Shown here: one piece after another, positions 1 through 32,000 of the stretch
Layout of the letters: each line of letters begins with the position of its first letter
How positions within the stretch are numbered: position 1 is the first letter of the stretch
Source of the DNA: Nostoc sp.
GTDB lineage: Bacteria; Cyanobacteriota; Cyanobacteriia; Cyanobacteriales; Nostocaceae
Length of the DNA stretch: 32,000 nt
Reading direction: 5' to 3'
NCBI RefSeq assembly: GCF_036917515.1
Contig: NZ_JBALDE010000015.1
Span: forward strand, 12,584-44,583
Position numbers and translations under genes: made by a program
Notes under the pieces: model-generated
What the model saw: the letters and a program-made list of their open reading frames with translations, nothing else
Database searches by the model: none
What the model was told of the DNA's origin: nothing

Positions 1-3
1 CTC

Positions 4-669
4 ATGAGTTCCATCACTCAAACCCAACCTTTAGATGTACCCAGTGCGATCGCTAAACGTCGTGCCATCAAAACTTTTAAAACAGACCCCATCACCCCAG
101 AACTGCTCAAGCAACTGGTAGAGTTAACCGTGGCTGCACCCAGCAGCTATAATCTCCAGGACTGGCAAATTATTCTTGTGCAAGATGAAGCGCAAAAGAC
201 AGCACTCTCAGCAGCATCTTTTAATCAACAGCAAATTGTCCAAGCACCTGTAACCTTTGTCTTTGCCGCCGATCCTAACGCAGGCGAACAAAACTTGGCC
301 CCAATTCTAGAGCGGGGACTGGAAACTGGGGCATGGAATGAAGGCACAGTAAACTACTTTAAAACCGCCGTTCCACAATTTCAAGCAACGCTAGGCGACA
401 AGCGACGCGAATATGCGATCAAAGATGCGATCATTGCCGCTACCCATTTGGTGTTAGCGGCAGAAAGTCTGGGATTATCTACTTGTTTTATGAACGGTTG
501 GATTGAGGATCAGGTAAAACAAGTGATTGGTGCTGGGGAGAATTCAGATTTAGCGATCGCTGTTTTAGTTCCTGTTGGCTATGCAGCAGAATCACGCTTA
601 AATCCAGGTCGTTTGCCATTCTCCTCCAACGTCTCTGTAGACAGAATTGGTAATTTTTATGCAGGGTAG
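4..669 (+). CDS. nitroreductase family protein
   Basis: Full ORF starting at an ATG. The 221-aa product has nitroreductase-fold hallmarks (N-terminal RRAIKTF, APSSYNLQDWQ, C-terminal GY...R), recognised from memory. Confidence 0.85.
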   Translation: MSSITQTQPLDVPSAIAKRRAIKTFKTDPITPELLKQLVELTVAAPSSYNLQDWQIILVQDEAQKTALSAASFNQQQIVQAPVTFVFAADPNAGEQNLAPILERGLETGAWNEGTVNYFKTAVPQFQATLGDKRREYAIKDAIIAATHLVLAAESLGLSTCFMNGWIEDQVKQVIGAGENSDLAIAVLVPVGYAAESRLNPGRLPFSSNVSVDRIGNFYAG

Positions 670-688
670 CTTTCTCTAAATTGCGAAT

Positions 689-710
689 AGGGCATTGGGC
701 ATTGGGCATG
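689..710. repeat. heptamer tandem repeat (GGGCATT)x3, STRR-like
   Basis: Direct reading: tagggcattgggcattgggcatg. Confidence 0.8.
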
Positions 711-786
711 AGTCTTTGATACTAGTGAACAAGTCTTTGATACTCGCCGACGAGTCTTTGATACTCGTGAATGAGTCTTTGAACTC
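711..786. repeat. four copies of AGTCTTTGA(T/A)ACT spaced exactly 21 bp apart
   Basis: Copies start at 711, 732, 753 and 774, separated by variable 8-nt spacers. The array lies in the intergenic region upstream of the MFS gene. Confidence 0.85.
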
Positions 787-852
787 CACTCCCCTGCTCC
801 CCTGCTCCTCTGCCCCCTGCTCCCTGCTCCCTGCTCCCCCACTCCCCCCTCC
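787..852. repeat. C-rich short tandem repeats (CCCTGCT/CTGCTCC-type), STRR-like
   Basis: Reading cactcccctgctcccctgctcctctgccccctgctccctgctccctgctccccc. The complementary G-rich version occurs at 6350-6385. Confidence 0.75.
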
Positions 853-857
853 AAACC

Positions 858-2147
858 ATGTCCTTACCCTCCTTCCTAGCGCGTCGTTCGTTCCACTATG
901 GCTGGATCGTCGCGGGTTTAACATTCCTAGCCTTGCTGGTGGCAGCCGGAATCCGCTCTGCTCCTGGAGTTTTTATAGTGCCTCTGGAACACGAGTTTGG
1001 CTGGAGTAGAGCAACTATATCTTTGGCAATCTCGATTAACTTAGTACTCTACGGGTTGATTGGGCCTTTTGCCGCCACAGTAATGGAGCGGTTTGGCATT
1101 CGCTGGATGATGGTGTTCTCACTTGCTGTCATTGCGCTTGGTGTCGGTTTAACCACTTTCATGTCAGCTTCCTGGCAGCTAGTTTTGTTGTGGGGTGTAG
1201 TTGTCGGTTCTGGTAGCGGAGTTATTGCCCTAGTTTTGGGTGCTATTGTCGTCAATCGCTGGTTTTTTGAGAAGCGGGGTTTAGTTTTGGGCATCTTAAC
1301 TGCCAGTACAGCCACGGGGCAACTGGTATTTCTGCCGATGCTGGCCTCAATAGCCGATCGCTTTGGATGGCGAGCTGCGGCTCTGGCTCTGACTGGTGCA
1401 GCACTTCTAGTTATTCCTGCGATCGCAGCCTTTATGCGCGATCGTCCGGTAGATGTCGGTTTGCGAGCCTTTGGCGACAACAGCGAAACTGTAGAAGTGT
1501 TACAGCCGAAAGTCAATTCCATTACCTCCACTCTTAACGCTCTCTGGCTAGGAATGCGTAATCGAGACTTCTGGCTGTTATTTGGTAGCTTTTTTATCTG
1601 TGGCGCAAGCACAAATGGGTTAATTGGAACTCATCTAATTCCTGCTTGTATTGACCACAATATACCTGAAGTCAAAGCTGCTGGGCTTTTAGCAATTATG
1701 GGACTATTCGATTTTTTTGGAACTACTATGTCCGGCTGGCTATCTGACCGTTGGAACAATCGCTACTTATTGTTTTGGTACTACGGGTTGCGGGGTCTAT
1801 CTTTGATTTTCTTGCCCTTCAGTTTTAACTTTTCCTTCTATGGACTTTCCATTTTCGCCGTCTTCTATGGACTTGATTGGATTGCTACCGTACCACCGAC
1901 AGTACGTCTTGTTGCCAATGTCTTTGGTAAAGAAAATGTCGGCGTGATGTTCGGTTGGATTGTCGCAGGACACCAGCTTGGTGCAGCGACAGCAGCATTC
2001 GGAGCCGGAGTGTTGAGAACTTGGACAGGTAGTTATTTACAAGCGTTTATTTTATCAGGCGTTCTCTGTCTGATTGCCGCAGTTTGTGTACTACAAATTG
2101 GTCAAACTCCCACTAAGAGTAATTATTTTGTAGAGAAGAATTCGTAA
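858..2147 (+). CDS. MFS transporter
   Basis: The 429-aa ORF is hydrophobic throughout, with about 12 predicted TM segments in a 6+6 layout around a central loop (RDRPVDVGLRAFGD). Confidence 0.9.
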   Translation: MSLPSFLARRSFHYGWIVAGLTFLALLVAAGIRSAPGVFIVPLEHEFGWSRATISLAISINLVLYGLIGPFAATVMERFGIRWMMVFSLAVIALGVGLTTFMSASWQLVLLWGVVVGSGSGVIALVLGAIVVNRWFFEKRGLVLGILTASTATGQLVFLPMLASIADRFGWRAAALALTGAALLVIPAIAAFMRDRPVDVGLRAFGDNSETVEVLQPKVNSITSTLNALWLGMRNRDFWLLFGSFFICGASTNGLIGTHLIPACIDHNIPEVKAAGLLAIMGLFDFFGTTMSGWLSDRWNNRYLLFWYYGLRGLSLIFLPFSFNFSFYGLSIFAVFYGLDWIATVPPTVRLVANVFGKENVGVMFGWIVAGHQLGAATAAFGAGVLRTWTGSYLQAFILSGVLCLIAAVCVLQIGQTPTKSNYFVEKNS

Positions 2148-2364
2148 TTGTGCTCTCACCAAAAGCTTTGTCAGAGGGATAATAACCATTAATTGTATCA
2201 AAAGTAACCCTATATAGTAAGCGAATTAAAGGTTAGGACATAATGACAAGCGTGGATGTTAGGAATAGTAATGTTTTACCTCCTGCCTCCAGCAAAGCTG
2301 CCTTCTGCCTCCTGCTATAAATCAATTTTTGGTAATGGATGAAGCGATAAAAACCAAAAGTTAA

Positions 2365-2412
2365 ACAACGCTTTATAGGCACAGAAGTTTGTCTAAGCCA
2401 ATAAAGCGTTGT
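2365..2412 (-). terminator. hairpin (12-bp perfect stem, 24-nt loop) followed on the minus strand by a T-rich tract
   Basis: acaacgctttat (2365-2376) pairs with ataaagcgttgt (2401-2412). The minus-strand downstream sequence is ttaacttttggttttta. The large loop makes it atypical for an intrinsic terminator. Confidence 0.35.
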
Positions 2413-2546
2413 AAATTTAATAAGTTTATACTACGAGCATCTACACAAACAATGTACAAAAATTACCCATAAAAAGCAATGTAAAGCACACTCTAGTTAC
2501 GAGATTGTGTATGCTTCGCTTATTCCTTTTTCTGACATCTCAATTC

Positions 2547-2765
2547 TTAAAACTGAACGACCGATATCTCTCCATGCAAATCCAATTTACCATCCACAGG
2601 CAAAGGTACTGGTGACTTGGTCGTATCTACCGAAACTCCACCAACAATTGCCATTGAACCCGCATCGTCCAGTTCCTCAAATAATTCCAAATCTCCAAAA
2701 AGCTCTTGTCCCTTGTTGCTTGCAGTTGTATTGGATACAGCCTTTTGTTAGTTATTAAACAACAT
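2547..2765 (-). CDS. candidate RiPP-type precursor mini-ORF, interrupted by an in-frame TAA at codon 6 (possibly a pseudogene; internal ATG at 2654 would give 35 aa)
   Basis: SD AGGAGA, a 6-nt spacer and ATG at 2765. Translation: MLFNN*QKAVSNTTASNKGQELFGDLELFEELDDAGSMAIVGGVSVDTTKSPVPLPVDGKLDLHGEISVVQF*. It has an acidic helical leader and a GG site, and lies on the same strand 150 nt downstream of the kinase/HopA1 pair. Confidence 0.3.
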
Positions 2766-2918
2766 GTGAGTTCTCCTGTGTTTCTTTGGTTAAATTTTGT
2801 ATCTTTTTTATTCCTAATTAAAGTCTAGTGGGTAGACACTGCATTTCTATCTATCTTCGTTGGTAATTAATTACATAGTTTTTTCCACCCAAAGACAGTG
2901 AAAAACTTTCAACTACGA

Positions 2919-4055
2919 TTAGAACAAGCTTGTATAGATATCAGTTGAGTTGGCATTCAAATGCACATGCGATAAGTCGATATTCAAACGAGAAAACTGC
3001 TCTAAGACAGCTTTTATACGCCCACTTGCTGTATCAATCCTTTGCTCAGTAGCTTCTAGCAACCCATTGGCGACAATTTGACAGCGATTCATTCCAAAGC
3101 TTTCTTTGACAGCAAATTTTTGATCTGGTTCTTCAGCCAATCCCAACCCTGGTGCTAGCTGCAAGGTGAATAGCGGCACTTCTGACTTAAAATGCGATTC
3201 GTTCTGTTTGTAAACAGTTGTGATTACTTGCCTAATTCGGTCATAATAATTTTTCTCAAAATACAAAACTCCGGAATCATAGCGATGGTAGTCTTTTGGA
3301 TTGTATAAAACCTTAAAACTAAAAGGAATCGCCATCTGATTTAGCTGCTGCGTGAGACTTTCCATCACCGCAACAGCACCAGTTAAAGTCAAATTGAAAT
3401 AAATTCGCACTAATGAGAGTTTACCTTGATCTGACCGACTTTTTAACCCCTGATTGCCAACCGCCATGTAAAAGCCATTTTGCACTCGATTCTTAGGTAA
3501 AAGGACAGCAACTGCATCACCCACACTCGCCGCGTGTTCATTCGGTTGAAGATGGCGCGATTTCTCGATATGCAGCCTCAAATTATTCTTAGTGACTGCT
3601 AATGTACCATCAGTTTCTTCTCTAACAACAGACCAACCATAGTCAAAGTAGCCTTCTCCAAAATTACTTTGATGCAATTGCTCATAAAAGTCCATATCTA
3701 CCCCCAAATAAGTATTATTCTCCAAATCTAGGGGTAAATTATTTTTCTCTGCATCTAGTGCCAAAAATCGTCGCAGAGAACCGTTGTAATATATGCCGTA
3801 GAGAAAACCCCGCAATTGCAAACTCAGATATTTTTGCTGCATTTGCGGATTGAGTTTCTGAAAACGGGCAACTGCATCAACTGGCAATTCCAATGGTTTG
3901 TAATCGGGATGGCGAATCGAAAAATCCGCGCTCACTTCCACTTTATGAACAATATCTTCTAGAACAGACAGTAATTGCCCACTGACGCCAGCCTGAATTA
4001 AAGTTTGAGTAGAATCAGGATGCATAATTATTGGCAGAATTTTCTCAAAAAGCAC
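2919..4055 (-). CDS. HopA1-family (T3SS effector HopA1-like) protein, putative phospho-Ser/Thr lyase-like
   Basis: The 378-aa ORF has a GTG start at 4055, 6 nt after the upstream stop; an alternative ATG lies at 4025. The sequence (YKPLELP...LQLRGFLYGIYYNG) matches my memory of cyanobacterial proteins annotated as HopA1 family. Confidence 0.7.
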   Translation of the reverse strand: MLFEKILPIIMHPDSTQTLIQAGVSGQLLSVLEDIVHKVEVSADFSIRHPDYKPLELPVDAVARFQKLNPQMQQKYLSLQLRGFLYGIYYNGSLRRFLALDAEKNNLPLDLENNTYLGVDMDFYEQLHQSNFGEGYFDYGWSVVREETDGTLAVTKNNLRLHIEKSRHLQPNEHAASVGDAVAVLLPKNRVQNGFYMAVGNQGLKSRSDQGKLSLVRIYFNLTLTGAVAVMESLTQQLNQMAIPFSFKVLYNPKDYHRYDSGVLYFEKNYYDRIRQVITTVYKQNESHFKSEVPLFTLQLAPGLGLAEEPDQKFAVKESFGMNRCQIVANGLLEATEQRIDTASGRIKAVLEQFSRLNIDLSHVHLNANSTDIYTSLF

Positions 4056-4061
4056 GCAAGT

Positions 4062-5195
4062 TCAAGTTAATTCAACAGCAGTACCAAAAATCGTTGACAT
4101 TGACTGTTGTGGATTGCATAATAACGTCTTTGCAACCTGCATCATAGCAATACCCGTATTGTTAAAAGATTTTTGATGCTGAATTCTGGCCTGAATCTGT
4201 TGAATCAAAGCAAAACCCACAAATTGCACAACTCGCTGCCAGAAATCGGGGCGATGTTCAAAAATTTCGGGAAACGTCTTCTCATAAGCACTAGCTAATG
4301 CAACAATTGAAGGCTGAAGCTGTTCCAAAGGCGTTATCGCCAAGCCTAAAGATTCCTCAAGACTCAAAGACTTACTGATAACTAAGCTACCCAGCCAGAT
4401 AATTACATAGCTACAAATGAGAGTTCCTAAATCCATTGCTGGATCTCCCCAAGCACAACGTTCCCAATCAATCAACTGTATAATATTTGTACCGTGTTGC
4501 TGCCACTTGCTGTGCAAAAGGATATTATTCAGCTTCAGGTCATTGTGGGTAAGACAAGAGGAAGTAAAAGTGCTACCTAATTGGGCGATCGCTTGTCCCA
4601 AATCATCATACCGCTGATAGAGGGCAAAAAACCTCAACCCGTCATCTGGCACTGAACCAAAAATTTCCGGCGAAATCCTTTCCAACCTCTCGATAAAACT
4701 TTTTACAAAGTCAAAAGCAGATTTTTGAGAATTTTGCTCGAAAAAATCTTCATATTCTGAGCGGTTGAAAGTATCACGATGAATAGTTGCAAGAATTGTA
4801 CCAATTGCCGTACCGATTTCACTGTTGAAGCTATTTTCCTTTTGGTAAAAATCAATTAAATCGCGATAGTCATCTCTGTAGGTTTGGACAATAATGGAAT
4901 TCTCTCTGTCAAAATGCAGTACCTCTGGCAAAAATAAGCGTAGGTGATTCAGTTTTGAAAATTGCTGTAAAAATTCTTTCAGCAGCCACTCACCCAAAAA
5001 CTCACCTGCTGCTTTCCCCTGTTTATGTCGCTCTTGCTTAACCAGAAGTTTACTACTGTTATGAAAACTTACTAATAAGTTAAAGTTCTTAGCGAAAACT
5101 GGCTCTATCTTACTGGTTGCTCGTTCGGAATTATTGCATAAGTTATGCTCAACTAAATACTCGAAAACATTATGAGATTTTAACAGGAATGGCAT
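4062..5195 (-). CDS. aminoglycoside-phosphotransferase (APH)/protein-kinase-like phosphotransferase
   Basis: Catalytic loop LTHNDLKLNNILL (HxDxxxxN) and IDWERCAWGDPAMDL. The ORF extends to a TTG at 5222; the first ATG is at 5195. Confidence 0.8.
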   Translation of the reverse strand: MPFLLKSHNVFEYLVEHNLCNNSERATSKIEPVFAKNFNLLVSFHNSSKLLVKQERHKQGKAAGEFLGEWLLKEFLQQFSKLNHLRLFLPEVLHFDRENSIIVQTYRDDYRDLIDFYQKENSFNSEIGTAIGTILATIHRDTFNRSEYEDFFEQNSQKSAFDFVKSFIERLERISPEIFGSVPDDGLRFFALYQRYDDLGQAIAQLGSTFTSSCLTHNDLKLNNILLHSKWQQHGTNIIQLIDWERCAWGDPAMDLGTLICSYVIIWLGSLVISKSLSLEESLGLAITPLEQLQPSIVALASAYEKTFPEIFEHRPDFWQRVVQFVGFALIQQIQARIQHQKSFNNTGIAMMQVAKTLLCNPQQSMSTIFGTAVELT

Positions 5196-5427
5196 ACGTT
5201 TTTCTAACAAGTGCTTTGGCAAAAACTAAAATATTTTCTTATTCGTAATAATAATACCGAGAGAGCATCCCAATGCATATAAAATAGACGGATATGCTGT
5301 ACAGTAAGTATTGCTTAGTAAGCTTTCTGTCGGTGACTTTATCCTCGAACATCTAAAATAGAAGATGGATTTGAATACACATAGTCAGTTTCCTGTCAAT
5401 GCATAAGTCTTAAATATAAAACTTTCC

Positions 5428-6315
5428 ATGCCTATCCAAACTATTGGTATTTTAAGTCCGGGTGATATGGGACAAGCGATCGCAGCTGTTCTCAATCAAC
5501 ATGGATTAAAAACTATTGCCACCCTAAATGATCGCAGCGAACGAACTCGACAATTAGCAGCCGCAGCCAACATCCAAGATGTGGGTTCCCTCACACAATT
5601 GGTAATTGAATCTGATGTGGTGCTGTCAGTTCTAGTCCCCGCAGCGGCTACTCAAGCGGCGAAGCAAGTAGCTGAGGCGATCGGCAATGTGGGTAAATCT
5701 ATTCTCTACGTTGACTGTAATGCGATCGCACCCCAAAAAGTGATAAATATCGGTCAACTCATTGAATCAGTTGGGGGAACATTCGTAGATGCATCAATTA
5801 TTGGCCCACCACCACGAGTTCCCAATCGCACCCGCATTTACACTTCCGGAAAACAAGCAAGTCAACTCCTACAACTGCGAGATCATGGCTTAGATGTGCT
5901 GGTAATTAGTGATGAAATTGGTCAGGCTTCCGGGTTGAAAATGTCCTACGCCGCTTTGACAAAAGGACTTACAGCAATCGGCACAGAATTACTAATTGCA
6001 GCCCATCGTCTAGGTTTGGATAAGGAACTATGGGATGAAGTATCTAGTAGTCAAAAAGAACTTGCTAGCATCTTAACCCGTTCCATTCCATCGATGACAC
6101 CGAAAGCGCATCGGTGGATAGGAGAAATGGAAGAAATTGCCGAAACCTTTAAAGAGTTGGGTCTAACTGAGCGCATTTTTGACGGAGTAGCTGACGTTTA
6201 CCGTTTGGTAAAAGACACCTCCTTGGGTAAGGAAACACCAGAAGAGTCTAATCGCGATCGCCCCTTGGATGAAATCATTACAATCCTCTCCAACGAAGCA
6301 AGCTCGGACACTTAA
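5428..6315 (+). CDS. NAD(P)-dependent oxidoreductase (6-phosphogluconate/3-hydroxyisobutyrate dehydrogenase-like NAD-binding domain)
   Basis: N-terminal Rossmann motif IGILSPGDMGQAIA in a 295-aa full ORF. Confidence 0.7.
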   Translation: MPIQTIGILSPGDMGQAIAAVLNQHGLKTIATLNDRSERTRQLAAAANIQDVGSLTQLVIESDVVLSVLVPAAATQAAKQVAEAIGNVGKSILYVDCNAIAPQKVINIGQLIESVGGTFVDASIIGPPPRVPNRTRIYTSGKQASQLLQLRDHGLDVLVISDEIGQASGLKMSYAALTKGLTAIGTELLIAAHRLGLDKELWDEVSSSQKELASILTRSIPSMTPKAHRWIGEMEEIAETFKELGLTERIFDGVADVYRLVKDTSLGKETPEESNRDRPLDEIITILSNEASSDT

Positions 6316-6339
6316 TCTTGAGTATTTTATCGATGGGGA

Positions 6340-6445
6340 TTGGGGGAGATGAGAGAGCAAGGGAGCAGGGGAGCAGGGGAGAAGTTGCAGTAAGTTTTTC
6401 CCCTCCGCCCCTTTCCTCCTCTGCCCCTCTGCCTCCTGCCTCCAT
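6340..6445. repeat. G-rich STRR-like repeats followed by their C-rich complement (imperfect inverted repeat) between convergent genes
   Basis: gggagcaggggagcaggggagaag ... ccctccgcccctttcctcctctgcccctctgcctcctgcctcc. It could fold as a bidirectional terminator. Confidence 0.5.
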
Positions 6446-6446
6446 C

Positions 6447-9134
6447 CTAAATAGCTTTCATTGGCAGACTAACAACAAATGTCGCCCCCTTTCCAATTCC
6501 TGGACTTTCGACCGAGACTGTGCCACCGTGTAATTCTACCAAGTGACGGACGATCGCTAACCCTAATCCTAGTCCGCCATGCGATCGCGTGCTGGAACTG
6601 TCAGCTTGACGAAAGCGTTCAAATACATGGGGTAGGAATTCGGCAGCAATTCCCGCTCCCGTATCACTCACCCGAATTTGCACGTAAGATTCAATGCATT
6701 CTAATTGCACATCAACTCTGCCGCCCTTGGGTGTAAACCTGACAGCGTTGGAGAGCAAATTCCACACAACCTGTTGCAAGCGGTTGGCATCACCCACAAC
6801 TACCTCTACTTTCAGGTCGAATTTACATTTGATGCTAATCTCTTTAGCCTGGGCTGCTAGGTACATAGTATCGATTGCCGCCTCGACAACTGATACAAGT
6901 TCTATCTGCTCCATACTTAAATGAAGTGTGCCTCTAATAATCCGCGAGACATCGAGGACATCTTCAATCAGTTGCGCCAGGGATCTAGTATTACGCTCAA
7001 TTATCTCTAGTGCCTGGCCAGTAGTAGCCTGATCAAACTTGCGAGTTCTAAGTAACTGCGTCCAGCCCAGTATAGCGTTGAGGGGTGTACGGAGTTCGTG
7101 GGAAAGTGTGGCGAGAAACTCATCCTTCATGCGGTTTGCAGTTTCGGCATCAGCGCGTGCTGCTTGTTCGCGTTTAAGCAGTTCTTCGCGTTCTTGCTCT
7201 GCTTGCTTGCGATCGGTAATGTCAATCATGAATCCGTGTAGTAGCTGCGGTCCATGTTCATCCCGCACCACATTCACAATGTCATACAGCCAGACAACTC
7301 TGCCATCAGCAGCCAACATTCTGTATTCAAATTCGTAATTATTCAGTGATAGAGAAGATTCTTGGCAATACTCGATAGCCCACAGCTGATCTTCTGGATG
7401 CATGTATTTTGCCCAGAAATTATCGGTGTACCAGTCTGACAATGGATAGCCGAGAATCTCAACAGTTTGTGGCCCTACGTAGGTAAAATTCCCAGTAGTG
7501 GCATTTACTTCCCAAGGAATGACGCGGACTTTTTCAGTGAGTGTCTTTAAGCGTTTCTCGCTTTGTCTGAGCGCTACTTCTGCTAACTTGTGAAGTGTAA
7601 TATCTGTGATTAAAGCAACAAATCCTTCAACTTTCCCCTCCTGACTGAACTGGGGAATGTAAGTGACATTCACGTAATGATTTGTACCATCTTTATGGGG
7701 TAACTGAGTTTCGTAAGTTACTTGCTCTCCTGAAAGTACCGCTTCTACATGAGGAAGAATCGACTGATAAACCGACTCTCCCAAAATTTCTCTAATGTGT
7801 TTACCAGAAATTTCGCAAGCAGGAAGCCCAAACCAGTCTTCATATTCTTTGTTATTAAAACGATAACGCTGCTTCCCATCAACATAGCAAATCCGTACGG
7901 GCACAGCATTTGTAATTAAGCGCAGTTCATCTTCTTGTTGGCGCAGTGCTGTTTCTGCTCGTTTGTCTTCTGTGATGTCGCGTTGAGTTCCCCACGCTCT
8001 CACTAAAAGCCCATTTTCAACAATTCCCACCAGATTATTCAAAAAATATTTGGAATTACCTTGCTTATCTATTTCATGAGACTCGGCATCAATTAGTCGG
8101 TAGTTAGAACGGATAAAGTTACGCAGGTATGCAATATTATGTGGATCGGAGGCAACAAGAAAGTCTCCTAGTCTGACACCGATAATATCTTCGGCACGAG
8201 AACAGCCATACATCTGCGCCATAACATTGTTGCATTCTGCCAGGTAAACATATTGGTAAAAATGTTGAATTTGTTCATCTTCTGGACAATCTGCTGAAAT
8301 TGGTACTTCCAGTTCGATGCACCAAATACCTTCTGAACTCTGCTCTAAAAAAGTGCGGTAGCGTTCTTCGCTTTTGGAAAGGGCAAGCTCTGCTTGTTTG
8401 CGTTTGCTTAAATCAATTACAAAAGAGATAATATCACCTTGGTTATTTTCTAACAAAGCAGAACTTAACAGGATAGGAACGCGGCTGTGATCTTTGCGGA
8501 TGTATTCGTTCTCAAAGGGTTGACACACACCTTTAGCTGTGAGTTCTGCGTAGGCGTAGCCCGCCGTAGGCATCGCACTGTTGTTAGTTTCAATATATTC
8601 TGGTGGAATCATGTCGCGCCATCTGACTCGCCCTGCTAGCAAATCCTCCTGTGAATAACCTACCATTTCTAAAAAAGCATCATTAGCTTCTGCGATCGCC
8701 CCGTCCATATTGGCTACAATTACCCCAATAATGTTGGACTCTACCAACCTTTTAAACCTGCCTTCGCTCACCTGTAGTTTCTGCAAACTCGTTTGAAGAT
8801 GTTGTTTGGCAGTGCGTAATTCTAAGTTCAGCAAGTTAATAATTGTTGTCACCAGCACAAACAAGCCTAAGCGCACTATATTGTCTAGACTCGCAACCAA
8901 GAGCGAAAACACTGGTTCTAAGAAAAAGTAGCTGACGGCAAAAGTAGACAAAGCAGTAGCCAGTAACCCTGCTTCCATGCCGCCATACCAGGCACTAACC
9001 GCCACAGCAGCGAAAAACAGCAGGAAAATAGTTTGGTTCAGTAGTGGCTGTAGCAATAGTGTTAGTAGCAATACGCTACCAACAGTCAATAGTGCCACAG
9101 CATAGGGCGCTAGAAGGGAACGTATTCCTTTCAA
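6447..9134 (-). CDS. multi-PAS sensor histidine kinase with N-terminal membrane domain
   Basis: H-box SHELRTPLN and HATPase motifs (NLLSNAVRFT, DTGAGI, GGLGLGLAIV). There are several PAS-like segments and an N-terminal hydrophobic region. The TTG start is preceded by AAGGAGA. Confidence 0.9.
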   Translation of the reverse strand: MKGIRSLLAPYAVALLTVGSVLLLTLLLQPLLNQTIFLLFFAAVAVSAWYGGMEAGLLATALSTFAVSYFFLEPVFSLLVASLDNIVRLGLFVLVTTIINLLNLELRTAKQHLQTSLQKLQVSEGRFKRLVESNIIGVIVANMDGAIAEANDAFLEMVGYSQEDLLAGRVRWRDMIPPEYIETNNSAMPTAGYAYAELTAKGVCQPFENEYIRKDHSRVPILLSSALLENNQGDIISFVIDLSKRKQAELALSKSEERYRTFLEQSSEGIWCIELEVPISADCPEDEQIQHFYQYVYLAECNNVMAQMYGCSRAEDIIGVRLGDFLVASDPHNIAYLRNFIRSNYRLIDAESHEIDKQGNSKYFLNNLVGIVENGLLVRAWGTQRDITEDKRAETALRQQEDELRLITNAVPVRICYVDGKQRYRFNNKEYEDWFGLPACEISGKHIREILGESVYQSILPHVEAVLSGEQVTYETQLPHKDGTNHYVNVTYIPQFSQEGKVEGFVALITDITLHKLAEVALRQSEKRLKTLTEKVRVIPWEVNATTGNFTYVGPQTVEILGYPLSDWYTDNFWAKYMHPEDQLWAIEYCQESSLSLNNYEFEYRMLAADGRVVWLYDIVNVVRDEHGPQLLHGFMIDITDRKQAEQEREELLKREQAARADAETANRMKDEFLATLSHELRTPLNAILGWTQLLRTRKFDQATTGQALEIIERNTRSLAQLIEDVLDVSRIIRGTLHLSMEQIELVSVVEAAIDTMYLAAQAKEISIKCKFDLKVEVVVGDANRLQQVVWNLLSNAVRFTPKGGRVDVQLECIESYVQIRVSDTGAGIAAEFLPHVFERFRQADSSSTRSHGGLGLGLAIVRHLVELHGGTVSVESPGIGKGATFVVSLPMKAI

Positions 9135-9694
9135 TGTAGCTTCTCCTTTTATGCAGCTAGCTAAAGGATTATTCCCAAAATCAGCTACAAAATACGTAGG
9201 TGTAGCCCTTCGTAGACATCGCTCATCAACATTTATTATGCATCGGAAAAATACACACTTAAGCAGTTACTTGCTGCGATATCTAAAATAGTCAAGTTTA
9301 GATTTAGCCAATCTTCAATAAACTGATAATTATCGCTCTAATTATATATGTTTTATTTTTAAGTCTTTGTCAAAAAGTTTCTACTACAATACTAATTTTA
9401 AAAGCGTATAACTTGCCTTCTAATTGTGAACTTATCCAAAGAAAAAAAGCAATTCAACTCAAGCCAGCTATCAATATAATCTACGTCTGGAATTGCCATC
9501 TAGTTGGGTTTTGTCGGAATTAGTTGGATCAATCATGCACTTTTTGCGTTATTAGTAATCAATAGACTAGGGAATAGGCATAGTGCATGGGACATGGCAA
9601 ATAGAAATAATTACCAATGCCCAATCTTCAGTGCCCATTACCCCTTATCCCCAGAGGGGGCCCCACCTTCCCCAATGCCCAATGCCCAATAATC

Positions 9695-11275
9695 ATGGCT
9701 CGTACTCCTACATTAAATTTTGATCGTGGCACATTAATTTTGCATCCACCACCACGCGGCAAAGGTTGGATGGACTATGCTACGTGGGATGATAGAGTTG
9801 AAAAATTCCGCATTCCAGCAATTAGATATCGATCGCTAGTGGAAGCACTACAAGCGGAAGATGTGAATTTTATCGATGAGGCAAAGCAATTTTATCCTGT
9901 AGATTTGGTTCCTACTCTGGAAATGGAACCCTATCCCCACCAGACGGAGGCGTTAGCGGCTTGGAAACTAGCGGGTAGACAAGGGGTGGTTGTACTTCCG
10001 ACGGCAGCGGGAAAAACTTATTTAGCGCAAATGGCGATGCAGTCAACGCCACGCACGACGCTGATTGTAGTCCCAACTTTGGATTTAATGCATCAGTGGT
10101 ATGCACATTTAGTAGCGGCTTTCCCCGATGCTGAGGTGGGATTGCTAGGGGGTGGTTCGCGGGATAGAACAGCCATTTTAGTTGCAACTTATGATAGTGC
10201 CGCAATCCATGCTGAGACGTTGGGAAATCAATATGGCTTGATTGTTTTTGATGAATGTCATCATTTACCGACAGATTTTAATCGGGTAATTGCTGAATAT
10301 GCGATCGCACCTTATCGCTTGGGACTCTCCGCGACACCAGAACGCACCGATGGTAAACACGCTGACTTAAATATCCTCATTGGTCAAGAAGTATATCGCA
10401 AACGCGCTGAAGATTTGGCGGGGAAAGCGTTAGCAGAACATGAAATTGTTCAAATTAAGGTTAAGTTATCGCAACTTGAGCGGGAAAGATACAATCAGCT
10501 CATTCAAACTCGCAATGATTTTTTGAAGCAATCAAAGATTTCTTTGAGGAGTTTGCAAGGTTGGCAAATGTTCGTGCAAATGAGTGCGCGATCACAATTT
10601 GGACGTAGAGCAATGTTAGCGCATCGAGAAGCGAAAGATATCGCTTTGGGTACTGATGGAAAATTACGAATTCTAATTGATTTATTGGCAGAACATTATC
10701 CATCACGAATTTTGATTTTTACAGCAGATAATGCAACAGTTTACCGCATTTCTCAAGAGTTGTTAATTCCGGCAATTACTCATCAAACTCCTGTAAAAGA
10801 ACGGCATGAGATATTAACCAAGTTTCGGGAGGGTAAATATAATACTTTAGTTGCTTCTCATGTGTTGAATGAAGGGGTTGATGTGCCTGCGGCTTCTGTG
10901 GCAATTATTTTATCGGGGACGGGTTCGGCTAGGGAGTATACTCAGCGCTTGGGGAGGGTTTTACGGAAGGGGAATATCGAGAATAAGCAGGCGATTTTAT
11001 ATGAGGTAGTAGCGGAGGATACGAGTGAGGAGGGGACTTCGGCTAGGAGAAGAGGACAAGGGGACAAGGGGACAAAGGGGCAAGGGGAAAGGAAAGGGAA
11101 GTTACAGGTTGTGTATGGGAGTGGGAAGGAAAGGAGTTTGAAAGCTGCAGAACAGTTAGAAATTAATTATTCAACCGGAACAAAATTTAAAATCCAAAAT
11201 TTAGATGTTACCGACAGATTTACTGATGCATCGCCAAAACGGGGAGGAGATCATTCCGAAGAGACTGAAGATTGA
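9695..11275 (+). CDS. XPB/Rad25-like superfamily-2 DNA helicase (DEAD/DEAH box helicase)
   Basis: N-terminal FDRGTLILHPPP (XPB damage-recognition-like domain), Walker A LPTAAGKTYLA, motif II FDECHHL, motif III LSATPER, motif VI QRLGRVLR. ATG at 9695 is preferred over the ORF-track start at 9617, which runs through a heptamer repeat. Confidence 0.85.
   Translation: MARTPTLNFDRGTLILHPPPRGKGWMDYATWDDRVEKFRIPAIRYRSLVEALQAEDVNFIDEAKQFYPVDLVPTLEMEPYPHQTEALAAWKLAGRQGVVVLPTAAGKTYLAQMAMQSTPRTTLIVVPTLDLMHQWYAHLVAAFPDAEVGLLGGGSRDRTAILVATYDSAAIHAETLGNQYGLIVFDECHHLPTDFNRVIAEYAIAPYRLGLSATPERTDGKHADLNILIGQEVYRKRAEDLAGKALAEHEIVQIKVKLSQLERERYNQLIQTRNDFLKQSKISLRSLQGWQMFVQMSARSQFGRRAMLAHREAKDIALGTDGKLRILIDLLAEHYPSRILIFTADNATVYRISQELLIPAITHQTPVKERHEILTKFREGKYNTLVASHVLNEGVDVPAASVAIILSGTGSAREYTQRLGRVLRKGNIENKQAILYEVVAEDTSEEGTSARRRGQGDKGTKGQGERKGKLQVVYGSGKERSLKAAEQLEINYSTGTKFKIQNLDVTDRFTDASPKRGGDHSEETED
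11054..11101. repeat. G-rich short tandem repeat (GGGGACAA-type) inside the 3' end of the helicase ORF
   Basis: ggacaaggggacaaggggacaaaggggcaaggggaaaggaaagggaag, translated as GQGDKGTKGQGERKGK. Confidence 0.8.
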
Positions 11276-12419
11276 TAATAAAACTTCAGAGTTGGCGATT
11301 GAGTTAATTAATTATTTTCTATCAGCAGTGGGGAAAACTCAAGGTGTGCTTGAGCGACAACTGACTGATTTTGAAGGAGATTCTACAGATTATCGGCTGA
11401 AGCGAGGGTTAGCTTATATTCTCAAAAGCAGTTTTTGTACTTTTGAGGTGGTAAGTCCTCTGGAACCACAAATGTTAAGAGAACGAGTGTTTTCGTTGGC
11501 TGCAAAGTCTGTTTCTAGTCGAGAATCAACACAAGTTACTTTGAGTAAAATTGCTGATGAGTTAACTCAAGAACTTGAACGGGAAGTTTTATTGGAACAG
11601 GTTCGCAATGGACTATATGCTGATTTATCTGAAAATAAAATTTTGACTGTTTTTGATGCACCAACAGCGCCAGATTTATTAAATAGGTATAACTTATCTC
11701 AAGTACAGGGTGTGTTTTATAAAGCCAGTCAACTTGTATTAAATGCTCACCGGAATGTTCCGGGAGAGTATAAGTTGTTATTTCGCTATCTGAAATTGTT
11801 TCAATTGATGGCTTATATTGAGGGCGATGCTGACCACGGGTTTACAATTACGATAGATGGGCCGACGAGTTTGTTTAATCCTAGTACGCGATATGGGTTA
11901 GCGATCGCTAAACTTATTCCGGCTTTACTTCACGTTACTAAATGGAGTCTTTCTTCGATTCTCCAAACTCGTGATGCTTATACAAATACTTGGAAAACTG
12001 GGCGTTTTACTCTCAATTCTGAATGTGGTTTGGTATCCCACTATCCACCAGGAAAGCCCTACGATAGTATGTTAGAAGCATCCTTTGCTGATAAGTGGGA
12101 TGCGTTAAAAAGTGGTTGGGCGTTAGAGCGAGAAGTTGATTTGATCCCAATTCCTGGTAGTGTGATGATCCCTGATTTTCGCTTAGTGCATCCTGATGGA
12201 CGCACCTTCTTATTAGAAATTGTTGGTTATTGGCGACCTGAATATTTACAAAAGAAGTTTTCTCAGGTGCGGCGGGCTGGACGTGACGACTTAATTTTGG
12301 CAATTTCCGAGCGACTTAATTTAGAAAAGGCGGGAGTAAAATTAAATGATGTTCCCGCCAGAATTGTTTGGTTTAAAGATAAGTTATTGCCGAAAGCTGT
12401 GTTAGCTGTAATGGATTAA
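11205..12419 (+). CDS. DUF790 family protein (Bax1-like PD-(D/E)XK endonuclease partner of XPB)
   Basis: N-terminal MLPTDLL...GEEIIPKRL and C-terminal IPDFRLVHPDGRTFLLEIVGYWRPEYLQKK match my memory of DUF790/Bax1. The gene overlaps the helicase ORF by 71 nt. Confidence 0.8.
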   Translation: MLPTDLLMHRQNGEEIIPKRLKIDNKTSELAIELINYFLSAVGKTQGVLERQLTDFEGDSTDYRLKRGLAYILKSSFCTFEVVSPLEPQMLRERVFSLAAKSVSSRESTQVTLSKIADELTQELEREVLLEQVRNGLYADLSENKILTVFDAPTAPDLLNRYNLSQVQGVFYKASQLVLNAHRNVPGEYKLLFRYLKLFQLMAYIEGDADHGFTITIDGPTSLFNPSTRYGLAIAKLIPALLHVTKWSLSSILQTRDAYTNTWKTGRFTLNSECGLVSHYPPGKPYDSMLEASFADKWDALKSGWALEREVDLIPIPGSVMIPDFRLVHPDGRTFLLEIVGYWRPEYLQKKFSQVRRAGRDDLILAISERLNLEKAGVKLNDVPARIVWFKDKLLPKAVLAVMD

Positions 12420-12434
12420 TTAAGGAGAAATAAG

Positions 12435-12677
12435 ATGAAAAGTATAGAAACAATTGCAATAGTTACTAAAGATGGTAAAATTACAGCGCAAATACCATTG
12501 GATATTCCAGAGGGTGAACATCAGGTGGTAATAGTAATTGATGAAAAGCCATTGGCACAGAAAGTAGAGAATAAAGAAAAGCGTCCTCCTCTAAACTTTC
12601 CTGTAGATAATTATGGTTATTGGCCTGAGAATCTTTCTCTGAGACGTGAGGATATGTATGGTGATTGGGGTCGCTAA
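12435..12677 (+). CDS. putative antitoxin of a PIN-toxin pair
   Basis: An 80-aa ORF with SD AAGGAGA, located 16 nt after the DUF790 stop. It overlaps the start of the downstream PIN gene. Confidence 0.55.
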   Translation: MKSIETIAIVTKDGKITAQIPLDIPEGEHQVVIVIDEKPLAQKVENKEKRPPLNFPVDNYGYWPENLSLRREDMYGDWGR

Positions 12678-13110
12678 CTCTGTATTTCTGGATACGAATA
12701 TTTTAGTTTATGCAAATGTGTCCGAATCTCCCTTTCACCAAGCAGCACTACAGGCTATTGAAAGCCTTTATGACGCAGGAATTGAATTATGGATTAGTCG
12801 CCAGGTATTGCGGGAATTCTTAATGACTCTCAGTCGTCCACAAGCATTGATGAATCCCCGACCTGTTGCGCTCATAATTGACCGTACCCGATTTTTTCAA
12901 GCTCAATTTCAAGTAGCTGACGATACCGCTCAAGTGACAGAAAGACTTTTATCTCTAATGGAGCAAATTACTATTGGTGGTAAGCAAGTTCATGATGCAA
13001 ATATTGTCGCCACGATGCTAGTTTATGGTATTCCTCAATTACTAACTCACAACACAGGTGATTTTGCGAGATTTTCTGGGTTAATTACTGTGTTGCCGTT
13101 ACAAAATTAG
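12658..13110 (+). CDS. vapC: PIN-domain ribonuclease toxin (VapC family)
   Basis: N-terminal FLDTNILVYA and C-terminal DANIVATM...LLTHNTGDF are acidic PIN motifs. Possible starts are ATG 12658 and GTG 12646. Confidence 0.8.
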   Translation: MVIGVANSVFLDTNILVYANVSESPFHQAALQAIESLYDAGIELWISRQVLREFLMTLSRPQALMNPRPVALIIDRTRFFQAQFQVADDTAQVTERLLSLMEQITIGGKQVHDANIVATMLVYGIPQLLTHNTGDFARFSGLITVLPLQN

Positions 13111-13133
13111 ACTGCTTGCTGTAGAAGAAAATT

Positions 13134-13207
13134 GTAGGTTGGGTTAAACGAAGTGAAACCCAACAAATCGCGAAGAATGTTGGGTTTCGTTCCTCAACCC
13201 AACCTAC
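13134..13207. mobile_element. 74-bp nested-hairpin dispersed repeat (MITE-like Nostocales element)
   Basis: Perfect 12-bp termini gtaggttgggtt / aacccaacctac and an inner inverted repeat gaaacccaaca / tgttgggtttc. The sequence is familiar as a dispersed Nostoc repeat. Confidence 0.5.
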
Positions 13208-13253
13208 GCTCTTTAAGGTTTTTGACTAAATTTATTTATGGGGATTAAAAATG

Positions 13254-13283
13254 TTTGACTTTTGACTTTTGACTTTTGACTTT
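13254..13283. repeat. heptamer tandem repeat (TTTGACT)x4, STRR-like
   Basis: Direct reading: tttgacttttgacttttgacttttgacttt. Confidence 0.85.
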
Positions 13284-13297
13284 CCCAAAGGGGCTGA

Positions 13298-13987
13298 TTA
13301 ACCCCAAACACTTCTGTGTTCCCAAAACTGGGTGACTCTTTTTTCCCACTGCTCCCAATAATCTTTGATGACTGCTGATTCAAACCAAAATACCTCTGCT
13401 GGCATTTCTGGAATCGCTACAACCAAGAGAGCGTGCTTTAGCTGAATGCCATAATCTTGATAATACTCGTTAGCTGCTCCTATGTACGCCGTAAGTTGCA
13501 GTGGATGTTCATATAAATGCTCAATTGAACCTTTAGGTTTATCTGCTGTTTTCCACTCGCAAATACAGGGAATACCTTGATAGCTGGCAATACAATCAAC
13601 TTTGCCAGAATAACCCAAATTATTATGGAAAACTGAGCCTTCCACGAGTCTAACTGTGTCGATTTGTTTTAAAACTGGCTTGATACTCTCCCAATAAGGG
13701 CGACTTGCTTCGGGACAAACAGGGTTTTGACCAAGGAGGTAGCGCTCAATTTGCTTGTGTGTATGGGTTCCCCGACGACTAGCAGATGTAGTAATGCGGG
13801 TAGCTTCTTCTGTACCAACACGCGCTTTCCAGTTTAATAATCTGTCTCTATCTGCTTGTGATTTGGTGGCATTAAGTATTGTAGTCACGCTGGGAAAGCG
13901 ATTTCCCTTGGCATCTACATAATATTGTTTACCATTTTCTCTCTTGGATGTGGCATTAATACGTGGTAGCAGTTGGGTATCATGCAT
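13298..13987 (-). CDS. RecB-family PD-(D/E)XK nuclease (phage-type exonuclease-like)
   Basis: A 229-aa ORF with FPSVTTIL, GKVDC (D), CEWKT (ExK) and QLTAY (QxxxY), in the order typical of RecB/Cas4-type nuclease cores. Confidence 0.65.
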   Translation of the reverse strand: MHDTQLLPRINATSKRENGKQYYVDAKGNRFPSVTTILNATKSQADRDRLLNWKARVGTEEATRITTSASRRGTHTHKQIERYLLGQNPVCPEASRPYWESIKPVLKQIDTVRLVEGSVFHNNLGYSGKVDCIASYQGIPCICEWKTADKPKGSIEHLYEHPLQLTAYIGAANEYYQDYGIQLKHALLVVAIPEMPAEVFWFESAVIKDYWEQWEKRVTQFWEHRSVWG

Positions 13988-14085
13988 CAGTTGGTGTGTT
14001 GACTTTAATGTGTGTGATATATTTCCGAAATAGACAGAACTGCATTTGTATTTCCCAGTATGATGTCGTATTTTATTACTAAATT

Positions 14086-14520
14086 ATGGAACCTGTAACA
14101 TTAACAGCAGTTGCAACAGCGATCGCTACTATAGTTTTAACTAAAGCTTTAGAAAAAACTGGCGAAAAGCTTGGGGAAGCAGGGTTAGAAGCAAGCGGTA
14201 AATTAATCGTACAGCTACGTAATAAAAATAAATTGCCTTTGTTAGCAGAGGCAACACCAGAAAATACACAGCCGCCGTTAGATTATGGCAAAGCTGTACT
14301 AGAGTTGAAAGCCGCAGCAGACGCAGATACCGAAATTGCTCAATCAGTGCGGGACGTTGAAGCAGCAGTAAACGCCGATCCTCAAGTAGCGCCAAAAGTC
14401 CAAGTTTTAGCAAATGGGCTGAACTCGCAACCAGCAACTATCATTAATTCTACAAAGTTAGCTGACTCTATTAAAAACGTCTTTCAAGGAAATGTTTTCA
14501 CTGGTACTAATATTTTCTGA
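14086..14520 (+). CDS. small helical protein with hydrophobic N-terminal helix and N/Q/G/T-rich C-terminal tail (possible effector/adaptor module of the downstream STAND NTPase)
   Basis: ATG start, 144 aa. It ends at TGA 14518-14520 in the same reading frame as the next ORF. Confidence 0.55.
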   Translation: MEPVTLTAVATAIATIVLTKALEKTGEKLGEAGLEASGKLIVQLRNKNKLPLLAEATPENTQPPLDYGKAVLELKAAADADTEIAQSVRDVEAAVNADPQVAPKVQVLANGLNSQPATIINSTKLADSIKNVFQGNVFTGTNIF

Positions 14521-16671
14521 TTGCATTCGCCTGGAGGAGAACAGGTAAAGTCAAATCTCGCTAGCGAAATACCGCAAAATTTGCCCTTAAGTGGGGTGGT
14601 GAAGTTTGTTGGACGTGAAGTTGAATTGCGAAATCTCCACCAAATGTTACAGGAAAATGAACAGGTGAGTATAGCTGCTGTTGCTGGCATGGGTGGACTG
14701 GGTAAAACAGAACTGGCCTTACAATATGCAAAGGCTCACCGTGAAATTTACAAAGGTGGAATTTGCTGGTTGCTGGCAAAGGCTGGAGATGTGGGTATTC
14801 AAGTTGTGCAGTTTGCCAGAACGCAGCTTGACTTAAACCCACCAGAAGATTTGGATTTACCCGCGCAAGTGCAATACTGCTTTCGGCTTTGGCGCGAAGG
14901 TAATGTGCTGCTAGTATTAGACGATGTTGGAGAATATCAACAAGTTAAGCCTTATCTACCTTCGCCATCTTCTCGATTTAAAGTGTTGATTACCACGCGC
15001 CAACACTTAGGAGCATCTATAAAGGAATTATCTTTAGATGTATTGCAACCAAAAGCAGCGCTGGAGTTATTAAAGTCATTTTTTAAAGAAACACCACAGC
15101 GAATTGAGCAAGAATTGGCTGTTGCAAATCAATTGTGTGAGTGGTTGGGATATTTGCCTTTGGGTTTGGAATTAGTCGGGCGATATTTGGCGCGAAAACA
15201 AGACCTTTCTTTCACAGAAATGTTGCGGCGGTTGGAGAAAAAGCGACTAGAACAACCCGCCCTTATTAAACCAGAAGGCGACATGACAGCACAACGGGGT
15301 GTGTTAGCAGCCTTTGAGTTGAGTTGGCAGGAATTACAAGACAGCGATAAGCAGCTTGGCTGTTTGCTGAGTTTATTTGCCGCCGCACCTATATCTTGGA
15401 AGTTGGTGGAACAGTGTTTACCAAAGGAAGACGAGGAAGAGTTAGAGGAAATTAGAGATGATACCTTGCTAAAACTGCATTTGCTACAGCGTAAAGGTGA
15501 GGGAATTTACCAACTGCATCCACTGTTAAGGGAGTTTTTCCAATATAAGCTTACAGGTTTAGAGCAGGCAGAAGAATTAAAGCGATCGCTTTGTCGGGTA
15601 ATGGTAGCAGTTGCCAAAGATATTCCTGAAACACCTACCCTTAAGAAAATCACCAATGTTTCTCCCGCCATTCCTCATATAGCTGAAGTAGCGAACAATC
15701 TCATTCAATGCGTTAGCGATGATGATTTAATTTGGGCTTTCCTCGGTAACGCTACATTTTATGATGGTCAAGGTTTATATAACCAAGCTTTACCTTGGTA
15801 TGAGAAGTGTCTAGAAGTCACTAAAAAGTGCTTGGGAGAAGAACATCCATCTGTCGCCCAAAGCCTCAACAACCTAGCGCAACTCTACTACTCCCAAGGC
15901 AGATACAGCGAAGCCGAACCTCTTTGCATCCAAGCTTTGGTAATCAGGCGCAAGCTGCTGGGAGAAGAACATCCAGATATTGCATTTAGCCTCAACAACC
16001 TAGCGTTACTCTACCGTTCCCAAGGCAGATACAGCGAAGCCGAACCTCTTTGCATCCAAGCTTTAGCACTCAGCCGTAAACTACTGGGAGAAGAACATCC
16101 AGATGTTGCATTTAGCCTCAACAACCTAGCGTTACTCTACCGTTCCCAAGGCAGATACAGCGAAGCCGAACCTCTTTGCATCCAAGCTTTGGCACTCAGG
16201 CGCAAGCTGCTGGGAGAAGAACATCCAGATGTTGCATTTAGCCTCAACAACCTAGCAGTACTCTACCGTTCCCAAGGCAGATACAGCGAAGCCGAACCTC
16301 TTTGCATCCAAGCTTTGGTAATCAGGCGCAAGCTGCTGGGAGAAGAACATCCAGATGTTGCATTTAGCCTCAACAACCTAGCGTCACTCTACCGTTCCCA
16401 AGGCAGGTACAGCGAAGCCGAACCCCTTTACATCCAAGCTTTAGCACTCAGGCGTAAACTGCTGGGAGAAGAACATCCTGATGTCGCCAATATCCTCAAC
16501 AACCTAGCGGTACTCTATCATGACCAAGGCAGATACAGCGAAGCCGAACCCCTTTACATCCAAGCTTTGGATATTCTTGAGCGACAGTTAGGGGTGAATC
16601 ATCCCGATACTGTTCATGTCCGTAATGGTTTAGCATATCTACGCGATCGCCTCCCCTCAAATCAAGAATAG
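14521..16671 (+). CDS. NB-ARC (STAND) NTPase with C-terminal TPR repeats, NLR-like
   Basis: FVGRE, Walker A GMGGLGKTELA, Walker B LLVLDDV, VLITTR, GYLPLGLELVG (GLPL) and YQLHPLLREF (MHD-like), followed by seven 42-aa TPRs. The true start is uncertain: TTG 14521, GTG about 14596, or ATG 14644. Confidence 0.85.
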   Translation: MHSPGGEQVKSNLASEIPQNLPLSGVVKFVGREVELRNLHQMLQENEQVSIAAVAGMGGLGKTELALQYAKAHREIYKGGICWLLAKAGDVGIQVVQFARTQLDLNPPEDLDLPAQVQYCFRLWREGNVLLVLDDVGEYQQVKPYLPSPSSRFKVLITTRQHLGASIKELSLDVLQPKAALELLKSFFKETPQRIEQELAVANQLCEWLGYLPLGLELVGRYLARKQDLSFTEMLRRLEKKRLEQPALIKPEGDMTAQRGVLAAFELSWQELQDSDKQLGCLLSLFAAAPISWKLVEQCLPKEDEEELEEIRDDTLLKLHLLQRKGEGIYQLHPLLREFFQYKLTGLEQAEELKRSLCRVMVAVAKDIPETPTLKKITNVSPAIPHIAEVANNLIQCVSDDDLIWAFLGNATFYDGQGLYNQALPWYEKCLEVTKKCLGEEHPSVAQSLNNLAQLYYSQGRYSEAEPLCIQALVIRRKLLGEEHPDIAFSLNNLALLYRSQGRYSEAEPLCIQALALSRKLLGEEHPDVAFSLNNLALLYRSQGRYSEAEPLCIQALALRRKLLGEEHPDVAFSLNNLAVLYRSQGRYSEAEPLCIQALVIRRKLLGEEHPDVAFSLNNLASLYRSQGRYSEAEPLYIQALALRRKLLGEEHPDVANILNNLAVLYHDQGRYSEAEPLYIQALDILERQLGVNHPDTVHVRNGLAYLRDRLPSNQE
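15831..16570 (+). repeat. 126-bp tandem repeat (about 6 units, near-identical at DNA level) encoding the TPR array
   Basis: caaggcagatacagcgaagccgaacc recurs at 15895, 16021, 16147, 16273, 16399 and 16525, an exact 126-nt period. Confidence 0.9.
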
Positions 16672-16789
16672 ACGGTTTTGTGCAAAGCGTACCGTGATAA
16701 AACTGAAAAGTGCGATCGCCTAAACTAAAATTCATATTAAACTAAGTAAAAATGCCTGATTACTTACTCAAAATGGCATTTGACTTATT

Positions 16790-17045
16790 CAAAATCAGCT
16801 TTTGCTTTCTCAAAAGCAGCTTTTACTTTCTCATTTTGGTGTTTTCCGCAAGCAAAAGCAGCTTTTACTTACTCAAACCCCAGTTTGCTTTCTCATTTTA
16901 GTGTTTTCCGCAAGTAAAATCAGCTTTTACTTTCTCAAAAGCAGCTTTTACTTACTCAAACCCCAGTTTGCTTTCTCATTTTGGTGTTTTCCGCAAGTAA
17001 AATCAGCTTTTACTTTCTCAAACTCCAGTTTGCTTACTCATTTGA
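16790..17045. repeat. complex tandem repeat (about 83-bp composite unit built from 21-nt and 62-nt sub-units, about 3 copies)
   Basis: cagcttttactttctcaaaag and cagcttttacttactcaaaccccagtttgctttctcatttt(g/a)gtgttttccgcaagtaaaat alternate. Confidence 0.8.
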
Positions 17046-17115
17046 GTAATTCACGCATTATTTTTGGTATATCATTGAGCCGAAAGCCGTCGTAGAAATC
17101 GCTTGTCGGCAAATC

Positions 17116-17324
17116 TTAAACGCTATTCCATTCTTCTAGCGTGATTTCCCGCTCTAGAATAACCTCAACTTCCTGACTCATCATCCGCAATTGCGGTACA
17201 GAATACTCATCATTAGAAAGAATAAGTTAGGCGATATTGCCCCGTAAACCATAAACTGATGTCTTGTTCCAGAAAAAGGGCCATCAAAGCCAAGCCATCG
17301 TAATTTGTTCACAAAATCCCGACG
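17116..17324 (-). pseudogene. hicA: hicA-like (YcfA/HicA mRNA interferase) toxin relic, frameshifted
   Basis: One frame reads RRDFVNKLRWLGFDGPFSGTRHQFMVYGAISPNL. The frame then changes near 17226 to LSNDEYSVPQLRMMSQEVEVILEREITLEEWNSV*. No clean start codon is present, and the relic lies immediately downstream of hicB. Confidence 0.4.
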
Positions 17325-17325
17325 C

Positions 17326-17625
17326 TTACAGGGTATCCATCAGCTCAAGAGTCGGCTCCTTGTTGAGGTCAATATTATCAATTACTGGTAGAGAATGTCC
17401 CAGCTTTAGCCCAAGCAAAATCCAGTCTTCCAGTGTTGAGCGTAATTCATCCTCACACTCGCGCAAAGTTGATGCAAAAGCTATCACTCCTTTGCAAACA
17501 GGAATTCTACCTGCAAATGTACCATCTTCTAACTTGTCATAAATTGCTTGAGCGTAGACGCAAAGCGGCTTGTCGTCAGACATCGCTCGATCAACATAGT
17601 CGCTCAAAATAAACCTTATCGCCAT
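17326..17625 (-). CDS. hicB: HicB-family antitoxin
   Basis: A 99-aa ORF. The YAQAIYDKLEDGTFAGRIPVCKGVIAFASTLRECEDELRSTLEDWI pattern is typical of the HicB N-terminal domain. Confidence 0.7.
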   Translation of the reverse strand: MAIRFILSDYVDRAMSDDKPLCVYAQAIYDKLEDGTFAGRIPVCKGVIAFASTLRECEDELRSTLEDWILLGLKLGHSLPVIDNIDLNKEPTLELMDTL

Positions 17626-17747
17626 GAAATCTCACGTTGTACTACCAGTTTAATCTTATGTTAAATGATGGTGTTTCGCCGATGAAGCGTCTACGCTCTA
17701 CTTTCAAGTCTAAATCGACAAGCGATCGCTTGGTTTAGAAATGAGCA

Positions 17748-18136
17748 TTACTCAAATAAATCAAATCCCTTTTCGTTTCTCAGCTTTCTGTCAAAAGTTG
17801 CTGTTAAACTACAACCATAATCTTGAGCAATCGTACCAATTAAATAATCAGAAAAATCTGCACTTCCCTGCTTAAATCGTTGTAATGCTTGATAAATTAC
17901 AGAACGATTTTCTAACTCAAACACTGAACATTGCAGCATCAAGTCTATGGTGTTACTAATTTCTTCTTTACTAAATTGATAAGGGTTCCCGCGCAAAACC
18001 CAGACTAATTCACAAAGAACTATATTAGCAACAAAACATTGCTCTTCCCTTTCGATAATTTCAGCAGCTTGCTTCCACTGCTTTTATCATCTTTTGTCAA
18101 GTAACGTACTAAAATATTTGTATCAAGTCCAATCAC
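17748..18136 (-). pseudogene. vapC: vapC (PIN-domain toxin) disrupted by a frameshift
   Basis: GTG at 18136 gives VIGLDTNILVRYLTKDD, then the frame runs into a stop. The +1 frame continues KQWKQAAEIIEREEQCFVANIVLCELVWVLRGNPYQ... to 17748. The break coincides with an A4 run (plus-strand T run 18082-18085). Confidence 0.7.
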
Positions 18137-18368
18137 TTGAACCTTCTTGGATTGCTACTTCCATTTCTTCTAAAGTTGCGCTTTTCATTCCCGGACGGTG
18201 TAAAAGTCCTGATAAGCTTTGAATAGGAACATTTAAAGGAATCAGTTTGACAATTCCATTTTCATCGATGACAAAATCAACCTTGCTACCAGTATCCAAA
18301 TTAAGATAATCCCTAATTTCTTGAGGGATAGTTATTTGTCCTTTGCTCGTGATAGTCGCACTAGCCAT
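18123..18368 (-). CDS. vapB: AbrB/MazE/SpoVT-family antitoxin (VapB-like)
   Basis: N-terminal TITSKGQITIPQEIRDYLNL is a swapped-hairpin AbrB-type motif. The gene overlaps the vapC start by 14 nt. Confidence 0.8.
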   Translation of the reverse strand: MASATITSKGQITIPQEIRDYLNLDTGSKVDFVIDENGIVKLIPLNVPIQSLSGLLHRPGMKSATLEEMEVAIQEGSSDWT

Positions 18369-18428
18369 GACTCAAGTTTTTTACTTGATTATACAGCAGT
18401 TTGCAAGACTCAACATCAGATGAATCAA

Positions 18429-18458
18429 TTCAAAATTCACGCATTCAAAATTCACGCA
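18429..18458. promoter_or_regulatory. perfect 15-bp tandem direct repeat upstream of vapB (candidate operator)
   Basis: ttcaaaattcacgca x2, lying 61-90 nt upstream of the vapB ATG. Confidence 0.3.
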
Positions 18459-18766
18459 TTAAATACAGCCACGCCACTTGCGGGTGGGGTATCTAAGAGC
18501 CTTATGAGACAAGGATTCTTTCGCCCACAAGGGGCGAGGTTTTGAACCTATTTTTTTTGATAAAAAGAGTTTCTACCTCTTGCCTCCTGCCTCATCCCAA
18601 CTACAAATATTTACGCTGTTCTACTTCAAACACGCTTTATATCTCAATACAGTTCAGAATCAACAACAAAATCCTGATCTAGAGACGCGATAAATCGCGT
18701 CTTGAAAGACCAACGATCTACACCTTGGGATGTAATAAGATACAGTTCAAATTCTCCACTTTCCGG

Positions 18767-20530
18767 TCATGATTCCTCAAATAAGCGATCGCCTTGATGT
18801 AAACGTTCCGCAATTTGATAAGTTTGTCCTTGAGATCGCATTGTCGGAGAATGAGCAGCTAAATACCGAGATGCGGCCACTAGTACATGAATTCCAGCCG
18901 AAGTTTTACCAAGGAAAGAATACTGACGAAAAGCGGCTTCCATTTCTTGAACGACATGAAAATCACGGTTTTCTCGCAGCATCAATTTCCCCAGTTTTGC
19001 CATCAGTCTTTCAGGACTACCACCACTGTATAAATAATTAGCAACTAATTGCCCTGTCTGGTTTACTTGCTGCTGACGGTTTAATAAATCTGGTAGCTGC
19101 TGGAGCAATTGTTCGGGATTTTCTACGATGTCTTTGGGTTCTGGCAGCCTTGCTGGTGGGACATTCAAAAAACGATTTAAATATACACTCATCGCCGCAT
19201 CAAACACACCTCTTAGTAGTTCGACTGTTGGTACTCTTCGTAAAGCTTGATGTACGGCATTTGCATACGTAAATGGATGGTGGGCTGAATTCCAATCTCC
19301 AAAGTCATTAATCGTGTGGAAACGAGCTACTCGTAATGCTGCTGTATAAGTAACTACACCAGCTAATTGTTCTTCAGTACAACCTGCTTTCAGTGCATTC
19401 AATAGCGAGTCTGCGATCGCTTGTGGGTCTTCACCCAATAAGATTGGTACTAGTTCATCTGTTTGTGACCAATTTCCTTGTCGAGATTTTCCTACACTTA
19501 ATACAGTCGGTAATTGCTCAAAAGCTGACTCTAATATTGCCACCAAATCTACAGGGTAGCGCCAGGAATTGGATTCTTCCATCCGGGAAGCATTGGCTAA
19601 ACCCGAAACTAGGCTAGCCAGAATTGATTCTGCTGCTTGCCAAGCTATAGTATCAAGTGCTTCTAATGCTTTATTGATGAAATCAACTGTATGCCCAACA
19701 TCAAGATAGCGACGATCTGTAGCAGCACAGAACAGCATATCTGCTATTTGCTTTGAATTAGCTCCAGAACGAATAGCAGATACTAAACATCTTTGTGCTG
19801 CTTCCGCATCCCGTACCTGAATAAATTGGCGAAACCAGTTTTTGAGAGTTGCAAAATCTACTTTAGCATTGGGTAATGGGTGAACGACAAACTCTGGTGG
19901 CGCACCCGCACTATCATTAGCTACTGCCGACAGTCCGTGAAATAAAGCACGAGGTTTGTCTTCGACATCAAGATAAGGTAGTAGATTCATCATACAGGTG
20001 TGGATAGTCAAACCTGAACTCCAACCCGCTTTGTTATAACGAGTGCCAAATTCTAGCCCCATAAGAAATGGTTCTGTCGCTTTCACTCCTATATCTAAAA
20101 GTGCCAGCGTTGATTTCGCAATCACTAAAGAAATATTCTGCTCTAAACCGTCTAGCAGACGTTGGCGGTGGTGAGCATAAGGGTTAACTGGTGGTGCTAA
20201 ATTTATCCAAACTTCACCATCACGGATTTCTACTGGGAAACAAGGAACATCATCTGCCCACGAGTCAAACGTTCCACCACTAGCAAGATCAAAGCGGGCA
20301 TAATGCCAAGGACAGGTAACAATACCATCTTTGCAAGTGCTTCCTTGTAAGGGAAAGCCCATGTGAGGACAACGGTTATCAATTGCGTAAACAGTATTAT
20401 TTGAGTAAAACAAAGCAATCGTATGCTTTTCCTTGTGGACTAACAAACTGCCTGCTGCCTGAACTTCTGCAAGTTTAGCAACACGGATATAATTGTCTGT
20501 TTTCGTCGCATCTTCAAATATTTGAGTCAC
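18767..20530 (-). CDS. Rieske (2Fe-2S) domain protein with a long uncharacterised helical C-terminal region
   Basis: CPHMGFPL ... CPWHYARF (CxH/CxxH). GTG at 20530 has a GGAG about 9 nt upstream. The ORF track extends to a TTG at 20551, which lies within a heptamer repeat. Confidence 0.8.
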   Translation of the reverse strand: MTQIFEDATKTDNYIRVAKLAEVQAAGSLLVHKEKHTIALFYSNNTVYAIDNRCPHMGFPLQGSTCKDGIVTCPWHYARFDLASGGTFDSWADDVPCFPVEIRDGEVWINLAPPVNPYAHHRQRLLDGLEQNISLVIAKSTLALLDIGVKATEPFLMGLEFGTRYNKAGWSSGLTIHTCMMNLLPYLDVEDKPRALFHGLSAVANDSAGAPPEFVVHPLPNAKVDFATLKNWFRQFIQVRDAEAAQRCLVSAIRSGANSKQIADMLFCAATDRRYLDVGHTVDFINKALEALDTIAWQAAESILASLVSGLANASRMEESNSWRYPVDLVAILESAFEQLPTVLSVGKSRQGNWSQTDELVPILLGEDPQAIADSLLNALKAGCTEEQLAGVVTYTAALRVARFHTINDFGDWNSAHHPFTYANAVHQALRRVPTVELLRGVFDAAMSVYLNRFLNVPPARLPEPKDIVENPEQLLQQLPDLLNRQQQVNQTGQLVANYLYSGGSPERLMAKLGKLMLRENRDFHVVQEMEAAFRQYSFLGKTSAGIHVLVAASRYLAAHSPTMRSQGQTYQIAERLHQGDRLFEES

Positions 20531-20543
20531 GTCGCTTCGCTCC

Positions 20544-20575
20544 AAATTCAAAATTCAAAATTCAAAATTCAAAAT
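20544..20575. repeat. heptamer tandem repeat (AAAATTC)n, STRR-like
   Basis: aaattcaaaattcaaaattcaaaattcaaaatt. Confidence 0.85.
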
Positions 20576-20920
20576 TAATCATCCCCATAAATAAATTCAG
20601 GGGCTTGTATCCTTTTCGTTTTCGGTCATTTAATTACACATAGGTAAATGTCAAAACCCTTATTTCTACTCTGGCAAAGTTTTTCAAATTTGAGCATTTG
20701 TGCATTCTAATTTTTGTTAACTAATATCAATTCAAAAAATGTTTACGACAGATAACTCCACCCCAGGCAGCCGCATCATGTCAATAAACAAAGCATATTC
20801 TCAATAAAGTCAATACCTTATTGGTTGGAGATTTTTAAAATATAAAGCCGAATCACTGATTTTTCTGAAGAGTAGTTGCAGGCTATTAAATGTCTGATGC
20901 CTCAATAAAGCAGGTGATAA

Positions 20921-21169
20921 AAGATTATCTATATTGATATGGATGCCTTTTATGCATTAGTAGAGCAGCGAAACAATCCTAGTTACTGAGCCAAACCGTT
21001 AGTAGTCGATGGTAGCCCCAATCAAACAGGTGTGCTTACAGCAGCTAGTTACGAAGCCAGAAAATTTGGTATTCACTCTGGAATGCCTTCAAGAACAGCG
21101 ATCGCAAAATGTCCTTGGCTTATCTTTATCAGACTGAGATTCGATGTATACAGGGAAATTTCTACCTAA
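20921..21169 (+). pseudogene. dinB: DNA polymerase IV (dinB) N-terminal relic with an internal TGA, truncated after about 80 codons
   Basis: Translation: KIIYIDMDAFYALVEQRNNPSY*AKPLVVDGSPNQTGVLTAASYEARKFGIHSGMPSRTAIAKCPWLIFIRLRFDVYREIST*. This is collinear with the DinB N-terminus (IIHVDMDCFFAAVE...ARKFGV.SAMP). TGA is at 20987-20989. Confidence 0.75.
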
Positions 21170-21327
21170 ATCCACGCTTCCTTATATGATGGCACTTTCA
21201 AAATTTTTAGTTATTTTTGCATAAAACACAAGACTTTAGCTGAAGAATGTTACATACCAAACTTAGTATATGTAAAACACAGACAAGATTTTAAAAATCC
21301 CTTATTTAATCTCCTTTTTCAAGCAAT

Positions 21328-21356
21328 GCCCTGGCACAAGTCCAGGGCAGTTTTTA
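21328..21356 (+). terminator. GC-rich hairpin followed by a T tract
   Basis: gccctgg cacaagt ccagggc agttttta. No intact plus-strand gene lies upstream. Confidence 0.4.
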
Positions 21357-21401
21357 TTGCACGCAATAAAAATCAGATATTATCCGTAAATCTAGCGATT
21401 A

Positions 21402-21809
21402 TTAATTTTTGCCATTGGTCAGAATATGAATAGCTGCTCCTGCGACTGCACCATCGACTGCATCCCCCAGGGTATCTTTGCGACCACGAGTCACAGCACC
21501 TGTAACTGTGCTGGCTGCTGCCCCGACTCCAACATCTTGGCCTAAATTTCGATGCTTTCTATGATACCTAGACCTCGTACCATTGACAGCATTAACAGCT
21601 GCCCCAGCAGCAGCTCCTTTTACGGCATTATTCAGTAACGAACCACGTCTCCTTACTGTCCCAGATAATACTCCTGCACCTGCTCCAATACCCACATCTC
21701 GCAGGATGTGTTCATCCGCAGATGCTTGCCCTGCCGGAACTAAGCTGACACTGACTAAGCTTACAGCCATCATGCTGGAAATCAATGCACCTGAAATAAT
21801 TCGGTTCAT
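21402..21809 (-). CDS. secreted/membrane glycine-zipper protein
   Basis: Signal-peptide-like N-terminus (MNRIISGALISSMMAVSLVSVSLVPAGQASA) and repeated GxGAGAxxG / GAAAGAA glycine-zipper stretches. Confidence 0.6.
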   Translation of the reverse strand: MNRIISGALISSMMAVSLVSVSLVPAGQASADEHILRDVGIGAGAGVLSGTVRRRGSLLNNAVKGAAAGAAVNAVNGTRSRYHRKHRNLGQDVGVGAAASTVTGAVTRGRKDTLGDAVDGAVAGAAIHILTNGKN

Positions 21810-21984
21810 ACTAACACCTTCACCTTTTTAAAACTGAAAACCAATCAAATAATTATAAACAAGCATTATCCTTCACCTACTTATAGCAATAGTTTCAGAT
21901 TATCAAGCCTTATATTCCACTATCGTTGATAGTTTATTAAGTGGCACATCAAGTGAGAATAAATTATTCAACAAAGAATCACAT

Positions 21985-22012
21985 AAAAAACCCCTAGTAT
22001 AAATGCTAGGGG
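21985..22012 (-). terminator. rho-independent terminator downstream of clpC
   Basis: Stem cccctag / ctagggg with an 8-nt loop. On the minus strand it is followed by TTTTTT (plus-strand aaaaaa 21985-21990). Confidence 0.55.
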
Positions 22013-22134
22013 TGATAAATAATACCATTTCACTTGATGTTTGTCTGAGATGACCCTGTTTGTGTCTCTGCTCTACGACGCAAGAGGCTAGAGTGTTTCT
22101 CAAATATTACAGTAAAAAGCGATCAGGTATAAAA

Positions 22135-24588
22135 TTAGCCAACATTTGCCAAGAGCAATTCTCGTTTTTCTGATTTTTGTACTCTCACTTGAGAGTCATC
22201 ATCAACATCAATAAGGGCTGTATCTCCATCTGTAATTTCACCAGACAGCATTGCCTCGGCAAGAGAATCTTCTAGGAGGCGCATAATTGCCCGACGTAAT
22301 GGCCTAGCGCCGTAGCTGGGGTTATAACCTTCTTGTACCACAAGCTCTTTGAAGCGATCACTAACTTCTAAGATAATTCCCTTTTCTGTCAAGCGGTTAG
22401 CAACATCGCGGAGCATAATTTCAGCGATTTGCTTAACTTCATCCTTGGAAAGCTGGGTGAAGACGATAATCTCATCAAGACGGTTGAGGAACTCAGGACG
22501 GAAGTAAGCTTTCAATTCCTCATTTACCAAGGTGCGGATGCGGTTATAACTAGCGTCGGCTTGAGTATCGAAGTCAAAGCCTAAACCACTACCACCTTTT
22601 TCAATCACCTTGGAACCGATGTTTGAAGTCAAAATGATCAGCGTGTTCTTGAAGTCCACTTTCCGGCCTTTGGAATCAGTAAGTTGACCGTCATCCAAAA
22701 GTTGTAGCAGCATATTGAATACATCGGGGTGTGCTTTTTCGATTTCGTCGAATAGCAGCACTGTGTAAGGTTTCCGGCGCACAGCTTCTGTAAGTTGTCC
22801 ACCTTCGTCGTATCCGACATAACCAGGAGGTGAACCAATCAGCTTGGCGACGGTGTGGCTTTCCATGTATTCAGACATATCTAGCCGAATCATCGAGTCT
22901 TCCGAACCGAAGAAGTAGGCAGCTAGTGCCTTCGCCAATTCTGTTTTACCAACGCCAGTCGGTCCAGAGAAGATAAAGCTAGCAATGGGACGATTGGGAT
23001 TTTTTAATCCAACACGAGCGCGACGGATACCGCGAGATACAGCCGAGACTGCTTGCTCTTGACCGATGAGCCGTTGGTGCAGAGTGTCTTCTAGGTGCAG
23101 GAGCAACTCTGACTCAGATTCAGTTAGCTTGTTGACTGGTACGCCAGTCCAAGAGGCAACGATTTGGGCGATGTCTTCTTCGTCAACTACAGTCGAGTTG
23201 ACAGGTTGATCGTTTTGCGTAGACGTTGCTTGCAGTTGTTCTGCAAGTTTTAACTCTTGGTCGCGCAGTTGTGTAGCTTTGTCAAAATCTTGGACTCTGA
23301 CTGCTGCTTCTTTTTCTTTAGTAACGCCAGCGAGTTCGCGCTTGAGTTCTTTATTCGGAGAACTTTGGGAGTTCCGCAGACGAACGCGAGAACCAGCTTC
23401 ATCAATCAAATCTATTGCCTTATCTGGCAAGAAGCGATCACTAATATAGCGGTCTGATAATTGTGCTGCTGCAACAAGTGCCGCATCCAAAATTGTGACT
23501 TTGTGGTGTTGTTCATAAGCGCCGCGCAAGCCGTAAAGAATTTGTACGGTTTCCTCAACTGAGGGTTCACCGACCATAATCGGTTGGAAACGACGCTCTA
23601 GGGCGGCATCACGCTCGATATGCTTACGATACTCATCAAGGGTAGTTGCACCGATGCACTGGAGTTCACCTCGTGCTAAGGCAGGTTTAAGAATGTTGGC
23701 TGCATCCAAGCCACCTTCTGTTCCACCAGCGCCAACTAGGGTGTGAATCTCATCAATCACCAAGATGATATTGCCCACAGTGCGGACTTCTTCCACAACT
23801 TTTTTGATACGTTCTTCAAAATCGCCACGGAAGCGAGTTCCAGCTACCAATGACCCCATATCGAGACTGACAACTTGTTTGTCTTGCAAACTTTCGGGAA
23901 CATCCTGGTTGACAATCCGTTGAGCTAGACCTTCGGCAATCGCGGTTTTGCCAACTCCTGGTTCCCCAATCAACACTGGGTTATTCTTAGTGCGGCGACC
24001 GAGAATTTGGATCGCCCGCTCAATTTCCTGCTGGCGACCAACTACGGGGTCAAGTCTACCTTCTTGGGCTAATCTGGTCAAATTTCTGCCAAACTCTTCC
24101 ATTGTTAGCGGTTGGGTGCGCTTTTGACTACCACTACCAGCAAAAGCTGGTGCATTTTCACCCAAACGGCGAACTATGGCACTACGGACACTCTTGAAGT
24201 CAACCCCTAGATTTTGCAGTACTTTGGCGGCGACACCTTCACCAGCCTCGGTTAATCCTAAGAGTAAGTGTTCAGTGTTAATGTAATTCTGTCCCAAACT
24301 ATGAGCTTCTTTAAACGATTGCTCGAAGAGGCTTTTCACCTTCGGAGTAAAAGGAATTTCTGGTGGTACAAAGCCAGAACCCCTACCAATAATTTTTTCT
24401 ACCTCGCGACGTGCGTCTTTGAGGGTAACGCCTAACTCGGCCAGCACTTTAGCAGCAACCCCAGTTCCTTCTCCCATCAAACCCAGGAGAATTTGTTCAG
24501 TTCCTACGAAATTGTGTCCCAGGCGACGTGCTTCCTCCTGAGCTAACATAATTACTCTAATGGCTTCGGAAGTGAAGTGTTCAAACAT
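22135..24588 (-). CDS. clpC: ATP-dependent Clp protease ATP-binding subunit ClpC
   Basis: [25 protein letters not shown] (Clp_N repeats), two AAA+ modules ([16 protein letters not shown]), a UVR-like linker and C-terminal GARPLRRAI. The start is taken at the ATG at 24588, not the upstream ORF start. Confidence 0.95.
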
Positions 24589-24894
24589 AATGGGTTCTTG
24601 CTCCCTCGCTGCTTGGACTTTGGGTGAAATAAAATTCACCCTCATCTAAAGTTTTTTGTATTTTCTTAAGAACAATGTAACTTTATTTAAAGTTAAGTGG
24701 CAGTGGTGAGAGCCGTAAGACATCAGGTGTACTTGCCGTCTACTAGGAGTGACGCGATTAATTACGTCTGTACAAGAGTTGCAAAGTTGACAGTTAAGCT
24801 TTCGGTATTTGACAATTTTCTTTTGTCTGTTTTGTTTTGCACTGTCAGCTAAACTTAAAATTCAGGACTTAGCACTCTAAACTCAGGACTGACA

Positions 24895-25191
24895 ATGACT
24901 GAAGCAACGGCCGGTAAAGACCAACAACATCCACTTTATAACCGCGATCGCCCCCTTATTGATATTTTACTCGCTCAAGAGGCGACAGACTATAACTTAG
25001 CAGAATTGGCTAGACTACGAATGCGCTATCAAGGGTTTCCAGGGGCGAGAGACATCCAAAAAGACCTAGATAAAGTCTTGCAACAGTGGGGTTTGACCGA
25101 AGCTGAGCTTTTTGAGAAAACTCGTCAAATTCATGATTTGGGTGGAATTTACAAAAGCCGTGGCAAGAAAGATGAACAGGATTGGAATTAG
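24895..25191 (+). CDS. conserved cyanobacterial hypothetical protein (possibly DUF3288)
   Basis: A 98-aa ORF with an ATG start. The family name is recalled from memory only. Confidence 0.55.
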   Translation: MTEATAGKDQQHPLYNRDRPLIDILLAQEATDYNLAELARLRMRYQGFPGARDIQKDLDKVLQQWGLTEAELFEKTRQIHDLGGIYKSRGKKDEQDWN

Positions 25192-25444
25192 TTATGGGGA
25201 ATAGGGCATTGGGTATTGGGTTCTTTTGCATTCCTAATTCCTGACTCAGCCCTGGAATGGCGATCGCTAATTCTGCGCCTTTGCCTAATTCAGATTTTAC
25301 TGTGAGTTGTCTACAATCTATCGGAAAGTGGCTAATCCTAAAATAGTACCTTTACTTACTGGTTTAGTAATAAATAAATAACCAAATAGTTTTTGTAATC
25401 TTAAAATAAATCTTGCGATCGCTATTTTGTTTCCAGAAATTTAC

Positions 25445-25666
25445 TTAGTTCTGCAAGGTTTGAACTTGCTGCAAAATCCCAAGTAAATTTTGGATATGAT
25501 GCCCAATTTTATGAGCAATCACGTATGCTTGAGCAAAATCTCTAAGTGCCTGATATTGAGTCTTCAAATCGCGATAAAAACTCAAGTCAATATACACCTT
25601 TTGATCGCGCGGACAATAAAACGGTTGAACTGCTGAACGTGCAAATCCACAAGCTGACAAAGCCAT
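25445..25666 (-). pseudogene. fragment of a YpfJ-type neutral zinc metallopeptidase
   Basis: [27 protein letters not shown]...[17 protein letters not shown] corresponds to the central part of proteins of about 290 aa. It is truncated at both ends and the HExxH glutamate is replaced (HKIGH). Confidence 0.6.
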
Positions 25667-26007
25667 GAGAATTTAGGATATCAACACAGGGGAATATCAT
25701 TATGTCTGCGTTGGACACACACATGTAGTTGAGGCTGTCCCTTGTCACTCACTAACGGAACTTAAACATTTTTGAGAGAGAAACAAGCTTCAAACCCATG
25801 CAGGGTAAGGGAAATACACCAAATACTCAAAAAGGGGCTAAACCCAGATATATCAATAAACTAAGCCTAACGATGTCAAAGTCTCTCTGTATATAGATTT
25901 AATGCTTTTTTCTGGTTGTTTTTTGTCTAAGTCCCACTAAATAATAACTCTGTATCAGTTAGAGGTCTTTTCGTCTTGGTGTATTCACTTTTTGCTACTT
26001 ATAATTA

Positions 26008-26150
26008 GACTTCTTGCATGAATCCTTACCGTCACCCTAAATCCCTCTCCCAAGCTTGGGAGAGGGACTTTAAAATTGACTCCTCTTCTCCCAAAATTGG
26101 GAGAAGGGGTTGGGGGATGAGGGCAAGTTTTGCATTCGTGCAAGAGATCT
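26008..26150. mobile_element. MITE-like element of about 143 bp with 17-bp imperfect terminal inverted repeats and two internal palindromes
   Basis: agacttcttgcatgaat ... attcgtgcaagagatct (14/17 match). Internal palindromes are ccctctcccaagcttgggagaggg and ctcttctcccaaaattgggagaagg. Confidence 0.45.
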
Positions 26151-26450
26151 ATTAATTATAATAATTATTCCACCTGTATCGCTTGCCCTGCTTGGGCAGC
26201 AATAAATGCAGCATTCAAAGAAATGTTACGAATACTGCTACCCGCTACATTTAATATCTGTATAAGAATGGTTATTGTTTAGCAAAATGACTTGTACCGT
26301 TGAGGGTGTTCTTGCCTACCTAATGAGCGAGAGAATATATTTTATTACTAAGGATAGTTTTCAGTGGAACCAACTCGTATTTAATATAACAAATACTGAA
26401 GAATCAACTTTGTCAGTGATTAATCTTTTCCCTATAACCAAGGAGTAATA

Positions 26451-27413
26451 ATGGTTTTAAGTCAATATCAACGCGCTGTAGGCGTATTTACTCATCGGAT
26501 AGATGCAGAGCAGGCAATACATGAGTTGAGAGATTCTGGCTTGGCGATGGAGAAAGTATCTGTAGTTGTACAGAATTCAGATCACAATCATGAGATTGCC
26601 GATAATGAAATTAAAGAGGACACTGGTGATAAAGCTGATGAAGGTGCAACAGTAGGAGGGCTTTCAGGGGGCGCTGTTGGTGGGTTAACTGGTTTATTAG
26701 TGGGTCTTGGGACTTTAGCAATCCCTGGAGTTGGCCCAATAATGCTGGCTGGGGCAGCAGCAACTGCTTTGGTTACAACCCTTGTTGGAGCAAGTATTGG
26801 TGCTGCCACTGGGACTTTTGCTGGTGCATTAGTTGGTTGGGGAATGTCGTCAGAACAAGCTAGAGCATATAACGAGCGAGTAGAGGATGGACACTATTTA
26901 ATAATCGTAGATTGTACATCTTTTGAAATTGCTAAAGTAGAAGAAATACTACGGCGTTGGGGTATTGAAGAGTTTGGCATTTACGAGCATCTCAACAGTG
27001 AATATGAAACTACAAATTATCTGACCACAACGACTTCTGCTACTGCCATTCCTAATAAAAGTGGGATGATGTCTAAGTATGGTGTTAGTTGCTTTAATAG
27101 CATAGAGAATGCTGAAACGGCAATTAAGGATATGTGTATTGCAGGTTTTTCATTAAACCAGATTTCCTTAATTTGCAAAGACTTTTCTCAATTGGTTGGG
27201 TCAACAGGCATTAATTTAAGTGAACGCTTTGACGCTATGAGGTTAGGAATAGCAGATGAGTGGGCACGCTTTTACAATGAGCAAATAGAGCAAGGCAATT
27301 ACATACTTATCGTTAGTGGGACAGATAATGAGCAAGATATAGCTAGCTCTATTCTGTGCAATTATGGGGTTCAAGAGTGTCAAATTTATGACCCAATGTT
27401 AATTCGTTCTTAA
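26451..27413 (+). CDS. membrane stress-type protein with duplicated YflT/general-stress-like domain and glycine-zipper segment
   Basis: SD AAGGAG. YQRAVGVFTHRIDAEQAIHELRDSG and KYGVSCFNSIENAETAIKDMCIAG are paralogous, as are ARAYNERVEDGHYLIIV and ARFYNEQIEQGNYILIV. A central G/A-rich hydrophobic stretch is present. Confidence 0.65.
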   Translation: MVLSQYQRAVGVFTHRIDAEQAIHELRDSGLAMEKVSVVVQNSDHNHEIADNEIKEDTGDKADEGATVGGLSGGAVGGLTGLLVGLGTLAIPGVGPIMLAGAAATALVTTLVGASIGAATGTFAGALVGWGMSSEQARAYNERVEDGHYLIIVDCTSFEIAKVEEILRRWGIEEFGIYEHLNSEYETTNYLTTTTSATAIPNKSGMMSKYGVSCFNSIENAETAIKDMCIAGFSLNQISLICKDFSQLVGSTGINLSERFDAMRLGIADEWARFYNEQIEQGNYILIVSGTDNEQDIASSILCNYGVQECQIYDPMLIRS

Positions 27414-27869
27414 AAGCGGGTGCTGTCATTAATGGGAGCAAACTTATTTAAGTTTTGGAAGATAAGCTGTTCCACATTTAACTTACCATAACAGCGTTAC
27501 CTTTTAACTTAATTCCTGTTTCCTCCATCATGTAGGTAGCTAATTTCGCTGCTGTCCACCTACCAAAATATAAGTGGTATTCCACCTACTAACTAAATTT
27601 ACTATATTTTCCATCCCCTTTAGGGGAAGTGGTTATGGAAAAAGTTGCCTTCTGTAACCCTTATTAAGCAAGGCTTTGAGATATCCAAATCGACGCCACT
27701 TTTAAAATTGTCAACAACCATCAACTAATTATCAATAAGCAATGGGTTTTGCAGCCTGAAAACCTTACTGTGCAAATAATCGACACCAGTCAACAAAATA
27801 ATGCGGTTTTCAAGGTTATGGCGAATGGTGTCGATGAGCTTCAACATATTTACCTGACAGTAAAATATC

Positions 27870-29384
27870 TTACTTAAAATTCTCAACAGTTCGGCTTCGC
27901 TCAGGGTCAGCAGTGAGCGAAGCTGAAGGGTCAAGCTGTATTGACTCTTTCTCCGTCTCCAGTTGCTGTCGTTGCTTGCTATACTCACGCAGCTGCTTCA
28001 AAAGGTTTTCTTGGGATGAGTTCGAGATAGACGGACTGGGACTTGGTTGAAGGTCAGTGTCGGTACTTGCAAAATTAGCCGCTGAGGGATTAATTTCGTT
28101 GACTGGTAGCGACTTGTCATTAAACATCGCCTGTTGGTTTGGTGCTGAGGTAAAAATTAGATTCTTTGGTTTACTCACAGCAGCTTTTACCGAGTCTAGA
28201 GTAGTAGCAACTTGCACTTGTTGCTGCATCTGTTGTGTAGAAGATACTAAACCACTTAGACCATTTACCAATTGCCGCAGATTTTTACGGAAATTAGGAT
28301 CGCCTGTCAATTCATCTAAATCAGATGTAATTTTTTGGGTATTTTCAAAGGTGACTCGTGCTGAATCTAAAGTTTGTTGCAACAGCAGCACATTCTTGGG
28401 ATCTTTTAAGGTTTTAGAAGCATCGCGTAAATTAGCTGAAGCTTGGGCTGCATTTGCTGAAAGCGTTTCTAAATTGTTGAGTAATTCTCCTTTAGTCAAT
28501 CGATTCACAGATGGTGATAAGCTACTGACTGTAACCCGCAATTGGTTACTGGTTTCGGTGATATTATTCAAAGTACCAACCAGGGCCGAACGATTTGTTG
28601 TCAACAGATTATCCAGGTTATTCAGCAATCGATTTGCTTGAGTTGCAGTTGCATCAAATTTGTTTAGTGTTTGATTTGCGGATGCATTAAGTTGATTTGT
28701 CGCCCGTTGCACTGAATTAGCCGTGGCAGAAAAGGTATTAAGTTGTAATCGTAAGCTTTTGGTCAAACCTTGTAAATCCTGACTTAGCTGAGTAAAACTA
28801 GATGCTGCGCCTGTGGTAGTCTCTAGAACCCTATTGACATTTCGATAAAATTTGGGGTCATTGTATGCACTGGCTAGTTCAGTTGAACTGCGAATTAGAT
28901 CATCAACACTGATGCCAAGCTGACCTTTTAACCGAGAGCCATTGCAGACGATGAGGCTGGTATCACAATTTTTATCTAGGGGTTTAGCAAGCACAACCCC
29001 AGCAGGTAATGTTGCTTTTGGTGTAATGTCGATAATACTTTCGCTGATTAATCCGCTTTGATTAGCTTCCACCACTACATCGCGAGGGATAATTAGGTTA
29101 GGTTGGGGAATTTCAATCTCTACATCAATGGCATTTGGCCCTGGTCGAACTTGGAAAATAGTTCCTACCTTAAAGCCACGATAGCGAACTGGTGATCCCT
29201 TTTGCATTCCGCCAGCATTAGCAAATTCTACAATAATTTTGTATGAACGACCAGCAGCAGTCAATCTATTTAACCACAAAAAGAGTAATCCAAATACCCC
29301 TAGTCCTAGCAGGAGTAATAACCCCACAGAACCTTCTCTAAATGTTCGCCCAGAGGCGAAGCGGCTTGTCATAAGACCTCGCAT
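27870..29384 (-). CDS. mlaD: MlaD/MCE-domain protein (lipid-transport substrate-binding component) with a long helical C-terminal extension
   Basis: N-terminal TM helix, then the MCE core (YKIIVEFANAGGMQKGSPVRYRGFKVGTI). The gene lies adjacent to the ABC ATPase. ATG at 29384 has an upstream GGTGGAGG. Confidence 0.85.
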   Translation of the reverse strand: MRGLMTSRFASGRTFREGSVGLLLLLGLGVFGLLFLWLNRLTAAGRSYKIIVEFANAGGMQKGSPVRYRGFKVGTIFQVRPGPNAIDVEIEIPQPNLIIPRDVVVEANQSGLISESIIDITPKATLPAGVVLAKPLDKNCDTSLIVCNGSRLKGQLGISVDDLIRSSTELASAYNDPKFYRNVNRVLETTTGAASSFTQLSQDLQGLTKSLRLQLNTFSATANSVQRATNQLNASANQTLNKFDATATQANRLLNNLDNLLTTNRSALVGTLNNITETSNQLRVTVSSLSPSVNRLTKGELLNNLETLSANAAQASANLRDASKTLKDPKNVLLLQQTLDSARVTFENTQKITSDLDELTGDPNFRKNLRQLVNGLSGLVSSTQQMQQQVQVATTLDSVKAAVSKPKNLIFTSAPNQQAMFNDKSLPVNEINPSAANFASTDTDLQPSPSPSISNSSQENLLKQLREYSKQRQQLETEKESIQLDPSASLTADPERSRTVENFK

Positions 29385-29468
29385 TGTTTTGCCTCCACCA
29401 ACAACCAATAACCAATTAGGAGTTAAAAGTTAGGAGTTAGTAACTCTTTACTCCTCATTTTTAAGTTT

Positions 29469-30251
29469 CTAGCCGGCGACTTTAATCGGGCCTTCAACAG
29501 TTCCACTCATAAATTGTCTGATCAAGGGATGTTCTGTGTTGTATATTTCAGTAACTGTACCTTGCCACTGCACTTTACCTTCATAAAGAAATATAAGTCT
29601 ATCAGATGTACGGCGGATAGTGCTGTCCTGGTGGGTAACAACGGCATAAGTACCACAAACTCCATGTAAACATTGCAAGTTACGGATTAAATCTTCGATT
29701 ACCGTTGAGGCAATGGGATCGAGTCCGGCTGTTGGCTCGTCGTATAGTAGAACTTCTGGGGCTTCACTGGGAATATCGGGATTAGAGATAATCGCACGGG
29801 CAAAACTCACCCGTTTTCGCATTCCCCCGGAAAGTTCGGCTGGGTATTGGTCGCCTACTTCTGGCAAACCTACCATCTCCAATTTTTCTTGTACCAAATC
29901 TCGGATGCGCGATCGCGGCAGCTTTGAATTTTCATAAAGTAAAAATCCTACATTCTCGTCCACTGTCAGCGAATCAAATAGTGCCGCCTGCTGAAACACC
30001 ATACTAATGCCAACCTGCTGACCGTCATCCTCAATCAAACCCTCTCGCCGCACTCCTTTGACATAAATTTCTCCTTCATCGGGATTAGTTAACCCTGCTA
30101 TTACTCGTAAGATAGTTGATTTCCCAGTCCCTGATGGCCCAATAATCCCCAGTGATTCTCCCCGGTTAATAGTCAAGTCTATATTATCTAGAACTTTATG
30201 GTTACCAAAGGACTTAGAAACACCTTTCAGTTCAATCAATGGTTCAGTCAT
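29469..30251 (-). CDS. mlaF: ABC transporter ATP-binding protein (MlaF-like)
   Basis: Walker A GPSGTGKST, signature LSGGMRKR, Walker B LLYDEPTAGLD and an H-loop. Confidence 0.9.
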   Translation of the reverse strand: MTEPLIELKGVSKSFGNHKVLDNIDLTINRGESLGIIGPSGTGKSTILRVIAGLTNPDEGEIYVKGVRREGLIEDDGQQVGISMVFQQAALFDSLTVDENVGFLLYENSKLPRSRIRDLVQEKLEMVGLPEVGDQYPAELSGGMRKRVSFARAIISNPDIPSEAPEVLLYDEPTAGLDPIASTVIEDLIRNLQCLHGVCGTYAVVTHQDSTIRRTSDRLIFLYEGKVQWQGTVTEIYNTEHPLIRQFMSGTVEGPIKVAG

Positions 30252-30295
30252 TAGTTATTAGTCATTGGTCATTGGTCATTGGTCATTAGTCAGTA
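30247..30295. repeat. STRR2-type heptamer array (TTGGTCA / GTCATTG)n
   Basis: gtcatta gttatta gtcattg gtcattg gtcattg gtcatta gtcagta. The first unit contains the ATG of the ABC ATPase gene. Confidence 0.85.
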
Positions 30296-30915
30296 GAAAA
30301 TAAACAAATGATTACTGAGAACTAACAAAGGACAAATATGCCAAATAGTGATTTCATAGTTATTGGTAGGACATTGTATAGTGTATTATAAATACATAAT
30401 TAGCATTTTGATTAGCAAACTTTATTTTTTTAGCATAATATTTAGTTATTTGCGATGTTTAACGTCTCAAAATACCCTCAACGCAAGGCTGACCAAGACA
30501 CCGTAGTAATTAAACATCTCAGTGATGTGAAAATAAGATTTCAGTTTTCTCGAGACGTCAGTAAACTCATTTAATACTATTACTATACTACTTGAATTTA
30601 TAACTACTTCAGAGAAAAGTTACAGCAAAAAAAATCATTAAGTAAGTTAATACAAGGTGTAACAATCAAATTTAATTTATAAAAATCAAAATATTCAAAT
30701 TTTTAATTTTTTATATTAACTCAAAAATATATTTTTATAAATGATTAAGATGGCTATAAAAAATTATTTTGCTCTCATCCAAAGTTATTGGAATTAGCAT
30801 AACTACTAGATCAAGTGAGAGATTAATAGTATTATTTGTCAATCTGATAGTTGGCAAACTTACAAATTATTTACTATTATTGGAATAATAACTGTTAAAA
30901 ATAAAAATCTAAATT

Positions 30916-31953
30916 ATGAGTAGCCAATTAGAACAGTTTGCAAGTGATAATTCCTCTGGTATTTGTCCTGAAGCACTGGAATACATGATTAGGGCAAATC
31001 AAGGTAGTGTTCCAGCTTATGGAAATGATGAATGGACTCAAAAAGCAACAGATTATTTTCGTGAACTCTTTGAAATTGATTGTGAAGTATTTTTTACCTT
31101 TAACGGTACAGCTGCAAATTCTTTATCTTTAGCTGCTCTTTGTCAGTCATATCACAGCGTCATTTGCCATGAGACATCTCACATCGAAACAGATGAATGT
31201 GGCGCACCTGAATTTGCATCTAATGGCTCAAAACTACTACTTGCTCAAGGCAAAAATGGCAAATTAACATCAGAAGCTATAAAGGCAATTGTCACTAAAC
31301 GCACTGATATTCATTATCCTAAACCTAAAGTTATTAGCATTACACAATCAACTGAATTAGGAACTTTATATTCTATTGAAGAACTTTTAAGTATTAAAGA
31401 AGTTGCAAACAAATATAACTTAAAGATTCACATGGACGGCGCTCGTTTTGCAAATGCAGTTGCTGCTATGAATAAAAGCCCTGCTGAAATTACTTGGAAA
31501 ACTGGAGTGGATGTATTATGCTTTTGTGGTACTAAGAATGGAATGGCATTAGGTGAAGCCATTCTTTTCTTCAACAAAGCGCTAGCAGAGGATTTTGATT
31601 ATCGATGCAAGCAAGCAGGCCAGCTAGCTTCAAAAATGCGGTTTATTTCTGCTCCCTGGTTGGGTTTATTAGAAACTGGTGCTTGGCTAAAAAATGCCAG
31701 ACACGCTAATCAATGTGCTGAATATTTAGAAAATCAACTATTAAACATAGAAGGCGTTGACTTGATGTTTCCTAGAGAAGCAAACGCCGTATTTGTAAAA
31801 CTACCTGAAGAAGTCATTCACAGCTTAAAAGCAAAGAACTGGCAGTTTTATACATTTATTGGTGTGGGAGGAGTACGTTTTATGTGTTCTTGGAATACTA
31901 CTCAATCAAGGATTGATGAATTAGTTGGTGATATTAAAAATGCAAAAAAGTAA
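30916..31953 (+). CDS. low-specificity threonine aldolase / beta-eliminating lyase family PLP enzyme
   Basis: FASDNSSGICPEAL, FNGTAANSL, HMDGARFANA and a candidate PLP lysine in CGTKNG. Confidence 0.85.
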   Translation: MSSQLEQFASDNSSGICPEALEYMIRANQGSVPAYGNDEWTQKATDYFRELFEIDCEVFFTFNGTAANSLSLAALCQSYHSVICHETSHIETDECGAPEFASNGSKLLLAQGKNGKLTSEAIKAIVTKRTDIHYPKPKVISITQSTELGTLYSIEELLSIKEVANKYNLKIHMDGARFANAVAAMNKSPAEITWKTGVDVLCFCGTKNGMALGEAILFFNKALAEDFDYRCKQAGQLASKMRFISAPWLGLLETGAWLKNARHANQCAEYLENQLLNIEGVDLMFPREANAVFVKLPEEVIHSLKAKNWQFYTFIGVGGVRFMCSWNTTQSRIDELVGDIKNAKK

Positions 31954-32000
31954 GTAATTTATACCACTTTTCTAAAACTAAAATTCATTAGTACGATTAA

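Follow-up and report, generated by a model that had tools for sequence, protein, structure and literature searches.

A kinase gene of the APH fold and a gene for a HopA1-family protein lie side by side in the 32-kb stretch of Nostoc DNA that we analyzed (the window), next to a small frame whose leader is of the double-glycine (GG) type. An initial annotation read this trio as a candidate RiPP locus with a stand-alone kinase and a split dehydratase, which raises the question of whether the three genes form a complete pathway or are what is left of one. We conclude that the locus is probably a stripped-down, partly decayed cyanobacterial RiPP/bacteriocin cluster whose enzyme is a two-protein LanK/LanY-type Ser/Thr dehydratase, the chemistry of the pair being taken from actinobacterial enzymes of ~20% identity.

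Organization of the Locus

The features of the locus, all on the minus strand, are as follows.

4062-5195, minus strand: LanK/LxmK-like APH-fold Ser/Thr kinase gene (377 aa; ATG at 5195, stop TGA at 4064-4062; intact)
2919-4025, minus strand: LanY/LxmY-like HopA1-family phospho-Ser/Thr lyase gene (368 aa; ATG at 4025, stop TAA at 2921-2919; intact)
2772-2777, minus strand: Shine-Dalgarno-like AGGAGA, 6 nt upstream of the precursor ATG, read from the sequence
2547-2765, minus strand: precursor-peptide pseudogene (ATG at 2765, in-frame TAA at 2750-2748 [codon 6], GG at 2642-2637, 29-codon core at 2636-2550, stop at 2549-2547)
2343-2466, minus strand: conserved 3' flank of the module, with stem-loop 2412-2365 and a T-rich tail; likely operon terminator

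Both of the large minus-strand ORFs that had been claimed are present. The lengths given for them (386 aa and 378 aa) are those of maximal frames, however; homologues place the kinase start at ATG 5195, where M1 is invariant, and the start of the HopA1 protein at ATG 4025, which gives proteins of 377 aa and 368 aa. The TGA (4064-4062) and GTG (4055) from which translational coupling had been proposed do exist, but homologue-based starts leave a gap of 36 nt, as in related loci, and the proposal therefore loses its basis. The two genes are simply one operon.

The 3' flank contains the hairpin and T-rich tract described initially: the inverted repeat 2365-2385/2392-2412 is followed by a T-rich tail. 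The hairpin (2365-2412) folds at -24.5 kcal/mol (z = -6.7), and none of 200 shuffled sequences folded as well. A consensus terminator scan made no call at this hairpin, probably because the inner stem and loop fall outside the rules of the tool; direct folding and a repeat finder both detected it. The element is kept in L001, the closest relative of the locus, in which positions 7483-7606 are 83% identical to the window flank (2343-2466).

The window was correctly described as holding no cyclase, protease, or C39 exporter in its 32 kb. We found no exporter genes or further GG-leader ORFs within it, and no C39-peptidase ABC exporter, HlyD, or accessory ABC protein that could accompany the precursor; the sole ABC-like match was an ATPase beside an MlaD gene (29469-30251). 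A second APH-like (LanX-type) gene was found neither in the window nor in the related subclade loci described below, and an Rfam search of window positions 1-7000 and four related loci gave no match.

The Kinase and the HopA1-Family Protein

Profile-HMM and structure comparisons supported the assignment of the 368-aa protein to the HopA1/LanY type. It matched Pfam HopA1 (PF17914) with an E value of 8.8e-59 and, in phmmer, the LxmY chain 9dk1_B with an E value of 1.7e-7. LxmY 9dk1_B was also the best PDB fold match of its AF2 model (pLDDT 70.6; E 4e-14, TM 0.59/0.67), followed by P. syringae HopA1, LanKC lyase domains, and OspF. The T3SS effector HopA1 structures 4rsx and 4rsw share the fold only (E 7.5e-5 and 1.4e-4, TMq 0.38-0.40), and the window showed no T3SS genes; the name "T3SS effector HopA1" for this protein is presumably an annotation carried over from the Pfam family. 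R207, K238, R248, and Y255 do not vary among 17 homologues; in LxmY, they align with the segments RRIF, AKVL, RRD, and LY. Their spacings of 31, 10, and 7 residues compare with 32, 10, and 7 for R187, K219, R229, and Y236 of CaoY, which matter for elimination (PMC9486802).

The kinase matched Pfam APH with an E value of 1.8e-10 and contains both motifs that had been pointed out in it, HNDLKLNN and IDWE; H217, D219, and N224 of the first and D243 of the second are invariant in 19 homologues. Its proposed likeness to LxmK stands insofar as LxmK (NF038156) was the best NCBIfam match (E 5.2e-26, model positions 25-345 of 347), but the score of 91.5 bits falls far below the 315-bit equivalog cutoff, and when the PDB was searched with phmmer and by profile (E ≤ 0.01), no LxmKY chain (9dk1-9dk3), and hence not LxmK, was among the matches listed. 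The AF2 model was of low confidence (pLDDT 56.7, and below 50 in the catalytic region), and for this reason we gave little weight to its top PDB fold matches, LxmK 9dk1_A and 9dk2_A (E 7e-4). The link between the kinase and LxmK is made only by the NCBIfam model and this weak fold match.

An Interrupted Precursor Gene

As claimed, AGGAGA (2777-2772) and ATG 2765 are present and 6 nt apart, and the Shine-Dalgarno region is kept in relatives (ACAGGAG in L001, ACAGGAA in L002 and L003). The small frame reads MLFNN*QKAVSNTTASNKGQELFGDLELFEELDDAGSMAIVGG|VSVDTTKSPVPLPVDGKLDLHGEISVVQF, where the bar marks the GG boundary. The leader, GG site, and tail that had been recognized in it are there, but a TAA stands at codon 6, at which the initial annotation only hinted by mentioning a repaired stop. 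This TAA is a single clean C to T change (CAA to TAA), and four orthologues have CAA or AAA at the position.

Comparison of sequences indicates that the frame derives from a real precursor gene, because it is intact in five close relatives, in which the leader and the 3' flank are conserved and the core is hypervariable and free of Cys. The leader in these orthologues (L001, L002, L003, and L085/L086) reads M..NQQKAV.NTT.ASKG.ELFGNWELS[DE].L.D..L....GG, and codon differences within ELFGNWELS are synonymous (GGC/GGG/GGA, TCT/TCA). DNA identity between the window and L001 is 93% up to base 2636, at the GG boundary, and is then lost; subclade cores cannot be aligned, and conservation resumes in the 3' flank. 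The enzymes of L002 and L003 are 95-96% identical, and the cores of the two loci are unrelated. No Cys occurs in the cores of the window, L001, L002, L003, or L085. The window leader departs at three of nine residues from ELFGNWELS[DE], a motif that does not vary otherwise; the leader still fits the generic motif G.ELF.D.E, and the substitutions alone are therefore no proof of lost recognition.

Two starts beyond the stop were considered and rejected as a means of rescue. TTG 2690, the first in frame, has a GGAG just 2 nt upstream, and its use would remove the N-terminal half of the leader together with the ELF motif; ATG 2657-2655 (Met at -6) would leave a leader of only 6 residues. Given the nonsense codon, the locus as it stands probably yields nothing from its own precursor.

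The TAA is present both in the window and in the Logan assembly of run SRR28386271, which matches the window exactly over the kinase, HopA1, and MFS genes, and the NCBI entry for the HopA1 protein comes from a Nostoc MAG. Because these three sources may go back to one sample, the TAA may be a base-call or assembly error. If it were, or if it were bypassed, the locus could be a functional, self-contained three-gene RiPP locus whose product is exported by a transporter encoded elsewhere or by the adjacent MFS protein. The strong Shine-Dalgarno sequence and ATG, the intact enzymes, and the leader, GG site, and terminator that remain intact past the stop would all fit such a locus. We nevertheless judge it unlikely, since the stop is a clean substitution at a codon that orthologues keep as CAA or AAA, no plausible downstream start retains the leader, and neither the MFS nor the oxidoreductase gene occurs at any related locus. 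Moreover, C39 ABC exporters, the transporters that process GG leaders, adjoin the module in L001, L085, L082, and L084.

Relatives of the Module and Its Lost Surroundings

The enzymes of L001 are 91% and 92% identical to those of the window, and the similarity between the two loci spans only 5196-2343, breaking exactly at the ends of the module. No direct or inverted repeats of the kind left by mobile elements were found at the breakpoints (~5200 and ~2343). In L001 the order of genes is an ABC transporter (909 aa), the kinase, HopA1, and precursor genes, a C39-ABC (769 aa), and HlyD (573 aa; sizes from the L085 orthologues). L085 holds the same genes with IS/transposase-like ORFs interposed, and the ABC transporter, C39-ABC, and HlyD also surround remnants of the module in L082 and L084. 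The description of the pair as stand-alone is thus true of the window, but the condition is secondary, as the closest relatives place the module between the ABC transporter and C39-ABC plus HlyD. No such relation extends to the present neighbors. The oxidoreductase (5428-6315) and MFS (858-2147) genes, for which accessory roles had been suggested, are not conserved neighbors and are absent from every related locus; like the nitroreductase gene (4-669), they lie near no homologous pair, and we rejected all three as accessory genes.

The window, L001-L003, L085, and the remnants in L082 and L084 make up a rare subclade that is paralogous to a larger main clade. Decay has occurred elsewhere in it: HopA1 is truncated in Scytonema HK-05 and missing in Tolypothrix VBCCA 56010. 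For the kinase and HopA1 genes of the window, dN/dS against L001 is 0.37 and 0.48, and with L085 as the outgroup their rates show no acceleration, which indicates purifying selection with weak constraint (dN/dS 0.3-0.5). That an intact pair should persist next to a dead precursor is surprising, unless decay set in recently or the enzymes act on other precursors.

Kinase-HopA1 Pairs across Cyanobacteria

A genome scan gave 466 confirmed hits. Across filamentous cyanobacteria the kinase-HopA1 pair is found within GG-peptide export clusters, and the kinase gene lies directly upstream of HopA1 in 79 of the 80 loci fetched. The closest homologues of the window pair are all cyanobacterial. Small GG-leader ORFs are conserved beside orthologous pairs: one adjoins the pair in all five subclade loci with an intact HopA1 gene, and 67 of the 79 main-clade loci have precursors that we call family A, mostly immediately downstream and in the same orientation. 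The claim that the pair acts on the adjacent small peptide gains from these homologous precursor genes and is set back, for the window copy, by its nonsense mutation.

A PPIase-like gene occurs in 66 main-clade loci and HlyD in 62; loci of this clade further contain an ABC gene and 1-6 family-A precursors. The main-clade cores have the appearance of substrates for dehydration. Ser and Thr account for 20.1% of residues in them, compared with a background of 11.8%; none of 121 cores is free of them, 44% have Ser or Thr at position 2, and x-[S/T]-P is a recurrent core start. Six main-clade loci encode a pseudokinase paralogue and Cys-rich cores. The subclade and main-clade leader families are distantly related (hhalign: Prob 88.9%, E 2.4e-6, 27 columns), and G-x-E-L-F-x-[D/N]-x-E is the only element common to the two families that accompany the enzyme pair. 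A conserved leader Ser (DSES/ELS) was dismissed as a real modification target, as it is found in only about 60% of family-A leaders.

The pair might instead modify no peptides at all, serving for example as a protein phospho-lyase or a regulatory module, with its nearness to GG peptides incidental. Its identity of 63-70% across Nostocales, Moorena, Okeania, Trichodesmium, and Coleofasciculus is unusually high for a tailoring enzyme, and the published logos display no conserved Ser, Thr, or Cys in the cores (PMC8153245). Such a role seems very unlikely to us in view of the frequency and same-strand position of family-A precursors, the Ser/Thr content of their cores, and the six loci with a pseudokinase paralogue and Cys-rich cores, which mirror LanX of class V. 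Across bacteria, moreover, HopA1 proteins are paired with a phosphotransferase in 96% of cases, in RiPP-like clusters (PMC8153245).

The enzymes of the window could also have been kept for work in trans on GG-leader precursors elsewhere in the genome, such as those of a main-clade cluster with its exporter, in which case the dead precursor beside them would be irrelevant. Both enzyme genes are intact, have all catalytic residues, and evolve without rate acceleration, and the two leader families share G.ELF.[DN].E. A subclade copy coexists with a main-clade copy in at least three genomes: Nostoc P14320 (L001, L028), Tolypothrix VBCCA 56010 (L011, L084), and Calothrix NIES-2098 (two HopA1 proteins). 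On the other hand, a main-clade cluster would bring its own enzyme pair, a second cluster in the genome of the window is hypothetical, and the native upstream region is gone; expression is uncertain because similarity to L001 ends at the kinase start codon. We regard work in trans as possible, if doubtful.

A Model for the Intact Cluster

Under the preferred reading, that of a partly decayed cluster with a two-protein dehydratase, the kinase and HopA1-like lyase of an intact cluster would form a complex and bind the precursor leader. By analogy with the characterized enzymes, the kinase would phosphorylate Ser/Thr of the core using ATP, and the lyase would remove the phosphate by β-elimination via its Arg/Lys/Arg/Tyr set, leaving dehydroalanine or dehydrobutyrine. 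The C39-peptidase ABC exporter, HlyD, and the second ABC protein would then cut after Gly-Gly and export the peptide. Dehydration by CaoK/CaoY has been reconstituted in vitro (PMC9486802), and LxmKY has been solved as a heterodimer (9DK1; PMC12141560). As the subclade cores lack Cys and there is no cyclase, the subclade would make a linear dehydropeptide instead of a lanthipeptide, and the initial annotation was fair in favoring that outcome. In the window, only a 2.85-kb module (kinase, lyase, precursor, terminator) is left, which was probably moved or cut away from the exporter genes.

More speculatively, and only as a tentative extension, cyanobacterial LanK/LanY pairs may make an undescribed class of exported linear dehydroamino-acid peptides from hypervariable GG-leader precursors, with G.ELF.[D/N].E in the leader serving for recognition. 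The Cys-free subclade would then be "dehydratase-only," its core exchanged as a cassette bounded by the GG codons and the stop, and the window pair might still be active on precursors encoded elsewhere.

Implications

Hundreds of filamentous cyanobacteria hold the kinase/HopA1 pair in peptide-export clusters, and the literature searched reports no dehydrated product of any such cluster. The belief that no such system had been characterized in Nostocales therefore agrees with the lack of a characterized product in that literature, but the cluster type itself had already been genome-mined (PMC8153245, PMC9486802). The candidate leader recognition motif G.ELF.[D/N].E and the x-[S/T]-P core start that recurs in the main clade offer practical handles. 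The Cys-free, single-precursor subclade would be the simplest system to reconstitute, and the minority K-Y-A-X architecture, with its pseudokinase and Cys-rich cores, resembles true class V lanthipeptides. The window locus itself matters less. It illustrates cluster decay and fragmentation, and it cautions that a seemingly minimal "stand-alone" RiPP locus can be a remnant.

Comparison with Known Systems

Cyanobacterial bacteriocin groups II and V (Wang, Fewer & Sivonen 2011, PMC3140520) likewise have GG-leader precursors, and the loci orthologous to the window share with them a C39-peptidase ABC exporter and HlyD; these loci also have a further ABC protein that lacks a peptidase domain, as group V does. 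The SurA-like rotamase that characterizes groups I, II, and VI is found in the main-clade loci (PMC3140520). Unlike groups II and V, the window lacks every transport component. The terms "kinase" and "phosphotransferase" do not occur in the text of that study, which also makes no mention of the HopA1 protein (PMC3140520).

The thioamitide and kintamdin dehydratases (TvaC/TvaD, TsaC/TsaD, KinD/KinC) are also pairs of a phosphotransferase and a HopA1-like protein, installing Dha/Dhb in a RiPP outside the classical lanthipeptides. The clusters that encode them include YcaO/TfuA, decarboxylase, or other tailoring genes, and their leaders are not of the GG type; none of these features is found in the window. 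We considered "nostolanthin" (a 2026 preprint) as the same system and rejected it: its text contains no class V, lyase, phosphotransferase, or HopA1, and its only kinase is a sensor histidine kinase.

Genome mining has yielded cyanobacterial HopA1/phosphotransferase clusters with GG precursors, termed "Family 1A" (183 BGCs; Eyles et al. 2021, PMC8153245), and cyanobacterial "type-B" LanA (Liang et al. 2022, PMC9486802). These resemble the loci studied here in combining HopA1 and a phosphotransferase with short GG-leader precursors, a highly variable C terminus, and partially conserved clusters, and we infer that our family-A precursors correspond to Family 1A. The subclade differs from both in its divergent leader (..NQQKAV.NTT.ASKG.ELFGNWELSD..), its single precursor, and its cores, which are not hydrophobic and contain no Cys; for transport it has a cassette of three genes instead of the PPIase/HlyD/ABC set. 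The window copy has in addition lost the exporter genes and the precursor reading frame, and is a degenerate addition to a cluster type already flagged by genome mining.

The closest characterized counterparts are the class V LanK/LanY systems (LxmK-LxmY of lexapeptide, PDB 9DK1; CaoK-CaoY of cacaoidin), which have the same side-by-side genes for an APH-fold kinase and a HopA1-domain lyase. LxmY and LxmK are the best PDB structural and sequence matches (LxmK by fold only), the Arg/Lys/Arg/Tyr set of CaoY is kept with near-identical spacing, and the precursor likewise consists of a leader and a Ser/Thr-containing core. The differences are that identity is only ~20%, with the kinase far under the NCBIfam equivalog cutoff; that the window and the subclade lack a LanX-type cyclase, LanD decarboxylase, F420 reductase, and core Cys; and that a double-glycine leader cut by a C39 ABC exporter takes the place of the actinobacterial type-A leader. 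The system is therefore better described as a LanKY-like dehydratase than as a lanthipeptide pathway.

Structure of the Kinase/HopA1 Module

Reading of the sequence placed three collinear features on the minus strand at 2343-5200, with a hairpin at their 3′ end.

Features of the module in the window
4062-5195 (-): kinase ORF, ATG 5195, 377 aa (maximal form 386 aa); start as in homologues, with M1 invariant in 19 sequences
2919-4025 (-): HopA1-family ORF, ATG 4025, 368 aa (maximal form 378 aa); start as in database homologues
2547-2765 (-): small frame, AGGAGA-N6-ATG at 2765, about 150 nt 3′ of the HopA1 gene; reads MLFNN, stop, QKAVSNTTASNKGQELFGDLELFEELDDAGSMAIVGG and, across the leader/core junction, VSVDTTKSPVPLPVDGKLDLHGEISVVQF
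2365-2412: hairpin, an inverted repeat with 21-nt arms followed by a T-rich run; -24.5 kcal/mol, z = -6.7

The initial annotation described the two large ORFs as 386 and 378 aa long and translationally coupled. Both ORFs are present, and the kinase contains the motifs HNDLKLNN and IDWE, but those lengths are of maximal frames. Homologue starts give 377 and 368 aa, and a 368-aa database entry that begins at ATG 4025 is 100% identical to the HopA1-family protein. With these starts the genes are separated by 36 nt, the same spacing as in related loci, and coupling is unsupported; the two genes nevertheless form a single operon. The small frame has the Shine-Dalgarno sequence and ATG attributed to it, but the claim needs correcting because an in-frame TAA (2750-2748) interrupts it. 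The hairpin and T-rich tract were recovered by folding and by repeat search and are conserved in the closest relative; a simple terminator scan did not call the hairpin. The original observation is thus partly confirmed, with corrections to the gene starts, the coupling and the stop codon.

Relationship to Class V Lanthipeptide Dehydratases

The assignment of the 378-aa ORF as HopA1/LxmY-like held up. The protein matches Pfam HopA1 (E 8.8e-59) and, in the crystal structure of the lexapeptide dehydratase, lyase chain 9dk1_B (E 1.7e-7), which is identified as LxmY via PMC12141560. When an AlphaFold model (17 homologues as input, pLDDT 70.6) was searched against PDB folds, the top three matches were LxmY (E 4e-14, TM 0.59/0.67, about 355 aligned columns). 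Mutagenesis of the cacaoidin lyase CaoY showed that elimination needs R187 and K219, with a contribution from R229, and its conserved catalytic Tyr is Y236 (PMC9486802). R207, K238, R248, and Y255 of the window protein are invariant among 17 cyanobacterial homologues, align to the matching LxmY segments, and are spaced by 31, 10, and 7 residues, compared with 32, 10, and 7 in CaoY.

Profile searches also agreed with an APH-fold kinase (Pfam E 1.8e-10). Its top NCBIfam match, over almost its whole length, is the LxmK model (E 5.2e-26), though the score of 91.5 bits is far under the equivalog cut-off (315). The AF2 model of the kinase is of poor quality, and its best fold match is nevertheless LxmK (E 7e-4). 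On these matches, the pair is distantly related to the LanK/LanY dehydratase rather than orthologous to it.

A Rare Subclade with a Conserved Precursor Gene

Scanning one genome per species yielded 466 loci with a relative of the HopA1 protein, of which the best 80 were kept; in 79 of these 80 the kinase is immediately upstream of the HopA1 gene. The window falls in a small subclade (81-92% identity), the main clade being 63-70% identical, and several genomes have a copy of each type.

Subclade loci
L001: member, Nostoc P14320
L002: member, Scytonema NUACC26
L003: member, Tolypothrix campylonemoides
L085/L086: member, JGI genome
L082/L083: remnant, Scytonema HK-05
L084: remnant, Tolypothrix VBCCA 56010

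The survey bears out the proposed precursor gene: an intact small ORF with a GG leader occupies the same position in all five subclade loci whose HopA1 is intact. The five leaders have the consensus M..NQQKAV.NTT.ASKG.ELFGNWELS[DE].L.D..L....GG, whereas their cores are mutually unrelated and Cys-free. Codon differences within ELFGNWELS are synonymous among the orthologues, so selection acts on the leader as coding sequence. At the DNA level the window matches L001 at 93% over the stretch that runs from the kinase start to base 2636, the first core base directly behind the GG codons; the match is lost past this point and returns at 83% across the 3′ hairpin region. Similarly, between L002 and L003 the enzymes share 95-96% identity and the leaders are nearly identical, yet the cores between the conserved flanks cannot be aligned. 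These patterns suggest a core that can be swapped as a cassette.

In the window, codon 6 of the precursor is TAA, in place of CAA or AAA in orthologues, and three of nine residues are altered in the otherwise invariant ELFGNWELS[DE] motif. Rescue by a later start was considered and rejected: none downstream keeps the leader. The local precursor most likely yields no product.

Loss of Exporter Genes and Decay

The initial annotation regarded the locus as stand-alone, a state that proves to be secondary. The L001 copy of the three-gene module has exporter genes on both flanks (sizes from L085 orthologues):

One side: divergent ABC transporter, 909 aa
Other side: convergent C39-peptidase ABC exporter, 769 aa, and HlyD, 573 aa

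L085 carries the same genes with IS/transposase-like ORFs between them, and the remnants in L082 and L084 are likewise surrounded by this cassette. No exporter genes of this type, and no further GG-leader ORF, were found in the 32-kb window, whose other genes encode a nitroreductase, an MFS transporter, an oxidoreductase, a PAS/histidine kinase, an XPB-like helicase with DUF790, PIN, NB-ARC/TPR and Rieske proteins, a Clp ATPase, and MlaD. An accessory role had been floated for the MFS and oxidoreductase genes; neither occurs near a homologous kinase/HopA1 pair in the related loci, which speaks against it. The region similar to L001 is bounded by the kinase start codon and by a point near 2343, and no flanking repeats indicative of a mobile element were found at these ends.

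Decay is common within the subclade. Scytonema HK-05 retains only residues 1-110 of HopA1 and a remnant of 25 residues (L082:11404-11733, 12482-12556), and Tolypothrix VBCCA 56010 lacks HopA1 and the C-terminal end of the kinase (L084:10001-11098); both keep the exporter cassette. Both window enzyme genes are intact. Their dN/dS against L001 is 0.37 (kinase) and 0.48 (HopA1), other subclade pairs giving 0.27-0.45, and no extra nonsynonymous divergence was seen relative to the outgroup L085. The window locus represents a rare subclade in degenerate form, and its kinase and lyase may be recently orphaned or may act in trans.

Two further observations concern these loci. Downstream of the precursor, L001 has a 196-bp duplicate piece of the HopA1 gene (7829-8024), 93% identical to window 3208-3403. 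In Scytonema HK-05, the C39-ABC and HlyD genes enclose two GG precursors (L082:16629-16835 and 17620-17907); the leaders of these precursors (..KEWEGELDDADLTAVSGG) correspond to the C-terminal half of the subclade leader, without the KG.ELFGN motif. In a genome without the lyase, such leaders would fit a modular arrangement of an exporter-recognition half and an enzyme-recognition half.

Precursor Families of the Main Clade

The main-clade loci have the usual make-up of GG-peptide export clusters in cyanobacteria and carry several precursor families. Among the kept loci they contain PPIase/SurA-like (66 loci) and HlyD (62 loci) genes and an ABC transporter, and they often add genes for a radical-SAM/SPASM protein and a Cys-rich 145-aa protein. 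We defined family A as precursors directly 3′ of HopA1 with the leader MA.I.I..L...G..LF.D.ES.L.EL...E.....GG (121 distinct sequences, 67/79 loci). Ser and Thr make up 20.1% of residues in family-A cores, against a background of 11.8%; every core has Ser/Thr, 44% have it at position 2, often as x-[S/T]-P, and 45% contain Cys. In a profile comparison, the subclade leader aligns with family A over its 27 C-terminal columns (Prob 88.9%, E 2.4e-6). Both leaders share G.ELF.[D/N].E, which is absent from the Nif11-type leaders and the third leader family of the same clusters, making it a candidate enzyme-recognition element.

Nif11-leader precursors (TIGR03798, E 4.5e-15), whose cores repeat PLYGV[IV], lie upstream of the kinase in many main-clade loci (with neighbours, for example L067:2842-3177, L013:11716-12978, and L059:3910-4347). 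Alongside them are the radical-SAM/SPASM protein (25 loci) and the Cys-rich protein (38 loci), the latter with no Pfam or NCBIfam match. This set is probably a separate RiPP pathway using the common exporter. The third family (e.g., L059:3470-3760, L014:~3631) has the leader ..LIDNAVNNA[LV]ARRN..(E)DALLTLSDEEMANVAGG and cores with ..IIAGGI.., most members also having ..P[IV][TI]CG[LI]IAQ. A conserved frame of about 65 codons (VPGRMWRLRVTIRSMERRIVSLVLGAAIASRSQLSFASCSGVMLKF..) lies ~700-1300 nt 3′ of HopA1 in more than 10 loci (for example L009:~7804, L026:~7918, L036:~8328, and L059:~7795); it has no Rfam match and may be antisense to a family of small conserved minus-strand ORFs (178 aa, 9 loci).

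In six distinct main-clade loci there is an additional APH-like paralogue that shares 35-39% identity with the window kinase.

Second APH-like paralogues
L018/L019:9004-10146
L030:8453-9583
L034:2244-3386
L045:8877-10034
L063:2133-3266
L076:3272-4291

Three of the six were run against NCBIfam and matched LxmK with E values from 3e-8 to 1e-15. All six are located immediately 3′ of a family-A precursor whose core contains Cys and in most cases is Cys-rich. The L030 paralogue has the catalytic loop HNNLLLNK in place of HNDLKLNN and so looks like a pseudokinase.

Other Features of the Window

At 9617-12419, a DUF790 protein (E 9e-155) follows and overlaps an XPB-type helicase (XPB_DRD, ResIII, Helicase_C); we take the two to resemble the archaeal XPB-Bax1 helicase-nuclease pair. 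PIN, PD-(D/E)XK, and NB-ARC/TPR STAND proteins are encoded nearby. The nitroreductase-MFS spacer (670-860) is rich in repeats, with translated frames SLILVNKSLILADESLILVNESL and GAGSREQGAEEQGSRG, and looks like short tandem cyanobacterial repeats.

Comparison with Known Systems

The interpretation of the locus as a RiPP system is partly supported. The idea is sound, though foreseen at the level of genome mining (PMC8153245, PMC9486802). Eyles et al. 2021 (PMC8153245) found a phosphotransferase partner for 96% of 1,340 HopA1 proteins, and their Family 1A (570 peptides, 183 BGCs, exclusively Cyanobacteria) pairs a conserved GG leader with variable C-termini. Cyanobacterial "type-B" candidate LanAs were pointed out by Liang et al. 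2022 (PMC9486802). A classification of the export clusters comes from Wang et al. 2011 (PMC3140520), who mentioned neither the kinase nor HopA1. No characterised product of cyanobacterial kinase/HopA1 clusters was found in the literature searched. The family is a tractable problem, for which L001 or L085 is a better place than the window locus.

By analogy with CaoKY and LxmKY (PMC9486802, PMC12141560), the kinase-lyase complex would bind the leader, the kinase would phosphorylate core Ser/Thr, and the lyase would eliminate the phosphate to give Dha or Dhb; the C39 exporter would then cleave behind GG and the peptide would be secreted. As the subclade has neither Cys nor a cyclase, its product would be a linear dehydropeptide. 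In the six main-clade loci with a second APH-like paralogue, the K-Y-A-X layout mirrors the LanX cyclase of class V systems, and by this likeness it may mark true cyanobacterial class V lanthipeptides.

What the first reader, a model, noticed from the sequence alone, without database searches (positions are those of the whole stretch)
14086..16671. One TGA separates a small N-terminal module from an NB-ARC/TPR NTPase in the same reading frame
Seen: 14086 and 14521 are in the same frame, and the only interruption is TGA at 14518-14520. Read-through would give a continuous protein of about 861 aa. Downstream of the stop there is no ATG until 14644, only 14 codons before the P-loop motif GMGGLGKT. 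The track start is a TTG immediately after the stop. The segment between (SNLASEIPQNLPLSGVVKFVGREVEL) looks like normal pre-NB-ARC linker sequence. Inference: one possibility is an all-in-one effector-NLR recently split by a nonsense mutation. Others are a genuine two-gene effector/sensor arrangement or stop-codon read-through. I see no evidence for selenocysteine. This decides whether the NLR-like protein carries an N-terminal effector at all.
Basis: seen in the sequence. Interest (0 to 1): 0.75.

Follow-up and report, generated by a model that had tools for sequence, protein, structure and literature searches.

The report
Conserved leaky stop joins effector to NLR
The TGA between the small protein and the NLR-like ATPase is not a recent mutation. 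It is part of a stop-codon-plus-RNA-hairpin signal kept in about a hundred Nostocales loci, and it most likely lets some ribosomes read through, so one gene makes both a free death-effector and an effector-sensor fusion.

Summary
ORF1 (14086-14520, 144 aa) ends in TGA, and the NB-ARC/TPR ORF (14521-16671, 716 aa) follows with no gap in the same frame.

- **Not a fresh nonsense mutation.** All 120 listed ORF1 homologues are short proteins (87-199 aa, most 139-152). In 71 of 81 Nostocales loci, plus 21 metagenome loci, the small gene ends in TGA and a STAND NTPase continues in frame.
- **The site looks like a recoding signal.**
  - The base after the stop is C in 76 of 81 loci, against 4% of ordinary stops there.
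  - The next codon is CTN or CCN, which cannot start translation.
  - Eight nucleotides downstream sits a hairpin with compensatory base changes.
  - The codons between the hairpin and the first possible start codon evolve as protein (pN/pS 0.22-0.38, in-frame indels only).
- **The NTPases lack their own amyloid motif.** Rare relatives carry one as a separate gene (canonical Bell/BASS5 pairs). Another relative encodes Bell-tail and Bell-tail-NACHT as two genes.

Best reading: programmed UGA read-through gives a free Bell-like effector with an amyloid tail plus a minority of effector-tail-NLR fusion.

The window copy is the only read-through-type locus with T instead of C after TGA, which creates the TTG. 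It may be attenuated.

No protein-level evidence exists, and I found no publication describing this.

The parts
14086..14520 (+). ORF1, 144 aa plus TGA. Short product: a Bell-like helical effector with a C-terminal amyloid-type tail.
   Evidence: Searches give the ORF. One search found 249 homologues; all 120 listed are short (87-199 aa, most 139-152). No Pfam, NCBIfam or PADLOC hit. The AF2 model has 7 helices plus a disordered tail, at pLDDT 61.
14086..14160 (+). N-terminal hydrophobic helix of ORF1 (MEPVTLTAVATAIATIVLTKALEKT), with an acidic residue at position 2.
   Evidence: It is the most conserved part of alignment A1 and forms helix 6-25 in the model. It matches the Bell/HeLo-type N-terminal signature described in 10.1101/2020.01.06.895854.
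14455..14517 (+). C-terminal tail KLADSIKNVFQGNVFTGTNIF, a putative amyloid signalling motif.
   Evidence: Family members carry alternative tails at this position. The tail is disordered in the model. It resembles the published BASS2 motif 'GPVFQGQTFS'. Amyloid formation was not tested.
14518..14520 (+). Conserved in-frame TGA, the proposed read-through (recoding) site.
   Evidence: TGA occupies this site in 79 of 81 loci, against 27% of 245 background long ORFs. The NTPase continues in frame with no gap.
14521..14521 (+). The +4 base. It is T in the window and C in relatives.
   Evidence: TGAC occurs in 76 of 81 loci. TGAT occurs only in the window and in the two canonical two-gene loci L066 and L067. 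+4C is associated with leaky termination (PMC7026636) and +4U with reduced read-through (PMC5289835 abstract).
14529..14546 (+). Inner hairpin GCCUG / loop GAGGAGAA / CAGGU, starting 8 nt after the stop.
   Evidence: RNAalifold predicts it without guidance. Five core pairs are 92-100% kept, and 4 of the 6 pairs tested show compensatory changes (60 cells; 0 of 500 shuffles reach this). Pairing collapses when partners are slid. Columns 21 and 35 are associated at Fisher p = 6e-9, uncorrected for phylogeny.
14518..14553 (+). Whole element: outer helix UGAUU (14518-14522) with AGUCA (14549-14553), enclosing the spacer and the inner hairpin.
   Evidence: The single-sequence MFE fold shows both helices. 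The outer helix is 97.7% paired across 70 sequences, with only G-C/G-U variation and no compensatory change, so it is weaker evidence. Synonymous divergence drops to 0.13-0.20 over codons 1-12/13, against 0.47-0.64 downstream.
14521..14595 (+). Linker LHSPGGEQVKSNLASEIPQNLPLSG. In relatives this segment has no start codon of its own.
   Evidence: In the TGA frame pN/pS is 0.22-0.38, against 0.3-2.6 in the other frames, which also contain stops. All indels here are multiples of three. A fused homologue has a homologous linker, DRDRAKVNR.
14521..16671 (+). ORF2, 716 aa: an NB-ARC + TPR STAND NTPase, the sensor part of the long product.
   Evidence: Pfam NB-ARC 2.5e-18 at residues 34-244; TPR_12 5e-113. 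NCBIfam FxSxx_TPR scores 299.9 bits, just under its cutoff of 300.
14686..14709 (+). Walker A / P-loop GMGGLGKT.
15833..16570 (+). Array of 126-nt TPR-coding units, 5.9 copies at 91% identity: the variable ligand-sensing region.
   Evidence: NTPase length varies between about 535 and 1151 aa among full-length related loci.
16798..16817 (+). Terminator-like hairpin after ORF2. None lies between ORF1 and ORF2.
   Evidence: The number of such sites is not above chance, so this is only suggestive of a single transcription unit.

Best explanation
The locus is one copy of a conserved Nostocales cassette. A gene for a small, membrane-targeting, Bell-like effector with a C-terminal amyloid-type tail is joined in frame, through a leaky UGA, to a STAND/NLR NTPase, here NB-ARC + TPR.

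**Proposed mechanism**
1. ORF1 and ORF2 are transcribed as one mRNA (inferred).
2. Most ribosomes stop at UGA and release the 144-aa effector-tail protein.
3. A minority decode the UGA, most likely with a near-cognate tRNA such as tRNA-Trp (inferred). A weak UGA-C context and a hairpin 8 nt downstream would help. The result is an 861-aa effector-tail-linker-NB-ARC-TPR fusion.
4. The NTPase has no amyloid motif of its own, so read-through is what supplies it with one (inferred).
5. When the TPR array binds its trigger, NB-ARC oligomerisation would cluster the tails. They would nucleate the amyloid fold, template the excess free effector, and activate membrane damage and cell death, as in Bell/BASS and HET-S/NWD2 signalling (inferred).

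**Shown here**
- The TGA and its context are conserved.
- The hairpin shows covariation.
- The post-stop segment is under protein-level selection although it has no start codon.
- No NTPase-side motif exists.
- Equivalent two-gene solutions exist in relatives.

**Not shown**
- The read-through event itself, its efficiency and the amino acid inserted.
- Amyloid formation and the death function.

**The window copy**
It carries U instead of C at +4, which also creates the TTG. It may therefore read through less, or it may additionally start the NTPase on its own.
For: 1. **Conservation of the junction.** In 71 of 81 genome loci, whose ORF1 homologues are 54-95% identical to ORF1, TGA is followed in frame and with no gap by the NTPase. 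All 21 metagenome loci found through the RNA motif show the same layout.
2. **Stop context.** TGAC is present at 76 of 81 focal sites, against 10 of 245 (4%) ordinary long ORFs in the same loci. UGA-C and UGA-CUA are classic leaky contexts (PMC7026636).
3. **No start codon.** The next codon is CTN or CCN in all relatives. The first in-frame ATG/GTG/TTG lies 17-76 codons downstream. In L042, L051, L054, L056 and L059 it comes only after the conserved YVPLGLVERK block.
4. **The post-stop segment is coding.** pN/pS is 0.22-0.38 with high pS (0.39-0.57) in the TGA frame. The other frames are worse and contain stops. Indels are in frame only.
5. **RNA element.** An 8-nt spacer precedes a hairpin with compensatory changes that include coupled non-synonymous ones (Pro/Val to Ser/Thr). 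Synonymous sites are frozen over codons 1-12.
6. **Functional logic.**
   - NTPase N-termini show no similarity to the tail (window z = -0.8).
   - Relatives L066 and L067 have a separate NTPase gene that carries its own copy of the tail motif (z = 4.8 and 9.4). They use TGA-T followed by a second in-frame stop. They match the published BASS5 pairs.
   - L106 encodes Bell-tail and Bell-tail-linker-NACHT as two separate genes.
7. **Modularity.** The same cassette follows other upstream modules, among them an alpha/beta-hydrolase (weak hits), and precedes different NTPases.
Against: - No proteomic, Ribo-seq or reporter evidence exists. Read-through is inferred from comparative genomics only.
- The hairpin is short: 5-6 bp, with a single-sequence z-score of only -1.08. 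Structure-stimulated read-through is documented mainly for viruses and eukaryotes, not bacterial chromosomes.
- Most NB-ARC-type loci keep an in-frame GTG or TTG at codons 19-26, so independent initiation of the NTPase cannot be excluded. Gene callers use these sites.
- The window copy itself has +4 U and a TTG directly after the stop, the context least favourable to read-through.
- ORF1 has no sequence or fold match to the solved Bab (Babybell) domain or to any Pfam family. The model is low-confidence.
- The sequences are related, so covariation and conservation counts overstate the number of independent events.
Confidence: 0.72

Rival explanations
1. This is a true two-gene operon without recoding. 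ORF1 ends at TGA. The NTPase is started independently, at the TTG in the window or at the GTG/TTG 19-26 codons downstream in relatives. The conserved hairpin would be a translational-coupling or regulatory structure, and the effector and the NTPase would interact without a shared amyloid motif.
For: - Gene callers annotate it this way.
- Most NB-ARC-type loci have an in-frame GTG or TTG before FVGRE.
- The loop of the hairpin is purine-rich (GGAG/GGGA), resembling a Shine-Dalgarno site.
- Short Bell/NLR intergenic distances are common.
Against: - The segment upstream of those starts evolves as protein, in the TGA frame only.
- In five NACHT-like loci the first start lies after conserved N-terminal blocks.
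- There is no start codon 5-10 nt after the purine-rich loop.
- This model does not explain why TGA rather than TAA or TAG, why +4C, or why the frame is always kept.
- The NTPase would lack any effector-coupling motif.
Confidence: 0.17
2. The TGA encodes selenocysteine, and the downstream hairpin is a bacterial SECIS element recognised by SelB.
For: An in-frame UGA followed closely by a conserved hairpin is the formal layout of bacterial selenoprotein genes.
Against: [quoted passage not shown]
- The cassette occurs in 6.41-Mb Anabaena/Nostoc genomes. I take these to be of the PCC 7120 lineage from genome size alone, on my own recollection.
- The apical loop varies in sequence and length.
- The site lies in a linker, not a redox centre.
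- The fused homologue P0266 has Ser-Lys, not Cys, at the junction.
- No Rfam family matches.
Confidence: 0.03
3. This is a recent nonsense mutation or pseudogenisation of an all-in-one Bell-NB-ARC-TPR gene.
For: - Rare fused Bell-NTPase proteins exist (P0266, P0227, P0192).
- The window copy carries a unique +4 C-to-T change.
Against: - The TGA sits at the identical position in about 100 loci from many Nostocales genera.
- Both halves stay under purifying selection.
- Short ORF1-type proteins are the rule in a 1.84-billion-protein library.
Confidence: 0.01
4. In this particular strain the cassette is decaying. The +4 C-to-U change has largely abolished read-through, so only the short effector is made, possibly with a motif-less NTPase started at the TTG. 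The system is then non-functional or rewired.
For: - The window is the only read-through-type locus of 81 with TGA-T.
- +4U strengthens termination (PMC5289835 abstract).
- Several sister loci are visibly decayed (L012, L013, L044, L045, L071, L075).
Against: - ORF2 is intact at 716 aa, with complete NB-ARC and TPR domains.
- The U still pairs, as U-G, in the outer helix, and the inner hairpin is intact.
- A single synonymous-looking change may be neutral.
Confidence: 0.25

Closest known systems
Bell-domain / BASS amyloid signalling gene pairs next to bacterial NLRs (Dyrka et al. 2020, 10.1101/2020.01.06.895854; Bab/Agp, 10.1101/2024.11.07.622273)
   Same: - A short helical protein with a hydrophobic N-terminal helix and an acidic residue at position 2.
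- A variable C-terminal N/Q/G-rich tail.
- A position immediately upstream of, and collinear with, an NB-ARC/NACHT + TPR gene, in filamentous cyanobacteria.
- Close relatives (L066, L067) that are canonical BASS5-type pairs.
   Different: - The NTPase has no N-terminal copy of the motif.
- Instead it is fused in frame behind a conserved TGA plus hairpin.
- The published screen required matching motifs in two annotated proteins, so it could not detect this layout. Neither paper mentions stop codons or read-through.
Programmed stop-codon read-through signals (Q-beta coat/A1 UGA; MuLV gag-pol UAG + 8-nt spacer + pseudoknot; UGA-CUA contexts), as reviewed in PMC7026636
   Same: - A leaky UGA with +4 C, often UGA-CUA.
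- A structured RNA element about 8 nt downstream.
- A long in-frame extension that yields a minor fusion product alongside a major short product, with Gag/Gag-Pol-like stoichiometry.
   Different: - It is chromosomal and bacterial, and is spread across an order of cyanobacteria in immune-type genes.
- The structure is a small hairpin, not a pseudoknot.
- No experimental read-through measurement exists.
All-in-one NLRs with an N-terminal Bell or HeLo-type domain, e.g. P0266 in locus L106
   Same: The predicted long product has the same architecture: Bell, tail, linker, STAND NTPase. The linker peptide is homologous (ERERVKLNP against DRDRAKVNR).
   Different: In L106 the fusion is a continuous ORF, and the free Bell-tail protein is encoded by a second gene. 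Here one gene with a stop would give both.
Bacterial selenoprotein genes (UGA + SECIS)
   Same: An in-frame UGA with a hairpin close downstream.
   Different: - No conserved SelB-type loop.
- No Cys homologues.
- The site is a non-catalytic linker.
- The host phylum is reported to lack Sec decoding.

Membership tests
Bell/BASS effector-NLR amyloid signalling pair | Short (~120-140 aa) predicted helical protein with a hydrophobic N-terminal helix and an acidic residue at position 2 or 3 | tested here: met
   ORF1 is 144 aa and begins MEPVTLTAVATAIATIVL. The AF2 model has 7 helices, though pLDDT is only 61.
Bell/BASS effector-NLR amyloid signalling pair | Homology to published Bell-domain proteins | tested here: inconclusive
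   The evidence is indirect. Relatives L066 and L067 are 64-65% identical to ORF1 over residues 1-135. Their tail/NLR motif pairs are nearly identical to BASS5 pairs in Table S2 of Dyrka et al.. There is no direct alignment to a published accession, no Pfam model, and no match to Bab 9H9V.
Bell/BASS effector-NLR amyloid signalling pair | C-terminal motif that forms amyloid | not testable with these tools
   The tail NVFQGNVFTGTNIF is disordered in the model and resembles BASS2 'VFQGQTFS'. Fibril formation needs an experiment.
Bell/BASS effector-NLR amyloid signalling pair | The same motif at the N-terminus of the adjacent NLR protein | tested here: not met
   The local alignment of the tail against the NTPase N-terminus gives z = -0.8 for the window and a median of -0.4 for all loci, against 4.8 and 9.4 for the canonical loci L066 and L067.
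Bell/BASS effector-NLR amyloid signalling pair | Collinear, closely adjacent NB-ARC/NACHT + TPR/WD gene | tested here: met
   Zero gap, same strand; NB-ARC plus TPR.
Programmed stop-codon read-through | Stop codon and reading frame conserved across divergent homologues, with a long open extension | tested here: met
   TGA in 79 of 81 loci. The in-frame junction motif is present in 71 of 81 genome loci and 21 of 21 metagenome loci. Extensions reach 500-1300 codons.
Programmed stop-codon read-through | Leaky stop context (UGA with +4 C, or CUA) | tested here: inconclusive
   Met in the family: TGAC in 76 of 81 loci, against 4% background. Not met in the window itself, which has TGA-T.
Programmed stop-codon read-through | Conserved RNA structure a few nucleotides 3' of the stop, supported by covariation | tested here: met
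   An 8-nt spacer precedes a 5-6 bp hairpin. Four pairs show compensatory changes, 0 of 500 shuffles reach the observed covariation, and RNAalifold agrees.
Programmed stop-codon read-through | Protein-coding selection immediately after the stop, in the absence of a start codon | tested here: met
   pN/pS is 0.22-0.38 in frame 0 only. Indels are in frame only. The first start codon lies 17-76 codons downstream.
Programmed stop-codon read-through | Extended protein detected; efficiency depends on the signal | not testable with these tools
   Needs mass spectrometry, a western blot, a reporter assay or Ribo-seq.
Bacterial selenoprotein gene | selA/selB/selC present in the genome | not tested
The literature reports no Sec-decoding trait in cyanobacteria.
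Bacterial selenoprotein gene | Cys at the UGA position in homologues, at a redox-active site | tested here: not met
   No homologue has Cys at this position. The fused P0266 reads F-S-K. The site is a linker between domains.
Pseudogene (recent nonsense mutation) | Stop is sporadic among orthologues, with relaxed constraint on the halves | tested here: not met
   The stop is universal. pN/pS is 0.27 downstream. ORF1 is conserved as a family.

The most novel reading that the evidence does not exclude
Nostocales use a portable recoding cassette, UGA-C plus a hairpin 8 nt downstream, to make two proteins from one gene. One is an abundant free death-effector with an amyloid tail. The other is a rare effector-tail-NLR fusion that acts as the sensor and as the nucleus for amyloid signalling.

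This would be, to my knowledge, the first widespread, structure-associated programmed stop-codon read-through in bacterial chromosomal genes. It would also be a third solution for coupling NLR sensors to effectors, beside fused all-in-one NLRs and two-gene motif pairs. It could explain many Bell proteins whose tails have no partner motif: only 346 matching pairs were found against 1816 non-redundant Bell C-termini.
Probability: 0.6. Interest if true: 0.92.

Novelty: new variant of a known kind. Interest (0 to 1): 0.85.

Why it matters
- **Recoding in bacteria.** Functional stop-codon read-through is textbook for viruses and eukaryotes. For cellular bacterial genes it is nearly anecdotal: the review table read here lists Q-beta and B. 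subtilis levansucrase. A conserved UGA-C plus hairpin signal in about 100 cyanobacterial immune-type loci would give bacterial recoding a natural, evolutionarily validated model.
- **Stoichiometry of sensor and executioner.** It would show how a prokaryotic NLR system sets the ratio of sensor to executioner without a second promoter or gene.
- **Annotation.** Current pipelines split these loci into a hypothetical protein, a ~70-nt "intergenic" gap and an N-terminally trimmed NLR. Motif-pair screens therefore cannot see them.
- **Testability.** The cassette is present in 6.41-Mb Anabaena/Nostoc genomes (L103-L105). If these belong to the genetically tractable PCC 7120 lineage, as their size suggests, the hypothesis is directly testable.

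Tried and rejected
- **Family scans of ORF1.** Pfam, NCBIfam and PADLOC gave no significant family.
- **Structure of ORF1.** The AlphaFold2 model from a 28-sequence alignment reached only pLDDT 61. Foldseek against the PDB returned nothing below E = 1. A profile search of PDB sequences, which should include Bab 9H9V, found nothing meaningful. Bell membership therefore could not be confirmed structurally.
- **Rfam scan of 14300-14800.** Only sub-threshold chance hits, and no SECIS or known recoding element.
- **Viral contig scans with two versions of the RNA motif.** No matches, so there is no sign of a phage origin.
- **First locus-wide pattern search.** It used a wrongly spaced pattern and found nothing. 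I redid it with a regex, which matched 71 known junctions and no extra sites.
- **Single-sequence folding.** The energy of the window element is not exceptional (z = -1.08). Support for the structure rests on covariation, not stability.
- **Promoter and terminator scans.** Counts were at chance level.
- **Literature searches.** Searches combining read-through with NLR, Bell, BASS, Nostoc or antiphage terms found no prior description.
- **Explanations rejected.**
  - Sequencing error: about 100 independent assemblies show the same TGA.
  - Code reassignment: TGA ends 27% of ordinary long ORFs in these loci.
  - Frameshifting: the frame does not change across the junction.
  - Transcriptional slippage: there is no homopolymer run at the site.


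Full report
**1. The observation**

The sequence is as described.
- ORF1 runs from ATG 14086 to TGA 14518-14520 (144 aa).
- The next codon, TTG 14521, is in the same frame and opens a 716-aa ORF ending at 16671. A read-through product would have 861 residues.
- ORF2 has an NB-ARC domain at residues 34-244, with P-loop GMGGLGKT at 14686-14709, followed by seven TPR_12/TPR_10 units.
- The first in-frame ATG after the stop is at 14644.
- ORF1 matches nothing in Pfam, NCBIfam or PADLOC.
- ORF1 is identical to a hypothetical protein of a Nostoc sp. MAG.
- The TGA-TTG junction is also present in a separate Logan assembly of run SRR28386271. I cannot tell whether that run also supplied the MAG's reads.

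**2. Not a recent nonsense mutation**

- A search of 5.8 billion proteins with ORF1 returned 249 homologues. All 120 listed are short proteins (87-199 aa, most 139-152) from Nostocales, down to 50% identity.
- A profile search of 1.84 billion cluster representatives found 396 hits. Almost all are 130-160 aa, and only four of the listed 150 are long.
- I fetched 80 loci from one-genome-per-species bacterial genomes and examined what follows the small gene.
  - In 71 of 81 loci (window included) the small ORF ends in TGA and a STAND NTPase ORF continues with no gap in the same frame.
  - The first residues after the stop are conserved: L-[QHY]-S-P-x-x-E-x-[VT]-K-x-N/T-P.
- This holds across many genera: Nostoc, Anabaena, Nodularia, Scytonema, Hassallia, Tolypothrix, Brasilonema, Calothrix, Fischerella, Aulosira, Aetokthonos.
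- It also holds across at least three unrelated C-terminal tails of the small protein, and across two NTPase classes (P-loop near residue 55, or near residue 110).

**3. The junction is a conserved nucleotide signal and not a start site**

- In every relative the codon after TGA is CTG, CTA, CTC, or even CCA/CCG. None is a start codon. The window's TTG is the only exception among read-through-type loci.
- The first in-frame ATG/GTG/TTG lies 17-76 codons downstream. In five NACHT-like loci it comes only after the conserved YVPLGLVERK block.
- Stop usage is highly unusual.
  - TGA occupies 79 of 81 focal sites and TGAC 76 of 81.
  - Among 245 other long ORFs in the same loci, TGA is 27% and TGAC 4%, the rarest TGA context.
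  - UGA followed by C, and specifically UGA-CUA, is the classic leaky context (PMC7026636). +4U reduces read-through (PMC5289835 abstract).
- An alignment of 70 distinct junctions (A2) shows a hairpin eight nucleotides after the stop. In the window it is GCCUG (14529-14533), loop GAGGAGAA, CAGGU (14542-14546).
  - RNAalifold predicts it unaided.
  - The five core pairs are 92-100% kept. Four of the six pairs tested show compensatory changes (60 cells; no shuffle of 500 reaches this).
  - Pairing falls from 92% to 7-43% when partners are slid.
  - Some compensations couple a synonymous Pro change to an R/Q change, or Pro-to-Ser to Val-to-Thr. That points to RNA-level rather than protein-level constraint.
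- An outer helix pairs the stop region itself (UGACU) with AGUYA at 14549-14553. It is 98% kept but shows only G-C/G-U variation.
- Over these 12-13 codons synonymous divergence drops to 0.13-0.20, against 0.47-0.64 downstream, and pN/pS is about 1 or higher. This is the signature of an overlapping RNA element.
- No Rfam family matches.

**4. The segment after the stop is translated**

- Between the RNA element and the first available start codon, the sequence evolves as protein in the TGA frame.
  - NACHT-like group, codons 14-23: pS 0.57, pN 0.22, ratio 0.38.
  - NB-ARC group, NLPLSG block: ratio 0.22.
  - The two other frames give ratios of 0.3-2.6 and contain stops.
- At least six indel events in this segment are all multiples of three.
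- Without an upstream start in this frame, the simplest way to translate the segment is through the TGA.

**5. Why a cell would want this**

- ORF1 has the hallmarks of a Bell-type effector: an N-terminal hydrophobic helix with Glu at position 2, a helical body, and a disordered N/Q/G-rich tail.
- Three relatives show the published canonical layout (L064, L066, L067).
  - The small gene ends with TGA-T in L066 and L067, where a second in-frame stop follows a few codons later. In L064 an internal TAA splits the small gene.
  - The NTPase starts in another frame shortly after the small gene's stop (11 nt in L066 and L067).
  - Its N-terminus carries its own copy of the tail motif: KLAEKIGQVVIGGTGSIQNQSF against MPEDAGKFAEKIGVYAQNSIVNINNQNIG. 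For L066 and L067 z = 4.8 and 9.4 against shuffles.
  - These match BASS5 pairs in Table S2 of Dyrka et al..
- In all TGA-in-frame loci the NTPase N-terminus has no similarity to the tail (median z = -0.4, window -0.8). Yet the same NACHT-like NTPase type occurs in both layouts.
- In metagenome locus L106 a free Bell-tail gene sits next to a continuous Bell-tail-linker-NACHT gene. Its linker, DRDRAKVNR, is homologous to the post-TGA peptide ERERVKLNP. The two products I predict from read-through are there made by two genes.
- A metagenome scan with the RNA motif found 21 more loci, every one at such a junction.
  - The upstream modules include a second helical family and a third helical protein.
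  - One is an alpha/beta-hydrolase of PGAP1/DUF676 type, on weak hits.
  - The cassette is therefore modular.

**6. Mechanism proposed**

- One mRNA yields mostly the 144-aa effector-tail protein. By UGA read-through it also yields a minority of effector-tail-NB-ARC-TPR.
- Trigger-induced oligomerisation of the fusion would cluster the tails and nucleate amyloid. The amyloid would recruit and activate the excess free effector at the membrane.
- Read-through efficiency would set the sensor-to-effector ratio, as in Gag/Gag-Pol.
- The conservation, the RNA structure and the coding signature are shown. Read-through itself, the inserted residue, amyloid formation and cell killing are inferred.

**7. 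The window copy**

- It is the only read-through-type locus with U at +4.
- The change is silent (Leu) and keeps a U-G pair in the outer helix. It also converts the weakest stop context into the strongest and creates a TTG.
- This copy may read through less, may start the NTPase independently, or may be on the way to decay, as several sister loci are (L012, L013, L044, L045, L071, L075).
- ORF2 is nevertheless intact.

**8. Rivals**

- **Independent initiation at the downstream GTG/TTG.** It cannot be excluded as an additional route. It does not explain the frame, the stop identity, the context or the coding signature.
- **Selenocysteine.** It is unlikely.
  - The hairpin loop is variable.
  - No homologue has Cys at the site.
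  - The site is a linker.
  - Cyanobacteria are reported to lack Sec decoding.
  - I could not scan the genomes for sel genes.
- **Pseudogenisation.** It is refuted.

**9. Novelty**

- Neither of the two Bell/BASS papers, nor a 2026 review, mentions stop codons or read-through. Combined literature searches found nothing.
- Annotation pipelines place the NTPase start 70-82 nt after the stop, which hides the continuity.
- I class this as a new variant built from two known kinds: Bell/BASS-NLR signalling and programmed read-through.
- Interest is high because conserved, structure-associated read-through in bacterial cellular genes is very rare, and because it is readily testable.

Noticed in passing
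window 11205-13987 and 17326-20551: The cassette sits among toxin-antitoxin and nuclease-type genes: DUF790 (11205-12419, +), an 80-aa ORF overlapping a PIN-domain gene (12435-13110, +), a PD-(D/E)XK nuclease (13298-13987, -), a UPF0150/HicB-like gene (17326-17625, -), a MazE/AbrB-type antitoxin (18123-18368, -), and a Rieske-domain protein (18767-20551, -). The region looks like a defence or mobile island.
   Followed up: partly
window 15833-16570: The TPR region of ORF2 is built from 126-nt units repeated 5.9 times at 91% nucleotide identity. NTPase length ranges from about 535 to 1151 aa among full-length related loci. This suggests rapid gain and loss of repeat units in the sensor domain.
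   Followed up: partly
window 16760-16960: AT-rich tandem repeats with periods of 21 and 62 nt lie directly downstream of ORF2 and include a terminator-like hairpin at 16798-16817. Their function is unknown.
   Followed up: no
L106 267-701 and ~919-3327: A metagenome contig carries a free Bell-tail gene (tail KAVFQGGTFHGDFHF) followed by a continuous Bell-tail-linker-NACHT gene with C-terminal transmembrane segments (P0266). The fused gene has no obvious ATG at the Bell N-terminus.
   Followed up: partly
L082 3-869 with junction at 870: An alpha/beta-hydrolase (PGAP1/DUF676-like, weak Pfam hits) with an N/Q-rich tail (NIGVLNQNTTIENQNITQNL) is joined by the same TGA-plus-hairpin cassette to an NB-ARC/TPR protein. 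The layout recalls fungal SesB-type amyloid-controlled lipases.
   Followed up: partly
L027 and L048 (Scytonema hofmanni UTEX 2349, NZ_KK073768.1 2398948-2412347): Two complete cassettes lie about 5 kb apart in the same genome region, and a third is elsewhere on the scaffold (L040). The cassette appears to be amplified into paralogous arrays.
   Followed up: no
L012, L013, L044, L045, L071, L075: These loci keep the small gene, the TGA and the hairpin, but the NTPase ORF is truncated or shifted. They are apparent decay intermediates.
   Followed up: no
L072 and L074, about codons 40-50 after the TGA: An 8-codon insertion (VVTERSRS / VLTERSRS) sits just before the P-loop of otherwise typical NB-ARC proteins in two distant loci. 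Its origin is unknown.
   Followed up: no
L103-L105 4001-4459 and downstream: 6.41-Mb Anabaena/Nostoc genomes carry the cassette (TGA CTA CAG TCG CCC GAA CAG GAA CGG). From their size I take them to be of the PCC 7120 lineage, but that rests on my own recollection. Two annotations start the NTPase at 4529 or 4541. A third (AP018216.1) does not call it at all, although a 655-codon in-frame ORF is present.
   Followed up: partly
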